Assembly: GCA_017405445.1 (NCBI GenBank)
Contig: JAFRAK010000028.1
Coordinates: 6,034-70,033 of the forward strand
From: Bacilli bacterium
Lineage (GTDB): Bacteria > Bacillota_I > Bacilli_A > RF39 > UBA660
Length of the DNA stretch: 64,000 nt
Direction of reading: 5' to 3'
A program made the translations under genes and the position numbers. This document shows, piece by piece, positions 1 to 64,000 of the stretch (the first letter of the stretch is position 1; each line of letters begins with the position of its first letter). The notes below the pieces were generated by a model. That model searched no databases. It was not told where the DNA came from and worked only from the letters and a program-made list of their open reading frames with translations.

Positions 1-1
1 T

Positions 2-226
2 TGTGTCATTACATTTCATTCATTAGAAGATAGGCTTGTAAAAAATTTGTTTAAAGAAAAGACAGAAATCGATGAAAAAGTAAAAGGTATGCCAAATATT
101 CCTGAGGAGTATTTGCCTGACTTTAGATTGGTCAATCATAAACCAATAGAAGCACAAGACGAGGAATTACAACAAAATCCGCGTTCCAGAAGTGCTAAAC
201 TAAGAGTAATTGAAAGAATAAAATAG
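2..226 (+). CDS. rsmH: RsmH (MraW) 16S rRNA m4C1402 methyltransferase, C-terminal fragment; 5' end outside the window
   Basis: Frame 2 reads [20 protein letters not shown]...[18 protein letters not shown] then TAG at 224-226. FHSLEDR-VK and RSRSAKLR are conserved RsmH C-terminal motifs. It sits directly upstream of ftsL and a class B PBP, as in dcw clusters. Confidence 0.8.
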
Positions 227-234
227 GAGGAATT

Positions 235-537
235 ATGAGTAAAAAGAAGAAGAAAAAAGAAACAACTTCAAAATTTGAAAGATTGTTATATACGATCGCA
301 ATTCTTTTATTAGTGGCTGCACCAGTTTCTATCGTTTTCTCAAAAGCCACCTTATCCAAAGTAAATTTTGAAGTAGAAAAACAAAAGAAAGAAATAGAAG
401 CACAGAAAAAAACAAATGAATCTCTAGCAATGACAATCGATGAACTTGCTTCTCTAGCAAAAATTCAAGAAGTTGCAGAGCAACAAGGATTGAGTTATAA
501 TAATAGTAATATCAAGGTAGTTGCTGAAGAAAGTTAA
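235..537 (+). CDS. ftsL: FtsL-like cell division protein (small bitopic membrane protein)
   Basis: 100 aa with a basic N-terminus, one TM helix (LLYTIAILLLVAAPVSIVF) and a K/E-rich coiled-coil-like tail. AGGAGG lies 6 nt upstream. The call rests mainly on position between rsmH and the PBP; the sequence itself is not diagnostic. Confidence 0.6.
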   Translation: MSKKKKKKETTSKFERLLYTIAILLLVAAPVSIVFSKATLSKVNFEVEKQKKEIEAQKKTNESLAMTIDELASLAKIQEVAEQQGLSYNNSNIKVVAEES

Positions 538-548
538 TCAGTTGGGAC

Positions 549-2708
549 GTGAGAAAAATGAAAAAAAAGAGAAAGGTACAAAATACAATTCGTTATTCGA
601 AAATTGTTATTTTCATTTCTCTTTTTTTATTTGTTGTAATGATTTATCGAGTAATTGAACTTGGTACTAGTGAAAAAATAGATGGAATTAATCTAAAACA
701 ATTAGCAAGTAAAAGAACAACAAGAACAGATGTAATATCTGCTCAAAGAGGAACAATTTACTCAAAAGATGGAGATGTACTTGCTCAAACTGTAGCATCC
801 TATAAATTAATTGCTTACTTAGATCCTAAAAGAACAACCAATGAAAAAAGGCCACAGCATGTAGTAGATAAAGAAGATACTGCAGAAAAATTAGCTCCAA
901 TACTTGGGATAGAAAAAGAAGAAATATTGGGTTATTTAAATAAAGAGAACGTTTATCAGACAGAATTTGGTCCAAATGGAAAAGGACTAAATGAATTAAT
1001 GAAGAAAAAAATTGATGATTTAAATTTACCTGGAATAGATTTTATTTCTACTTATAAAAGATATTATCCAAAAGGAAATTTTGCATCTTATGTTGTAGGT
1101 TATGCCAAAGAAGATGAAAAATCTAATATTTCAGGAGAAATGGGAATAGAAAAAGAATATAATACGATTCTAAAAGGAGAAGATGGGTATATTACTTATC
1201 AAAAAGATTTAAAAGGATATCGTATTGCCGATACGCAATTTGTAAAAGAAGATGCAATACAAGGAAAAGATATTTATCTAACAATAGATTCTAGTATTCA
1301 ATTCTTCGTAGAACAAGCAATAAACAATGCACATAAAGAGTATAATTGGGAATGGTTTACTATTACAATAATGGATGCTAAAACAGGAGCAATTCTCGCA
1401 ACAGCATCAGATCCAAGTTTTGATCCAAACAAAAGAAATATAACAAATTATATGGATAACTTTTGTCAAACACCATATGAACCAGGATCTACTATGAAAA
1501 CATTTACATATATGGCTGCCATGGAAAATGGTGTTTATGATGGGAATGAAACTTATAAATCAGGTACATATGTAACATCAGATGGAACTGAAATAGGAGA
1601 CTGGAATCGTAATGGATGGGGTTATATTACATTCGATACTGGATATGCTTATAGTAGTAACGTTGGAGTAATTAATATAATCACAAAACATATGAATAGC
1701 ACTATGTTAAGACAATATTTCAAGAAACTAGGTTTTGGTAAAAAAACAGGTATTGAACTACCAAATGAAAATAAAGGAAAACTAGATTTTAGATATGAAA
1801 CAGAAATCTTAAACGCTGGATTTGGACAAGGTATTTTAACTACTCCAGTTCAAAATGTCAAAGCACTAACTCCTCTTACTAATGATGGAATCCTACTAGA
1901 ACCATATCTAGTAGAAAAAATAGTAGATTCTGAAACAGGAGAAGTTACTTTAGAAAACAAAAGAACAGAAATAGAGCGAGTTGCATCAACAACTACTGTC
2001 CAAAAAATGATTCAATTAATGGATACAACTGTAAATGTCCCAGGTTTTACGGGAAGTGGATATCGCATAGATGGAGGAGAACTAATTGGTAAAACTGGTA
2101 CTGCCCAAATTGCCAATGAAAATGGAGGAGGATATTTAAATGGACAAGAAGATATTATTTCTTCTTTCTCAGGTATTTATCCAAAGAGTAATCCTCAAGT
2201 AATTATCTATGCATCTATTAAAAGACCAAGTGGTGGTAGTCAAAAATCAGTTAGTAATGCGATTAAAGAAATTGTACATAATATTTCTAAATACTATGGA
2301 AATAGTGATTCAGTCACAACGACGATAAATATTAAAAAATATACAATACCAAGTTTTATTAATAAAAAAATAGATACTGTTAAAACAACTCTTGATATCA
2401 ATGCTATACATTATATTGTTTTAGGTTCTGGAAATAAAGTTGTAAAACAAACACCAAATGCCAATACTACAATTACAAATCAAGATACAATTTACTTAAT
2501 CACAAATGATTCAACAATTAAAGTACCAAATATAGTTGGACAATCTACCAAAGTAGCTGCTAATTTACTAATGCAATTAGGAATAAAAGTAAATATGGAT
2601 GGAGTAGGATATGTTGTATCACAATCAGTCCCAGAAGGTACTGATATTACTCCAGGATTAGAAATAACTATAAATTCTTCACCAAGATTTGCACAAGATG
2701 GTTCATAA
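549..2708 (+). CDS. Class B penicillin-binding protein (PBP2B/FtsI-type transpeptidase) with two C-terminal PASTA repeats
   Basis: N-terminal TM anchor. Transpeptidase motifs occur in order: STMK (SxxK), SSN (SxN), KTGTA (KTG). Two PASTA-like repeats at the C-terminus (IPSFINKKIDTV..., VPNIVGQSTKVAANLL...). The start could be GTG 549 or ATG 558. Confidence 0.9.
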   Translation: MRKMKKKRKVQNTIRYSKIVIFISLFLFVVMIYRVIELGTSEKIDGINLKQLASKRTTRTDVISAQRGTIYSKDGDVLAQTVASYKLIAYLDPKRTTNEKRPQHVVDKEDTAEKLAPILGIEKEEILGYLNKENVYQTEFGPNGKGLNELMKKKIDDLNLPGIDFISTYKRYYPKGNFASYVVGYAKEDEKSNISGEMGIEKEYNTILKGEDGYITYQKDLKGYRIADTQFVKEDAIQGKDIYLTIDSSIQFFVEQAINNAHKEYNWEWFTITIMDAKTGAILATASDPSFDPNKRNITNYMDNFCQTPYEPGSTMKTFTYMAAMENGVYDGNETYKSGTYVTSDGTEIGDWNRNGWGYITFDTGYAYSSNVGVINIITKHMNSTMLRQYFKKLGFGKKTGIELPNENKGKLDFRYETEILNAGFGQGILTTPVQNVKALTPLTNDGILLEPYLVEKIVDSETGEVTLENKRTEIERVASTTTVQKMIQLMDTTVNVPGFTGSGYRIDGGELIGKTGTAQIANENGGGYLNGQEDIISSFSGIYPKSNPQVIIYASIKRPSGGSQKSVSNAIKEIVHNISKYYGNSDSVTTTINIKKYTIPSFINKKIDTVKTTLDINAIHYIVLGSGNKVVKQTPNANTTITNQDTIYLITNDSTIKVPNIVGQSTKVAANLLMQLGIKVNMDGVGYVVSQSVPEGTDITPGLEITINSSPRFAQDGS

Positions 2709-2710
2709 TA

Positions 2711-2719
2711 TGATATAAT
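2711..2719 (+). promoter_or_regulatory. Putative extended -10 box TGaTATAAT upstream of the 2744 gene
   Basis: Exact TG-n-TATAAT, 24 nt before ATG 2744. No clear -35. Sequence match only. Confidence 0.35.
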
Positions 2720-2743
2720 TTAAAATAGGAAGGAGCTGTAATA

Positions 2744-3277
2744 ATGAATCAATTTATTCGAATTAAGAATATAGTGATGATTATGTTATGCGTTGCAGTA
2801 ATTATGATGGCTGCAGGATATGTAGTATTATCAATGCAACTTGATAATTTGAAACAACAAAAATCATCTTTTGCAGTATCCTTTATTAATGCCAAAAAAA
2901 TCTCATCTATTAAAGGTGGAACAAAGGAACCAATAGGAGAATTAAAAATTGATAAAACAGGAAAAGTAATCGGCATGAATTTTGTATTATACGAAGTACA
3001 TGATGAAATAGATTATGAAATAACAGTAAAAAACAGTGGCACGATGAGTGCATCTATTATGGATTTATTAGTAACTCCAGATTTTACAGATAATACAATT
3101 ATGAAAACATATAGTCCAATCTCAATGCAAGTATCAAGTATTGGAGGAAGAATCTTAGAACCAGGAGAAGAAACAACTGTAAAATTATCTGTATTTTATA
3201 GTAATACAGAAAGTGAATCAACAATGAAAAAAATATCAGGAAAAATAGGTTTACTAGCAGAATCTGCAGAAGAATAA
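2744..3277 (+). CDS. Signal-anchored protein consisting of one copy of the beta-rich module shared with the 5252 and 35334 proteins
   Basis: 177 aa, SD GGAAGGAG, one N-terminal TM helix. Three blocks align with the 5252 protein: FAVSFINAKKI/WDIHFNNIQIN, YEITVKNSGTM/YEFTVDVVNAGTI, ILEPGEETTVKLSVFY/LLEAGETLTYKVRLEF. Confidence 0.7.
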   Translation: MNQFIRIKNIVMIMLCVAVIMMAAGYVVLSMQLDNLKQQKSSFAVSFINAKKISSIKGGTKEPIGELKIDKTGKVIGMNFVLYEVHDEIDYEITVKNSGTMSASIMDLLVTPDFTDNTIMKTYSPISMQVSSIGGRILEPGEETTVKLSVFYSNTESESTMKKISGKIGLLAESAEE

Positions 3278-3298
3278 AATAATAGAAGGAGTAGTATC

Positions 3299-4675
3299 AT
3301 GATAAAAAAATTTTTTAGTAGTTTAATCAAAAAAGCATTCCTATTATTATTTTTCGCAATTGCAGTAATAATCATTGTAATAGGATTTCATTTTAATACA
3401 ATTTCTAAAAAACATTATATTGTATCTAAAACAATCTCTACAGTAGGAAATCAAGTATATCAATTTTTTAATATTAGTAATCAATATGACTTTGAAGATG
3501 ATTTCCAAGTAAAAAGTACTATTAAAACAAATTTAACTTCAGAAGAATTTGAAGAAAAGTCTTATAGTGATCCAGAGTATTATAAAAAAAGTAGTTTCAT
3601 TAAAAATCTAACTGACATGAATACTGATGTTACTTTAATACAAAGTAAAAAAGATAATAAATTACTTGGAAGTATTCATGAAAAAATAGGAGAAGAAGTA
3701 ATACTAAATGGTAAGTATTATGTAGAAAATGCAACAAAGTATTATATTATAAATGGAATATTTGATAATTATGTAAATGGAGGGAATTCTACTTATTTTG
3801 AAACATTAAAAAAAGATCAAACAACAAAAGATAATATGGATTATTTATATAATTATTTTTTGAATTCATTAGAAAATAGTATATATGAAGAAGAATTAAA
3901 TAGAGATGCTGCAGAAATAACTATAAATAATGAAAAACTACAAGTAGAACAAATTTCCTTAAGAATAACAGATAATTATCTAAAAGAAATACAAAAAAGA
4001 GTACTAAAAAGTTTAAAAAAAGATGAAAGAGCAAGATTAATCATCACAAGTTTTTATGAAGACTTTGATAAAGTAAAAATTAATGAAGAAAATAAAATAT
4101 TAAAAGATAAAGAAAGTTATATATTAAATATTTATGTAAGAAAGTTATGGTATACTCCTATAAAATTTGAAGTAATCCATACAAAAGATGATACAAAAGA
4201 AGTATATACATTTGAAGGGAATCAAAATACAGGACTATTCTATTATTCTAAGAATAATGAATTAAAATATACTGCAAATATTGAATCATCACCAAAATTA
4301 ACAGAAGTACTAGTATATGATGAAAAAAAAGAAACAAAAGGATTTATAAAAGTAGAGAAAGCAACTAGTAGTACAGCATTTAATATGAATTTACAATTAG
4401 ATCCAAAGTCTTATGAAATATCTTATACTTGTATTTATAAGAATTATCAAAAGAATAATTCTTATACAAAGGAAGATAATTTATCTTTAAAATTATTAAA
4501 TGAAGGTAAAACAACTTTATCAGGAAGTATTAATATAATATCTGATATATCAAAATCATTTAGATTTACAGAAAGTATAGAAAATTCTATATTAAAGAGT
4601 ACTATTAGTGATGATCAAAATAATAGATTAAATAATTTATATCAAGATGTAAAAGCAAGATTAGAAAGGAGATAA
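3299..4675 (+). CDS. Hypothetical membrane-anchored protein (N-terminal TM, large N/K/E/Y-rich extracytoplasmic part)
   Basis: 458-aa ORF with SD GAAGGAG and TM helix AFLLLFFAIAVIIIVIGF. I recognise no motif. Tightly packed with its neighbours (21-nt and 4-nt gaps). Confidence 0.6.
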   Translation: MIKKFFSSLIKKAFLLLFFAIAVIIIVIGFHFNTISKKHYIVSKTISTVGNQVYQFFNISNQYDFEDDFQVKSTIKTNLTSEEFEEKSYSDPEYYKKSSFIKNLTDMNTDVTLIQSKKDNKLLGSIHEKIGEEVILNGKYYVENATKYYIINGIFDNYVNGGNSTYFETLKKDQTTKDNMDYLYNYFLNSLENSIYEEELNRDAAEITINNEKLQVEQISLRITDNYLKEIQKRVLKSLKKDERARLIITSFYEDFDKVKINEENKILKDKESYILNIYVRKLWYTPIKFEVIHTKDDTKEVYTFEGNQNTGLFYYSKNNELKYTANIESSPKLTEVLVYDEKKETKGFIKVEKATSSTAFNMNLQLDPKSYEISYTCIYKNYQKNNSYTKEDNLSLKLLNEGKTTLSGSINIISDISKSFRFTESIENSILKSTISDDQNNRLNNLYQDVKARLERR

Positions 4676-4679
4676 GTTT

Positions 4680-5189
4680 ATGACTAAGAAAAAGAAAAAT
4701 GAAAACAATATTGAAAAATTTAAAAAATTTGTAACATCATATTCCTTTCTATATGGTTTATTTGCTTTTTTACTAGTATTAGTAATTATTTTAGGAATTG
4801 TAGTATTTATAAAAGGAAAAGAGAAAAAAGAAACTACTGCTAATATGGTAATACCGATTTTGACTCAAGGCTCTCATAATAGTATGAGGATTAATTTATA
4901 TTCACTAAAAGATAATGATTATATTATAAAAGTAACAAACTTTAGAGGAAATGAAACCAATGAAAATAATGTTAATTATTCTGTAACATTAACAAATGAT
5001 TCAAATTCAAACATTGAGGTAACAAAAGATCAAGAAAAAGAGAACTTAATGATTGATCAAAATGCAACAAGAATAGAAAATCAATCTCTTACAGGTAAGA
5101 AAAAAGAAACAGCAATTTACCATATACATTTAGCTGAACATGCAAAACCTTCTGAAGGAGATTATGTTACAGTAGAAATAGTTAGTTAA
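4680..5189 (+). CDS. Hypothetical signal-anchored small protein, possibly a divergent copy of the same beta-rich module
   Basis: 169 aa with SD AGGAG inside the end of the upstream gene and TM helix FLYGLFAFLLVLVIILGIVVFI. Weak pattern similarity only (DYIIKVTNFRGNE; GKKKETAIYHIHLAE versus GETLTYKVRLEF). Confidence 0.55.
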   Translation: MTKKKKNENNIEKFKKFVTSYSFLYGLFAFLLVLVIILGIVVFIKGKEKKETTANMVIPILTQGSHNSMRINLYSLKDNDYIIKVTNFRGNETNENNVNYSVTLTNDSNSNIEVTKDQEKENLMIDQNATRIENQSLTGKKKETAIYHIHLAEHAKPSEGDYVTVEIVS

Positions 5190-5215
5190 AAGATTAAGAA
5201 ATTAATCTTTTTTTA
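5190..5215 (+). terminator. Rho-independent terminator after the 2744-5189 gene trio
   Basis: AAGATTAA (5190-5197) / GAAA loop / TTAATCTT (5202-5209), followed by a T-run. Confidence 0.6.
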
Positions 5216-5251
5216 TTTAATAAATTTGATATAATTATAATAGGTGATAGT

Positions 5252-7243
5252 ATGAATCGTAGAAATCAAAAAATCACAACTTATTTTGTAATACTTAGTT
5301 TATTAGTAATAGGTATAGTATATGCAATTCTACAAGCTAATCTTCAAATAAATGGTATTGCGAAGATTAAATCAAATACTTGGGATATTCATTTTAACAA
5401 TATCCAAATCAATAATGATTCTGTATCTATTGGTACAGGAGATTCTCCCGCAACAATAGATCCAAATGATACTAGTAAAGTTGATTTTTCTGTTACTTTA
5501 TCTACTCCAGGAGACTTCTATGAATTTACTGTTGATGTAGTAAACGCAGGAACAATTGATGGAATGATTGAATTATTAACACAAGAGATGAAAGTAAATA
5601 ATGAAGTAGTACAAGAAACACCAAATTATTTAAATTATATTGTTACTTATGAAGATGATTCTTCCATTTTACTAAAACACTTATTAGAAGCCGGAGAAAC
5701 ATTAACATATAAAGTAAGATTAGAGTTCAAAACAGATATAGAAGAGTTACCTGAGGCCGCAACAATCAACTCTTCATTTGGAGTACAATTTGTACAAGCA
5801 GATGATACCGCAATAAAAAAACTTCCATATTATGCTTGTACTTTTGATGGAGAATTAGTACAAGGAGCAGAATATACAAATGGACAATATACATACAGGT
5901 ATATGCAAGAAGTGACTTATTATGATTCTAATACTAATGTAGTTACATGGAGTAATATCTCGTCAGACGGATGGGGAGTTCATTTATCAGACCCTACCTC
6001 AACAGAACCAGTTACCACAAAACTATGTACTTCTATCAATGATAAACCAATTGTATCTATGAAATATATGTTTCAAAAATCAAAAACTACAAACATTGAT
6101 ATTAGTAGTTTTGATACTAGTAATGTTACCAATATGGCTTATATGTTTTCTAACTGTAGTAGTTTAACAAATATTGACGTATCTAGTTTTAATACATCAA
6201 GTGTAACAAATATGGGTGGGATGTTTCAAAATTGTAGTAGTTTAATAGAGTTAGATTTAAGTAATTTTGATTTTAGAAATTATAATCTAGGATCTTTAAT
6301 GATGCAACTTTCAGGAGGCTTTTCAAAATTGAAAATACTTAATATGACTGGTGCTAAATTACCTTCTAATCTTACTTATGCGTTTGGAGGATTAAGTACT
6401 GTAGAACAGATAATTTTAGATGATGTAGATACATCTTTAGTAACTAATATGTCTGCTATGTTTAATGGATGCAGTAATTTATTAGATATAGATGTAACAA
6501 ATTTTGATACTTCTAATGTAACTAATATGTCTTATATGTTTTCAAGTTGTAGTAGTTTAGCAAGCATTAATGTAGTAAATTTTGATACATCTAAAGTAAC
6601 AGATATGTCTGGAATGTTTTCAGGTTGTAGTAGTTTAGCAAGCATTAATGTAATAAATTTTGATACATCTAAAGTAACAGATATGTCTGGAATGTTTTCA
6701 GGTTGTAGTAGTTTAACAGAATTAGATTTAAGTGGTTTTGATTTAAGAGCTAGTAATTCATTTGGTTCAATTGCAGCTGGTATTTTTAATGGAACTTCTT
6801 CTTTAAAAAAATTAAATCTAAGTAATATGAAACTTCCTTCAGATATGTCTCATGTTATATTTAGAAATGGTGCAGCAAGTTCTTCACCAATAGAAGAAAT
6901 CGATGTTACTGGATGGGATTTAAGTAATACTACAAATGTTTCTGGAATGTTTGCTGCAAATGGATCTAATGGATTAGGGGGATCAGGTTTAAAAAGAATC
7001 ATTGGACTTGATACCTGGGATACTTCACATATTACAAATATGTCTCAAATGTTTCAAGGACTATCTTCTTTAACAACATTAGATTTAAGTAGTTTTAATA
7101 CAAGTAATGTTACTAATAGTGATGATATGTTTAAAAATTGTACTTCTTTAACTACAGGTTATGCTAGAACGAGTGCTGATGCAACCATGTTTAATAATTC
7201 AACTAATAAACCTAGTAATATTACTTTTGTTGTAAAAAGTTAG
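5252..7243 (+). CDS. Surface protein: signal anchor + shared N-terminal beta-rich module + BspA-type / DUF285-like leucine-rich repeat array
   Basis: 663 aa. The C-terminal ~380 aa hold about a dozen ~26-aa repeats of the form FDTSNVTNMSxMFxxCSSLxxIDVSxF, the Mycoplasma DUF285/BspA LRR signature. The N-terminal ~190 aa are paralogous to the 35334 protein (ILQANLQINGIAKIK is identical). Confidence 0.85.
   Translation: MNRRNQKITTYFVILSLLVIGIVYAILQANLQINGIAKIKSNTWDIHFNNIQINNDSVSIGTGDSPATIDPNDTSKVDFSVTLSTPGDFYEFTVDVVNAGTIDGMIELLTQEMKVNNEVVQETPNYLNYIVTYEDDSSILLKHLLEAGETLTYKVRLEFKTDIEELPEAATINSSFGVQFVQADDTAIKKLPYYACTFDGELVQGAEYTNGQYTYRYMQEVTYYDSNTNVVTWSNISSDGWGVHLSDPTSTEPVTTKLCTSINDKPIVSMKYMFQKSKTTNIDISSFDTSNVTNMAYMFSNCSSLTNIDVSSFNTSSVTNMGGMFQNCSSLIELDLSNFDFRNYNLGSLMMQLSGGFSKLKILNMTGAKLPSNLTYAFGGLSTVEQIILDDVDTSLVTNMSAMFNGCSNLLDIDVTNFDTSNVTNMSYMFSSCSSLASINVVNFDTSKVTDMSGMFSGCSSLASINVINFDTSKVTDMSGMFSGCSSLTELDLSGFDLRASNSFGSIAAGIFNGTSSLKKLNLSNMKLPSDMSHVIFRNGAASSSPIEEIDVTGWDLSNTTNVSGMFAANGSNGLGGSGLKRIIGLDTWDTSHITNMSQMFQGLSSLTTLDLSSFNTSNVTNSDDMFKNCTSLTTGYARTSADATMFNNSTNKPSNITFVVKS
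6548..6703 (+). repeat. Two near-identical tandem 78-bp units (26-aa LRR unit SLASINV(V/I)NFDTSKVTDMSGMFSGCS) inside the LRR array
   Basis: Unit 1 (6548-6625) and unit 2 (6626-6703) differ at one position (gtagtaaat versus gtaataaat). Flanking units are much more diverged. Confidence 0.9.
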
Positions 7244-7265
7244 ACTTCGAAAGAAGTCTTTTTCT
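7242..7265 (+). terminator. Rho-independent terminator after the LRR protein gene
   Basis: AGACTTC (7242-7248) / GAAA / GAAGTCT (7253-7259), then TTTTTC. Confidence 0.7.
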
Positions 7266-7315
7266 TATACATTTGTAAAGAAAGAACAACATCTGTCTAA
7301 TAACTTGAATAAACC

Positions 7316-7345
7316 TTGTTTCTTGATAATGAGTTGTGCTATAAT
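7316..7345 (+). promoter_or_regulatory. Putative sigma-A promoter of the arc operon (TTGTTT, 18-nt spacer, TGcTATAAT)
   Basis: Extended -10 TGcTATAAT at 7337-7345 and a weak -35 TTGTTT at 7316-7321, 42 nt upstream of arcA ATG. Sequence match only. Confidence 0.4.
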
Positions 7346-7387
7346 GATATAGTAAAGAAGAATAGAGAAAGAATATAGAGGTGGATT

Positions 7388-8641
7388 ATGAAAAGTATCA
7401 ACGTAACTAGTGAAATTGGAAAACTAAAGAAAGTATTACTACACAGACCAGGAAATGAGTTGTTAAACCTTACTCCAGATAGTCTGGGAGAATTATTATT
7501 TGATGATATACCATTTTTGCCGGATGCACAAAAAGAACATGATGAATTTGCTAATGCATTAAGAGAAAATGGAGTAGAAGTCGTTTACTTAGAAGATTTA
7601 ATGGCTGAAACAATTGCCATGAATAGTGGAATACGTTCAAAGTTTATTAAACAATTCATGGAAGAAGCAGGTATTTATACAATTAAATATAAAAAATTAG
7701 TTGGTAAATATCTAGAAAGCATAGAAGATCCAAAAGAATTAGTTTTAAAAACAATGGCTGGAATTCAAGTTGGAGATATCTATGATGAAAAGAGAGACTT
7801 TGAAAAAACTTTAGTAGATTTAATTCAAACTCCAGATAAATTTTTAGCGAAACCAATGCCAAATTTATATTTTACAAGAGATAATTTTGCCAGTGTAGGA
7901 ACTGGTATAGACTTACATAGAATGTATTCTGAAACAAGAAATAGAGAAACAATCTATGCAGAATATATTTTTAAATATCATCCTGAATATTGTAATGTTG
8001 AAAAATACTATGATAGAAGTTATGACTGGCATACAGAAGGTGGAGACTTATTAAATATTAATGATAAGATTGTTGCGATTGGTATTTCTCAAAGAACACA
8101 ACCAGAAGCAATTGATCAATTAGCAAAGAATTATTTTGCATCTGAAAATTGTAAGATTGAAACAATTCTAGCATTTAATATTCCATCTAGTCGTGCATTC
8201 ATGCACTTAGATACAGTATTTACTCAAATTGATAAATATACATTTACTTATCATCCCGGTATAATGGGAACTCTTCAAGTATTTGAAATTACTGAAGGAT
8301 ATGATCCAGATACTTTTGAAGATTTAATTGTAAAAGAAATTAATGCACCACTTGATAAGATATTAGAAAAATATCTTCACCATCCAGTAAAATTAATTCC
8401 ATGTGCAGGAGGAGACAAAGTAAGTTCGGAAAGAGAACAATGGAACGATGGATCAAATACATTATGTATTGAGCCAGGAGTAGTTGTTGTATATGATCGT
8501 AATAATGTAACAAATGATGTACTTCGAAGAGAAGGAATTAAAGTAATAGAAATTCATGGAGCAGAATTATCTCGTGGACGTGGAGGTCCAAGATGTATGA
8601 GTATGCCACTGGTAAGGGAGGCTGTTGAATGGGAAGCTTAA
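7388..8641 (+). CDS. arcA: Arginine deiminase
   Basis: 417 aa. N-terminal [17 protein letters not shown] and C-terminal [12 protein letters not shown] (catalytic Cys motif) are typical of ADI. Followed by OTC and carbamate kinase genes. Confidence 0.92.
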
Positions 8642-9618
8642 AAGGAAGAGACTTCTTAAAACTATTAGATTTTACACCGGAAGAAATTGCTCAACTATTA
8701 AGTGTCGCAATTGGATTAAAAAAGAAAAAACATAGTGGAGAACCTCATCGCTATCTAGAAGGAAAACAAATTGCCATAATCTTTGAAAAAGATTCTACAC
8801 GAACAAGATGTTCATTTGAAGTTGCTGCAAAAGATTTAGGAATGCAAGTTACTTATTTAGGACCAACGGGTTCTCAAATGGGTAAAAAAGAAACAATTGC
8901 AGATACGGCAAGAGTTCTAGCTAGTATGTATGATGGAATTGAATATCGTGGCTTTGAACAATCTATTGTTCAAGAACTTGCAGATTATTCTAAAGTTCCA
9001 GTATGGAATGGACTTACTAATGAATTTCATCCAACTCAAATGCTTGCAGATGTCATGACAATCTTTGAAGAGTTTGGAAGTATTAAAGGAAGAAAATTAG
9101 TATTCTGTGGAGATGCTAGAAATAATGTTGGAAATTCTTTGATGGTAGTATCAGCAAAATTAGGAATGCATTTCACTTGTTGTGCACCAGAAGAATTATT
9201 CCCAGAAGAAGAACTTGTAAATACTTGTCGTGAAATATGCAAAGAAACAGGTGGATCTATTACTCTAACAGAAGATATTATGGAAGGTACGAAAGATGCA
9301 GATGCCTTATATACTGATGTTTGGGTATCAATGGGAGAACCAATGGAATTATGGGAAAGTAGAATTAAACTACTTAAACCATATCAAATAAATATGGAAG
9401 TAATGAATAATGCAAAACCAGATGCAATTTTCTTACATTGTTTACCATCATTTCATAATAATGGAACGACAATAGGAAAAGAAATAGAAGAAAAATTTGG
9501 ACTAAAAGAAATGGAAGTAACAGATGAGGTTTTTGAATCATCTCACTCAAGAGTATTTGAAGAAGCAGAAAACAGAATGCATACCATTAAAGCTGTTATC
9601 TTGGAGACACTAAGATGA
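8629..9618 (+). CDS. arcB: Ornithine carbamoyltransferase (catabolic, by operon context)
   Basis: 329 aa with [13 protein letters not shown] and HCLPSFH motifs. Overlaps arcA by 13 nt and arcC by ATGA. Confidence 0.9.
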
Positions 9619-12050
9619 GTAGAATAGTCGTAGCCTTAGGAGGCAATGCATTAGGAAGTACTCCTCAAGAACAATTAGAAATTGTAAAAGAAACTTCAAA
9701 AAGTTTAGTTGATTTAGTTCAAGCAGGACATGAATTAATCATTACTCACGGAAATGGACCACAAGTTGGAATGATTTATAAAGCTATGGCTGCAGTTGAT
9801 CCAACAACAACAGAAGATGATATGCCTTTTCCTGAATGTGGCGCAATGTCACAAGGATATATTGGATATCACCTTCAACAAGCAATGGAACGAGAATTTG
9901 AATCTCGTAATATGAGAAGAAGAGTCGCAACTGTTGTATCACAAGTTGAGGTTGATGAAAATGACCCTGCTTTTCAAAATCCAACCAAACCAATTGGTTC
10001 ATTCTATACAGAAAAAGAAGCCAAAAGCTTAATGAAAGAAAGTGGAGATATCTACAAAGAAGATGCTGGACGAGGATGGAGAAAAGTCGTTGCTTCTCCA
10101 AAACCAATCAAAATATGTGAATTATCCACGGTTAAAAAATTAATAGAAGAACATAATATTGTCATTACTTGTGGAGGAGGAGGTATTCCTGTTATATCTA
10201 CAGAAAATGGATATAAAGGAGTAGATGCTGTCATTGATAAGGATAGAACTAGTGCTTTGCTCGCAAGTAGTATTGATGCAGATATATTGTTAATACTTAC
10301 TGCTGTAGATCAAGTAAAAATAAACTTTAATAAACCTAATGAAAAAAGTTTATCAAAGATTACGACAGATGAAGCAAAACAATACATTGAAAGTGGAGAA
10401 TTTGCTCCTGGATCTATGTTACCGAAAGTAGAAGCTTGTCTTTACTTTCTAGATCACGCTCATGATAAAAAGTCTATTATTACATCTTTAGAAAATGCCA
10501 AAGATGCGATTAATGGAAAAACAGGTACAACCATTATAAAAAAGGAGGATAAAAAGAAAATGGAAAGTACAGAAAAAGAAGCCAGAAGAAAAGCTTCACA
10601 GAAAAAGAATCAAAAACGTTCCTTAACTTTATCTGCATTTACAATTATATTGATTCTTACATTTGTGTTAGCTATCATTACTCATTTCTTGCCAGCTGCT
10701 CAATTTGAAGGAGAAGAATTGATTAATGGTAGTGGAGTTATCGGAGCAACTCTATCACAAACATTCTTAGCTCCAATTCTCGGATTTGCAGATGCAATTG
10801 ACATTTGTTTATTCGTACTTATTTTAGGAGCATTCCTAAAAGTAACTACTAAGACAGGAGCATTAGAAACAGGAATTGAAGTTCTAATTAAAAAACTAAA
10901 AGGAAAAGAACTTCTATTAATTCCAATTTTAATGTTTATCTTCTCAATTGGTGGAACTACTTATGGTATGCTTGAGGAAACAGTTGGATTTTATGCAATT
11001 CTAAGTGTTGCGATGGTTGCAGCAGGAATGGATACTTTAACAGCATCTGCTATTGTATTATTAGGAGCAGGTTCTGGAGTATTAGGATCAACCATCAATC
11101 CATTTGCAGTAGGAGCAGCAATCGATGCTTTACCAGAAGGTATTGCAGTAAATCAAGGTGTTATTATCGCATTAGGTATTGCATTATGGTTAACTACTTA
11201 TGCAATATCAACAATCGCAGTTATGTTATATGCTAAAAAAGTAATTAAGAAAAAAGGTTCAACTTTCTTATCTTTACAAGAACAAAAAGATATGGAAGAA
11301 ACTTATGCACCTAAGGAGGGACAAGAAAAGAAAAATCCTAAATTAACAGGTGGACAAAAAGTTACATTAATCTTATTCCTATTAACATTTATCGTAATGA
11401 TTGTTGGATTTATTCCTTGGGGAAGTTTTGGAATTACAATATTTGAAAAAGGAAAATTCTTCTCTACACTTACAGGATTACCATTAGGTGAATGGTATTT
11501 CCAAGAATCAACATTATGGTTCTTAATCATGACAATTGTAATTGGTGTTGTTAATAGAATGGGTGAAAACGAACTAGTAGATACATTCGTTGATGGCGCA
11601 GATGACATGGTAGGAGTTATTTTAGTAATTGCTATCGCAAGAGGAGCATCTGTATTAATGACTCAAACTCATTTAGATAATTATATTATTTATAATGCAG
11701 CAGAAGCATTAAGTACTTTATCAAAAGGAGTATTTGCTCCAATTAACTATATCTTACATGTAGGATTATCAGTATTAGTACCATCATCAAGTGGTCTTGC
11801 ATCATTATCTACTCCAATTATGGGACCTCTAGCAGATAAATTAGGATTCTCAGTAGAAGTTACAATTATGGAAATAGTAGCTGCTAACGGATTAGTAAAC
11901 TTATTTACTCCAACTTGTGGAGCTATCATGGGAGGACTTGAACTTGCTAAAGTAGAATATACTACTTGGTTAAAATGGGTAGGTAAGATTATTGCTATTA
12001 TAGCTGTTGTAAATATTATTATTTTAACAGTTGCTATGATAATTCTATAA
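9615..12050 (+). CDS. arcC: Carbamate kinase (aa 1-~310) fused in frame to a YfcC/DcuC-type multi-TM transporter (aa ~316-811, putative arginine/ornithine exchanger)
   Basis: N-terminus [12 protein letters not shown]...THGNGPQVG...GGGGIPV, complete to ...GKTGTTII. There is no stop codon. AAGGAGG at 10542-10548 and an in-frame ATG at 10560 precede a ~495-aa polytopic membrane domain ([19 protein letters not shown]..., [15 protein letters not shown]...). Confidence 0.8.
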
Positions 12051-12063
12051 TAAAGCATTCTAT

Positions 12064-12093
12064 AGGAAAGCACTAAAATGCTTTCCTATTTTT
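12064..12093 (+). terminator. Rho-independent terminator of the arc operon
   Basis: AGGAAAGCA (12064-12072) / CTAAAA / TGCTTTCCT (12079-12087), then ATTTTTC. Confidence 0.75.
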
Positions 12094-12110
12094 CATAAGG
12101 AAGTGAAATC

Positions 12111-13547
12111 ATGAAAAAGAAAATTTTCATCCTTTTAATCATCTGTTTATTATTTCTAACAGGATGTAGTTCAAAGAAAAAGACCTTAGTACTCGTAACA
12201 GAAGCAGGCTTTGCTCCTTATGAGTATTATCAAAACGGGCAAATAGTTGGAATAGATATTGATATTGGAAGAGAAATAGCGAAAGAATTAGGAATGGAAC
12301 TTGAAATAAAAGATGTTGCATTTGATTCAATTATTTCTGAAGTGAAAACAGAAAAAAGTGATATTGGTGCAGCAGGAATTAGTTATACAGAAGAAAGAGC
12401 AAAAGAAGTTGATTTTTCTATTGATTATATGGAATCAAAACAAATCCTAATTACGAAGAAAAATTCTTCTTTAAAAGATCTATCTATGTTAAACAATCAA
12501 AAAGTTGCAGTTCAATTAGGAAGTATTGCAGATGAATATCTAACAGAAAATTATAAAGATCTAACTATCATCCGTGAAAAGAAATTTCTTGCTGCCATTC
12601 AAGATTTAAAAGATGATAAAGTTGATGCAGTCGCAATGGATGAAATCCCCGCAAAAGAATTATTAGAAAATGATATGATAATTTTAGAAGAAGCACTAAC
12701 TACAGATCATTACGGAATGATTGTTAAAAAAGGAAATGAAGAATTATTAAATAAAGTAAATAAAGTAATACAAAGACTAAAAGATACAAAAGAAATAGAT
12801 AATATTGTATTAAAACATATGGGTTTAAGAGAAGAATCTACTCCTAAAAAACAAAATATAGTTGATAAGTTTTATTATAGTATTATCTATGATGGAAGAT
12901 ATAAATATATCTTAGAAGGTTTAAAAAATACTTTACTGATTGCTTTAGGTGCAGTTCTATTAGGTATTTTATTAGGAGGCATTGCTGCTATCTCTAGAAA
13001 TATTTATGATAATACGAATCGTTTAAAACTATTAAATGATATTTCTAAGATATATGTAACAGTAATAAGAGGAACTCCATCTACCTTACAATTAATGATT
13101 ATTTATTATATTATTTTTAAGGCAGTACCAGTAAATATTGTTTTAGTAGGTATCCTAGCATTTGGTATTAATAGTGGAGCCTATGTTGCTGAGATAATAA
13201 GGGCAGGATTTAATTCTGTTCCAAAAGGACAGAAAGAAGCAGGATATGCTTTAGGACTTCATTACTGGCAAGTAACTTCAAGAATTGTAATACCAGAAGC
13301 ATTAAAGAATATATTACCAGCACTAGGTAATGAATTTATAACTTTAGTAAAAGAAACATCTATCGGAGCCTATATTGGTATTGTAGAACTTACAAAAGCA
13401 AGTGATATTATCGCATCCCGTACATATGATTATTTCTTCCCACTAATTATAATCGCAATGATCTATTTATGTATTACCATGATATTATCCAAATTAATTG
13501 AAAAGATGGAGGTGAAGTTAAATCATGCTAGAAGTAAAAAATCTTAA
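12111..13547 (+). CDS. Polar amino-acid ABC transporter: lipoprotein substrate-binding domain fused to a permease domain
   Basis: 478 aa with lipobox LLFLTGCSS. Family-3 SBP features (TEAGFAPYEY, DIGAAGISYTEERAKEVDFS), then a HisM/GlnP-type permease (RGTPSTLQLMIIYY, EAGYALGL). The arginine substrate is inferred only from adjacency to arcABC. Confidence 0.85.
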   Translation: MKKKIFILLIICLLFLTGCSSKKKTLVLVTEAGFAPYEYYQNGQIVGIDIDIGREIAKELGMELEIKDVAFDSIISEVKTEKSDIGAAGISYTEERAKEVDFSIDYMESKQILITKKNSSLKDLSMLNNQKVAVQLGSIADEYLTENYKDLTIIREKKFLAAIQDLKDDKVDAVAMDEIPAKELLENDMIILEEALTTDHYGMIVKKGNEELLNKVNKVIQRLKDTKEIDNIVLKHMGLREESTPKKQNIVDKFYYSIIYDGRYKYILEGLKNTLLIALGAVLLGILLGGIAAISRNIYDNTNRLKLLNDISKIYVTVIRGTPSTLQLMIIYYIIFKAVPVNIVLVGILAFGINSGAYVAEIIRAGFNSVPKGQKEAGYALGLHYWQVTSRIVIPEALKNILPALGNEFITLVKETSIGAYIGIVELTKASDIIASRTYDYFFPLIIIAMIYLCITMILSKLIEKMEVKLNHARSKKS

Positions 13548-14250
13548 AAAAAGTTTTGGAGATAAAAAAGTTTTAAAAGGAATTGATTTAACGATAAACC
13601 GAGGAGATATTATTGGTATTATTGGTCCATCTGGATGTGGAAAATCTACCTTTCTAAGATGTTTAAATCTACTAGAAAAACCAGATTCTGGAGAAGTAAT
13701 TTTAGAAGGAGATAACTTAGTAGATAATAAAGATTTAGAAAGAATTAGAAGAAAAATAGGGATGGTCTTTCAACAATTTAATTTATTTGAAAATATGACT
13801 GTTTTAGATAATATAACTCTCGCACCAACTCTATTAAAAGTAATGAAAAAAGGTAAAGCAGAAAAAGAAGCAGATAAATTACTTGATAAAGTTGATTTAA
13901 AAGATAAAAAGAATAATTATCCAGAAGAATTATCTGGAGGTCAAAAACAAAGAGTTGCGATAGCTAGAAGTTTAATGATGAAACCAGAAATTATGTTGTT
14001 TGATGAACCAACATCTGCCTTAGATCCAGAAATGATAGGGGAAGTAACAAACCTTATGAGACAACTTGCTAAAGAAGGAATGACAATGGTAATAGTATCT
14101 CATGAAATAAATTTTATAAAAAATTTCTGTACTAGAGTCGTATTCATGTCAGATGGAGTAATCCAAGAAGAAGGAACAAGTGAAGATATCTTTATGAATC
14201 CTAAAAATAGTAAATTAAAAAATTTCTTATCAAAAATAAACAATATATAA
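13525..14250 (+). CDS. Polar amino-acid ABC transporter ATP-binding protein (GlnQ/ArtP-like)
   Basis: 241 aa with Walker A GPSGCGKST, signature LSGGQKQRVAIAR and Walker B IMLFDEPTSALD. Confidence 0.92.
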   Translation: MLEVKNLKKSFGDKKVLKGIDLTINRGDIIGIIGPSGCGKSTFLRCLNLLEKPDSGEVILEGDNLVDNKDLERIRRKIGMVFQQFNLFENMTVLDNITLAPTLLKVMKKGKAEKEADKLLDKVDLKDKKNNYPEELSGGQKQRVAIARSLMMKPEIMLFDEPTSALDPEMIGEVTNLMRQLAKEGMTMVIVSHEINFIKNFCTRVVFMSDGVIQEEGTSEDIFMNPKNSKLKNFLSKINNI

Positions 14251-14304
14251 AGGAGCAATTAAAAGAAATCTAAAAGACATAGCAGTTTCTTGGTCACTGC
14301 AATT

Positions 14305-14345
14305 ATCCATCATTTTCTTTTTAGAAAGTGATGGATTTTTTTAAT
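14305..14345 (+). terminator. Rho-independent terminator after the amino-acid ABC genes
   Basis: ATCCATCA (14305-14312) pairs with TGATGGAT (14329-14336), with an inner TTTCT/AGAAA pairing, followed by T7. Confidence 0.75.
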
Positions 14346-14385
14346 TATTTTTGATAATATGTAAATATAGTAGGAAGGTGTCGAA

Positions 14386-15468
14386 ATGAAAAATGTTATT
14401 GTACGTTTAGATAATGTTAGTAAGAAATTTGATGATAAGACAATTATTAAAAATGTATCATTAGATATTTATGAAGGGGAGTTTATTACGTTATTAGGTC
14501 CATCTGGCTGTGGGAAAACAACAATTCTTAGAATGATATCAGGCCTTGAAAGAGTAACTTCTGGAGATGTCTATATCGACGGAGAAAATGTTACGAATGT
14601 TGAGCCAACTGATAGACCAGTTAATACTATTTTTCAAAATTTTGCACTATTTCCTTTTATGACGGTATGGGATAATGTTAATTTTGGTTTAAAAATGAAA
14701 AAAGTACCAAAAGAAGAAGCAGAAAAAAGAATTAAAAAAGCAATTAAATTAGTAAAATTAGAAGGATTTGAACATCGTTATCCTCCACAACTTTCTGGTG
14801 GGCAACAACAAAGAGTTGCGATTGCGAGAGGAATTGTCATGAACCATAAAGTATTACTCTTAGATGAATCTTTATGTTCTCTTGATTTAAAGTTAAAAAG
14901 AGAAATGCAAATAGAACTAAAAAAACTACAAAAGCAATTAGGGATGACATTTATCTATGTAACACATGATCAAGATGAAGCTCTTACAATGAGTGATCGA
15001 ATTGCCATTATTAATAAAGGAGTAATCGAACAATTAGATTCTCCTATGGCAATCTATCGTCATCCTAAAACTACTTTTGTTGCTGATTTTATTGGAGAAA
15101 GTAATATTCTAAATGGAACAATCGGTGGAGTAGTAGGAGAGAATGCTTTCCTAAATATATTAGATAATATTACTCTAACAATTAAGAATAATCACTATAA
15201 AAAAGATCAAATATTAAAAGTATTATTTAGACCAGAAACATTTGAAATTCATAATAAAGAAGTAAAAGATAGTATACCAGGACTTGTAAAAGACTATATA
15301 TATGATGGACAATTTTCTAAATTAGAAGTATTAGTTGGAAAGAAGGAACCAATTACTTTAAAAGTAACAATAACAGATGCAGATTTATGTAAAAAAGATG
15401 ATACAGTATTTTTAACAGTACCAGAAGAAAAAATTGTTATTATAGGGGAAGAATATGAAGAAGAATAA
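14386..15468 (+). CDS. potA: Spermidine/putrescine ABC transporter ATP-binding protein
   Basis: 360 aa with GPSGCGKTT, LSGGQQQRVAIAR and a C-terminal TOBE-like extension. Followed by potB, potC and potD. Confidence 0.88.
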   Translation: MKNVIVRLDNVSKKFDDKTIIKNVSLDIYEGEFITLLGPSGCGKTTILRMISGLERVTSGDVYIDGENVTNVEPTDRPVNTIFQNFALFPFMTVWDNVNFGLKMKKVPKEEAEKRIKKAIKLVKLEGFEHRYPPQLSGGQQQRVAIARGIVMNHKVLLLDESLCSLDLKLKREMQIELKKLQKQLGMTFIYVTHDQDEALTMSDRIAIINKGVIEQLDSPMAIYRHPKTTFVADFIGESNILNGTIGGVVGENAFLNILDNITLTIKNNHYKKDQILKVLFRPETFEIHNKEVKDSIPGLVKDYIYDGQFSKLEVLVGKKEPITLKVTITDADLCKKDDTVFLTVPEEKIVIIGEEYEEE

Positions 15469-16309
15469 ATTATTTCAATATTTTCTTTTGTTTCCTGTTA
15501 TTATTTATAGTTTTTTATTAATACTAATTCCACTAATTTATGTATTATTCTTATCTTTTTGTAAAAATGATTCTTACGGTGGAATGATTTATGAATTTAC
15601 ATTATCGAATTATCTAACAATATTTGATTTTACTTATATGATGATTTTATTAAAATCAGCATTAATTGCTTTAATCGCAACATTGATATGTGCGTTTATA
15701 TCTTATCCTTTTTCTATATTCTTAATGGATAAAAGTGAAAGGACAAGATCTTTCTTAATTAAATTAGTAATGATTCCTTTTCTTACAAATTCCTTAATAA
15801 GGACCTATGGATGGATTGTATTATTAAGAAAAAATGGGGTCATTAATAGTGCTTTAATAGGAACTGGAATAATATCAAAACCACTCAGTCTAATGTATAA
15901 TAATCTAGGTATTATTATTGGTATGGTATATACATTACTTCCATTTATGATATTACCAATTTATAGTGCTGTTAGTAAGATGGATTATAGTTTAGTAGAA
16001 GCTGCTAAAGACTTAGGAGCTTCCAAATGGAAAGTATTTAAAGAAGTGATTTTACCATCTACCATATCAGGATTATTTAATGGTAGTTTAATGGTATTTA
16101 TTCCAGCAATAGGATATTTCTTTATCTCTGATATTTTAGGAGGAGGTAAAGTAATGATTATTGGTAACTTAATAAAGAATCAATTCTTAACAGCTAGAAA
16201 TTGGCCATTTGGTTCTGCAATATCAATCTTCTTAATCTTAATTACCTTCCTTCTTGTAAAATTATACAAGAAGATTGGTGGTAAAATGGATGATTTGGGA
16301 GGTTTTTAA
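15455..16309 (+). CDS. potB: Spermidine/putrescine ABC transporter permease
   Basis: 284 aa, 6 predicted TM helices, EAA-loop-like EAAKDLGASKWKVFKEVILP. Confidence 0.85.
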   Translation: MKKNKLFQYFLLFPVIIYSFLLILIPLIYVLFLSFCKNDSYGGMIYEFTLSNYLTIFDFTYMMILLKSALIALIATLICAFISYPFSIFLMDKSERTRSFLIKLVMIPFLTNSLIRTYGWIVLLRKNGVINSALIGTGIISKPLSLMYNNLGIIIGMVYTLLPFMILPIYSAVSKMDYSLVEAAKDLGASKWKVFKEVILPSTISGLFNGSLMVFIPAIGYFFISDILGGGKVMIIGNLIKNQFLTARNWPFGSAISIFLILITFLLVKLYKKIGGKMDDLGGF

Positions 16310-16310
16310 T

Positions 16311-17105
16311 ATGAATAAGAATAAACTATTTCGAAATCTATTTATTATTTTAGTCTATATCTTTTTATTTCTACCAATCATCATTTTAATACTTTATTCT
16401 TTTAATGATTCTAAAATGAATATTATCTTTACTCATTTTACTCTACGTTGGTATCAAGAATTAATTCATAATCAAGAATTATTAAACGCCTTCTCAAATA
16501 CCTTAATTATTGCAATAACTAGCACAGCAATTTCAACCGTTATAGGAACAATATCAGCAGTTGGTCTATTTAAATATAAATTTCCTGGTAAAAATCTAAT
16601 TAATGGATTAATTTATATTCCTATAGTTATACCGGAAATAGTACTGGGAATCTCTCTATTAAGTGTTTATACTTTATCTAAATTAGAATTAGGAATTGGT
16701 ACGATATTACTTTCACATATTGCATTTTCAATTCCTTATGTAATTACTAGTGTGAGATCTACACTAAATCCAATGACATCTCAAATAGAAGAAGCTGCAT
16801 ATGACTTAGGCGCATCGAAATTAAAAACGTTTTGGTATGTAACATTACCAATGATTTTTCCAGGAGTGGTATCTGGAGCTGCCTTAGCATTTACTTTATC
16901 ACTTGATGATGTTGTTATTAGTTATTTCACAGCTGGACCTGGAAGTAATACGCTACCATTAAAGATTTATTCTATGATTAAAACAGGAATTACTCCAGAT
17001 GTAAATGCATTATCTAGTATTATTTTACTGATTACAATTGTTGTCTTAACAGTTGCAACAATATATCAAACAAAAACAATACAAAAAAGGGAGATGGCAA
17101 AATGA
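16311..17105 (+). CDS. potC: Spermidine/putrescine ABC transporter permease
   Basis: EAAYDLGASKLKTFWYVTLP loop. I prefer ATG 16311 (GGGAGG 8 nt upstream, directly after the potB stop) to the ORF-track start at 16275. Confidence 0.85.
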   Translation: MNKNKLFRNLFIILVYIFLFLPIIILILYSFNDSKMNIIFTHFTLRWYQELIHNQELLNAFSNTLIIAITSTAISTVIGTISAVGLFKYKFPGKNLINGLIYIPIVIPEIVLGISLLSVYTLSKLELGIGTILLSHIAFSIPYVITSVRSTLNPMTSQIEEAAYDLGASKLKTFWYVTLPMIFPGVVSGAALAFTLSLDDVVISYFTAGPGSNTLPLKIYSMIKTGITPDVNALSSIILLITIVVLTVATIYQTKTIQKREMAK

Positions 17106-18100
17106 AAAAGATAATCATACTAATTTTAGGAATCTTTCTTTTTACAGGGTGTACTAATAATCAATATAAAGGAGTAGTGAATGTTTTAAACTGGTCCAGC
17201 TATATTCCTGATGATGTTATTTCTGATTTTGAAAAAGAATACAATATTAAAGTTCATTATGGAACTTATTCTTCAAATGAAGAATTACTTGCTAAAATAT
17301 CATCATCGAAAGAAGGAACTTATGATTTAATCTTTCCAAGTGATTATATGATTGAGTTAATGAAACAGAGAGAATTATTAGAGCCTTTTCAAAAAGAAAA
17401 ACTAAATAATTTAAATAATATTAATATTAGATTTTTAAAACAACCATATGATTCTAATAATGAGTATTCTGTTCCTTTTCTACTTGCAACAACAACCATA
17501 GCAGTAAATAAAGATAGTATTAAAGATAATATTACATCTTATCAAGATTTATTAAATGAAAAATATCAGAATAATATTGTTTTAATAGATGATCAAAGAA
17601 TCATCATTGGAGCAGCCCTACAAGGATTAGGCTATGATATTAATGATACAAATAAAGAACATCTAGAAGAAGCATATAATTTTTTAATGAAATTAAAGAA
17701 AAATGTTAAAGCATTTGATAGTGATAGTCCAAAGACATTTTTAATTACCAAAGAAGTCGATATTGGTCTAATTTGGAATGCTGAGAGTATTTTAGCAAAA
17801 GAAGAAAATGATAATATTGAGATTATTTATCCAGAAGATGGATATGTTCTAAGTATGGATAATTATGCTATTGTAAAGGGTTCTAAAAATAAAGAAAATG
17901 CTTATCTCTTAATTGACTATTTATTAAGAGATGATATATGTGAAAGAATTATTAAAGAATATCCTTATATTAGTACCAATAAACATGTAGGAAATTTAAG
18001 TGATGAAGAAGTATCTGTAATACTAAAAAACGGCAGTTATATTAAAAATATAGGAGAACATATAAGCGACTATGATAAATTATGGGCTCGTATAAAGTAG
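17102..18100 (+). CDS. potD: Spermidine/putrescine-binding lipoprotein
   Basis: 332 aa with lipobox LFTGCTN and PotD-like layout (VLNWSSYIPDDVISDFEKEY...). ATGA overlap with potC. Confidence 0.85.
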   Translation: MKKIIILILGIFLFTGCTNNQYKGVVNVLNWSSYIPDDVISDFEKEYNIKVHYGTYSSNEELLAKISSSKEGTYDLIFPSDYMIELMKQRELLEPFQKEKLNNLNNINIRFLKQPYDSNNEYSVPFLLATTTIAVNKDSIKDNITSYQDLLNEKYQNNIVLIDDQRIIIGAALQGLGYDINDTNKEHLEEAYNFLMKLKKNVKAFDSDSPKTFLITKEVDIGLIWNAESILAKEENDNIEIIYPEDGYVLSMDNYAIVKGSKNKENAYLLIDYLLRDDICERIIKEYPYISTNKHVGNLSDEEVSVILKNGSYIKNIGEHISDYDKLWARIK

Positions 18101-18109
18101 TGTCAAGCG

Positions 18110-18137
18110 ATTGTTTTTAGATTGTATTAAAAACAAT
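18110..18137 (+). promoter_or_regulatory. 10-bp perfect inverted repeat between potD and ptcA (candidate operator or weak terminator)
   Basis: ATTGTTTTTA (18110-18119) / 8-nt loop / TAAAAACAAT (18128-18137). No T-run follows, so it is not a canonical terminator. Confidence 0.3.
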
Positions 18138-18180
18138 TGTGTGATATATTTATTTTAAGATAGGAGGAATAAGAAAGGAA

Positions 18181-19167
18181 ATGAAAAGAGACTACATCTC
18201 GACCCAAGATTATACGAAAGAAGAACTCTTGGATATTATTAGAATTAGTTTACTAATTAAGAAAAATATTAAAGCGGGTTATTCTTTAAATGTGTTGTAT
18301 CATAAAACACTAGGTATGATCTTTGAGCAAGCATCCACAAGAACAAGATGTTCTTTTGAGACAGCAATGACTCAATTAGGTGGACATGCTCAATATTTAG
18401 CACCTGGACAAATTCAGTTAGGAAAACATGAAAGTATGAAAGATACTTCCATCGTACTTTCAAGAATTGTTGATGTTTTAATGGCTCGTGTTATTGAACA
18501 TAAAACAGTAGTTGAACTAGCAAAGTATTCTACGGTACCAGTATTAAATGGAATGAGTGATTGGAATCATCCTACTCAAGAAATGGGAGATATCATTACA
18601 ATATTTGAACATTTACCACCTGGTAAAAGTGTAGAAGACTTAAAAGTTGTATTTGTCGGAGATTGTACACAAGTTTGCGCTTCCCTTGGTATGATGATTA
18701 CAAAAATGGGAGGACATTTCGTTCATTATGGACCTAAAGATTTCCAATTAAGAGGAGATTATATTGACATATTGGAAGAAAATTGTCGTGAAAGCGGTGG
18801 AACATATCTAATTACTGATAATGAAGAAGATGCTCTAACTGATGCAGACTTTATCTACACAGATGTTTGGTATGGATTATATGAAGCAGAAATGCCAAAA
18901 GAAGAAAGAATGCGTATATTCTATCCAAAATATCAAGTTAATATGGATATGATTAGAAAATGTTCACCAAATGTTAAATTCATGCATTGCTTACCAGCTA
19001 CTAGAGGAGAAGAGGTAACAGATGAAGTAATGGATGATGAAAGAATCTCAATCTGTTTCGATGAAGCAGAAAACCGTTTAACCGCAATGAGAGGATTATT
19101 AGTTTATTTAATGGGAGTAAAAGATTTAACAACAGAGATTTGTAAGAAAAATTTAGGAATGAAATAA
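18181..19167 (+). CDS. ptcA: Putrescine carbamoyltransferase
   Basis: 328 aa. MKRDY... N-terminus, [35 protein letters not shown] and [23 protein letters not shown] closely follow the Enterococcus-type PTCase as I remember it. Adjacent to aguD and aguA. Confidence 0.85.
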
Positions 19168-19178
19168 GGTGAAAGAAT

Positions 19179-20621
19179 ATGGAAAAGAAAAAGAAAAAAT
19201 TTAGATTAATGGATGCCATATTAGGAACTGTGTGTTTAACACTTGTTTGTGAATCTGTTATGCCTACAGCTGCTATTGGTAATACTCAATACTTTTGGTG
19301 GATATTCTTACTTGTATGTTTCTGTCTACCATATGGTATGATTAGTGCTGAACTTGGAACAACATATCCAAGTGAAGGTGGAATGTATGACTGGGTAAAA
19401 CGTGCTTTTGGTCCAAAATGGGCTGGACGTGTTGCTTGGAACTATTGGGTTAATTTCCCACTATGGATTGCATCACTAGCTGTTGCAGTTACAGATATCA
19501 TTGCTGGAATGTGTAATATTGAATTAAGCGTGGTATCATTATTAATTCTTCAATTGATTTATGTATGGGTAGTTACTTTATTAAGTACTCAAAGAATTGG
19601 AGAAAGCAAATATATCGTTAACTTAGGAACTTTCTTCAAAGTATTATTACTTTTAGGAATAGGTGGTTTAGGTATTTATTCTGTTATTAAAACAGGACAA
19701 AGTGCTAATCCAATTACAAGCTTTAAAGATTTATTACCAGATTTAAGTTTAAATATTGATACTGGTTTACCATTTATTTCAATTATCCTATTTAACTTTA
19801 TGGGATTCGAAGTAGTTGGTACATGGACTGATGATATGGAAAATCCTAAAAAAGATATTCCAAAAGCATTATTATTTGGTGGCCTTTTAATGGCAATTTT
19901 CTATATCTTACCAGCAACAGGATTTAATATTGCATTATCTCCAGAAGTAGTTGGAGAAATGGATCCAGAAAATGTTGTAGAAGTTTTAAATAACTTATTT
20001 ACTGCAGTTGGAATGAATGCGGCACTTATTAATACTTTAGTTATCATTGCTGGATGTATGTTTATTTATACATTTATCGCAAACATTGCTTCTTGGTCAT
20101 TTGGAGTAAATGAAGTTGCTAAATATGCTGCTGAAGATGGTTCTATGCCTAAATTATTTGCTAAAACAAATGAAGAAGGAGTACCTCATGTAGCTGCTTA
20201 TATCAATGGAATTGTTGCATCAGTAATTGTTATATTAGGTATTATTGCTAATGCAATCTCAGAAGACTTTGGTGCAGGATTTAGTTTATTCTTCTGCTTA
20301 AGCTGGATTACATTATTAGTTGGATATATCCCAATGTTCTTAGCTTTCTTAAAACTAAGAAAAACAGATCCAAATGCTAATAGACCATATCAAGTACCTG
20401 TAAAAGGATTTATGGAAAAAGTTTGTGCAATTGTACCTTTTGTAATCTTAATTTTAGGAGTATTATTCACAATCTTTGGAGACTTCAGTAGTGAATATTT
20501 TATGGATAATATTCCATTAATCGCTGGTGTAGTATTATCATTCATTATTGAAGAAATCTTAGTTGCTAGAATTAAAACAAAAAAACCTGCTAAAAAAGAA
20601 GAAGCAGAAGAAATACTATAA
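19179..20621 (+). CDS. aguD: APC-family amino acid/polyamine antiporter, probable agmatine:putrescine antiporter
   Basis: 480 aa, about 12 TM helices. Lies between ptcA and aguA as in characterised AgDI clusters. Substrate is inferred from context. Confidence 0.75.
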   Translation: MEKKKKKFRLMDAILGTVCLTLVCESVMPTAAIGNTQYFWWIFLLVCFCLPYGMISAELGTTYPSEGGMYDWVKRAFGPKWAGRVAWNYWVNFPLWIASLAVAVTDIIAGMCNIELSVVSLLILQLIYVWVVTLLSTQRIGESKYIVNLGTFFKVLLLLGIGGLGIYSVIKTGQSANPITSFKDLLPDLSLNIDTGLPFISIILFNFMGFEVVGTWTDDMENPKKDIPKALLFGGLLMAIFYILPATGFNIALSPEVVGEMDPENVVEVLNNLFTAVGMNAALINTLVIIAGCMFIYTFIANIASWSFGVNEVAKYAAEDGSMPKLFAKTNEEGVPHVAAYINGIVASVIVILGIIANAISEDFGAGFSLFFCLSWITLLVGYIPMFLAFLKLRKTDPNANRPYQVPVKGFMEKVCAIVPFVILILGVLFTIFGDFSSEYFMDNIPLIAGVVLSFIIEEILVARIKTKKPAKKEEAEEIL

Positions 20622-20625
20622 GAGT

Positions 20626-20648
20626 AAGAGGTTAAATAACCTCTTTTC
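20626..20648 (+). terminator. Hairpin after aguD (weak terminator or attenuator)
   Basis: AAGAGGTT (20626-20633) / AAAT / AACCTCTT (20638-20645), then TTCT. The T-run is short. Confidence 0.4.
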
Positions 20649-20675
20649 TAACATAAAAAAGAAAGAAGGAATAAA

Positions 20676-21791
20676 ATGAAAAGATTAAATTCTACTCCAA
20701 GACAAGATGGATATAGAATGCCTGGAGAATTTGAAAAACATGAAGGTTGTTATATTATATGGCCACAACGTCCAGATAACTGGAGATATGGTGGAAAACC
20801 TGCACAAAGAGTATTTGTAGAAGTTGCTAATACCATTGCAGAATATGAAAAAATGACAGTATTAGTAAATCAAGATCAATATATTAATGCACGTAATATG
20901 TTAGGACCAAAAGTTAGAGTTATTGAAATGAGTAATAATGACTCTTGGATAAGAGATAGTGGACCTTCTTTTGTAGTAAATGAAAGAGGTGGCCTTCGTG
21001 GAATTGATTGGGGATTTAATGCTTACGGTGGTTTAGTAGAAGGAATTTACTTTCCATGGGATTATGACGACCTAATTGGTGGAAAAGTATGTGAATTGGA
21101 AGGTGTAGATACTTATAATGCTGCAGATTTCATATTAGAAGGTGGTTCTATTCATGTAGATGGAGATGGAACCTGTATGACAACAGAAGAGTGTTTACTT
21201 GCTCCAGATAGAAACCCAGATATGTCTAAGGAAGAGATAGAAGAAAAATTAAAAGAGTATTTAAATGTAGAAAAAGTACTTTGGATTCCAAGAGGTGTCT
21301 ACAAAGATGAAGATACTAATGGACATGTTGATAATATGGCAAACTTTGTAAGACCAGGAGAAGTTGTTCTTACTTGGACAGATGATGTAAATGATCCTCA
21401 ATATGAAAGAAGTGTAGAAGCATATAATTATCTAATAAATGAAACAGATGCCAAAGGAAGAAGATTAATTGTTCATAAACTATATGCACCATCTCCATTA
21501 TTAATTACTCAAGAAGAAAGTGATGGAGTAGATAGTGTAGAAGGATCTATCCCAAGAAGACCTGGAGATAGAATGGCTGGATCTTACGTTAATTACTATA
21601 CTGGAAATGGATTTATTGCTTTACCAGTATTTAATGACCCAAATGATGAAAGAGCAATTGAATTGCTTTCTGAATTATATCCAGATAGAGATATTATCCC
21701 AATCTATGCAAGAGAAATATTACTTGGTGGAGGAAATATTCACTGTATTACTCAACAAGTACCTGCCAGAAAAATACCTAGAAATTTCTAG
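20676..21791 (+). CDS. aguA: Agmatine deiminase
   Basis: 371 aa. [10 protein letters not shown] near the N-terminus, SWIRDSGP, and C-terminal [11 protein letters not shown] (catalytic Cys) are typical of the agmatine deiminase/PAD family. Confidence 0.9.
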
Positions 21792-21853
21792 ATATTTTTC
21801 TTTTTTTATAAGCAATTTCAATCGTATAATAATTTGACTTTTTACCATTCAAA

Positions 21854-21862
21854 TGATAAAAT
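21854..21862 (+). promoter_or_regulatory. Putative extended -10 box TGaTAAAAT upstream of the DUF1292 gene
   Basis: TG-n-TAAAAT, 39 nt upstream of ATG 21902. Sequence match only. Confidence 0.3.
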
Positions 21863-21901
21863 TAGTAATAGTAGAATAGATAGAAAAAGGAGAATCGTTA
21901 A

Positions 21902-22171
21902 ATGGAAAATAATCTTAAAGATGAAAAAATTCTAATGGAAAAAAACGGAAAAGAAGTAGAATGTGATGTATTATTTACTTTTGACTCTTTAGATACAATG
22001 AAGTCATATGTAGCTTATACCGATAATACGATAGGAAAAAACATGAGAAAAAATATTTTTATATCTTCTTATAATCCATTCGGTACAAAATTAGAATTAG
22101 AAGACGTTACTGATAAAAAAGAATTAGAAATGATTAACGATGTCCTTTTAAAAATAGATCAAGAAAACTAA
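21902..22171 (+). CDS. DUF1292-family small acidic protein
   Basis: 89 aa. The pattern NGKEVECDVLFTFDS...KSYVAYTD...IFISSYNP...LELEDVTDKKELEMINDVL matches the DUF1292 layout as I remember it. Confidence 0.65.
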   Translation: MENNLKDEKILMEKNGKEVECDVLFTFDSLDTMKSYVAYTDNTIGKNMRKNIFISSYNPFGTKLELEDVTDKKELEMINDVLLKIDQEN

Positions 22172-22187
22172 GAAATGTGGTGATAAG

Positions 22188-25100
22188 ATGGATAATATTA
22201 TATTTGAAGAAGAAATAGTAACAGAAGTAGTATATGAAGGGTCAATCCCTCTAGATAATCGTCTAACACCAAGACAACAAAAGAGAAAAATATTCAATTT
22301 ATTGAAAAAAGAAAATATTCCAGTTATAAAAGAATCAGAATATGAAATAACTTTTGAACAACCAGATGATGATCAAAGTATAAAATTTAAAGTAACCCAT
22401 ATTTATAATAAAAAAATACCATATCGTATTACCAAAGAAGAAGTGTATCAAGGCACTTACATTCTAGATGGAATTAGAATGACTCCAGAAGATCAAAGAC
22501 AACAAGTATTTAACTTGATGAGAGAAGATGGATTTGTGATAGAAAATGAAGACGACTATGAAATAGGCTATGAAGGAGTAGAAGATAATAATGGTATTAG
22601 TGATACACAAGTAACTCGTTTCATAGTTAGTAAAATTAAAAAAGAGAAACTAACAGACAAAGAATATGAAGCAATTAGTAATGATCAAAATAAAGAAATA
22701 AAAAATCTATATGATGAAATGGTTGCTTTAAGAGAAGAAATATTAAAAACAACAGAGAAAGAAAAAGTAACAGAATTATCTTCTAAAGTATCTGAAGTAA
22801 CAGAAAAAGTAGATACAATTATTGAAAATAGAATTCAAAATTATGGATACTTTGAAGAAAAGATAAACGAGTATAATGTAAAAATTTCAGAGCTTGAAGC
22901 TTCTCTTCAAGAGTATATTAATTCTTATGAAGAATCATATGAAATGATGAAAGAATTAATGAATAGTTCTGAAATTACAGATGTACAAGAGAAAGAACAT
23001 CAAAAAGAAAGAATTAATGAAAAATCATTAAGTATAAAAAAAGAAATAGAAAAAGCAAAAAAAGAAATATCTAGTCTAAAAGCTCAAAGAACTAGATTAA
23101 TGAAAGATTATGAAACTGCCAAAGCTTTAGAAATATCTGCAGAAGATTATAATGAAATAATTTCTAGTTTAAGAAAAAAAGATATCTTAAATGCAATTCT
23201 AGAACAAAAAGGATTAGAAGAAGTATTATCTACCTCATCAAAAGATAGAACTCCATATCAAAAACAACAAATAAAAGAAGCAAAAGAAGAAATTATAAAA
23301 GAACTAGCTAAATTAAAAAAAGAAGATGAAAGACAGAGTGTTTTATCTTCAATTGAAGCTTTATATGGAATTGAATTACAAAAAGTAATAAAAAATGGTA
23401 GAGAAAGAGTAATTGTTATTAATAAAAAGTCTTATGATAATATTATTAATAATAGTAAAAAACTTCCAGAAAAGATTATAAAGAATCCAGATATTACAAT
23501 TAATTATAAACCTGGAGATGTTCCAGAAGATTTACAAGAAGTCTTTAAAAGTGAAGAAAGAAAAGATAATAAAGATAAATTTACAATTTTCCATGATGAA
23601 GAAGATGAAGAAAAATTATATACAAGAAAACCTGTATTTGAAAAATTTCATATAAATCCAATAGGAGAAGAGGTAAGAATAGAAGGAACTGCATCCTACG
23701 GTATTAAAAAGGAAGATGCAGATTATATTGAAAATAATGCAAATAATAGTGAATCACCATATGTTGTAGAACATAAAAAAGCAAAAGTAGTACAAGTTGA
23801 TCATTCTCCAATAGAAGAATTTGTAGAAGTAGATAATAATACTTCTAAAGAACCTCTAGAAGAAAATAACGTACAAGAAAGAAAAGATTTAAAAGATAAA
23901 TATGTAATCTATCACAGTGAAGAAAACAATGATTTATTATATGCAACAGTACCTGTATTTGAAAGATTTAATATTACTCCAGAAGGAGAAGAAGTTAGAA
24001 TTAAAGGAATAGCTTCTTATGGTATTAAAAAAGAAGATGTAGATGATATTGAAAAAAATGCAAGTAATGATTATTCTCCATACATTGTAGAACATGAAAC
24101 AGTAAAAGTAGAAAAACAAGTAATAGAACCATTAAAAGATATTGTAGAAGAAAATCAAGAAGTACCTAAAGAAGAAGAAATTCATGAAAATATTTCCAAT
24201 GCATCAAAAGGTTTAATAGATAGAATAACAATTTATAGGGAAATGAATCAGTCAAATAAGTTCTATGCAAGAAAACCTGTATTTGAAAGATTTAATGTTG
24301 AAACAATAGGAGAGCCATTTAGAATCAGTGGAGTATTATGTTACGAAATTGATGTGGATGATGTGAAAAAAATTGCTGCTAACTCTAATAATGATTATTC
24401 TCCATATATTGTAAGTTATGAAGATGTTCAGGCAAGTAGAGAAATACTTGAAAAAGAACCAGATGTAATGGAAAAAATCAGAGTAGAACAAGAACCAACA
24501 AAAAATCATTTAGAAGCATCTAATATAGAAGTAAATCCTGAGTTTAAAGAAGAATTAAAAGAGAAGAAAGTAAATTATAATATTATTCATAAATGTCCAT
24601 ACCAAGTAAAAGCAGCAGTAGATTTCTTTGATAGATTATCTAAAAAATTATTATCTTCTGAAGAATCAAAATCTCAAAAAGAACAATTTAAGGAGAATTT
24701 AAATGATTTAACTGATGAAGAATTAGATTTGTTAGTGACAGAATATCGTTCTGATGCATTTGGTAGTGAATTAAATTCATATACAAAAGGATTAGCTTAT
24801 AATCGATTAAAAGAGTATGGTTATGATACAATTCATAAGATTAACGATATGATAAAAGAAGAAACCGTTTCATTATCTTCATTAATAAAAGGATTAAAAG
24901 AGGTAGAAGAAAAAGAACAAACAGAACAAGATGAAGATAATATTATTTCATTAGAAGAAGAAAGAAATGATAAAATCGGAAAAGCATCATCATCGATTCA
25001 AGTAATAATAGATGCGAAAAAAGAATTAGAAAGATTACTAAACTGTCATATTAGAGATTTAGAAGAAAAGTTTAAAGAAAAAGCACAAGAATTAGAGTTC

Positions 25101-25412
25101 ACCAAAAGTAGAGATAATGACTCTTTAGTAGATTCTTTAAAATATCAAGTAGAAAACTTTACTAGAAGTTTAAAGAATGCATTGATTAATCATAATGATA
25201 TTTCTATTGTCCAAAATTTCTTAGGCTTAGAAAGTTGCTATGACGAAGACTTTGATCATAGAGGAGACATAGTAGGTAGAAGAAGTATTGGTACAATATA
25301 CTTCCCTCTACTTGAAAAATTCCTTCCAGTAAATAAAAATAATGAATTAAAAGAAATGATGGAAGAAGAAACCCATGATTATGGGGAAGAAGAAAAATCA
25401 AAAGTAAGATAA
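22188..25412 (+). CDS. Large acidic repeat-containing hypothetical protein, no signal peptide or TM (likely cytoplasmic)
   Basis: 1074 aa, E/K-rich with long coiled-coil-like stretches. It has an N-terminal duplicated ~70-aa module and three ~72-aa repeats (PVFE[KR]F[HN][IV].P.GE..RI.G..SYGIKKED.D.IE.NA.N..SPY[IV]VEH). I recognise no catalytic motif. Confidence 0.7.
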   Translation: MDNIIFEEEIVTEVVYEGSIPLDNRLTPRQQKRKIFNLLKKENIPVIKESEYEITFEQPDDDQSIKFKVTHIYNKKIPYRITKEEVYQGTYILDGIRMTPEDQRQQVFNLMREDGFVIENEDDYEIGYEGVEDNNGISDTQVTRFIVSKIKKEKLTDKEYEAISNDQNKEIKNLYDEMVALREEILKTTEKEKVTELSSKVSEVTEKVDTIIENRIQNYGYFEEKINEYNVKISELEASLQEYINSYEESYEMMKELMNSSEITDVQEKEHQKERINEKSLSIKKEIEKAKKEISSLKAQRTRLMKDYETAKALEISAEDYNEIISSLRKKDILNAILEQKGLEEVLSTSSKDRTPYQKQQIKEAKEEIIKELAKLKKEDERQSVLSSIEALYGIELQKVIKNGRERVIVINKKSYDNIINNSKKLPEKIIKNPDITINYKPGDVPEDLQEVFKSEERKDNKDKFTIFHDEEDEEKLYTRKPVFEKFHINPIGEEVRIEGTASYGIKKEDADYIENNANNSESPYVVEHKKAKVVQVDHSPIEEFVEVDNNTSKEPLEENNVQERKDLKDKYVIYHSEENNDLLYATVPVFERFNITPEGEEVRIKGIASYGIKKEDVDDIEKNASNDYSPYIVEHETVKVEKQVIEPLKDIVEENQEVPKEEEIHENISNASKGLIDRITIYREMNQSNKFYARKPVFERFNVETIGEPFRISGVLCYEIDVDDVKKIAANSNNDYSPYIVSYEDVQASREILEKEPDVMEKIRVEQEPTKNHLEASNIEVNPEFKEELKEKKVNYNIIHKCPYQVKAAVDFFDRLSKKLLSSEESKSQKEQFKENLNDLTDEELDLLVTEYRSDAFGSELNSYTKGLAYNRLKEYGYDTIHKINDMIKEETVSLSSLIKGLKEVEEKEQTEQDEDNIISLEEERNDKIGKASSSIQVIIDAKKELERLLNCHIRDLEEKFKEKAQELEFTKSRDNDSLVDSLKYQVENFTRSLKNALINHNDISIVQNFLGLESCYDEDFDHRGDIVGRRSIGTIYFPLLEKFLPVNKNNELKEMMEEETHDYGEEEKSKVR
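23574..24432 (+). repeat. Three in-frame copies of a ~72-aa protein repeat spaced ~107 aa apart, within the 22188 gene
   Basis: Copies start near 23574 (DKFTIFHDEEDEEKLYTRKPVFEKFHINPIGEEVRIEG), 23895 (DKYVIYHSEENNDLLYATVPVFERFNITPEGEEVRIKG) and 24219 (DRITIYREMNQSNKFYARKPVFERFNVETIGEPFRISG). Confidence 0.85.
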
Positions 25413-25440
25413 AAGTATAGAATTTCTATACTTTTTTCTT
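25413..25440 (+). terminator. Rho-independent terminator after the 1074-aa gene
   Basis: AAGTATAG (25413-25420) / AATTT / CTATACTT (25426-25433), then a T-run. Confidence 0.7.
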
Positions 25441-25510
25441 TTATAAATTAAATTTATAAAAAATTGACTTTTCTATAAAACTCGAATATAATACTCGCGA
25501 GGGGATTCAT

Positions 25511-26392
25511 ATGAACACAGATTATAATTTATATAAAATTTTTCTTTACTTATACGAAGAAAAAAGTATCTCTAAAACAGCAAACAAGTTATATGTATCA
25601 CAGCCTGCAATTAGTTATAGTTTAAAAGAACTAGAAAATCAATTAGGATATACTTTATTTTATCGTAATAGTAAAGGGATAGAACCAACACTAGAAGCAA
25701 ATGAATTATACTCATATATTTCAACTGCTTTTAATATACTACAAGATGCTGAAGAACATATTAAAAACTTAAATAGTTTAAATACTGGATGTATTAGAGT
25801 AGGAACACCATCTCATATAGGAGTTTGTTATCTATCAAAATATATCGCAGAATTTAGAAAAGAATATCCTGGAATTCGTTTTGAAGTAGTTTGTAAATCA
25901 ACTAGAGATATGGTAGAAATGTTAGAAACAAGAAAATTAGATGTTATTGTAGATACTCTACCAATTGATAGTAAAAAAGAAGTAACGAAAATTACTTTAT
26001 CAAAACTAAATAATTGTTTTGCATATAATAAAAATTATTTTAAGAATGTAAAAATAAATAGTATTGAAGATTTAAATAATTATCCATTAGTATTACCTAC
26101 ATCAGCATATTCTAGTAGAGTAAAATTAGATGAATTTTTATCTTCAAAAGGAATCAAAGTGAATCCCGTACTTGAATCATGGACAACAGAAGTATTACTT
26201 GAAATGGTAAGAAAAGGAATAGGAATAGGCTATTTCTCTAAAGAAGTAATTGACTCTCAAAAAGATAAAGATGATTTTGAAATTATTACATTTAATAATG
26301 AATTACCATCTGTAGATTTATGTTGTGTTTATCGAGAAGACTTTTTAACAACCGCAACCAGTAAATTTATTGAATTAATCAAAAAGAAGTAA
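25511..26392 (+). CDS. LysR-family transcriptional regulator
   Basis: 293 aa. N-terminal wHTH (FLYLYEEKSISKTANKLYVSQPAISYSLKELENQLG) and a C-terminal substrate-binding-type domain. Confidence 0.88.
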   Translation: MNTDYNLYKIFLYLYEEKSISKTANKLYVSQPAISYSLKELENQLGYTLFYRNSKGIEPTLEANELYSYISTAFNILQDAEEHIKNLNSLNTGCIRVGTPSHIGVCYLSKYIAEFRKEYPGIRFEVVCKSTRDMVEMLETRKLDVIVDTLPIDSKKEVTKITLSKLNNCFAYNKNYFKNVKINSIEDLNNYPLVLPTSAYSSRVKLDEFLSSKGIKVNPVLESWTTEVLLEMVRKGIGIGYFSKEVIDSQKDKDDFEIITFNNELPSVDLCCVYREDFLTTATSKFIELIKKK

Positions 26393-26412
26393 AGAAAATC
26401 TTTACTTTCTTA
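26387..26412 (+). terminator. Hairpin overlapping the LysR stop codon (probable terminator)
   Basis: AAGTAAAGA (26387-26395) / AAA / TCTTTACTT (26399-26407), then TCT. Confidence 0.45.
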
Positions 26413-26440
26413 CGCTTGAAACAACATCATAATTTTAAGA

Positions 26441-26468
26441 AACAACTATACAAATAGTTGTTTTTTTA
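26441..26468 (+). terminator. Second, stronger rho-independent terminator in the same intergenic region
   Basis: AACAACTAT (26441-26449) / ACAA / ATAGTTGTT (26454-26462), followed by a T-run. Confidence 0.65.
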
Positions 26469-26477
26469 TGATAAAAT
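26469..26477 (+). promoter_or_regulatory. Putative extended -10 box TGaTAAAAT upstream of the 26502 gene
   Basis: TG-n-TAAAAT, 24 nt before ATG 26502, with AGGAGG in between. Confidence 0.3.
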
Positions 26478-26501
26478 GAATATAGGTATTAGGAGGTCTT
26501 T

Positions 26502-27977
26502 ATGTCAAAGAAGAAGACTGAAAAAGAAATTGAAAAAAAACAAGAAACAAAAGATTCCAAAACCAAAGAAAAAGAAGAAAAGGAATTATATACAAAAATA
26601 GGAGCTAAAGATGGTCAATATGTATGTCCTAATTGTGGTGCGAGTGAGATAATTCCTAATCCGAATACTGGAAAACTTCGTTGTAACTATTGTTTTACGG
26701 AATTTGATGGTAAAAAACTAAAAAAAGTAGAAGATTTAAAATCGTTAAAAGGAAGAATAAGAGGAACAGGAGTCAATGATATTAATAAAGAAGCAGAAAC
26801 AACTATTACATTAAGATGTGGAGGTTGTGGTGCAGAAGTAGTTATTGATATGGAAAATGCACCTCATGCGAGATGTCACTGGTGTCGAAGTTATTTATCG
26901 ATTAATAATAAAATGGATAATGGTGCAATCCCAGATGTAATCCTTCCTTTTCAAACAAAAAAAGAAGAAGCAGAACAATATATTCAAAATTTTGTATCAA
27001 AAAGAAGATTCTATGCCAATCCAACTTTTAAAAAAGAATTTACAACAGAAAATATTATGGGAGTTTATTTTCCTTATCTTTTAGTAGATGCCAATGCTCA
27101 CGCTGAGTTTTCTGGAGAAGGAGAACATCAAACTAGAAAATATTATGTAGGAGATGATGATCATCAAGAAGTAAGATATGATGCAGATTCTTATCATGTA
27201 GAAAGAAATTTTGATATCACAATAGAAGGTTTATCAATAGAATCAAATTCTACAAGACTAGATAAAAAAGATAAATCTCAAACAAATAATATTATTAATG
27301 CAATTATGCCATTTGATACAGAAAACTGTATAGAATATCATTCCAATTATTTAATAGGACATACTTCTGAAAGAAGAGATATTAATATTGATAATATAGA
27401 AGATAAAGTAAATGCAGAATTAAAAGATGTTGCGAAATTTTCTATAAGAGATGAAAATAAATTTTATGATAGAGGAATTCATTGGGAAAAAGAAGATTTT
27501 AAAATAGTAGGAACACAGTGGTTAGCTGCATATTTACCAGTATGGCTCTACAGTTATCAAGAAGTAAAAGGAGATAAAAAAGTCCTTCATTATGTTGCGG
27601 TAAATGCAAGAACAAATGAAACAATGGGTAGTGTTCCAATTAATAAACCATTATTATTCTTAATATCTGCAATTATCGAAATTATTTCATTAATAATCAG
27701 TATGGGAATATATTTAGAAATGAGTTCTGCAGATGAAGATGATGGTACAATCTATGTTTTTTTCTTACTTGCAGCAGGATTTATCTATTATGGAGCAATT
27801 GTTGCGAAATATAGAAATAAAGATGCAAGACATACATATGAAAAAGAAACAAAATCAGAAATAAATAACTTAGAAAAGAAAGATGTTTTCATAAGAAAAA
27901 ATAAAGGATTAAAAAACCCTTATATTGATAGAAGAAATGATAATAAAATAGAAGGAGAAAATATTAAAATAAATTAA
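26502..27977 (+). CDS. Double zinc-ribbon membrane protein of unknown function
   Basis: 491 aa. K/E-rich N-terminus, two CxxC...CxxC ribbons (CPNCG...CNYC; CGGCG...CHWC), a ~250-aa soluble domain, then two TM helices (LLFLISAIIEIISLIISMGIYL; IYVFFLLAAGFIYYGAIVA) and a basic tail. Confidence 0.7.
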   Translation: MSKKKTEKEIEKKQETKDSKTKEKEEKELYTKIGAKDGQYVCPNCGASEIIPNPNTGKLRCNYCFTEFDGKKLKKVEDLKSLKGRIRGTGVNDINKEAETTITLRCGGCGAEVVIDMENAPHARCHWCRSYLSINNKMDNGAIPDVILPFQTKKEEAEQYIQNFVSKRRFYANPTFKKEFTTENIMGVYFPYLLVDANAHAEFSGEGEHQTRKYYVGDDDHQEVRYDADSYHVERNFDITIEGLSIESNSTRLDKKDKSQTNNIINAIMPFDTENCIEYHSNYLIGHTSERRDINIDNIEDKVNAELKDVAKFSIRDENKFYDRGIHWEKEDFKIVGTQWLAAYLPVWLYSYQEVKGDKKVLHYVAVNARTNETMGSVPINKPLLFLISAIIEIISLIISMGIYLEMSSADEDDGTIYVFFLLAAGFIYYGAIVAKYRNKDARHTYEKETKSEINNLEKKDVFIRKNKGLKNPYIDRRNDNKIEGENIKIN

Positions 27978-27991
27978 TAGGAGGAATAAAT

Positions 27992-29545
27992 ATGTATAAG
28001 AATGAAAAAATATTAATCGGAAAAAGTGGGAAAGAAGAATTATATATATTACCACAAATGGCAAATCGACATGGTATTATCACAGGAGCAAGTGGTTCTG
28101 GAAAAACAATTACATTAAAAGTAATGTCTGAATCATTCTCTGATGCTGGAGTACCTGTATTCTTTGCTGATGTAAAAGGAGACTTAGGGGGAACAGCTTT
28201 ATCTGGAGAAGCTAGTGAAAGTCTAAATGAAAGATTAAAAAAACTTGGAATAACAGATTTTGAATATAAAAATTATCCAGTAAGATTCTGGGATATCTTT
28301 GGAGAATATGGACTTCCAATTAGAACAACAATAGATTCTGTTGGACCTGACATTCTTTCTATGATGCTAGGATTATCAGAAATACAAGAAAGTGTATTAA
28401 ATGTTGTATTTAAAATTGCTAGAGATCATAGCTGGGAATTAGATGATATAAAAGATTTACGTCTATTACTACAATATATTGGTGATAATAGAGCATCATT
28501 CACAACAGAATTTGGAAATGTTGCGACTCAAACAATAGGTGTCATTCAAAGATGTTTATTAACTCTAGATAATCAAGGAGCAGATAAATTCTTTGGACTT
28601 CCAGCATTAGATATTTATGATTTGATGAAAACAGATATGAATGGAAAAGGGTATATTAATATCCTACACGCCGTAGAATTGTTCAAATCTCCAGATTTAT
28701 ATGCAGCATTCCTATTATGGTTCTTAACAGAATTATTTACAAAACTTCCAGAAGTTGGAGATTTAGATAAACCTAAAATGGTATTCTTCTTTGATGAAGC
28801 ACATATATTATTTAACGGAATGCCAAATTATCGTTTGAAACAAATTGTTCAAGTAGTGAAACTAATACGTTCTCGTGGTGTAGGAGTTTACTTTGTATCT
28901 CAAAGTCCTGCCGACATTCCAAGCGATATTATGTCTCAATTAGGAAATAGAGTTCAACATACGTTAAGAGCTTATACGCCAAATGAACAAAAAGTAGTTA
29001 AAGCAATTGCTGATGACTTTAGAGCTAATCCAGATTTTAATACTTATGATACAATTTTAAATTTAGGTACAGGAGAAGCAGTTATTTCCTTCTTAAATGA
29101 AAATGGAGAACCAGGTATCTCACAAAAAGCAACCATTCTTCCACCTCAAAGTAAAATGGGCACAATTGATGAAATTACAAGAAATAAAGTCATTAATATG
29201 TCTTCTGAATATCAAACAAAATATGCAGAACCACTTGATAGAGAATCTGCATATGAAGAGTTAGATGCTTTAATCAAAGAAAAAATAAGAGTAGAAGAAG
29301 AAATGCATCAACAAGAAGAAGCGGCAAAACAAGCAGAAAAAGACGCAAAAGAAGCAGAAAAAGCTGCAAAACAAGCAGAAAAAGAACAAAAAGCTGCAGA
29401 AAGAGAAGCTGAAAAGAAATTAAGAGAAGCTGAAAAAGCTAGAAAGAGTACAGTTCAGTATAAACTAGGAAAGAAAGTTGCCAATAAAACTGCTGATAAA
29501 TTAATTAATAAAGGATTAGATGCAATCTTTAAACATCTATTTTAA
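27992..29545 (+). CDS. YjgR/DUF853-type HerA-like P-loop ATPase
   Basis: 517 aa. ANRHGIITGASGSGKT (Walker A), VPVFFADVKGDLGG and KMVFFFDEAH (Walker B) follow the E. coli YjgR pattern. The C-terminal ~90 aa are a K/A/E-rich low-complexity tail. Only 14 nt separate it from the upstream gene. Confidence 0.8.
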   Translation: MYKNEKILIGKSGKEELYILPQMANRHGIITGASGSGKTITLKVMSESFSDAGVPVFFADVKGDLGGTALSGEASESLNERLKKLGITDFEYKNYPVRFWDIFGEYGLPIRTTIDSVGPDILSMMLGLSEIQESVLNVVFKIARDHSWELDDIKDLRLLLQYIGDNRASFTTEFGNVATQTIGVIQRCLLTLDNQGADKFFGLPALDIYDLMKTDMNGKGYINILHAVELFKSPDLYAAFLLWFLTELFTKLPEVGDLDKPKMVFFFDEAHILFNGMPNYRLKQIVQVVKLIRSRGVGVYFVSQSPADIPSDIMSQLGNRVQHTLRAYTPNEQKVVKAIADDFRANPDFNTYDTILNLGTGEAVISFLNENGEPGISQKATILPPQSKMGTIDEITRNKVINMSSEYQTKYAEPLDRESAYEELDALIKEKIRVEEEMHQQEEAAKQAEKDAKEAEKAAKQAEKEQKAAEREAEKKLREAEKARKSTVQYKLGKKVANKTADKLINKGLDAIFKHLF

Positions 29546-29550
29546 AAAGA

Positions 29551-29578
29551 AATAAGACTTTATAGTCTTATTTTTTTA
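29551..29578 (+). terminator. Rho-independent terminator after the ATPase gene
   Basis: AATAAGACT (29551-29559) / TTAT / AGTCTTATT (29564-29572), then a T-run. Confidence 0.75.
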
Positions 29579-29608
29579 TGATTTCATATACTTAATTGAG
29601 ATGATAAA

Positions 29609-31507
29609 ATGTTTAAAAAAATAGATATAAGAATAAAACTAATTTTTATCCTATTACTATTATTCTTTTTTTTAGTAATAATAAAAGTATTCTATATACA
29701 AGTATTTGATTATAAAAAATTAAATATTCTTGCGAATAATTTATGGAGTAGAGAATTAGAAATAGAAGCAGATAGAGGAAAAATATTTGATCGAAATGGA
29801 ATTGTTCTTGCGGATAATCTCACAACATCTTCTTTAGTACTAATACCTTCTCAAATAAAAGATAAAGAATTAACATCAAAAAAATTATCAGAGATATTAA
29901 ATGTTTCTTATGATGATATGTTAAAACATGTAACCAAAAAAACATCTGTAGAAAGAGTACACCCAGAAGGAAGAAGATTACCATATGAAATAGCAGAACA
30001 AATCAACAACTTAAAACTAGAAGGAGTTTATTTAGTAAAAGAATCTAAAAGAGTTTATCCTTATAAAGATTTTCTATCTCATACACTAGGTTATGTGGGA
30101 ATTGATAATCAAGGTCTTGCAGGAGTAGAACTCTTATATGATAAATATTTAAAAGGAGAAAATGGAAATATTAAATACTATTCAGATGCTCATGGTACAA
30201 GATTAAATAAAAGTGAAGTCTATGAGGCACCTACACCAGGACTAAATATTAATTTGACAATCGATTATAAAATACAAGTATCTTTAGAAAGAGAAATGAA
30301 TAATATTGAAGCAATGTTTCATCCAGATATGGCTTTAGCAATTGTAGTTAATCCAAAAACAGGAGAGATTCTTGGAATGAGTTCTTATCCAGATTATGAT
30401 CCAAATCATTATAAAGACTATAAAAATGAAGTATTAAATCGTAATTTACCAATCTGGGCATCATATGAACCAGGTAGTACTTTTAAAGTAGTCACAATGG
30501 CTTCTGCTGTAGAAGAAAAAGTAATAGACATTTTTAATGATCATTTTTATGATTCAGGAAAAGTAAACGTAGAGGGAAGTATCATTAAATGTTGGAAGAG
30601 TAAAGGTCATGGAGATCAAACCTATCTACAAGTATTACAAAATTCCTGTAATCCTGGATTTGTCAAATTAGGTGAATTATTAGGAAAAGAAAGATTATTT
30701 TCTTATATTGATCAATTTGGTTTTGGAGAAAAAACAGGAATTGATTTAAATGGAGAAGGAACTGGTATACTGTTTAATCTAAATAAAGTAGGAAAAGTAG
30801 AACTCGCAACATCTGCTTTTGGACAAGGACCTAGTGTTACTCCTATTCAACAAGTAATGGCCGTATCTGCAGTTGTGAATGGAGGATATTTATATAAACC
30901 ATATATTGTAAAAAATATAAGTGATAATACAAACACAGTATATGAAGAACATCAAAAAGAATTAAAAAGAAAAGTGATTAGTGGAGAAACTTCTGCCATT
31001 ATGAGAACAGCGCTTGAAAGTGTCGTTGCAAAAGGTGGAGGAAAAAGTGCTTATATTGAAGGATATCGTATAGGTGGGAAAACAGGAACAGCTCAAAAAC
31101 AAGAAAATGGATCTTACTTAGTAAATAATTATATTATGTCTTTTATGAGTGTAGTTCCATCAAATAATCCAGAAGCTGTATTTTATCTTGCGATAGATAA
31201 TCCCAAAAATACCGCAATGTTATCTAGTTACACAACGACTCCAATCGCAAGAAGAATATTATTAGATATTATTAATGCATTAGAGATACCGAAACAAAAA
31301 GATGGTATGGAAAAAGACTTAGAATGGAATGATAAAATAACTTATGAAGTGCCAAATGTCATTGGAAAAACAGTAGAAGAGGCAAAGAAATTATTAATAA
31401 ATTTTCAAATAGATATAGTAGGAGAAGGAGAAATTGTAAAAGAACAATCACCTTCTCCAGGAGAAAAAATAGAAGATCAAAGTAAAGTAAGAATTTTAAT
31501 TGAATAA
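29609..31507 (+). CDS. Class B penicillin-binding protein (SpoVD/FtsI-type) with one PASTA domain
   Basis: 632 aa with a TM anchor, STFK (SxxK), SCN (SxN) and KTGTA motifs, and C-terminal PASTA (VPNVIGKTVEEAKKLL...). Confidence 0.9.
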   Translation: MFKKIDIRIKLIFILLLLFFFLVIIKVFYIQVFDYKKLNILANNLWSRELEIEADRGKIFDRNGIVLADNLTTSSLVLIPSQIKDKELTSKKLSEILNVSYDDMLKHVTKKTSVERVHPEGRRLPYEIAEQINNLKLEGVYLVKESKRVYPYKDFLSHTLGYVGIDNQGLAGVELLYDKYLKGENGNIKYYSDAHGTRLNKSEVYEAPTPGLNINLTIDYKIQVSLEREMNNIEAMFHPDMALAIVVNPKTGEILGMSSYPDYDPNHYKDYKNEVLNRNLPIWASYEPGSTFKVVTMASAVEEKVIDIFNDHFYDSGKVNVEGSIIKCWKSKGHGDQTYLQVLQNSCNPGFVKLGELLGKERLFSYIDQFGFGEKTGIDLNGEGTGILFNLNKVGKVELATSAFGQGPSVTPIQQVMAVSAVVNGGYLYKPYIVKNISDNTNTVYEEHQKELKRKVISGETSAIMRTALESVVAKGGGKSAYIEGYRIGGKTGTAQKQENGSYLVNNYIMSFMSVVPSNNPEAVFYLAIDNPKNTAMLSSYTTTPIARRILLDIINALEIPKQKDGMEKDLEWNDKITYEVPNVIGKTVEEAKKLLINFQIDIVGEGEIVKEQSPSPGEKIEDQSKVRILIE

Positions 31508-31555
31508 ATAAGCAAAAAATAAATAAAGTATGATAAAATAAAATAGGTGGTATAT

Positions 31556-33178
31556 ATGGATGAGACAATAGGCGCAAAAGGTGGAAAAAACGATAGAAAA
31601 AGGACTAGATTAATTCAAGAAAAAAAAGAATTAAAAGAAGAACAAGAGTTAGAACAAAAAGTGAAAAAACAACAAGTACGTACTTTTATAAAATCAATTC
31701 CTATCGTAATAGGTACTGCACCTTTCTATTTTTTTAAAAAGAATTTAAAACAAGAACCAACAAAACAAGCAGAAGAAAAATCATCTTTAAAACAAGAACC
31801 AAATACTACTAATAAATCAATAATAGAAGACCCATCCTTTTCAAAATCTCATCCAAATACAAATAATAGTTTCAAAGAATCATCTTCTAAAATTCAATTA
31901 ACTCCAAAAGAAGCAATATCTACTGTACCAATTACAGAAAGAATTAGACAAAAATTTAAAAAAGAAAATATAAAAGAAGACACTATTAAAGAAGAAATAA
32001 TAGAAGTATTAGAAGAAAAACCTAAAGAAGATAATAAAAAAGAAATAAAATATCCTTCTGTAGGAGGAGAAGTCCTTGAAAATAGTATCGAAGAATCATC
32101 AGATTTTGAAGAATTATCTCCTACCATTGAAAAAAAACTAGAAGATTTAAAATCTAGAAGAATAATAGAAGCTTATGAAGATAATCTAAAAGAAATCAGA
32201 TATGAATTAAGAAAATCAATTTATGAATATAATGTATTATCTAGTGAATTAGAGGGTGTTGTAGTCAGTAAAGAAGCAAGTGTAATATTAGATAAACTAT
32301 CCGATTTAATTGATAAATTAGAAGAACTAAAAAGAAAAATAAGAATTGATAATTTAGATAAATATGATGATAACTATATCTATTATTTAATTGAAAGTTA
32401 TTTTAATGAATTTCAAAATGGAAAAGTAATTAAAGAGATTAAAGACTCACCATTATTTATTTCCATTTCATCTAAAATAGAAGAAGTAAAGAAAAAACAA
32501 GATAGTCTTCATAAATCTGTATCATCCAAAAAAGCACAATTAGAAGTAAAAGAAAAAAATTTTGAACATTTAAAAGAAAAATACTATTCTATTGATCAAA
32601 TGAATCGTGAGCTACTTAGCTTTCAATATGATCAAGAAAAACTTCTATGGGAGATTCAAGATAAAGTAAGAAATGCAACTACAGTACAGGAAAGAGTACA
32701 AACAGAAATAGAAGGATTAGATCGTCAAAGTAGAAAAATGTTACGATTATTAACATTTCAAATGCTACTGCCAGGAGCAAAATATGCAAAAGGAGTAGCA
32801 TCTACAACCGCAGCATACCTTTTATTTATGAAAAATGTAGTAAAGCCTAAAATGGTTACAAAGAAATATCAAGTAATAATGGTTCATGATTACAAAGATT
32901 TAATAATGAGTTCTATTGAAGAGTTAGAAGATGCTAAAAAAGTTTTATCAAAAACATCATCAGAAATTGATAAAATGATAAAAGAAATGAATGAAAAATA
33001 TGGAGATTATGCCTATGCAATTCCTGAATGGAAAGAATTGTTAAGTAATCTAAGAAGAGTAAAACAAGACTTAGAAGAAAAGAAATATGAAATGAACAGA
33101 TTACAAAAAGAACAGGAAAGAGAATTAGAAAAGAATAATGCAAAAGTGAAAACAAAAGGAGAATATCCTGTAAATTAG
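31556..33178 (+). CDS. Coiled-coil-rich hypothetical protein located between a PBP gene and mraY
   Basis: About 540 aa from ATG 31556 (AGGTGG upstream; the ORF track starts at GTG 31547). K/E-rich, with a short hydrophobic stretch near the N-terminus (IPIVIGTAPFYFF) and another at MLRLLTFQMLLPGAKYAKGVASTTAAYLLFM. No motif recognised. Confidence 0.6.
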   Translation: MDETIGAKGGKNDRKRTRLIQEKKELKEEQELEQKVKKQQVRTFIKSIPIVIGTAPFYFFKKNLKQEPTKQAEEKSSLKQEPNTTNKSIIEDPSFSKSHPNTNNSFKESSSKIQLTPKEAISTVPITERIRQKFKKENIKEDTIKEEIIEVLEEKPKEDNKKEIKYPSVGGEVLENSIEESSDFEELSPTIEKKLEDLKSRRIIEAYEDNLKEIRYELRKSIYEYNVLSSELEGVVVSKEASVILDKLSDLIDKLEELKRKIRIDNLDKYDDNYIYYLIESYFNEFQNGKVIKEIKDSPLFISISSKIEEVKKKQDSLHKSVSSKKAQLEVKEKNFEHLKEKYYSIDQMNRELLSFQYDQEKLLWEIQDKVRNATTVQERVQTEIEGLDRQSRKMLRLLTFQMLLPGAKYAKGVASTTAAYLLFMKNVVKPKMVTKKYQVIMVHDYKDLIMSSIEELEDAKKVLSKTSSEIDKMIKEMNEKYGDYAYAIPEWKELLSNLRRVKQDLEEKKYEMNRLQKEQERELEKNNAKVKTKGEYPVN

Positions 33179-33220
33179 TGTAAAAAATGATTCTGATATG
33201 AATAAATCTGAAATGATATA

Positions 33221-33229
33221 TGATATAAT
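33221..33229 (+). promoter_or_regulatory. Putative extended -10 box TGaTATAAT upstream of mraY
   Basis: Exact TG-n-TATAAT, 25 nt before ATG 33255, with GGAGTG SD in between. Confidence 0.35.
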
Positions 33230-33254
33230 GAAACAGAAATGGAGTGTGTAAAAC

Positions 33255-34235
33255 ATGCTATTACTAACGAAAGCTGTTTTCGCAATTATGATTGGTTTTT
33301 TGACTTCAGTTGTATTAGGACTCATAATGGTTCCATTACTAAAGAGACTAAGAGTAGGTCAAAAAATATCGATTTTTGTGGGTGAAACACATCGTAAAAA
33401 AGAAGGTACCCCAACAATGGGTGGTTTAATTTTTATGATACCTACAGTTGCGACAACAATTGGATTGATTGTTACAAATAAAATTAGTTATACTTCCAAT
33501 TTAGGAATTGTATTATTAGTTTTTATCGGATATACCTTAATTGGGTTCTTGGATGATTTCTTATCTATTAAAAAAGGAAACAATGAAGGATTAAGTGTCT
33601 ATCAAAAATTACTAATGCAAGTATTAATTGCGATAGGTTTTTTCTACATCTATATGAGAAGTGGAGGACAGACTGCATGGGTAGTTGGTACTCTTCATAT
33701 TGACTTAGAATTAGGATGGTTATACGGGCTAGCAATTTTATTTGTGCTAGTTGGAGCTTCTAATGCAGTAAATCTAACAGATGGACTAGATGGGTTAGCC
33801 GGAGGTTTATCCGCAATTGCTTTTATTGCATATGCTTTAATTTCATTATCTGTTGGATTTGAAGATATTGGATTATTCAGTTTAATCCTTGTTGGAGGAT
33901 TATTTGGATTCTTAGTATATAATACATATCCCGCTAAGATATTTATGGGAGATACTGGATCCCTTGCTTTAGGTGCCGCAATGGGAGCCATTGCTATTCT
34001 AACACACAGAGAATTAACACTACTTGTAGTTGCATTTATCTTTGTTATTGAGACATTATCCGTTATTCTTCAAACATTCTGGGTAATTGTATTTAAAAGA
34101 AAATTATTTTTAATGACACCACTTCATCATCATTTTGAAAAATTAGGATGGTTTGAAAGTGATATTGTTAAATTATTCTGGGTTGCAGGATTAGTACTCG
34201 CAATGGCAGGAATAATCTTCGGAGTTTGGGTATAA
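33255..34235 (+). CDS. mraY: Phospho-N-acetylmuramoyl-pentapeptide transferase
   Basis: 326 aa, polytopic. Motifs: HRKKEGTPTMGG, GFLDDFLSI, NAVNLTDGLDGLA, MGDTGSLALG, HHHFE. Confidence 0.93.
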   Translation: MLLLTKAVFAIMIGFLTSVVLGLIMVPLLKRLRVGQKISIFVGETHRKKEGTPTMGGLIFMIPTVATTIGLIVTNKISYTSNLGIVLLVFIGYTLIGFLDDFLSIKKGNNEGLSVYQKLLMQVLIAIGFFYIYMRSGGQTAWVVGTLHIDLELGWLYGLAILFVLVGASNAVNLTDGLDGLAGGLSAIAFIAYALISLSVGFEDIGLFSLILVGGLFGFLVYNTYPAKIFMGDTGSLALGAAMGAIAILTHRELTLLVVAFIFVIETLSVILQTFWVIVFKRKLFLMTPLHHHFEKLGWFESDIVKLFWVAGLVLAMAGIIFGVWV

Positions 34236-34272
34236 AACTTATACTTTAATAGATAAAAACAATAAAATAATA

Positions 34273-34315
34273 AAGAATTGACTTAGAACAATTTCTAAAT
34301 TCAATTCTTTTTTTG
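34273..34315 (+). terminator. Probable terminator after mraY (long-loop hairpin)
   Basis: AAGAATTGA (34273-34281) pairs with TCAATTCTT (34301-34309) across a 19-nt loop, then T7. Confidence 0.5.
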
Positions 34316-34401
34316 ATGGAAAATAATAATTTCCTTCTTTTACAAAGAAAAAACAATTTGTTATAACATTAGTACTTTTTTGTTTGAAAGGGAGGAATTA
34401 A

Positions 34402-35271
34402 ATGGAAAAACAAAAATTTTATACATGTAAAAATGATAAGGCATTTAAAGAAGTTTTTATGAAAAAGGAAAACAAAGATATTTTAATTCCATTATTAGAA
34501 ACTTGTTTAAATATAAAAATTAATGATATTGAATATTTAAATCTTGAAGATAATGTAGATTATCTAAATACTAGAAAGAAATCATATGATTTAAGACTGT
34601 CAACTGAAGTAGGAAGGATTCAAGTAGAGGTAAATGCTAATATCTATCAATATTCCAGAATTAGACAAGTAGCATATCTAAGTAATGAATACTCTCATGT
34701 AACATTAGCAGGAGATGATTATTCAGAAGATTTAAATGTAATACAAATTAATTTTACTTATGGATTAATGACTAGGTTTAATGAAAAATATCAGTATTTG
34801 TATGATGAGAAAGACTATCGAGTATATAAACTAAGAGATGAAGAAGGAAAAGAATATGTAGATAATTATAAAATATATGAGTTTAATATGGATTATTATC
34901 TTAATTTTTGGTACAATAAAGATGAAAAAATGATTGATAAATATAAATTCTTAATCATGATGAATTTAGATTTAGAAAATCTTGAAAAACTAAAAAGAAA
35001 AAGTAAGGTGGTCGAAAAATATATGGAAGAGATTAATAAAATTAATAAAGATCCAAAATTTATTGAATATATGAGTTATGAAGAAGACCAAAGAAAAATG
35101 CAAAATACATTATTAAGAAAAGCAAAAGAAGAAGGATTGGAAAAAGGTTTAGAACAAGGTTCTAAAGAAAAAGCAAATGAAGTTGTATTAAAAATGAAGG
35201 AAGAAGGACTTGATTCTTCTTTAATCTCTAAAATCACTGGATTAACTATAGAAGAAATAAAAAATATATAA
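34402..35271 (+). CDS. Rpn-family recombination-promoting nuclease / putative transposase (PD-(D/E)XK, PDDEXK_2-like)
   Basis: 289 aa. The layout NDKAFKEVF...ILIPLLETCLN...YDLRL...IQVEVN...RQVAYLS...VIQINF, plus a helical tail (EEGLEKGLEQG...GLTIEEIKNI), matches this family as I remember it. No terminal inverted repeats seen. Confidence 0.6.
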   Translation: MEKQKFYTCKNDKAFKEVFMKKENKDILIPLLETCLNIKINDIEYLNLEDNVDYLNTRKKSYDLRLSTEVGRIQVEVNANIYQYSRIRQVAYLSNEYSHVTLAGDDYSEDLNVIQINFTYGLMTRFNEKYQYLYDEKDYRVYKLRDEEGKEYVDNYKIYEFNMDYYLNFWYNKDEKMIDKYKFLIMMNLDLENLEKLKRKSKVVEKYMEEINKINKDPKFIEYMSYEEDQRKMQNTLLRKAKEEGLEKGLEQGSKEKANEVVLKMKEEGLDSSLISKITGLTIEEIKNI

Positions 35272-35292
35272 AGTCAATTATGACTTTTTTTT
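35271..35292 (+). terminator. Rho-independent terminator after the Rpn-like gene
   Basis: AAGTCA (35271-35276) / ATTA / TGACTT (35281-35286), then T8. Confidence 0.6.
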
Positions 35293-35333
35293 CTTTGTAA
35301 ATTATACTATACTTATACTAGGAGAATATAGAT

Positions 35334-37070
35334 ATGAGAAGAAATAATAAACAAGTTACAACAACTTTTATAATATGTAGTTTACTTCTCATAGGAGTAG
35401 TCTATGCCATTTTACAAGCAAACCTCCAAATTAATGGTATTGCAAAAATTAAAGAGAATTCTTGGAATATTTACTTTGATAATATAGTAATAAATGAAAA
35501 TAGTGTTAGTATTGGAGAAAACGACTCTCCTGCAACAATTGATCCAGAAAACAACTGCAAAGTAGATTTTGAAGTAACTTTATCTTTACCAGGAGACTTC
35601 TATGAATTTACTGTAGATGTAGTAAATGCCGGAACAATTGATGGAATGATAGGTACTTTAAATAAAACTTTAAAAGTAAATAATGAAGTTGTAGAAGATA
35701 CACCAGATTATTTAGACTATACTGTTACATATAGTGATGGAGTAGAAATAGAAGAAAATCATAAGATTAATGCAGGTACTACCGAGACATATCTTGTTAG
35801 ATTAGAATTCAAAACAGACATTGATGAACTACCCGAAGCAACAACAATAACAACATTTCTTGAATCTCAATATCTACAAGCAGATAGTAGTTCTATAGAA
35901 GTTTTTCATCCTTTCTCTTTATATAATATTTTTAAAACAGAAGTAGATAATAATAGTGGATTAGTACTCGAGTACTCCGGAGATCATAAAGATTCATTTA
36001 CAGTAGATGGAAACAAAAGAATATATTATTGGTATGCTAAAAATGATAATAATGCAAATACAATTAAAGAAAAATGGAATATAATATTTGGAGGTTTTTG
36101 TTGGCAAATGTTTCGTACTACTGATACAGGAGGAACAAAAATAATTTATAATGGAATACCAAATGATGGAAAATGTATTGCGTCAGGCAACGATGCTATA
36201 ATTGGAAACTCTCCTTTTAACTCTTCTTATACTTCTCCTGCATTTGTAGGATATATGTATCCAAATGATATAATTACAAGTCAAAGAGAGATTATATATA
36301 ATAATACTATATTTGCTTCAGATATTAATTATATAGATGGAAAGTATTATTTGATAAATACTTCAGAATCTTTAGATAATACTCATCATTATTCATGTGG
36401 AAATGCTAATTTAGAATGTGATAGTGTAAGATATTATTATTCTTATAAAGCAAATTATTATTATAAATATTTCTACTTTAAATTAGAAAATGGCAAGAAA
36501 ATAGAGGATTTTTTAACAGATTCACTGAGTGATAATCATGTGAATCAAAAAGACTCTACAATTAAAACATATATTGAAACTTGGTATCAGAATAATTTGT
36601 TACATTATTCTTCAAAATTAGAAGATATAATTTTTTGTAATGATAGGAATATCGATATTTATGGTGGATTTAAGCCAAATGGTAGTTTAGAGACAAATTT
36701 ATATTTTTATGGTTATAATTATTCGAACCATGTGGAGTTGCTTTGTTCTCATATAACTGATCAATTTAGTCTTTCGAATCCACAAGCTCAATTAACTTAT
36801 CCTATTGCATTAATGACAAATGTAGAAGCATATTTATTATATAATAATCGTCTTTTAGGTATTAATAAATCCTATTGGCTAATGTTTTCATATAATTATT
36901 ATGGAGAGACAGCATATGGAAGTGATGTTAATTTTAATGGTAATATCAATGGTGACAATATAAATAATGTTAATTATTCTAATGGAGTTCGTCCAGTTAT
37001 ATCTTTAAAGCCAGGAACAAACTATATATTTGGCGATGGTTCTAAAAACAATCCTTACATTGTAGAATGA
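35334..37070 (+). CDS. Surface protein: signal anchor + shared N-terminal beta-rich module + N/Y-rich C-terminal domain ending in a DUF6273-like YWL...GVRPVI motif
   Basis: 578 aa. The first ~185 aa are paralogous to the 5252 protein. The C-terminus reads SYWLMFSYNYYGETAYGSDVNFNGNINGDNINNVNYSNGVRPVISLK. The same W-L...G(V/L)RPVI ending recurs in the 58722 protein. Confidence 0.8.
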   Translation: MRRNNKQVTTTFIICSLLLIGVVYAILQANLQINGIAKIKENSWNIYFDNIVINENSVSIGENDSPATIDPENNCKVDFEVTLSLPGDFYEFTVDVVNAGTIDGMIGTLNKTLKVNNEVVEDTPDYLDYTVTYSDGVEIEENHKINAGTTETYLVRLEFKTDIDELPEATTITTFLESQYLQADSSSIEVFHPFSLYNIFKTEVDNNSGLVLEYSGDHKDSFTVDGNKRIYYWYAKNDNNANTIKEKWNIIFGGFCWQMFRTTDTGGTKIIYNGIPNDGKCIASGNDAIIGNSPFNSSYTSPAFVGYMYPNDIITSQREIIYNNTIFASDINYIDGKYYLINTSESLDNTHHYSCGNANLECDSVRYYYSYKANYYYKYFYFKLENGKKIEDFLTDSLSDNHVNQKDSTIKTYIETWYQNNLLHYSSKLEDIIFCNDRNIDIYGGFKPNGSLETNLYFYGYNYSNHVELLCSHITDQFSLSNPQAQLTYPIALMTNVEAYLLYNNRLLGINKSYWLMFSYNYYGETAYGSDVNFNGNINGDNINNVNYSNGVRPVISLKPGTNYIFGDGSKNNPYIVE

Positions 37071-37120
37071 TTTTGGATAATATTATAAAAATATGTTAAA
37101 ATAAGTATAGGAGGATATTT

Positions 37121-38497
37121 ATGAAAGAAAATGTTTGGAAAAAATATACAAATGAAGATTTAAATCGATTAAATGATTTGTGTGATGATTATCGTAAGTT
37201 TTTAAGTGATAATAAAATTGAAAGAGAAGTTGCAAAGTTTAGTATTGATCTTGCTGAAGAACATGGATTTGTAAGTCTAGATGAATATATTAATAGCTAT
37301 AAAAGTCTTCAACCAGGTGATAAAGTATATGTTAATAATAGAAATAAATCGATTGCTTTATTTATTATTGGTGATGAAGATATTACCAATGGATTAAATA
37401 TATTAGGTGCTCATATAGATTCTCCAAGACTAGATTTAAAAGCAAACCCTTTATATGAAGAGTCAGAATTTGCCTATTTAGATACTCATTATTATGGAGG
37501 AATTAAAAAATATCAATGGTTAGCACTTCCTCTTGCTCTTCATGGAGTAGTTGTAAAGAAAAACGGAGATACAATAATTGTAAATGTTGGTGAAGACGAA
37601 TCTGATCCTGTAGTTGGAATTACAGATTTACTTCCACATTTGGGAAAAGAACAATTAAAAAAAGAAGCATCTGAATTTATAGAAGGAGAAAAACTAGATG
37701 TATTAGTTGGTAGTATGCCTTTAAAAGGAGAAGAAAAAGATGCTGTTCAAAAGAATATTCTTTCTATTTTAAAAAATAAATATAACATAGAAGAAGATGA
37801 TTTCTTATCTGCAGAAATAGAAATAGTTCCTGCAGGAAAAGCAAGAGATTTTGGACTTGATCGTTCCATGGTTATGGCATATGGTCAAGATGATAAAGTA
37901 TGTGCTTATACTTCTTTAAGAGCTTTCTTAGATGTTGAAAGATGTAGAAAAACAATTTGTTGTATTCTAGTAGATAAAGAAGAAATTGGTAGTATGGGTG
38001 CTACTGGAATGCAATCAAGTTTCTTTGAAAATGCTATAGAAGAAATCTGTGATATATTAGGTCATCATGAAAGAAATGCAGTAGGTAGATGTCTTACAAA
38101 TTCTTATATGTTATCAAGTGATGTAAATGCTGCATATGATCCTTTATATGCTGATGTTATGGATAAAAGAAATTCTTCATACTTTAATAATGGAGTAGTA
38201 TTCTGTAAGTATACTGGTTCTCGTGGTAAGAGTGGAAGTAATGATGCAAATGCAGAATATGTCGCAAAATTAAGAAATATTATGGATAATAATAATGTTT
38301 ATTTCCAAATATCTGAACTCGGTAAAGTAGATGCAGGAGGTGGAGGAACTATCGCCTATATTCTTGCTAATCGAAATGTTAATGTCATTGATTGTGGAGT
38401 AGGAGTACTTAGTATGCATGCTCCATGGGAAGTAACTTCTAAATCAGATATTTATGAAGCATATAAATGTTATTTAGCATTCTTAAAAGATGCATAA
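37121..38497 (+). CDS. M18-family aminopeptidase
   Basis: 458 aa with LGAHIDSPRLDLK, DKEEIGSMGATG and SMHAPWE motifs, and a family-typical length. Confidence 0.8.
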   Translation: MKENVWKKYTNEDLNRLNDLCDDYRKFLSDNKIEREVAKFSIDLAEEHGFVSLDEYINSYKSLQPGDKVYVNNRNKSIALFIIGDEDITNGLNILGAHIDSPRLDLKANPLYEESEFAYLDTHYYGGIKKYQWLALPLALHGVVVKKNGDTIIVNVGEDESDPVVGITDLLPHLGKEQLKKEASEFIEGEKLDVLVGSMPLKGEEKDAVQKNILSILKNKYNIEEDDFLSAEIEIVPAGKARDFGLDRSMVMAYGQDDKVCAYTSLRAFLDVERCRKTICCILVDKEEIGSMGATGMQSSFFENAIEEICDILGHHERNAVGRCLTNSYMLSSDVNAAYDPLYADVMDKRNSSYFNNGVVFCKYTGSRGKSGSNDANAEYVAKLRNIMDNNNVYFQISELGKVDAGGGGTIAYILANRNVNVIDCGVGVLSMHAPWEVTSKSDIYEAYKCYLAFLKDA

Positions 38498-38521
38498 AAA
38501 AGAACAATGTTCTTTTTTTTT
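38498..38521 (+). terminator. Rho-independent terminator after the aminopeptidase gene
   Basis: AAAAGAAC (38498-38505) / AAT / GTTCTTTT (38509-38516), extended T-run. Confidence 0.6.
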
Positions 38522-38552
38522 GACTTATTAATAAGATTTAATAGGTGATGAT

Positions 38553-39635
38553 ATGAAGTTTGATAGAATATTATTTATCTCCACTATACTGATTTCTTTA
38601 TTTGGTATTTTAATGATTTACTCATCTTCTAGTATTTGGGCAGAATATAAGTTTAATGATTCTTATCATTTTATAAAATATCAATCATTTTTCTTATTAA
38701 TGGGTATAATCTTAATGATTATGACTTCTAGAATTGATTATCATATTTACTATAAGTATTCAAATCTTCTATTAATTGGATCTATTATTCTTTTAATACT
38801 TGTATTAATTCCTGGAATAGGAAGCATTAGAAATGGAAGTAGAAGTTGGTTTGGAATTGGATCATTTGGAATTCAACCAAGTGAAGCAGCAAAAATATCT
38901 TTAATTATTTTTACGAGTAAATATTTATCTCGTAGTGACAATCAAATAAAATCTTTCTGGACTGGATTATGTCCTATTTTATTAATTTCTTTTTTTATCT
39001 TTGGATTAATTATGCTTCAACCAGATTTAGGAACAGGTTTTATTATTCTAATGAGTATTTTTTCAATACTTTTTATTTCTGGTGCTTCTATGAGATTTTT
39101 TAAAATAGGTGGGATATTTGGAATTGTAGGAATTATCTGTTTAATAATAATAGCTCCATATCGAATGGACAGAATTACATCATTTATTAATCCATGGAAA
39201 GATCCATTAGGTACAGGATTTCAAATGATACAAAGTTTGTATGCTATAGGTCCAGGAGGATTATTAGGACTAGGATATGGTAATTCTATTCAAAAACATT
39301 TTTATTTACCAGAACCTCAAACAGATTTTATATTTTCTATTATTTCAGAAGAATTTGGAGTAATGGGATCAATACTTGTAGTTAGTTTATTCTGTATTAT
39401 TTTTTATCGAGGAATAAAAATTAGTTTAAATACAAATGAATCCTTCTCAAAATATTTATCTTTTGGAATGACTTTTCAAATTATTTTCCAAGCACTACTA
39501 AATCTTATGGTAGTAGTAGGATTAATTCCTGTAACGGGTGTAACCTTACCATTTTTATCATATGGTGGTTCAAGTCTATTAGTTTCTATGACTAGTATCG
39601 GAATAATTTTAAATATTTCAAGAAATAATAGTTGA
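38553..39635 (+). CDS. ftsW: SEDS-family peptidoglycan polymerase (FtsW/RodA/SpoVE)
   Basis: 360 aa, about 10 TM helices. Motifs: GSRSWFGIGSFGIQPSEAAKI, LQPDLGT, PEPQTDFIFSII, TLPFLSYGGSS. The FtsW versus RodA choice is only contextual. Confidence 0.8.
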   Translation: MKFDRILFISTILISLFGILMIYSSSSIWAEYKFNDSYHFIKYQSFFLLMGIILMIMTSRIDYHIYYKYSNLLLIGSIILLILVLIPGIGSIRNGSRSWFGIGSFGIQPSEAAKISLIIFTSKYLSRSDNQIKSFWTGLCPILLISFFIFGLIMLQPDLGTGFIILMSIFSILFISGASMRFFKIGGIFGIVGIICLIIIAPYRMDRITSFINPWKDPLGTGFQMIQSLYAIGPGGLLGLGYGNSIQKHFYLPEPQTDFIFSIISEEFGVMGSILVVSLFCIIFYRGIKISLNTNESFSKYLSFGMTFQIIFQALLNLMVVVGLIPVTGVTLPFLSYGGSSLLVSMTSIGIILNISRNNS

Positions 39636-39651
39636 TACACGAATATATGTT

Positions 39652-39660
39652 TGATATAAT
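39652..39660 (+). promoter_or_regulatory. Putative extended -10 box TGaTATAAT upstream of the ORF6N gene
   Basis: Exact TG-n-TATAAT, 24 nt before ATG 39685, with AGGAGG in between. Confidence 0.35.
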
Positions 39661-39684
39661 ATTGTTAACAAATCAGGAGGTTAT

Positions 39685-40548
39685 ATGAACAATATTATAT
39701 TGACTGAAAAAGTAAGGATAGAAGATATGATTTATGAAGTTCGTGGAGTTCAGGTAATGCTAGATTCTGATATAGCTAAGTTATATCAAGTAGAAACTAA
39801 AAGAATTAATGAAGCAGTAAAAAATAATTTGGAAAAATTTCCAGAGAGATTCAGTTGGATTTTAACAGAAAACGAATGGATTTTTCTAAGGCCGAAAATT
39901 TCGACCTTAGAAAATAATCTGCCAGGTAAAGGACACCATAGGAAGTATTTACCAAGAGTTTTTACAGAACAAGGTGTTGCTATGCTAGCTACTATTTTAA
40001 AATCAAAAGTAGCTACTAAGGTTAGTATTAATATAATGGATGCATTTGTATTAATGAGAAAATATATTTCTTCTAGCTTGATAGAGCAAAAATATATAAA
40101 TAATTTAGTATTAGAACATGAAGAAAGATTAAAAATAGTAGAAAATACGTTTTCTAATTTTAAAGAAAAAAACAATCATTTATTTTTTAAGGGCCAAATA
40201 TATGATGCCTATTCACTATTACTTGATATATTTGAGAAGTCTAAAAATGATATAATAATCATTGATAATTATATTGATAGAAACATATTAGATATGCTTT
40301 CTAAAACTAAAAAGGAAGTAAAAATAGTAACTAATAAATATAATAATCAGGATTATGAAAAATATAAAATGCAATATAAAAATGTAGAATTAATAATTAA
40401 TAATAAATTTCATGATCGTTTTATAATTATTGATAAAAAAATATTATATCATTGTGGTGCTAGTTTTAAAGATTTAGGTAAACAGTGTTTTGAAATTTCT
40501 AAAATTGAAGATAATGATATTTTAGATAAATTATTAAAAAAGTTATAA
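39685..40548 (+). CDS. ORF6N (KilA-N-related) DNA-binding domain protein with a C-terminal degenerate HKD/PLD-like motif
   Basis: 287 aa. The N-terminus IYEVRGVQVMLDSDIAKLYQVETKRINEAVKNNLEKFPERF is the ORF6N signature. The C-terminus has FHDRFIIIDKKILYHCGASFKDLG (H-x-R-x4-D-x7-G-x-S). Confidence 0.7.
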   Translation: MNNIILTEKVRIEDMIYEVRGVQVMLDSDIAKLYQVETKRINEAVKNNLEKFPERFSWILTENEWIFLRPKISTLENNLPGKGHHRKYLPRVFTEQGVAMLATILKSKVATKVSINIMDAFVLMRKYISSSLIEQKYINNLVLEHEERLKIVENTFSNFKEKNNHLFFKGQIYDAYSLLLDIFEKSKNDIIIIDNYIDRNILDMLSKTKKEVKIVTNKYNNQDYEKYKMQYKNVELIINNKFHDRFIIIDKKILYHCGASFKDLGKQCFEISKIEDNDILDKLLKKL

Positions 40549-40621
40549 ATGCAATGTAAACTATATAAATTAAGGAGATTCTGTAAATCGTGTGGTGGAA
40601 CCTTACCATTTTAAATATTTC

Positions 40622-40657
40622 AAAAGAAAAAAAGTAAGATAGTTTTTCTATCTTACT
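40622..40657 (-). terminator. Rho-independent terminator of the minus-strand deacetylase gene
   Basis: AGTAAGATAG (40633-40642) / TTTTT / CTATCTTACT (40648-40657). The A-run at 40622-40632 gives the U-tract on the minus strand. The stem includes the stop codon. Confidence 0.6.
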
Positions 40658-42375
40658 AAGTTTATAAATCCATTTAATGAAATATCACTTAATATTGGAT
40701 ATCTTGGAACGAGTAGACGTTCATCGCTTCTTCTAGCATTTCTATTTCCTCCAACAAAAGCATATCGGAATCCTAAATCAGAAATGGCTTGAAGAGATTC
40801 ATTATCATAACTATAGAATGGGAAACAGAAAGTAGTATTATCTCCTCCTAGAGCTTTAATAGAGTCTTCCAAATCTGCACGATCTTCATCATAATTGGAA
40901 CATACAAAGTTTCCTCTTCCATCTCCACAACTTTCTTCTTCATGATGCCAATGAGTATGAGATTGTACATCTAAATTTGGAGAACGATAATTCTCTACAT
41001 CCCACCAACCTGAAATTAAGAATAGAGTAGCATGAGCTCCATATTCTTCTAATGTTGGGATTAATATATTACCATTTTGTGCACCAGTTCCCATAGCTCC
41101 ATCATCTACTGTTAACAATACGGAATTATATGGAATTTCAATTAATCCATCCATCCAATCAGCAAATTCATAGATTGTTAATGTTTTATAACCATTATCA
41201 TTTAACCATTGTAGTTGCTCTCTAAACTTTGTAACTTCTAAACAAATACTTTCATTACATTCTTCTCCTTTACTGGCATCATAGAAGAAATGATAATTCA
41301 TAACAGGTACAGATTGATCATCTCCAACTTGTCTTCCATTATCAGGAACTTCATCTCCATTAGCCATTCTAGAATAATCATCAATAAAAGTATAACGTTT
41401 AGCATAATAACAATTAATCGCATCTACTGAATCTCCACGAGTAGAAGTTTTATTAGTAAATGATAGTGTAAATCCATCAATTTCAGGTTCAATTTTCTCG
41501 ATTTTTACACCCAAATCAGTAGTAATAGAAGCGGTATTATCATTTTCTTCTCCTGTTGTAAGTAGAACAGCTCCTGATTTTAAATTACGATATCCCTTAT
41601 AAAAAGCATAATAATCTTCTTTCGTAATAAAGTAATATCCTTTTTTCTTTAGAGTATTAATATGAATTCTAACACTTTCTGGTCTTAAACAATTGTCATC
41701 TCCACAATCGTTAGTAATTTTATCATAATAGATAATACTAACATGTTCAGCATTTCCTTCAATTTCTTTTTCTATAGTTGTTTCTTGAATAGATTTATTT
41801 TTCTTTAAAGAAAGCATCATTCCTTGAAAATCAATATAATAATTCTTTTTATCAGCAAAAATTGCATCAGAATCAATTCCATTATTGAAAGTAATTACTT
41901 TGTTTTTATCATTATATAAATCAATACTCTTATTCGTTTTAATATGAACTATACCAGGTAAATAGTAACTATCGGATTCTTTTTTTTCTGTTTTATTTTG
42001 TTTTTTAATATCTTTATAAGAGATATAATATGATGTATCTTTGATTTGTAATCTCTTATTTTTTAATGTTAATTTTTTTATTGGAGTAAGATTAAGATTA
42101 ATCTTTTTATGAATAATACCAATCTTTTTACCATTTTTGTCGTATAAATTAACTTTATCAGAAGTAATTACATATTCTCCATAATTTTTCTTTAATGTTT
42201 TTAAAGCATCTTTTTCAAGACTGGTATATAGAAAATATCCTCCGACTAAAGAAATAACACAAATGATTCCAAGAATTAAAAATAATAATTTACCTTTTAC
42301 TTTAACCTTCTTCTTTTTCTTTTTTGTATCCTTTTTTTCTGAATCATTTTTTATAGTAACGGCTTCTTCACTCAT
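40648..42375 (-). CDS. Membrane-anchored polysaccharide deacetylase (NodB-homology) family protein
   Basis: 575 aa with a basic N-terminus and TM (LLFLILGIICVISLVGGYF). The C-terminal domain has LLTVDDGAMG (the TFDDG-type motif), ATLFLISGW and QSHTHWHH. The only minus-strand gene in the window. Confidence 0.75.
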   Translation of the reverse strand: MSEEAVTIKNDSEKKDTKKKKKKVKVKGKLLFLILGIICVISLVGGYFLYTSLEKDALKTLKKNYGEYVITSDKVNLYDKNGKKIGIIHKKINLNLTPIKKLTLKNKRLQIKDTSYYISYKDIKKQNKTEKKESDSYYLPGIVHIKTNKSIDLYNDKNKVITFNNGIDSDAIFADKKNYYIDFQGMMLSLKKNKSIQETTIEKEIEGNAEHVSIIYYDKITNDCGDDNCLRPESVRIHINTLKKKGYYFITKEDYYAFYKGYRNLKSGAVLLTTGEENDNTASITTDLGVKIEKIEPEIDGFTLSFTNKTSTRGDSVDAINCYYAKRYTFIDDYSRMANGDEVPDNGRQVGDDQSVPVMNYHFFYDASKGEECNESICLEVTKFREQLQWLNDNGYKTLTIYEFADWMDGLIEIPYNSVLLTVDDGAMGTGAQNGNILIPTLEEYGAHATLFLISGWWDVENYRSPNLDVQSHTHWHHEEESCGDGRGNFVCSNYDEDRADLEDSIKALGGDNTTFCFPFYSYDNESLQAISDLGFRYAFVGGNRNARRSDERLLVPRYPILSDISLNGFINLVR

Positions 42376-42512
42376 TATACAATCACCTCATTATCTTTTC
42401 TCTTTACATTATATTACATTCATACTAATTCTACAATGCTTTTTTTTTTGATAATTTATTTTAATTTATAAACAATTAATGTATAATATTAATAGAGTAG
42501 GAGTGTGAATAT

Positions 42513-45500
42513 ATGAAGAAAATAAGAATCTTTATAATTACTTTTATTGTCTTTATATGTTCTATCTCTTTTTTTGCGTATCAAAAAACAAGACCAGTTG
42601 AAATTAGTAAAGTTTTAGAAAAAAAAGCATATTCTTATTTACCAAAAAGTGCAAAAGATTACATAGAAAAAATATATGAAGAAACAGGAGAAGTTGTATT
42701 AACAGAAAAAAATAAAAAGAAAAATACTCCATACTTAAATCCTGAATATATTAAATACTTAGATATGTCTAAAGAAGAACAAAAAGAGGTGGAAGAATTA
42801 CCTATTCCATATGTTTTTGATGCTGTTGTTTTACCTGAAGATAATGCAACAGAGCCTGGTTCTTCTTATGATTTAAGAAGCGTTGGTTCAACAGGTAACA
42901 AGAAAAACTTTTTAACCCCAATTAAAGATCAGGATACTTTGGATTTATGTTGGGCCTATACAACAACAGAACAAGCTGAAAGCTATTTGATGCTAAAAGA
43001 AAATTCATCTTACAATGCTAATACATCAAAAGTATTCTCACCTAGACAACTTGATTATGGAACTAGTACTAACGGAATTAGAGAATATAGTGGTATTACA
43101 GAATCATCATCTGAACCAAGAGAACCAATGGCAATTAGATCCCTAACAACAGGAGGAAACTTTATTACATCTTCAACAATTTTGGCTCGTGGACTAGGAT
43201 TGGTAAGTGAAAACACATTCCCATCAGATTATAATACTGATGAAAAAGAACTTCATGAGGTATTAAATTTTGAGAATTCTTTATATGAATTAAATTCATC
43301 AGAAGTTTATCTAAATAATAATTATACAGTGGGAACTACAGAATATAATAATTTTCTAAAGAAAATCAAAACAAAAGTGATGGAAAATGGAGGAGCTTAT
43401 GTAAGTACTCAAGCTCCAAATTATACCTGTTCATCTACAAATCATGATGGAAAACAAATCATAAAAGTAGATTCAAATTGTTCCCAAGATGCATCTCATG
43501 CTATGCAAATTATTGGATGGGATGATTCTTATACATACTCTTATTGTAAAGCTACTTGTAGAGTTAAAAATCAACAGACAGGTGAGACAACAGATGTAAC
43601 TTGTCATGGAAATAACGTATCTAATTGTAGTTCATCTAATCTAGTTACTGGTACAGGAGCATGGATTTTAAGAAATTCTTGGGGGAATACAGAACCATAT
43701 GTATATTTATCATATGACTCTCCAACGGCAGCTATATATTTATCAACAGATCTTACTCCAATGTCTAATCGTACTTGGGATAATAGCTATTATAAAAAAT
43801 TTGAATTATCTTTTATGGCTGGACCACAAATTAGACAAGATTTTGAAAAACCAATTGATACAATAGAAAAACTAGAAAAAGTAAAATTCCATACCTATGG
43901 ACAAAATGGAACATATACATTACATGTTCTTGATGGAGATAAAAAAACATATTCTCAAGTAAAAACTATTTCAGTAAGTGAAATGGGTTATGCAACATTT
44001 GATGTTTCTAATTTAAATATTTATCTTACAGACTCTAATTTTGCAATTTATATTGCAAGTCAAAATAATGTCTCTATGATAAATGAATCAATTGTTGCAT
44101 TAACTTCAAATTATGATTCAATTCCGAGTGTAGATACACAACATTATTATAGTGATTATTCTAGTAGTGGTTATGAAATTGATGCTTACTCATATACAAA
44201 GAATATTCCATCTAATACAGTAATTCCTTTTGAATTATATGATGATAAAGGAAATGATGTAAGTAATTATTTAGTTGATGTTAATGAAAATATTGTTGCA
44301 AAAAATAATATGAACTCCATAATACTAATATCTGGATCAATTCCAAGAGGAATTTATACATTAAAAGGATATTATGGTACTTATGAGTATGTATCGAAAA
44401 TAATTATTGATTCAACATATCGATTAGATGGAGATGGAACTCAAGATTCTCCATTCTTGATTCAAACAGAATCTGATTTACGAAAAATGTCTGTTTATAT
44501 GGATGGTCACTATAAATTAATGAATGATATTACTATGACAGATAATTGGGTACCAGTTGGTACAGAAACCAGTCCTTTTATAGGATCTTTTGATGGAAAT
44601 GGACATACAATTATGAATCTTTCTGTAAGAGATGCTAAATATGGTGGCTTATTTGGATATATTAAATCTCAAGTATCAAGTTCTAATCCTGTTACTACAG
44701 TAAAGAATTTAACGATTAAAAATGCTAATATATCTGGTTCTGATGCTGCTGGTGCAGTAGCAGGATTTGTTACAGGTGAAATGGGAATAGGAACGAGTTG
44801 GAATAATCCAACTTCACAATTTGAAATTTCTGATGTAAGTGTAATAAATGGTAATATCTATTCAGATTATGGTCCATCAGGAAGTGCAATTGGAACGATT
44901 CGTCCATTTGAAAATGTATATACAGGAAAAAGAAATGTAACATTAAGTAAATTCTTTACATCCGCAACTGTAGGTGGATCTACTGCTTCAGGTGGATTTG
45001 TCGGAGAAACAGCAGGTGGAAAAGATACTAGTCATAGTTCTGTAATTAAACTAGAAAATGTAGAAAATCTAGGTATTGTTGATTTAAATCCAATTAAGAA
45101 TAAAAGTATTCTTCCTGCACTAAATACACATGCTGCAGCAATTGGAAAAATGAGTAATTATAATACCTTTAATTTTAACTATTATATTATTTCCCCATTA
45201 TTTAGAGGATTTAGTTATTCTGGAGATGGATTAGTTGGAATACTTGGATCTAATACAACAAAGAACTCATCTTATGGATACAATACTCTAGATTCAGGAA
45301 CTTCTATTCTAGATTTAAAAACTTTATCTAAATATGGTAGTTGGAGTAATTTTAATAATAATTGGAAAATGGAAACAATTGATAATATTCCAAGAATTCC
45401 AATACTAAAAAATGTTGCTATGGAGTATACTTCTATTCCTATGTTAGAGATAAGCCCTGGAGAAGAAAACACACTTCTAACTATATTATCTTCTCCAAAT

Positions 45501-46400
45501 TTTGCAAGAGCATATTCAACATCTGTTCTAAATTCTAACATTGCAACAGCAACATCCCTAACAGATGCTGATAGTGGACAAGTATATGATATGAAAATAT
45601 CAGCTCATAAAGCAGGGGAGACTATGATTCATATTATCAGTAATTATGATGGATATGAAAATGATGTATTAATTAAAACTGGAGTTGCAATTGAAGAATT
45701 TACGATTCCAGAAGATACCATTTATATGTATGTTGACGATACATACCAAATTAATCCAACTATTAATCCACCAAATGCAACAGAAAGCAAAATAATTGAT
45801 TGGCAAGTAGCAGATAATAGTATTGTTACATTAGATAGTGATGGAATAGTAACAGCAATAAGTTTAGGAACTACAACCATTACAGGAACTCTTCCAAATT
45901 CAATGAGTGTTACTTTAAATGTTATTGTAAGAGAATTTGTTGGAATTACTAGTTTCTCTGTAAGTAATAATAATATCCCATTAAGCCCAGGTAATGACTG
46001 GACCCTTGCTACAATAATTACTCCATTAAATGCCACAGAGTCAAAAGAAATAACATGGACATCAACTGATTCTAGTATCGCAACAGTTAACTCAGATGGT
46101 AAAATAACTGGAGTAAGTGCAGGAACTGCAACCATTACAGGAACATTATCAAATAATATGAGTGTCTCTATTAATGTAACTGTTACAAATGATACCTTTG
46201 ATTACAAAAAAGGAGACTGTAATTATGATGGTTCAATTAGTATGAATGATGCTATGGTTGCTTTAAGAAAAATGTTTGGCTATTCTCCAATCGATGAAAA
46301 AGATTTGGCTGTAGGAGATTTGGACGGTAATTCTCTCATTAATATCAGTGATGTTATTAGATTATTAAGATATATATTTGGTTATTTATCTGATTTATAA
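42513..46400 (+). CDS. Secreted multidomain papain-like (C1) cysteine peptidase with GLUG-like repeats, two Big_2 domains and a C-terminal dockerin
   Basis: 1295 aa with a signal peptide. Catalytic motifs: QDTLDLCWAYT (Gln/Cys), SHAMQIIGWDD (His), WILRNSWG (Asn). GLUG-like GGLFGYI, AGAVAGFV and SGGFVGE. Two Big_2-like domains (..TTITGTL.., ..ATITGTL..). Dockerin duplicates GDCNYDGSISMNDAMVALRKMFG and GDLDGNSLINISDVIRLLRYIFG. Confidence 0.8.
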   Translation: MKKIRIFIITFIVFICSISFFAYQKTRPVEISKVLEKKAYSYLPKSAKDYIEKIYEETGEVVLTEKNKKKNTPYLNPEYIKYLDMSKEEQKEVEELPIPYVFDAVVLPEDNATEPGSSYDLRSVGSTGNKKNFLTPIKDQDTLDLCWAYTTTEQAESYLMLKENSSYNANTSKVFSPRQLDYGTSTNGIREYSGITESSSEPREPMAIRSLTTGGNFITSSTILARGLGLVSENTFPSDYNTDEKELHEVLNFENSLYELNSSEVYLNNNYTVGTTEYNNFLKKIKTKVMENGGAYVSTQAPNYTCSSTNHDGKQIIKVDSNCSQDASHAMQIIGWDDSYTYSYCKATCRVKNQQTGETTDVTCHGNNVSNCSSSNLVTGTGAWILRNSWGNTEPYVYLSYDSPTAAIYLSTDLTPMSNRTWDNSYYKKFELSFMAGPQIRQDFEKPIDTIEKLEKVKFHTYGQNGTYTLHVLDGDKKTYSQVKTISVSEMGYATFDVSNLNIYLTDSNFAIYIASQNNVSMINESIVALTSNYDSIPSVDTQHYYSDYSSSGYEIDAYSYTKNIPSNTVIPFELYDDKGNDVSNYLVDVNENIVAKNNMNSIILISGSIPRGIYTLKGYYGTYEYVSKIIIDSTYRLDGDGTQDSPFLIQTESDLRKMSVYMDGHYKLMNDITMTDNWVPVGTETSPFIGSFDGNGHTIMNLSVRDAKYGGLFGYIKSQVSSSNPVTTVKNLTIKNANISGSDAAGAVAGFVTGEMGIGTSWNNPTSQFEISDVSVINGNIYSDYGPSGSAIGTIRPFENVYTGKRNVTLSKFFTSATVGGSTASGGFVGETAGGKDTSHSSVIKLENVENLGIVDLNPIKNKSILPALNTHAAAIGKMSNYNTFNFNYYIISPLFRGFSYSGDGLVGILGSNTTKNSSYGYNTLDSGTSILDLKTLSKYGSWSNFNNNWKMETIDNIPRIPILKNVAMEYTSIPMLEISPGEENTLLTILSSPNFARAYSTSVLNSNIATATSLTDADSGQVYDMKISAHKAGETMIHIISNYDGYENDVLIKTGVAIEEFTIPEDTIYMYVDDTYQINPTINPPNATESKIIDWQVADNSIVTLDSDGIVTAISLGTTTITGTLPNSMSVTLNVIVREFVGITSFSVSNNNIPLSPGNDWTLATIITPLNATESKEITWTSTDSSIATVNSDGKITGVSAGTATITGTLSNNMSVSINVTVTNDTFDYKKGDCNYDGSISMNDAMVALRKMFGYSPIDEKDLAVGDLDGNSLINISDVIRLLRYIFGYLSDL

Positions 46401-46423
46401 AAAAGAATAAGGAGTATTAGTGT

Positions 46424-47644
46424 ATGCGAATAATTATTATAGGCGGTGGTCCCAGTGGTGTAGTAGCTGCACTAAACGCCAAAAATGAACAAAATGAAGT
46501 AATAATACTAGAAAGAAATGATAAATTATTAAAGAAATTATTACTGACAGGAAATGGTAGATGTAACTATTTTAATGAAAATTTTTCTCTAAGTGATTAT
46601 GATAGTTATGATGAATCTAAAATTGAACAAATAATTACAGAAAAGAATATCTGGAATACTAGATTATTCTTTGAACAATTAGGCATTGTACCAAAAATTA
46701 AAAATGGATATTATTATCCATATACAAATCAAGCTTCTACAATAAGAAATATGTTAATACATGAATTAAATAATAAAAATATATCTATTTTTTACAATAC
46801 CTATGTTTCTAACATTGAAAAAAGAGATGGGAGATTCTTTATTCAAACAAATAATAGAGAGTTTTATGCAGAACGAGTTGTAATTGCAACTGGAAGTTTT
46901 GCCTATCCATCAACTGGATGTGATGGTTCAGGATATTCAATTTTAAAAAAATTTGGTCATTCTGTTATTCCACCATTACCAGCACTTGTCCAATTAAAAA
47001 GCAATTTTCCTTATGTAAAGGAATGGGATGGAATTCGTTCTGAAGTAAGAGTAGATTTATATGAAAATGATAAATACGTAGATTCTGAATTAGGAGAAAT
47101 TCAACTAACCAATTTTGGAATTAGTGGAATCTGTGTTTTTAATCTTTCTAATCGAGTAACACGAGGAATATTTAATCACAAAAAAGAAGTTATTAAAATA
47201 AACTTTGTTCCTTTTATTGAAGCCCTAATAACTCCGTGGATGGAAAGATATAGTAAAAAACAATCTACAAAAAATATACAATTATTATTAGAAGGATTTA
47301 TCAATCAAAAACTTGTACCTATCATTCTAAAATGCGCTGACATTGACGGAAGCAAGTTCTATTCAGATCTTTCTACAGAAGAGAGAAAAACATTATGTAA
47401 TTATCTTACACAATTTCCAGTTGAAATAACAGGAACAAAAGGGTATGATAATTGTCAAATCTGTAATGGAGGAGTTCGTCTAAGTGAAATTGATTTAGAA
47501 ACCATGGAATCATACTTAGTTAGAGGCTTATATATTACTGGAGAATTATTAGATTTAAATGGTAAATGTGGAGGATATAACTTAACAACCTGCTGGATCA
47601 GTGGATTACTCGCAGGAAATAGTTTAAAAGAGAAAGATGATTAG
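46424..47644 (+). CDS. NAD(P)/FAD-dependent oxidoreductase, HI0933/BaiN-like flavoprotein
   Basis: 406 aa. N-terminal IIIIGGGPSGVVAAL dinucleotide fold, TGNGRCN, and C-terminal GGYNLTTCWISG, typical of this family. Confidence 0.75.
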   Translation: MRIIIIGGGPSGVVAALNAKNEQNEVIILERNDKLLKKLLLTGNGRCNYFNENFSLSDYDSYDESKIEQIITEKNIWNTRLFFEQLGIVPKIKNGYYYPYTNQASTIRNMLIHELNNKNISIFYNTYVSNIEKRDGRFFIQTNNREFYAERVVIATGSFAYPSTGCDGSGYSILKKFGHSVIPPLPALVQLKSNFPYVKEWDGIRSEVRVDLYENDKYVDSELGEIQLTNFGISGICVFNLSNRVTRGIFNHKKEVIKINFVPFIEALITPWMERYSKKQSTKNIQLLLEGFINQKLVPIILKCADIDGSKFYSDLSTEERKTLCNYLTQFPVEITGTKGYDNCQICNGGVRLSEIDLETMESYLVRGLYITGELLDLNGKCGGYNLTTCWISGLLAGNSLKEKDD

Positions 47645-49220
47645 AATTAGACAAGTAAAGATTCCTATATTAAAAGATAATGAAGAAACAATTCTTCATA
47701 AAATTGGAAATATTTTAAAAATATCTAGTAATCAAATACTAGATTTTTCCATTATAAAAAAAAGTATAGATGCAAGAGATAAAAAGAATATTTTATATGT
47801 ATATGAATTTGATGTAAAATGTCTTGAAGAAGAGAAAGTTCTAAAGAAGAATTCTTCTAAAGATGTTTTTTTGTCGGAGAAAAAAACATATTGTTTTCCT
47901 AAAAAAGGAAATAAAAAAACAAACAATAAACCTATTATTATTGGTAGTGGTCCTGCTGGATTATTCTGTTCTTATTTACTTGCCAAAAATGGTTATAATC
48001 CAGTAGTCTTAGAAAGAGGAGAAAAAGTAGAAGATCGAATTAAAACAGTAGAGCAGTTTTTCCAAGATAATATCTTAAATAAAGAATCTAATATTCAATT
48101 TGGAGAAGGTGGAGCAGGTACTTTTTCAGATGGAAAACTAAACACTTTAACAAAAGACTCTTTTGGAAGAGGAGAAGAAGTATTAAAAATATTTGTAGAA
48201 AATGGTGCTCCTGAAGAAATTTTGTATGTTCAACATCCTCATATAGGGACAGATCTCTTAAGAAAAGTTATTGTCAATATGAGAAATAAAATAATTAATT
48301 GGGGAGGAACTTTCTCATATTCTTCGTGTGTTACAAATTTAATAATAGAAAATAATTCCATTGTTGGAGTAGAAATAAATCATAAAGAAAAATTATATTC
48401 GAATATAGTAATTATGGCAATTGGCCATTCTGCTAGAGATACATTCTATATGTTAAATGAAAATCAAATTAAAATGAAACCAAAGAATTTTGCAGTAGGA
48501 CTACGGATAGAGCATCCAAAGGAGATGATTGATAAGAGTCAGTATGGAGAAAATTATAAATTATTAGATAGCGCATCTTATAAACTAACTTATCAAACAA
48601 AGAATCATCGAGGAGTTTATACTTTTTGTATGTGTCCTGGAGGATATGTAGTAAACGCATCATCTGAAGAAGAAATGATCTGTTGTAATGGTATGAGTAA
48701 CTATAAAAGAGATGAAAAAAATTCTAATAGTGCAATTGTTGTAACAGTAACTCCAAATGATTTTGGAAATGATATTTTTTCTGGATTAGAATTTCAACGA
48801 AAATTAGAGAGAATGGCTTATCAAGAAGGAAAGGGTTATTTGCCAGTACAATTATATAAAGACTATGTTAATGATCAAATCTCTACTTCTTTTAAAGAGA
48901 TTGAACCAAATACGAAAGGAAAAACTATTTTTGCAAATTTAAATAATGTTCTACCAAAGTATATAAACGATTCTATTAAAGAAGCAATACCAGAATTTGG
49001 AAAAAAAATTAAAGGATTTGATCGAGAAGATGCCATTTTAATTGGAGTAGAAACGCGTACCAGTAGTCCTGTAGTAATAGAAAGAGATGAAAACTATCAA
49101 GCTATTCCTGGACTTTATCCATGTGGAGAAGGAGCAGGATATGCTGGAGGAATTACAACTGCTGCAATAGATGGTATAAAAGTTGCTGAACAGATAGCAA
49201 AAGAATATACGAATGAATAA
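47637..49220 (+). CDS. FAD-dependent protein (COG2509-like uncharacterised dehydrogenase)
   Basis: 527 aa. Central IIIGSGPAGLFCSYLLAKNGYNPVVLERG and C-terminal LYPCGEGAGYAGGITTAAIDG. Overlaps the upstream gene by 8 nt. Confidence 0.7.
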   Translation: MIRIRQVKIPILKDNEETILHKIGNILKISSNQILDFSIIKKSIDARDKKNILYVYEFDVKCLEEEKVLKKNSSKDVFLSEKKTYCFPKKGNKKTNNKPIIIGSGPAGLFCSYLLAKNGYNPVVLERGEKVEDRIKTVEQFFQDNILNKESNIQFGEGGAGTFSDGKLNTLTKDSFGRGEEVLKIFVENGAPEEILYVQHPHIGTDLLRKVIVNMRNKIINWGGTFSYSSCVTNLIIENNSIVGVEINHKEKLYSNIVIMAIGHSARDTFYMLNENQIKMKPKNFAVGLRIEHPKEMIDKSQYGENYKLLDSASYKLTYQTKNHRGVYTFCMCPGGYVVNASSEEEMICCNGMSNYKRDEKNSNSAIVVTVTPNDFGNDIFSGLEFQRKLERMAYQEGKGYLPVQLYKDYVNDQISTSFKEIEPNTKGKTIFANLNNVLPKYINDSIKEAIPEFGKKIKGFDREDAILIGVETRTSSPVVIERDENYQAIPGLYPCGEGAGYAGGITTAAIDGIKVAEQIAKEYTNE

Positions 49221-49255
49221 AAATATGATATAATCTTTGGAAAGGAGAGGATAAT

Positions 49256-49939
49256 ATGAATTATTCTGTAGGAATAGATTGGTTAATTATAATTGTAACC
49301 TTTGGTATTACTTGGGGCTCACAATTATTTATTAAATGGGCATATAATAATAAAATGAAAGAAGAATCAAAAGTAGGAATGACTGGAAAAGAAGTCGCAA
49401 GAAAAATTTTGGATGAAAATGGATTAAGTAATGTAAAAATAGAAGAAACTCCACAAGAACTAGGAGATCATTATGATCCTAGAAATAAAACTGTAACACT
49501 TTCAACAGATGTTTATCGTAAAGCTTCTCTAGCATCTATCAGTGTCGCAGCACATGAATGTGGTCATGCCATTCAAGATAAGAATGGATATTTCTTTTTG
49601 AAATTTCGTAATATGATAGTACCAATTGTAAATTTTGCATCATCAGTTGGTTATGTTGTGATTATGATTGGTTTATTTGCTGGATTAACCAGATTACTAT
49701 GGTTTGGTGTTTTCTTAGAAGTAATTATCTTATTCTTCCAATTAATTACGTTACCAGTAGAATTTAATGCATCCAATCGAGCACTTCGTCAATTAGAAAA
49801 ATTAAATATAGTTGATAGTGGTGAGAATAAATCTTGTTGTACTGTGTTAACTGCTGCAGCATTAACTTATGTTGCCTCAGTTGCCAATTCTTTACTACAA
49901 ATTTTACGTTTAGTATTAATGGCAAGAAGGAATGATTAA
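49256..49939 (+). CDS. Membrane zinc metallopeptidase (YugP/Zn_peptidase_2 family)
   Basis: 227 aa. HECGHAIQD (HExxH) lies between TM segments, and LGDHYDPRNKTVTLS is a conserved block. Confidence 0.8.
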   Translation: MNYSVGIDWLIIIVTFGITWGSQLFIKWAYNNKMKEESKVGMTGKEVARKILDENGLSNVKIEETPQELGDHYDPRNKTVTLSTDVYRKASLASISVAAHECGHAIQDKNGYFFLKFRNMIVPIVNFASSVGYVVIMIGLFAGLTRLLWFGVFLEVIILFFQLITLPVEFNASNRALRQLEKLNIVDSGENKSCCTVLTAAALTYVASVANSLLQILRLVLMARRND

Positions 49940-49941
49940 TC

Positions 49942-50853
49942 ATGATTAAAGTAGTAGATAAAATAGAAGAAGCTAATTGTATTACTCATAGTGGAACAAT
50001 GCATGCAGATGAAGTATTTTCAACTGCATTTTTGGACTTATATTTAGAAAATGTAAAAGTATTTCGTACTGCAAAAGTAGAAGGATACAAAATAAGAGAA
50101 GATCAATTAGTATATGATATTGGTAGAGGAAAATTTGATCATCATCAACAAGATGCATTAAGAAGAGATAATAATATTCCATATTGTTCATTTGGATTAT
50201 TATGGAAAGAATATGGAAAAGAATTTTTAAAAAAATATGATATTTTACTAATTGATAAAGTATTTACTGGAATTGATAAAGATTTAGTAGAAGGAATTGA
50301 TGCTGATGATAATGGAGTATTTCCAAAAATAGAAGCTCCATATCGAGTAAAAACAATTCCAAATGTAATTAAAATATTTAATCCTAGCTATGATTCAGGG
50401 CAAATTGAATCAGAACAATTTGAAAAAGCCTGTAAAATAGCCCGCGATATTATAGAAGAAGAAGTCTATTATATGAATGGTAAAGTACAAGCTGAAGAAG
50501 AGATTATGAAACAATTAGAAGGTGTTGGAAAAGATAGTCATTATTTATTATTAGATAAATTTTTACCATATGAAGAAACAATTCTTCAGACACCTGAGGC
50601 AGAAAACTTATATTTTGTAGCTTATCCTTCTAATAGAGGAGGCTATGCGATTAAAGTTGTTCCTAAAAGTTTAGAAGATCGCATTCCAAGATTACCATTT
50701 CCTGAAGAATGGGCAGGCTTAGAAGGAGAAGAATTAGAAGAAGTATCTAAAATAACTGGATTATCATTCTGCCATTCAGGAAGATTTATTGTAACTTGTA
50801 AAACATTAGACGCAGTATATAAAGTACTAGAAAAAATATTAGTTGACTGTTAA
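49942..50853 (+). CDS. MYG1/UPF0160-family metal-dependent hydrolase
   Basis: 303 aa. THSGTMHADEVFSTAFL and FDHHQ motifs are characteristic of MYG1. Confidence 0.8.
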   Translation: MIKVVDKIEEANCITHSGTMHADEVFSTAFLDLYLENVKVFRTAKVEGYKIREDQLVYDIGRGKFDHHQQDALRRDNNIPYCSFGLLWKEYGKEFLKKYDILLIDKVFTGIDKDLVEGIDADDNGVFPKIEAPYRVKTIPNVIKIFNPSYDSGQIESEQFEKACKIARDIIEEEVYYMNGKVQAEEEIMKQLEGVGKDSHYLLLDKFLPYEETILQTPEAENLYFVAYPSNRGGYAIKVVPKSLEDRIPRLPFPEEWAGLEGEELEEVSKITGLSFCHSGRFIVTCKTLDAVYKVLEKILVDC

Positions 50854-50928
50854 ATAAAGATTTTTCTTTTAAATTCATTGAAAATAAAGTTCATATTAAG
50901 ATATGATAGATACAAGAGGTGTACATTA

Positions 50929-51495
50929 GTGAAAAAAGAACTTATAAAAAACGTAATATATACATCTATTATTCTTTTAATCGCAATAATTTCTACATAT
51001 ATAATTTATGATAAATTTAAAAATGATCGAGAAACAGATTTTAATTCAAAATCATTAGAAGTTGTATATCACAATTCTACAAAAGATAAAATTGAAATAA
51101 CAAAAGTAACTCCTGTTACTGATTCAGTAGGATTATCATCAAATGCTTATCGTCTAAGTATTAAAAACAATCTTACTGTTGGAGTGGATTATACGATTAA
51201 AATAAAAGATGATTTAGAAAAGATATTAGAAGATGAATGTGGCGCAAGTCAAATATCAAAAAATGACATTAGAATTTCTATAAAAGCCGGAAAAGGAACA
51301 AATAAAATTTATGACTTAATTGACTTAGAAGATGATATTTTATTTGAAAACACATTAAAAGCTTTAGAAAAAGAAGAAATAGTAATCAGAGTTTGGATTA
51401 ACAAAGATAGTGCCTTTGGAGGTAGCAATCTTCATTATCATGGATTGATACAAGTATTAGAAAATGATAGTATTGTCGCAATTAATACAAAATAG
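50929..51495 (+). CDS. Hypothetical signal-anchored small protein (possible distant member of the beta-rich module family)
   Basis: About 188 aa from GTG 50929 (AAGAGGTG 7 nt upstream; the ORF track starts at TTG 50878). TM helix VIYTSIILLIAIISTYIIY. Weak pattern similarity only (AYRLSIKNNLTVGVDY; EKEEIVIRVWINKD). Confidence 0.5.
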   Translation: MKKELIKNVIYTSIILLIAIISTYIIYDKFKNDRETDFNSKSLEVVYHNSTKDKIEITKVTPVTDSVGLSSNAYRLSIKNNLTVGVDYTIKIKDDLEKILEDECGASQISKNDIRISIKAGKGTNKIYDLIDLEDDILFENTLKALEKEEIVIRVWINKDSAFGGSNLHYHGLIQVLENDSIVAINTK

Positions 51496-51503
51496 GAGGA
51501 TCT

Positions 51504-51959
51504 ATGGAGATTGATTTAAGTAGTTTATATAGTCATACACTAGAAGAAATAGATATTAGTGGAGATTATAATCTACCAGAAGAGTATTACGAAAATTCAG
51601 ATATTATTCGTATTGAAAAACTACATGTAGACGGAATAATCAAAGAAGATGATCATATAAATGCAAAAATAGAAGGAGTATTAATTCTACCAGATTCTAT
51701 CTCATTAGAAGAAGTTGAGTATCCTTTTTGTATAGAATATGATGATAAAATCGAAGAAAATTGCAAAAAAGGAGAAAATATACTTGATATTTTTCAGTTT
51801 TTATGGGAAAATATTGTACTAGAGGTCCCCTTACAGTTTACTAGGGTTGATGATCTCAGTAAATTTCATGGGGATGGATGGAAGCTAATTAGCGAAGATG
51901 AATTAAAAGAACAAAATAATCCATTTCGTGATTTATTAAAAGATTATGATAAGGAGTGA
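51504..51959 (+). CDS. yceD: YceD/DUF177-family protein
   Basis: 151 aa, acidic, immediately upstream of rpmF (the conserved yceD-rpmF pair). Contains ILLEVP-like NIVLEVPLQ and a C-terminal NPFRDLL. Confidence 0.75.
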   Translation: MEIDLSSLYSHTLEEIDISGDYNLPEEYYENSDIIRIEKLHVDGIIKEDDHINAKIEGVLILPDSISLEEVEYPFCIEYDDKIEENCKKGENILDIFQFLWENIVLEVPLQFTRVDDLSKFHGDGWKLISEDELKEQNNPFRDLLKDYDKE

Positions 51960-51965
51960 GATACT

Positions 51966-52178
51966 ATGATGAAATTAAATATTCAATTATTTGCTGTTCC
52001 TTTCCGTAAGGTATCAAAGACTAGAAAAAGATTAAGAAGAAGTCATAATGCAATGGAAGTTCCTGGAATGACAAAATGCCCTAGTTGTGGGGAAATGATT
52101 AAACCACATAGAGTATGTCCTAAATGTGGAACTTATAAAGGAAAAGTTGAAGTTAATACAAATAAAGAAGTAGAATAA
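51966..52178 (+). CDS. rpmF: 50S ribosomal protein L32 with a 9-residue N-terminal extension
   Basis: [27 protein letters not shown]...[22 protein letters not shown]. The body is canonical zinc-ribbon L32. SD AAGGAG at 51951-51956 sits 9 nt before ATG 51966. The codon before GCT (Ala) is TTT, not ATG. Confidence 0.92.
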
Positions 52179-52193
52179 TTTCTACTTTTTTTA
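52168..52193 (+). terminator. Rho-independent terminator after rpmF
   Basis: AAGTAGAA (52168-52175) / TAAT / TTCTACTT (52180-52187), then a T-run. Confidence 0.7.
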
Positions 52194-52335
52194 TTTTCTT
52201 TTTTTGAATTATCTTATATAATGTTATTTGGTAGGGTATGTGAATTAGAAAAATTGAAAAATAGATTTTTATATATTTTCTTTTTTCTAAGAATCATATA
52301 TAATAGTATATAGTAGAGTATAGGGAGTGTGTAAG

Positions 52336-55300
52336 ATGATGTCAAAGAAGAAAAAATTATCAACAAAAGGTTTTTCTTTAATTGAATTATTAGGCGTTAT
52401 GGTTATATTAAGTATATTAGCTGTTATTTCTATTTCAGCAGTTACTAGATATATTGACCAAAGTAGAAAACAAAAAGTTGTTCAAAATAAGAAAAATGTG
52501 GCAATTGCGGCTGAATTGTATTTACAAGCCAATCGTGATTTAATGCCAAAAATGATCGGAGAAGTTGTTTATGTTCCTTTATCTGATTTAAGAAATACAA
52601 ACTATATTAAAGAGGATGTAACAAATGAAAAAGGGGAAGACTGTATGAGAGAATCCTTCGTACGTGTCTTTAAGTTGGGTGAAGGAGACTATAATTACAC
52701 TACTTACCTATTTTGTGGTGGAGAAAAAGCACCAGAAAATGTTGAACCAGCAAAACCATATCTTGAAGATTTAAAAGATGAAAATGAAAATAAATTTGTA
52801 AAAGTCTTATTCTCAACAAAAGATGATGTTAAAAAAGCTAATTTCTCATTTAAATTAAAAGGTGGTAAAAATACTCAAACTCAAGAGAATATTGGATTAT
52901 ATAGTTATAGTTACTCTATTTTAGTTAAAGTAAGTCCAAATCAAGTTCTATATGATAAAGATGGTAATTTAATCACACAACAAGAAGGATTTACAGAAAT
53001 ATATAACTCAGGAACTATCGCAGCAAATAGAAATCCAGCAATTGAATTTAAATCTAGACCAATATCATCATATGTAGATTTACCAGGAGTTACAGCTGTA
53101 CAAGTTAAAGTAACTGCATTGAATGAAGAAGGAGGATTCCTATCATATGTAACAGAAGGAATCGGTAATGCTGGAGGAGAAACAGAATATGACGATAATG
53201 TTAAACCAATTTGTCCAGCACTTGATGATTTTGCAGGCCGTATTGGAGAACCTAGAAGTTTAAATGATTGGATTGGAAAAGACAAAATTGGAACTAACGA
53301 ATATCCAAGAGTTATTACTCTAAAATGTGAAGATGGAGATGGATCTGGTTGTAAGAGAGATACCTTTACAGAATCATGGCCAAATGAAGAAAGAGATCCA
53401 TTTGGAATAATGTTTGGAGAAATAGTATTAGAAGATAACTCAGTAGTAGATGCTAATGGTAATATTAAAGAACCAAATAAAGAAATATGTCCAATTAACG
53501 TATTCGTAGATTTACAATCACCATCTGTAGAAATTACTCCTGTTAATCCAAGTCCTAAAGATGGACATGCTATGAACGTAGGAAAAGATATGGAGTATCG
53601 TGGTAGAAAATGGCAAAACTCTGTCAGAGTACATGATTCTGAAGAACCAGAAGATAGAGTCCCTAAAAAGGATAATTTAGATGAAATAACCATGACAATT
53701 ACAGATCTTAACTATTTAGATGTATATAACGAGTATGATAAAGATGAAGGATGGTTAAATGATGAGTTCTTCCCTGAAGGAATTGAATATGATATCGTAC
53801 TAAAAGATAATATTTACTTATATTCTTATACTTGGGAAGTTAATGAACCATATCTAAATACTAGTGCACCATACTTAAAAGAAGTATCAATGAATAATCC
53901 AGAAAGTGTTGCTTGGTACAGAGTAGATGATCCAGAAATGGCAATTAATGAAGATGAATTACTACAAAATAGACAATCATTAACTCCTGAAGAAAATGAA
54001 TTACATATAACAATTAGCTTTAAAGAAGAAGGTGCCAGATACGGAATCTTAACAGTATATGATAGAGCTGGTAATTCGACTACAATTTATATTTATGCAA
54101 ACCTAGATAGAACTTACCCTCCAATTGAAGAACATGATTATGGAATTCAAGATTTCGAAATAAATGAAAATGATATTCGTTGGGTAGAAATTGAGTATCC
54201 ACCAGAAACAGATCTTGAAGATACCTTATCTGCTGAAGAAGGAGAAGCAATTGGAATGGATATCAATGATGATATGTTCCAAGGATATGATGTATGTGAT
54301 GATGAAGCTTATTTAGGAAAAGATGATGGACCTTTACAAATAAATATTAATGGAAAAGAAAGTGGTACACAAGGAAATGTAGTTGATTGTATCCAAGGTA
54401 AAACGAAATATAATAAGCCTGGTGAAATACCAAAAGCATGTGTTGTATTAAATCATGATGTCTATGGTACTTACTATGGTTCCGATGAACAAATTGTTGA
54501 AAGAGAAGTAACAGGATGTTATAAAATTGGTACCGTAAAAGGAGACAATGGAATAGAACAAAAAGATTATAAAGATGATTCTGTATTTGAAACACTAGAA
54601 CAATATAAATCTGGGACATGGTCTAACGAGGAAATGGTATGTGGGCCAAGTACAGAAATGACTTTAGATAATTATTATACAAGAATAACAGAAGAAGGAA
54701 ATAAAGAAAGAGTAGAAATACCTGATGAAATATCAGGTTGGGTAGGAGTTCATATTCTTTATTTCCGTCAAAAAGGGATTAAGAAAGTTTATGATAAAGA
54801 AGAGGCTCCTCAGTGGAAATATACATATGATAAAAAAGATAATATAGGAAAAGAAACTGAAGAAGAAGAGGAACCAGAAACATCACCATATAATAGACCT
54901 TCAATATACGAAATAGTATATGGAGATAGTGAAGAATCTGATCCTGAGTATGTTAAGCATTATTCAATTACTAGTTTAGATAGAGAATCATGGCCAATCT
55001 TTGATGACCAAGGAACTCACCAATTACAATGGAAAAACTGTGATAAAGCAGGAAATTGTTCAGAATATGAATTAAAAGAAAATATAAAAATTGATACAAT
55101 AAAACCAAAATGCTACAATTCACTTGTATATAATGATGAATTAAATAGTGATAGTAAAACTGGACCAAACCACAACGGATGGTTATATGATAAACAAGCA
55201 GCAACAGTTTATCATGGCTGTGCAGATACTTCTCACTATGATGTAAAAAGTTATTTCGAAGCAATGTCAAGTATTAAGAATAGTATTCTTGGATTACAAA

Positions 55301-58300
55301 ATACACAATATTATCAAGTCAATGATTTTGTATATGATGAATTTGGAAGTGGATGTGCTAAATCAGAAGATCGTACCGATAAAACAATGAAATATGATAA
55401 AGATGTTTATACTTGCGAAGCAGGAACGGATGGAGTACAAAAATATGGAACTGTAGTAGATGTTGCAGGAAATATTGGAGAATGTAGTAATGGTGTGTCA
55501 ATATGGAAAGATACTGCTCCACCATTATGTGGTACAAGTATTTACTACGAAGGAACAAATAGTGAAGAAGAGGAAGATCATAAATACAACGTTCCAAATC
55601 GATATGGATGGGCGAATGATGGAATGACTGCTAAAATCATGAAAACATGTAATGATAGTACTGATGCAAAAGTAAGTGCATATCCAGCAACAGATCCACC
55701 TTCTCGTTATGATGAAAACGGTGACATTTTATCAGCTGAAGAATATGAAAAAAAATATGATGCATGGGCTGAAACTGAAAAAGTATATAGTGGATGTAGA
55801 AGAAGTGATAGTGTCAATAAAGATGATTACTATAATTCACTTAATAGATCTAGAATACCAAGTACTTACAGAGTTACAGAAGAAATGCTAGGATATAATG
55901 GATTTGCCTATAAACCTCCAAAAGATGAAAATGGTGAAAGACAAGGATTAGTACAAGTAGATAAAAATACATATTATTACCAACATTTTTATTCAACAGA
56001 GTCGAAACAATTCTTTTATGAAGATACCTATAATGGTGGTTATTACTTTATCCCAAGAAATAATGCAAGTTATATAATAGAAACTACAGATGACGTTAAA
56101 GGTAAAGTAGGAGCTGAAGGAGCAAAACCAACATATCATGAAGCTGGTACAGTTTATATTGATAAAGATGAGAAAAAACCATTATTAGATGAATATGGAA
56201 ATGAAGTAATAAGTGAGTATTCATATGCTATCCTAGAACAACAAGGTGGATATATCATGGATCAGGCAGGAAATATTAGTGAAAGGCCATGTAAATTAGC
56301 AACAGCTGCTAAAGACTCTAAAGCACCTGAATGTAAAAACAGAGTTACAGCAATGAATACAGTAAAAACGACAAAAGATAGTGCCGGAGTAGTGCGTGGA
56401 GTATTCCACCTAGGTGATTACAACGAAGAAATAAAAGATTATGATAAATGGGTTGGTACAGTTGGAAAAAATGGACACGAAGAATATATAAAAGTATATA
56501 AAGGATGTAATGATGTCCCAGTACCAAATTATCCAGGAGTAGCTGGAGTAGCAATGAGCTTGTGTGACCAACAATTCTTAGGAGAAAATATTCCAGGAAA
56601 TTATTGGTTATATGGAAATGTATATGAATTTATAGATGAAATTGATAGACAAAGAAATACACCTGGATCAAGAAAAGGTAGTGCGGGAGTTACCTTTGAA
56701 GGACCGGATGCAAACCCTACAGGTGAAAAAGTTAGAGACTATGCTGGAAACCCTGGTACAGGTCTTTGTACACCGGTAGATGCCAATATTGATTATTACT
56801 TACCTAAGTGTCAAGTTGTACTTGCAGAAGGTGGTTCTGGTGTGATAGGATTTCAATATCCAGATTATGATCCTAATACTTTACACCCCGTAATAGGTAG
56901 AGCATCAATTATGTATAAGAATTGGGATACAAGAGAAGGTATAGTGGCTTATGCTAGATGCATCACAGACTATGATGAAGTTGTACAAGAAGATATAGCA
57001 AGTGGTTGTGATGATATTGGACAATGGGGTGATAAAGTACTTATCACAAAACAAGATGAGTTTACAGGTGAGTGGAAAACTGAACCGACTGGTGTACGTC
57101 AAACGGGATTTACTTATTTGGGTGCAAATCATGATGAAACAGTTGAATTATATACAACTGATTTAGCGGGTAATGCTAAATTATGTACTGTCGAAGAAGG
57201 AAGTACATTCCGTATAAAGCAAGATATGAAAGCACCAGAAGTAACTTGTAGCTTCTGGGGTGGATATGTAAAAGATTATCAAGTCTATCCATCCGTACAT
57301 CATCCTCAGTCATACATGCATATTCATATAGATTCTATCGAAGATGTTGGAGCAGAACCTGATAATTATGCTGTTGGCATATATTATGCAGGAGAAAATG
57401 ATCCAGAACTTGATAGATCAAGAAAAGATAGTTGGATATATCAAGGTAAACCATTATCTAACAATCTTTATTTCGATAATTCAGTGCGAAGAGGATCAAT
57501 GGCAGAATTAACAAATTTTGTTGAATACAATGGAGATAAAGTACCACTAAGACCAGGAGTTTATGATTATGATATACCATTATCTTGTGGCCCTTATGGT
57601 GGAGGTACTGCAAAAATCAGGGGAGTAATATCAGTTGTTGATAAAAATGGTAACATTAATAGAGTTGAGTGTGATGCAGATAGATCAAAACCAGGTATGC
57701 AAAATAAAGACTGGGTTGATGTACCATATTGTTGTGATAGAACAGATGAAAATTGGGTATATAAAGAACCTGTATGGACTGATTGTCGTGTGTGTGGAGA
57801 AGCACAAATACACTATAAGGTACAAGATAAGGTAGCACATTCAATTTATAATGAAGGAGTCGAGTGTTCTATGACTGATGTTCTTGAAGAGAGAGCATGT
57901 GATAACTTACCAACTGATTGCTGCAGATGGGATATGCAAGTACATTACAACACATGTAGTGCTGAAGGATCAAGTAATCCTTGCTCATTTGGAGTAAGAA
58001 GTCAGTATTCAGTTTCTGGATTTCCGGGAATGGGAGGACTATACTGTTCTGAAGAAGGAGTAAATTATTCCTTGTGTCAAGCTGATGAAAATGAGTGTAG
58101 ACGTTTGGGTCAGAGTAGTTATTCTTCTACTCCAACATCAAAAAGTTGTCAATTAAGAATTGTGCAAAACGTAAAACCTGACCAAGACATTATAGTATTA
58201 AAGCCAAGTACACAATCGAATAATAATTGTAGAATAGCTGGAGCAACTAGTCAATGTACATATTCAATTAATAGAGACAATAATACACTAAGATTTAGTG

Positions 58301-58704
58301 CAAATAAGATAGGCTCTAATCAGAAAGAGTCAAGTTATAAAACAGGATGTTCCTTATCTATTACTTGGTCAAGTAAGAATACATCATCACTCGATTTTAA
58401 TGGTTCCCAATTTAAATCTCAAAATGTGTATATTGCAAAATGTGATAATAAACAAAATAAATTTTTAAGAGATGGAAATGGAAATATACCAGATTATATC
58501 TATTGTATTTCTCATGGTGTTTCCGATGACCCAACAAACCGTTTAGGAGAACACGTATGCGCAACTTCTGAGTCAGAAGCCACATCATATTGTAAAGCAC
58601 AAGTAAAAGTAGCACCTAGTACTCCAGATACGCCAGATGATCCACCTCCAGCAGTAGTTACACCTAAGCCAAGTGTTGACCCTTATGATGATGAAAGGGA
58701 TTAG
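52336..58704 (+). CDS. Giant (~2,122 aa) modular protein with a type IV prepilin-type N-terminal cleavage/methylation signal
   Basis: GGGAG lies 8 nt before ATG 52336. MMSKKKKLSTKG|FSLIELLGVMVILSILAVISISAV fits the prepilin consensus (G-1, F+1, E+5). A small pilin-like head carries two Cys (...GEDCMRES...YLFCGG). About 2,000 aa follow, with recurrent D-x-AGN...D-x-x-x-P-x-C module junctions, a Cys-rich C-terminal third and a Pro/Asp-rich tail. Confidence 0.85.
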   Translation: MMSKKKKLSTKGFSLIELLGVMVILSILAVISISAVTRYIDQSRKQKVVQNKKNVAIAAELYLQANRDLMPKMIGEVVYVPLSDLRNTNYIKEDVTNEKGEDCMRESFVRVFKLGEGDYNYTTYLFCGGEKAPENVEPAKPYLEDLKDENENKFVKVLFSTKDDVKKANFSFKLKGGKNTQTQENIGLYSYSYSILVKVSPNQVLYDKDGNLITQQEGFTEIYNSGTIAANRNPAIEFKSRPISSYVDLPGVTAVQVKVTALNEEGGFLSYVTEGIGNAGGETEYDDNVKPICPALDDFAGRIGEPRSLNDWIGKDKIGTNEYPRVITLKCEDGDGSGCKRDTFTESWPNEERDPFGIMFGEIVLEDNSVVDANGNIKEPNKEICPINVFVDLQSPSVEITPVNPSPKDGHAMNVGKDMEYRGRKWQNSVRVHDSEEPEDRVPKKDNLDEITMTITDLNYLDVYNEYDKDEGWLNDEFFPEGIEYDIVLKDNIYLYSYTWEVNEPYLNTSAPYLKEVSMNNPESVAWYRVDDPEMAINEDELLQNRQSLTPEENELHITISFKEEGARYGILTVYDRAGNSTTIYIYANLDRTYPPIEEHDYGIQDFEINENDIRWVEIEYPPETDLEDTLSAEEGEAIGMDINDDMFQGYDVCDDEAYLGKDDGPLQININGKESGTQGNVVDCIQGKTKYNKPGEIPKACVVLNHDVYGTYYGSDEQIVEREVTGCYKIGTVKGDNGIEQKDYKDDSVFETLEQYKSGTWSNEEMVCGPSTEMTLDNYYTRITEEGNKERVEIPDEISGWVGVHILYFRQKGIKKVYDKEEAPQWKYTYDKKDNIGKETEEEEEPETSPYNRPSIYEIVYGDSEESDPEYVKHYSITSLDRESWPIFDDQGTHQLQWKNCDKAGNCSEYELKENIKIDTIKPKCYNSLVYNDELNSDSKTGPNHNGWLYDKQAATVYHGCADTSHYDVKSYFEAMSSIKNSILGLQNTQYYQVNDFVYDEFGSGCAKSEDRTDKTMKYDKDVYTCEAGTDGVQKYGTVVDVAGNIGECSNGVSIWKDTAPPLCGTSIYYEGTNSEEEEDHKYNVPNRYGWANDGMTAKIMKTCNDSTDAKVSAYPATDPPSRYDENGDILSAEEYEKKYDAWAETEKVYSGCRRSDSVNKDDYYNSLNRSRIPSTYRVTEEMLGYNGFAYKPPKDENGERQGLVQVDKNTYYYQHFYSTESKQFFYEDTYNGGYYFIPRNNASYIIETTDDVKGKVGAEGAKPTYHEAGTVYIDKDEKKPLLDEYGNEVISEYSYAILEQQGGYIMDQAGNISERPCKLATAAKDSKAPECKNRVTAMNTVKTTKDSAGVVRGVFHLGDYNEEIKDYDKWVGTVGKNGHEEYIKVYKGCNDVPVPNYPGVAGVAMSLCDQQFLGENIPGNYWLYGNVYEFIDEIDRQRNTPGSRKGSAGVTFEGPDANPTGEKVRDYAGNPGTGLCTPVDANIDYYLPKCQVVLAEGGSGVIGFQYPDYDPNTLHPVIGRASIMYKNWDTREGIVAYARCITDYDEVVQEDIASGCDDIGQWGDKVLITKQDEFTGEWKTEPTGVRQTGFTYLGANHDETVELYTTDLAGNAKLCTVEEGSTFRIKQDMKAPEVTCSFWGGYVKDYQVYPSVHHPQSYMHIHIDSIEDVGAEPDNYAVGIYYAGENDPELDRSRKDSWIYQGKPLSNNLYFDNSVRRGSMAELTNFVEYNGDKVPLRPGVYDYDIPLSCGPYGGGTAKIRGVISVVDKNGNINRVECDADRSKPGMQNKDWVDVPYCCDRTDENWVYKEPVWTDCRVCGEAQIHYKVQDKVAHSIYNEGVECSMTDVLEERACDNLPTDCCRWDMQVHYNTCSAEGSSNPCSFGVRSQYSVSGFPGMGGLYCSEEGVNYSLCQADENECRRLGQSSYSSTPTSKSCQLRIVQNVKPDQDIIVLKPSTQSNNNCRIAGATSQCTYSINRDNNTLRFSANKIGSNQKESSYKTGCSLSITWSSKNTSSLDFNGSQFKSQNVYIAKCDNKQNKFLRDGNGNIPDYIYCISHGVSDDPTNRLGEHVCATSESEATSYCKAQVKVAPSTPDTPDDPPPAVVTPKPSVDPYDDERD

Positions 58705-58721
58705 AGAAAGGAGAAAAAACA

Positions 58722-59639
58722 ATGAATAAAAAGAATATGAATAACAAATTACGCAAGTCTCTAATCCTTCTCGTTGTTTTAGCTTTAATTGCAACAGTTG
58801 TAATAATTCTAATGAAACTATTCTGGGATACAACTGGTTACAAGATTTATCAAACACCATATACCGCAAGATCATGGGAACAGTATGAGTGTTTAAAAGC
58901 CGGAAATGTTTGTACTCGCGAAGATATTTTAAAAGCAATTAAAGTAAAATTACCAGTTAATGAAAAAGAAATTTATAATTTTTATTTAATTGATAATGAT
59001 GAGAAAACAGCAACATTACTGATGGATCGAAATTTAGTTGGAGTAATGGACTGGTCATTGGTAGATAGTAATTTAAGAGGTCCTACAAGTGCTTTAATTG
59101 AAGTCCTTGAAAGAACAAAAAATTGGTCATTTATTCCACTAATTGAATCCTATGAGTATGTAGATTTTGGAAAAAAATATTTTGAAGATATTTGTAAAGA
59201 AGAAAAAAAATCTTTAAGAGACGCTTCTTATGACTGTTCAGAAGATGTTTTAAGAGGTTATAATGGTATTAAAATAACAAATGGAGTAACTGTTCTTCGA
59301 TTTAATGATGAAGATTACACAGGAGAAGAAGATGATTCATTTAATGCTACTCAATTAACTAAGAAAGCAAGAGTAAGATTAATTACTTTTGAAGAAATCG
59401 AAAATTTACGAGAAATAAATAATTATCCAGATTGGTTAATTGATAATACAATGGAAAATGAAGGTTATTGGACTTTATCTTCATCACCATTTGAATCAAC
59501 TCTTTATTCAACATCTGCTATGGCAATGACCAATTATTTGAATAAACCATTTGTAAGAGAATTATATCCAGTAAACCAACATAATGAACTAAATAAGAGA
59601 AATGGATTAAGACCAGTAATTACAATTGAAAAATATTAA
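58722..59639 (+). CDS. Signal-anchored protein with a DUF6273-like C-terminal domain, co-transcribed with the giant pilin-like gene
   Basis: 305 aa. AAAGGAG SD, 17-nt gap from the giant gene, TM helix LILLVVLALIATVVIILM. The C-terminus RLITFEEIENL...EGYWTLSSSP...NGLRPVITIEKY parallels the 35334 protein ending. Confidence 0.75.
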   Translation: MNKKNMNNKLRKSLILLVVLALIATVVIILMKLFWDTTGYKIYQTPYTARSWEQYECLKAGNVCTREDILKAIKVKLPVNEKEIYNFYLIDNDEKTATLLMDRNLVGVMDWSLVDSNLRGPTSALIEVLERTKNWSFIPLIESYEYVDFGKKYFEDICKEEKKSLRDASYDCSEDVLRGYNGIKITNGVTVLRFNDEDYTGEEDDSFNATQLTKKARVRLITFEEIENLREINNYPDWLIDNTMENEGYWTLSSSPFESTLYSTSAMAMTNYLNKPFVRELYPVNQHNELNKRNGLRPVITIEKY

Positions 59640-59641
59640 AG

Positions 59642-59668
59642 ACTTATAACTTTGTTATAAGTTTTTTA
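59642..59668 (+). terminator. Rho-independent terminator closing the giant-gene operon
   Basis: ACTTATAAC (59642-59650) / TTT / GTTATAAGT (59654-59662), then T6. Confidence 0.75.
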
Positions 59669-59694
59669 TTTGATATAATAAATATGGTGGTAAT

Positions 59695-61983
59695 ATGAAA
59701 ACAAAATTAATAATATGTCCTAATGAATATAAAAATGAAATATTATTACAAACGAAAAGTATATGTAATCAAAAATTTATGACTTTAAATGATTTTATAA
59801 AGCATTATTATTTTGAATATCATGCAAAAGCAATTTATTATTTAATGAATAAGTATCATTTTCATATTGATACTTGTAAAGTTTATTTAGATAGTATGAT
59901 ATATATTGAAGATAAACAATATAAAAGTAATAAATTAAATTATTTAAAAGAATTAAGAGAAGAATGTATAAATAATCATTTATTAGAGTTTCATCCATTA
60001 TTTAAAGAATCTTTAAAGAATTATGATATTGAAGTAAAAAATTACTATCACATTGAAAATCAAATAAAAAGTATACTAAATTATCATGATGAAATACATT
60101 CATTTACTTTTTCTAAGAAAGTATATGAATTTAATAGTATGGAAAAAGAAATCCATTTTGTATGTCAAGAAATAAGAAAATTATTAGATAATAATGTTTC
60201 TTTAAATAAAATATTTTTAGTAAATGTAGGAGAAGAATACTATTATCTATTATCAAAATTATTCTCATACTATAATATTCCAATAGAAATACCTTTTCAA
60301 AATCCCATCTATGCTACTAAGACAATTCAAGGATTATTAAATTCAAAAACTCCTCTTTTAGAAATAACAAATAAAGTAGAAAAACAATATAGTGAAATAT
60401 TAAAACAATTATCTGATTTAGAAAAAGATGAGATATATGAAACAATATTAAAAGAAGAGTTAAAACATACTTATCTTTCAAATCCAAAATATGAAGAATC
60501 AATTAAAATATTAGATTTAACATCTAAACCTTTTCAAGAAGATGAGTATGTATTTGTACTAGGTTTCAATCAAGATTCTCTTCCAAAGACAAAAAAGGAT
60601 GTAGATTATCTTTCAGACAAAGATAAAAAAGAACTTGGAATAGAAACAACTATGGAATGGAATAAAAGAGAAAGAGAAATTATTCCTTATCTTTTAAGTA
60701 AAATAAAAAATTGTACAATAACTTATAAATGTACTTCGCCTTTTGAAAAATATTATCCATCAAGTTTAATTAAAGATTATCAATTAGAAGTAATAAAAGA
60801 GCCTTCTCTATCAAATCATTATTCCCATTTGGTAAATAAATTAAAACTTGCGGATTTACTAGATAATTTCTATTTATATGGTGAAAAAAATGAGAAATTA
60901 CTGGAATTAAATTCAAATTATGAAATTGGATATCACAGCTACGAGAATCAGTATAATGGAATTAATAAAGATACTTATTTAGAAAATTTAAATGTTCCAT
61001 TAAGAGTATCTTATTCTAGTCTCAACCAATATGCAGAATGCAAGTTTAAGTATTATATTAATTATGTATTAAAACTAAATCAGTATGAAGATACTTTTCC
61101 AGGATTTATTGGGTCATTATATCATAAGATATTATCATTGAGAAAAAGAGGTGGATTTGACTTAGAAAAGGAATGGAATAATTATTTAGAAAAAAGGGAT
61201 TTAACACTTAAAGAAAAAACATTATTAGTAAGAATACGAAAAGATTTAGAAGATATTATTGAAGTATTAAAGAAACAGGATCTTTTAACAGATTATCAAG
61301 AAGAGTTGTGTGAACAGTCAATTGTAATTCCCCTTCGTACGGATATTTCTACAGAATTTATTGGATATATCGACAAAATTATGTTTTTGAAGCAAATGAA
61401 TGATACTTACTTTTCTATTGTAGATTATAAAAGTGGGGAAATAGATACAAAAATAGAAGCAATGAAATATGGTTTACATATGCAGTTACCAATCTATTTA
61501 TATTTAATTCATTATGGCAAGCTGTTTGAAAATCCAATCTTTACTGGAATCTATTATCAAAACATCTTATTTTCTTATCCAATGTGGAATAAAAAACTTG
61601 CAGAACAAGAAGAAAAGAAATACTATCTTCAAGGTTATAGTACAGATAAAATAGAAATATTAGAAAAATTTGATAAAACATATCAAAATAGTGAATTAAT
61701 TAAAAGTATGAAGTATCAAGAAGATAAAGGTTTTGGAACTTATACAAAACTAATGAATGATGATACGCTATTAGAGTTAATAAAATATACGAAAAACATA
61801 GTGGAAAAAGAAACAGATGATATTTTAAATGCAGATTTTAAAATCAATCCAAAAATATATGGAAAAGATAATATCTCTTGTGAACTATGTAAATTCCAAG
61901 ATTTATGTTTCCATAAAAATGAAGATATTGTCCGCTTACCTAAAGTAGATGATTTATCTTTTTTAGGAGGTGATATCAAATGA
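59695..61983 (+). CDS. addB: AddB/RexB-type helicase-nuclease subunit, short form (762 aa) with a C-terminal PD-(D/E)XK nuclease and 4-Cys cluster
   Basis: C-terminal third: SSLNQYAECKFKYY (Cys 1), IVDYKSG (nuclease D-x-K) and ISCELCKFQDLC (Cys 2-4) give the AddB iron-sulfur staple pattern. No Walker A is visible at the N-terminus. ATGA-type overlap with addA. Confidence 0.75.
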   Translation: MKTKLIICPNEYKNEILLQTKSICNQKFMTLNDFIKHYYFEYHAKAIYYLMNKYHFHIDTCKVYLDSMIYIEDKQYKSNKLNYLKELREECINNHLLEFHPLFKESLKNYDIEVKNYYHIENQIKSILNYHDEIHSFTFSKKVYEFNSMEKEIHFVCQEIRKLLDNNVSLNKIFLVNVGEEYYYLLSKLFSYYNIPIEIPFQNPIYATKTIQGLLNSKTPLLEITNKVEKQYSEILKQLSDLEKDEIYETILKEELKHTYLSNPKYEESIKILDLTSKPFQEDEYVFVLGFNQDSLPKTKKDVDYLSDKDKKELGIETTMEWNKREREIIPYLLSKIKNCTITYKCTSPFEKYYPSSLIKDYQLEVIKEPSLSNHYSHLVNKLKLADLLDNFYLYGEKNEKLLELNSNYEIGYHSYENQYNGINKDTYLENLNVPLRVSYSSLNQYAECKFKYYINYVLKLNQYEDTFPGFIGSLYHKILSLRKRGGFDLEKEWNNYLEKRDLTLKEKTLLVRIRKDLEDIIEVLKKQDLLTDYQEELCEQSIVIPLRTDISTEFIGYIDKIMFLKQMNDTYFSIVDYKSGEIDTKIEAMKYGLHMQLPIYLYLIHYGKLFENPIFTGIYYQNILFSYPMWNKKLAEQEEKKYYLQGYSTDKIEILEKFDKTYQNSELIKSMKYQEDKGFGTYTKLMNDDTLLELIKYTKNIVEKETDDILNADFKINPKIYGKDNISCELCKFQDLCFHKNEDIVRLPKVDDLSFLGGDIK

Positions 61984-64000
61984 AGCCAACAAAAGAGCAG
62001 CAACAAGCAATTGATGTAGAAGGAACAAATATTATTGTTTCAGCAGGAGCGGGAAGTGGAAAAACAGCAGTATTAACCGCAAGAGTTATTAGAAAATTAT
62101 TTGATCAAGTTCATATCAATGAATTACTGATTCTAACGTTTACGAATGCAGCGGCCAAAGAAATGAAAGATAGAATAAGAGAAGCCATAAAAAAAGAAGA
62201 ATCTCTAAAAGAAGAATTAGATTACATTGATAGTTCCTATATCACAACATTTGATTCTTTTGCCTTATCGATTGTAAAAAAGTATCATACAAAATTAAAT
62301 GTCTCAAGTAAGATTGAAATCAGTGATCAAGCAATTATAGATTTAAAAACAAAAGAAATATTAGAAACCATAATGGATGAATACTATCTAACTCCAAAAG
62401 AAAACTTTCTCTCTTTAATTCATGATTTTTGTCTAAAAGATGATAAAGGACTAAAAAAAGATATTTTAAATTGCTACAAAAAAATAGAATTAAAATATGA
62501 TAAAGAAAACTTTTTAAAAAATTATTTTAATATCTATTCTGAAGATAAAGTAAAACATTGGATAAGTCTCTATCTTGAAGGTATAAAAGAAAAGCAATTA
62601 TTAATAACTGATCTATTAAAAGAAATGGAATCTTATTTTGATGGGACTTTTATAGAAAAAATAAAATCAGATTTAAAAAAATTCCTTGAAGCCAATACTT
62701 ATGAAGAATTTTATCAATCAATGGATTATCAAGGAGTAAGAGTAACAAAAAATGATCCAGAAGAAGGAAAAAAGTTAAAAGGAAAAATCTATGAAATACT
62801 AAAGGATTTAAAAGAAGATGAATTACTATATTCTACAGAAGAAGAGATGAAAGAGGAGTTATTATCTACAAAAAAGCATATTCAAGTAATTGTTGATATT
62901 ATGAAAGAATTAGACCATAGATTAGAAATATGGAAAAAAGAGAATGAGATTTATAATTTTAATGATATTGCGAGATTTGCGATAAGAGTAATTGAAGAAA
63001 ATTCTGATGTAAAAGAGGAATTAAAAAATAGTTTTCAAGAAATTATGATTGATGAATATCAAGATACATCAGATACACAAGAAAAATTAATTTCCTTAAT
63101 ATCTGAAAACAATGTTTATATGGTTGGTGATATTAAACAATCTATTTATCGCTTTAGAAATGCCAACCCATATATTTTTAAATCAAAATATGATTTATAT
63201 CGTGATACTAATAAAGGACAAAAAATAGATTTATTAAAAAATTTTCGTTCTAGAAAAGAAGTTTTAGATGATGTAAATTTACTATTTGATTATGTAATGG
63301 ATGATAAAATTGGAGGAGCAGAGTATCAAGATTCCCATCGTATGATTTTCGGAAACGAAAGTTATAATCAAAAAGGAAAAACAAATGAGAATTATCATAT
63401 GGATATTTTAACCTACAATGATAAAGAATTAGGCGATATTACTTCATCAGAAGAAGAAGCTTTTATTATTGGAAGAGACATCAAAAAGAAAATAGAATCT
63501 CATTATCCAATTTTTGATAAAGATCAACAAATACTAAGAGATTGTACCTATCAAGATTTCACCATTTTATTAGATCGATCTAGAGACTTTGACTTATATA
63601 AGAAAGTTTTTCAATATCTTCATATTCCGATGACAATTATGAAAGAAGAATCTTTAAGAAAAGAAGATGACTTATTAGTCTTAAAAAACCTTCTAAAACT
63701 CATTTTACTAATTAAAGATGGAAAAGAAGAAAAAGATTTTGAATATGTATTTGTATCTTTAAGTAGAAGCTTTTTATATCGAATTTCTGATGAAGAAATC
63801 TATGATTGTATTATAAAGAAGTCCTATCAAAAGACTAAATTATATCAAGATGCTTTAGAATTATCTAAACGAGTTGATGAATTAAATCCAAGTAAATTCT
63901 ATCTAGAAGTTCTTGAAAAGGTGGAGTATGATCAGAAACTATTAAAGAATCAAGATATTTCATCTTACCGAATTAGAGAAGAATATTTCTATCAATTGTT
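61980..64000 (+). CDS. addA: AddA/RexA ATP-dependent helicase-nuclease, N-terminal ~673 aa; 3' end outside the window
   Basis: Open frame from ATG 61980 to the window edge. MKPTKEQQQAIDVEGTNIIVSAGAGSGKTAVLTARV (UvrD motif I), MIDEYQDTS (motif II), VGDIKQSIYRFRNA (motif III). Confidence 0.88.
   Translation, partial: MKPTKEQQQAIDVEGTNIIVSAGAGSGKTAVLTARVIRKLFDQVHINELLILTFTNAAAKEMKDRIREAIKKEESLKEELDYIDSSYITTFDSFALSIVKKYHTKLNVSSKIEISDQAIIDLKTKEILETIMDEYYLTPKENFLSLIHDFCLKDDKGLKKDILNCYKKIELKYDKENFLKNYFNIYSEDKVKHWISLYLEGIKEKQLLITDLLKEMESYFDGTFIEKIKSDLKKFLEANTYEEFYQSMDYQGVRVTKNDPEEGKKLKGKIYEILKDLKEDELLYSTEEEMKEELLSTKKHIQVIVDIMKELDHRLEIWKKENEIYNFNDIARFAIRVIEENSDVKEELKNSFQEIMIDEYQDTSDTQEKLISLISENNVYMVGDIKQSIYRFRNANPYIFKSKYDLYRDTNKGQKIDLLKNFRSRKEVLDDVNLLFDYVMDDKIGGAEYQDSHRMIFGNESYNQKGKTNENYHMDILTYNDKELGDITSSEEEAFIIGRDIKKKIESHYPIFDKDQQILRDCTYQDFTILLDRSRDFDLYKKVFQYLHIPMTIMKEESLRKEDDLLVLKNLLKLILLIKDGKEEKDFEYVFVSLSRSFLYRISDEEIYDCIIKKSYQKTKLYQDALELSKRVDELNPSKFYLEVLEKVEYDQKLLKNQDISSYRIREEYFYQL

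Follow-up and report, generated by a model that had tools for sequence, protein, structure and literature searches.

A two-gene cassette between rpmF and addB

The window, by which we mean the whole 64-kb stretch of DNA analysed, comes from an uncultured low-GC gut or rumen bacterium and carries an intact gene for a giant surface protein of 2,122 aa, 54 of them cysteines. Its reading frame starts at 52327 (GTG) or 52336 (ATG) and ends at 58704 without an internal stop. The identical protein was found on seven independent contigs from different samples (ENA and two Logan runs), which rules out an assembly artefact as the source of the ORF; the observation made in the preliminary description is confirmed. 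A partner gene with its own ribosome-binding site (RBS) begins 17 nt past the giant-gene stop codon, and the neighbours of the cassette are rpmF upstream and addB downstream. The features of the cassette are as follows:

52164..52191, +, AT-rich hairpin with U-run 3' of rpmF, probable terminator (folding)
52323..52327, +, RBS GGGAG, 8 nt 5' of the ATG at 52336 (direct sequence reading)
52336..58704, +, gene for the giant prepilin-type modular protein (ORF call, seven identical contigs, family matches)
58722..59639, +, partner gene, 305-aa bitopic protein (sequence, neighbourhood conservation)
59638..59666, +, AT-rich hairpin with U-run 3' of the partner gene, probable terminator (folding)
59652-59679, +, TG-extended -10 promoter-like site for addB, after the downstream hairpin

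The upstream hairpin (-11.2 kcal/mol, z -3.57, with equally good folds in 0 of 200 shuffles) probably isolates the cassette from transcription entering 5', and its downstream counterpart folds at -10.3 kcal/mol (z -4.39). A consensus, GC-dependent terminator scanner called neither hairpin because their stems are AT-rich. Both are stable and carry U-runs, and there is one partner gene, in keeping with the two-gene operon bracketed by terminators that had been proposed. The partner has an N-terminal signal anchor without G|F..E, carries CxKxxxxC as a further motif and has a C-terminal domain marked by W-T-L-S-S...G-L-R-P-V-I-T-I, and it lies directly downstream of the giant gene in three related loci (L001, L002 and L007). 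The ectodomain of the partner aligns collinearly with, and is homologous to, the C-terminal module of a set of prepilin proteins (P0172-P0183), relatives that show borderline matches to DUF6273/Lcl_C (C-type lectin-like); the partner is membrane-anchored and probably lectin-like.

From the prepilin signal to the distal end

At least 135 clusters from uncultured gut and rumen Bacilli make up the uncharacterised family of the giant protein, whose members are 900-2,450 aa long. It includes full-length homologues at 33-94% identity, and Cys and motif columns are conserved along the entire length of the alignment. The family is defined by its N-terminal ~600 aa, in which a pilin helix leads into a small head with two paired cysteines and then into Ig-like domains, and beyond this conserved region come divergent Cys-bridged Ig-like modules, a thrombospondin type-1 repeat (TSR)-like unit and a proline-rich tail. 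The regions of the window's copy, all on the + strand, are:

52336..52371, +, basic leader peptide, aa 1-12 (MMSKKKKLSTKG), with Gly-1 at its end (sequence, homologue alignment)
52372..52530, +, pilin alpha-1 helix, aa 13-65, with F1, E5, hydrophobic alpha-1N and amphipathic alpha-1C (profiles, AF2)
52531..52725, +, small globular pilin head, aa 66-130, with the Cys pair C103/C127 (alignment, AF2)
52726..54135, +, family-defining stalk base, aa 131-600, several beta-sandwich (Ig-like) domains (BLAST coverage, alignment, AF2, Foldseek)
54136..55005, +, acidic variable insert, aa 601-890, aligning only in homologues of ~1,900-2,160 aa (P0001-P0009)
55006..57255, +, five divergent Cys-bridged Ig-like modules, aa 891-1640 (motifs, alignment, AF2)
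57256..57720, +, further beta-rich region, aa 1641-1795, with a DKNGN...C junction inside (sequence, low-confidence model)
57721..57930, +, TSR-like Cys-rich unit, aa 1796-1865 (family profile, alignment)
57931..58605, +, C-terminal Cys-rich beta region, aa 1866-2090, presumed distal end (conserved Cys columns, AF2)
58606..58701, +, Pro-rich acidic tail, aa 2091-2122 (direct sequence reading)

The N-terminus reads MMSKKKKLSTKG|FSLIELLGVMVILSILAVISISAV and contains the prepilin signal K-G|F-S-L-I-E-L, with a predicted prepilin peptidase cleavage site after G12. As the preliminary description had proposed, this is a class III signal: it exceeds the cut-offs of both Pfam N_methyl (21.9 bits vs 21.2) and TIGR02532 (20.3 vs 16.3), and it is conserved in the family. 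No homologue without the G|F...E5 motif, an outcome that the preliminary description had named as refuting, was found among the first-pass set (29/29 retain it), and across 30 sequences reaching down to 30% identity G12 and F13 occur in at least 90% while E17 and L18 are invariant; N_methyl matches 29 of the 30 family members (best E 2.1e-7). The retention of E17 over such divergence argues that it is functional, since a glutamate buried in a membrane helix needs a function to persist. A family profile of aa 5-67 matched polymerising type IV pilins in the PDB at E values of 2e-9 to 1e-3, among them 9egp (2e-9), S. sanguinis PilE1 (8pfb, 4e-7), MshA, PpdD and GspG. AF2 places a 51-residue helix at 15-65 followed by a small beta head (strands 77-124, pLDDT 75-85), whose two cysteines, C103 and C127, are present as first described and invariant in the family. 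The N-terminus thus carries a genuine prepilin signal, conserved in the family, that precedes a pilin-like helix and head.

Beyond the head, the stalk base is covered by all homologues in BLAST (AF2 pLDDT 78), holds an invariant C293, C331, GSGC339KRD motif and C385, and ends in DRAGN576...D591xxxP595; its predicted structure matched tandem Ig-like adhesin domains and alpha-2-macroglobulin MG domains in Foldseek (E 2e-6 to 1e-4). The five modules at aa 891-1640 follow the consensus W..CxD..SGC...DxAGNxxxC...DxxxPxC, and their beta-rich AF2 model matches the tandem Ig repeats of an RTX adhesin (6xi1). At least eight module junctions had been reported, each with D-x-AGN followed by D-x-x-x-P-x-C. 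When the nucleotide junction coordinates are converted to residues, D-x-x-x-P is indeed found at all eight (aa 287, 392, 591, 920, 1059, 1327, 1486 and 1630), but P-x-C follows at only five, the cysteine being displaced or missing at aa 392, 591 and 1630, and strict D-x-AGN occurs six times (aa 576, 903, 1042, 1309, 1468 and 1609), with the variants DANGN and DKNGN at two additional junctions. These motifs are not chance occurrences because they occupy conserved columns of the family alignment. The assignment to HYR domains did not hold (1/30 members, E 0.05), and HYR was rejected; the Ig-like families Big_3_2 and OmpL47-type match better, though still weakly, with Big_3_2, Big_13 and Big_3_3 matching some family members and a weak OmpL47-type match at aa 889-910. 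The broader idea of a chain of Ig-like modules with a Cys-rich end is borne out by motifs and structure prediction, and the Foldseek comparison that had been suggested as a check returned the tandem Ig-like extender regions of giant adhesins. Motif conservation and predicted structures together support an extension in which at least a dozen disulfide-stapled Ig-like domains would be strung into a rod.

The very Cys-rich region and the PSTPDTPDDPPPAVVTPKPSVDP tail noted earlier are both present, with 22 cysteines between aa 1751 and 2086. Searched against the PDB, the family profile of the TSR unit matches solely TSR proteins, with thrombospondin-1 first (3r6b, 1.7e-6; 1lsl, 4e-6) and then ADAMTS-5, UNC5 and C6. 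Pfam TSP_1 matches 4 of 9 family members (best 4.2e-5) and does not match the window's own copy, which is degenerate, with one Cys pair and the first Trp gone. The C-terminal model is of low confidence (pLDDT 58), and aa 1866-2090 (pLDDT about 50-75) gave no fold assignment. The distal part evolves faster than the N-terminal 620 aa, as indicated by its lower identity in three homologues (88% vs 99%, 66% vs 86% and 38% vs 72%). Together, the Foldseek matches to adhesins, this faster distal divergence and the family-level TSR-like unit point to an adhesin-like extension.

Pilus genes in the window and in related genomes

The prepilin motif occurs a single time in the window, and the absence of pilus machinery from it, as first described, was upheld: no ORF of at least 100 aa in the 64-kb window has a pilus-machinery family match. 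Ten related loci were likewise free of prepilin peptidase, assembly ATPase and platform genes up to 10 kb from the giant gene. The wider MAG group sharing the pilin-head type, which is the source of the pilus-component evidence in place of the window's own genome, contains 5,330 PilC homologues (E<=1e-20), pilC-pilD pairs in two loci (L023 and L089; Pfam T2SSF, A24_N_bact and Peptidase_A24) and, in several loci, tandem arrays of 150-215-aa pilins. For the lineage platform protein, PilC/GspF gives a better score than ComGB, and the neighbourhood of pilC in the lineage showed no PilB-type ATPase. In L023 an 871-aa modular pilin is encoded 2.5 kb from pilC-pilD, and its head is 34% identical to aa 4-128 of the giant protein (E 6e-14), both cysteines included, which ties heads of this type genetically to the pilus genes. 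The preliminary description stressed the location far from machinery. In the wider MAG group, however, pilC-pilD and pilin genes are scattered among housekeeping genes, so distance from them is not evidence of independence. The cassette itself keeps a fixed, vertically inherited position beside housekeeping genes. Accessory adhesins are less typically found in such a setting, and this counts against an adhesin reading.

Candidate readings and known systems

On balance we lean towards the giant protein being a modular, probably minor, type IV pilin that acts as a long-reach adhesin. Its N-terminal hydrophobic helix would insert it into the membrane, where a PilD-type peptidase encoded elsewhere would cleave after Gly12 and methylate Phe13, processing that we infer from the conserved K-G|F-[ST]-x-[IV]-E-L motif. 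Helix and disulfide-bonded head could then dock into a type IV filament built by PilC-type machinery, also encoded elsewhere. Because the ~2,000-aa extension is bulky, the protein would be expected at the filament tip or as an infrequent subunit. The Ig-like rod would carry the fast-evolving Cys-rich distal end, TSR-like unit included, tens of nanometres from the cell, and this putative adhesive end may bind host, feed-particle or other microbial surfaces. In what is the weakest step, the co-transcribed partner would probably serve as co-adhesin or assembly partner in the same surface process, given that true modular pilins in other bacteria have this outer domain too. We know of no experiment showing type IV machinery handling a 230-kDa subunit. 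If the reading is true, the idea of adhesive modules on pilins extends to an unusual size.

A less likely but serious alternative is a fibril that is processed by PilD and not polymerised into a long pilus, with the helix acting as an anchor or a short pseudopilus-like stub and the Ig-like rod alone spanning the wall to project the adhesive end, the membrane-anchored partner beside it. The cassette lies apart from pilus genes in the examined loci, at fixed housekeeping positions, and a predicted beta-sandwich rod of ~2,000 aa may be long enough to dispense with a filament. The plain signal anchor of the partner also fits a membrane function, though its domain is pilin-fused elsewhere, and with neither LPXTG nor another known anchor in the tail by sequence reading, the N-terminal helix is the sole visible attachment. 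However, helix, head, E5 and head disulfide are conserved as in polymerising pilins, beyond the constraint expected of an anchor, and the wider MAG group with this head type maintains pilC, pilD and many small pilins.

It is improbable that the N-terminus is a Sec signal anchor merely resembling a prepilin signal, on an unprocessed bitopic or otherwise protease-released protein: although the N_methyl score barely passes its cut-off and the 64-kb window offers no peptidase gene, G-1, F+1 and E+5 persist across deep divergence, the profile match to real pilins reaches residue 67, and N_methyl recognises 29 of 30 family members. Slightly more improbable again is a part of a type II secretion-like or competence (Com) pseudopilus, such as a minor pseudopilin with a DNA- or substrate-binding extension. 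The host is a monoderm relative of the Bacilli, a group in which Com pili are common, and the N-terminus weakly matches GspG and ComGC models; these scores fall far under the equivalog cut-offs (21.4 vs 88.85 and 19.7 vs 75), the platform protein of the lineage is closer to PilC/GspF than to ComGB, and the combination of Ig-like rod and Cys-rich head is that of adhesins rather than of DNA receptors. Nothing was found to favour a pseudogene, a chimeric assembly or a chance reading frame; this has next to no probability, being refuted by the seven contigs and by full-length homologues with conserved Cys and motif columns.

Rather than an undescribed kind of display system, as first suggested, the giant protein is an extreme variant of the established modular pilin concept, of which an InterPro census counts more than 1,200 examples in 264 architectures (Raynaud et al. 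2021, PMC8179133). The view that a known modular pilin adds only one module is wrong: the largest cited there is an 860-aa pilin with 12 repeats from Candidatus Falkowbacteria (PMC8179133), which shares with the giant protein a prepilin N-terminus followed by many repeated domains and shows that multi-module pilins exist; the giant protein is 2.5 times longer. Such censuses would miss this family because its modules are unrecognised by current domain signatures. The S. sanguinis minor type IV pilins PilB (vWA module) and PilC (lectin module) (PMC8179133; PMC9934059) likewise come from a monoderm, carry a class III signal with E5 and fuse a pilin to adhesive modules, and tip display is proposed for them as for the giant protein. 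Their genes lie within the pil locus and they add a single module, whereas the giant protein, known from sequence, has 2,122 aa, a dozen or more Ig-like domains, a Cys-rich end and its own two-gene cassette far from pilus genes. The S. sanguinis modular pilins are ~400-500 aa long. In the smaller modular pilins P0172-P0183 (325-423 aa), the DUF6273/Lcl_C-like module homologous to the partner ectodomain is pilin-fused, whereas in the window it is a separate protein with an ordinary signal anchor beside the giant pilin.

CofB of ETEC and TcpB of Vibrio cholerae, large minor pilins (~500 aa) of type IVb pili, also place beta-repeat or beta-sandwich domains after a pilin module, and they start or tip the pilus and mediate binding; unlike the giant protein they belong to diderm hosts and are encoded in the pilus operon, and no sequence similarity to them was detected. 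The top structural matches, the Marinomonas MpIBP and Aeromonas RTX adhesins (PDB 4p99, 5irb, 6xi1 and 6xi3), share a long tandem Ig-like rod, which in the adhesins holds ligand-binding domains far from the cell. Those adhesins rely on type I secretion export, outer-membrane retention and calcium stiffening, whereas the giant protein has a pilin-head anchor and modules apparently stapled by conserved Cys pairs. Finally, the family TSR-like unit aligns in Cys-framework register with TSR adhesins (thrombospondin-1, ADAMTS, UNC5 and the apicomplexan TRAP type) around a common core, W..C..C.G.Q.R.C, although here the protein is bacterial and the window's copy is degenerate.

An intact giant gene with a conserved class III signal

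The open reading frame of the giant gene (52327/52336-58704) runs without interruption, has a ribosome-binding site (GGGAG) 8 nt 5' of the ATG at 52336, and encodes a product of 2,122 aa with 54 cysteines. The preliminary description had called for long reads to confirm the integrity of the frame. Seven independent contigs, drawn from the ENA and Logan assemblies, encode the identical protein; this answers that concern without long reads, and we consider the chance of an artefact negligible. The partner gene starts 17 nt past the giant stop codon, and the hairpins proposed to bracket the two genes as terminators are both stable, with a U-run after each. The features concerned are:

52336-58704 (+): giant gene, encoding a prepilin-type modular protein
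57721-57930 (+): within the giant gene (aa 1796-1865), a unit like a thrombospondin type-1 repeat (TSR), also noted in the homologues P0003-P0009; the likeness is at family level
58722-59639 (+): partner gene, encoding a 305-aa membrane-anchored protein

The giant N-terminus (MMSKKKKLSTKG/FSLIELL...) has a short positively charged leader ending in Gly at -1. It scores above the cut-offs of both Pfam N_methyl PF07963 (21.9 bits; cut-off 21.2) and TIGR02532 (20.3 bits; cut-off 16.3), with Phe+1 and Glu+5 present, which bears out the class III signal first read from the sequence. The leaders of all homologues are basic and end in K/R/N-G, followed by F-[ST]-[LM]-[IV]-E-L, and N_methyl matches 29 of the 30 family members. 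In the 30-sequence alignment E17 and L18 are invariant and at least 90% of the sequences retain G12 and F13, the sole exception being a miscalled start. Homologues lacking Gly-1, Phe+1 and Glu+5 had been named as the sign that the helix is just a signal anchor; the motif was found in every homologue, and this conservation argues for a true class III signal rather than an accident. We accordingly think it very unlikely that the N-terminus is an unprocessed signal anchor.

A family profile of residues 5-67 matches solved polymerising type IV pilins in the PDB, with Geobacter PilA-N (9egp, 2e-9) and S. sanguinis PilE1 (8pfb, 4e-7) joined by further matches to PilA, MshA, PpdD and GspG (structures 9laa, 8tj2, 3sok, 6gv9 and 5wda). 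In the AlphaFold2 model (30 sequences, mean pLDDT 78), aa 15-65 are predicted to form a helix, and after it comes a small beta head with short strands at aa 77-124 (pLDDT 75-85), in which C103 and C127 are invariant. We give little credence to a Com or T2SS-type pseudopilin: the T2SS major pseudopilin GspG and the competence pilin ComGC were both rejected as identities, since the scores fall below the equivalog cut-offs (GspG 21.4 bits vs 88.85; ComGC 19.7 vs 75) and the alignment is confined to the N-terminal helix. A sortase-anchored (LPXTG) Gram-positive adhesin was also rejected, as the giant C-terminus (...PKPSVDPYDDERD) has neither LPXTG nor a hydrophobic segment.

A predicted Ig-like modular rod and its distal end

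The extension that follows the head is a predicted Ig-like modular rod. Residues 131-600 form the family-defining region. Its invariant features are C293, C331, a GSGC339KRD motif and C385, and it closes with DRAGN...DRTYPP. The model of this region is all-beta, and Foldseek matched it to strings of Ig-like domains, namely the extender regions of the giant adhesin MpIBP and of an RTX adhesin and the MG domains of alpha-2-macroglobulin (E 2e-6 to 1e-4), with the low TM-scores expected for flexible multi-domain chains. Model and matches together support a predicted beta-sandwich fold. Next comes an acidic insert (aa 601-890) that aligns only in the ~1,900-2,160-aa homologues (P0001-P0009), and then five divergent modules with the consensus W..CxD..SGC...DxAGNxxxC...DxxxPxC; four conserved Cys per module suggest two disulfides in each. 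The modules have diverged too far for self-BLAST of the giant to pick up any internal repeat at E<1, and it is the family alignment that shows them.

At least eight module junctions, with D-x-AGN followed by D-x-x-x-P-x-C, had been proposed. D-x-x-x-P is present at all eight sites listed (aa 287, 392, 591, 920, 1059, 1327, 1486 and 1630) and the full P-x-C at five only; there are six strict D-x-AGN motifs, each ahead of a junction. The suggestion that the modules are HYR domains (PF02494) did not survive. The giant has no match at E<=0.01 and a single family member of 30 reaches E 0.05, so HYR membership is rejected. Big_3_2 matches 4 of the 30 members (best 8.6e-5), and Big_13 and Big_3_3 match a few. 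The OmpL47-type model NF047446 gives the giant 19.4 bits at aa 889-910 against a cut-off of 40, and 52.4 bits for a related pilin at locus L023.

Searched against the PDB, a nine-sequence profile of the distal unit hit TSR proteins and nothing else (thrombospondin-1 at 1.7e-6, then ADAMTS-5, UNC5 and C6). Pfam TSP_1 (PF00090) recognises four of the nine members (best 4.2e-5) and not the window copy, which is degenerate: two of its Cys are gone, and the same two are also gone in its two closest relatives. This joint loss suggests that the two cysteines pair with one another. The AlphaFold2 model of aa 1301-2122 is poor (pLDDT 58); its Foldseek matches therefore carry little weight, and it gave no fold for the remainder of the C-terminus. 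The distal part is the faster to diverge: identity to three homologues is 99%, 86% and 72% over the N-terminal 620 aa and 88%, 66% and 38%, respectively, over the distal part. Such behaviour is typical of exposed binding ends. For an anaerobic low-GC bacterium, an exported protein with TSR-like repeats and conserved cysteines by the dozen is unusual.

The family, its hosts and the two-gene cassette

A word-indexed search yielded 29 homologues, nine with the full ~1,900-2,160-aa architecture (33-94% identity) and 20 of 1,186-1,844 aa that have mainly the first ~600 aa in common. When the first 620 aa served as query in an exhaustive search, 135 representative clusters passed E<=1e-30 and 513 passed E<=1e-10. 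Lengths of 900-1,300 aa predominate, and the largest is 2,450 aa; we give the family size as at least 135 clusters. No family member has been named in NCBI or other sources. Members derive from uncultured 'Bacilli bacterium' MAGs of sheep rumen/ileum and human gut and from cattle-rumen metagenome contigs, and the habitats listed for the family are rumen, ileum, rabbit gut and human gut.

The window has ~28% GC, and among its gene products are PBPs, FtsW and MraY, together with a PARCEL-repeat lipoprotein and the enzymes of arginine and agmatine deiminase pathways; by GC and gene content, the source organism fits a low-GC monoderm. Several other loci in the window were recorded:

5252-7243 (+): PARCEL-repeat surface lipoprotein of a family named for Listeria ('Liste_lipo_26'), matching a Mycoplasma bovis model (Mbov_0838); a hint as to the organism's affinities
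7388-21791: two adjacent energy-yielding deiminase pathways, arcA-argF-arcC and an agmatine deiminase cluster (putrescine carbamoyltransferase, antiporter, aguA), flanking an amino-acid ABC system and potABCD
9615-12050 (+): 811-aa ORF in which carbamate kinase (aa 1-315) appears to be fused to a YfcC-type putative basic amino acid antiporter (aa 392-809)
22188-25412 (+): 1,074-aa protein rich in Glu and Lys, probably a coiled coil, in which a segment of ~100 aa occurs three times; no signal peptide and no family match
26502-29545 (+): HerA_C (DUF853-type) ATPase, possibly forming a two-gene system with the 491-aa ORF upstream, which has weak zinc-ribbon matches
33255-40548: interrupted cell-division/wall cluster, holding a PDDEXK_2 transposase-like gene, a 578-aa ORF and an M18 aminopeptidase between mraY and ftsW, and an ORF6N-domain gene after ftsW
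42513-46400 (+): 1,295-aa signal-anchored surface protein with a papain-like 'CWAY' N-terminal region, two Big_2 domains (the only Pfam call) and a C-terminal duplicated Ca-loop, dockerin-like by eye (DCNYDGSISMNDAMVAL...GDLDGNSLINISDVIRLL)

Across the window and related loci from MAGs and metagenome contigs, the giant gene is found at two fixed places on the chromosome:

Position A: yceD-rpmF-GIANT-partner-addB-addA (window, L001, L002, L009, L090)
Position B: rmuC-trpS-rhomboid-x-GIANT-partner, then LysM ... htpG (L004, L091)

Locus L007 has the giant-partner-addB part of position A, and L006 the upstream part of position B. The cassette of giant and partner is duplicated in tandem at L006 (9983-16625), L007 (~5900-14158) and L090 (6025-14502). 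At 59695-61983 (+) the window encodes an AddB of only 762 aa that matches no more than the C-terminal part of the AddB model, a short form kept beside the cassette in relatives.

The two-gene arrangement is conserved: after the giant gene there is always a gene for a small protein, anchored in the membrane by its N-terminus and of one of two sequence types. The window type (~300 aa) has 17 close homologues. Searched by itself, the partner drew nothing from the PDB at E<=10 and nothing meaningful from Pfam, and it is linked to known domains only through nine distant homologues (325-423 aa). These have a true prepilin N-terminus and a pilin head before the same module, and some give borderline matches to DUF6273 or Lcl_C; DUF6273-like domains have been termed C-type lectin-like in a phage study (PMC10743442). 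Because the partner module is fused to pilin heads elsewhere, both cassette genes are tied, by homology, to pilin biology.

Pilus genes in the window and the wider MAG group

No ORF in the 64-kb window matched a pilus-machinery family, even at relaxed thresholds, and the window has a single prepilin motif, in agreement with the preliminary description. Genes for a prepilin peptidase, an assembly ATPase or a platform protein were likewise absent within 10 kb of the giant gene in ten related loci. Pilus genes do occur, dispersed, across a wider group of uncultured Bacilli/'Tenericutes' MAGs with pilins of the giant's head type, where we counted 5,330 PilC homologues at E<=1e-20. At L023 and L089 pilC-pilD pairs (Pfam T2SSF, A24_N_bact and Peptidase_A24) follow dnaG-rpoD-trmK. 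Such isolated pairs lie at L023 4655-6889, L089 10001-12228 and L113 1111-3524. We saw no PilB-type ATPase within 6-10 kb of the pairs, and a search for the Walker A pattern near pilC and near pilin arrays was negative. An 871-aa modular pilin at L023, 2.5 kb from pilC-pilD, carries DxAGN...DTEAPS repeats and has a head 34% identical to the giant's over aa 4-128, both Cys included. Tandem arrays of 4-6 paralogous small prepilins (~150-215 aa) occur at L052 (4656-7501, with near-identical N-termini), L054 (9372-11922), L062 and L064, with no machinery gene nearby.

The searches placed neither PilC, PilD nor PilB in one genome with any giant gene. Compared by length, the contigs of the 120 best PilC homologues matched none of those bearing giant genes, none of 47 loci from a metagenome PilC-profile scan lay on the 695-kb contig bearing the family member P0019, and the family motif was not found within 6 kb of any pilC. 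One pilC contig has the same length (10,707 bp) as the giant-gene contig of P0023, but the two are distinct. Our literature search found nothing relevant on prepilins with thrombospondin, or on RF39 with type IV pili.

We lean towards reading the giant as a modular, probably minor, type IV pilin that acts as a long-reach adhesin. PilD would process the giant prepilin, the processed protein would enter a filament at a tip location and serve there as an adhesin, and the partner would have a role in the same process. A serious but less probable alternative is that the head serves merely to hold the fibril in the membrane or in a short stub. In its favour are the fixed position away from machinery genes and the length of the rod; the helix profile's matches to polymerising pilins and the pilus genes of the wider MAG group tell against it. 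More speculatively, and in our view unlikely, reduced-genome gut and rumen Bacilli could use the pilin head not as a subunit repeated thousands of times but as the base of a 230-kDa disulfide-stapled fibril with an animal-type TSR and a lectin-like membrane partner, a conserved, chromosomally fixed organelle for attachment to host epithelium or partner microbes that would need only a prepilin peptidase or a minimal pseudopilus stub.

If the giants are real pilus subunits, as the type IV pilin reading has it, the known sizes of these proteins extend about 2.5-fold further, and a mechanical question arises as to how a 230-kDa subunit is handled by the assembly machinery and accommodated by a Gram-positive wall. 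The family would be a candidate attachment factor in poorly known uncultured gut bacteria.

Modular pilins are defined by an N-terminal pilin module fused to at least one module that is not pilus-specific (PMC8179133), a definition that describes the giant, in which Ig-like and TSR-like modules are joined to a pilin head (aa 1-130). The giant is a variant of this established concept and stands outside the HYR, GspG, ComGC and LPXTG-adhesin families, the tests for which failed. Raynaud et al. (2021) catalogued more than 1,200 modular pilins in 264 architectures, the most extreme of 860 aa (PMC8179133). In contrast to these, the giant is 2.5 times longer and has a TSR-like unit and what appear to be Cys-stapled modules; current domain signatures do not see the modules, so that modular-pilin censuses miss the family; it also has a dedicated partner and is located away from pilus genes.
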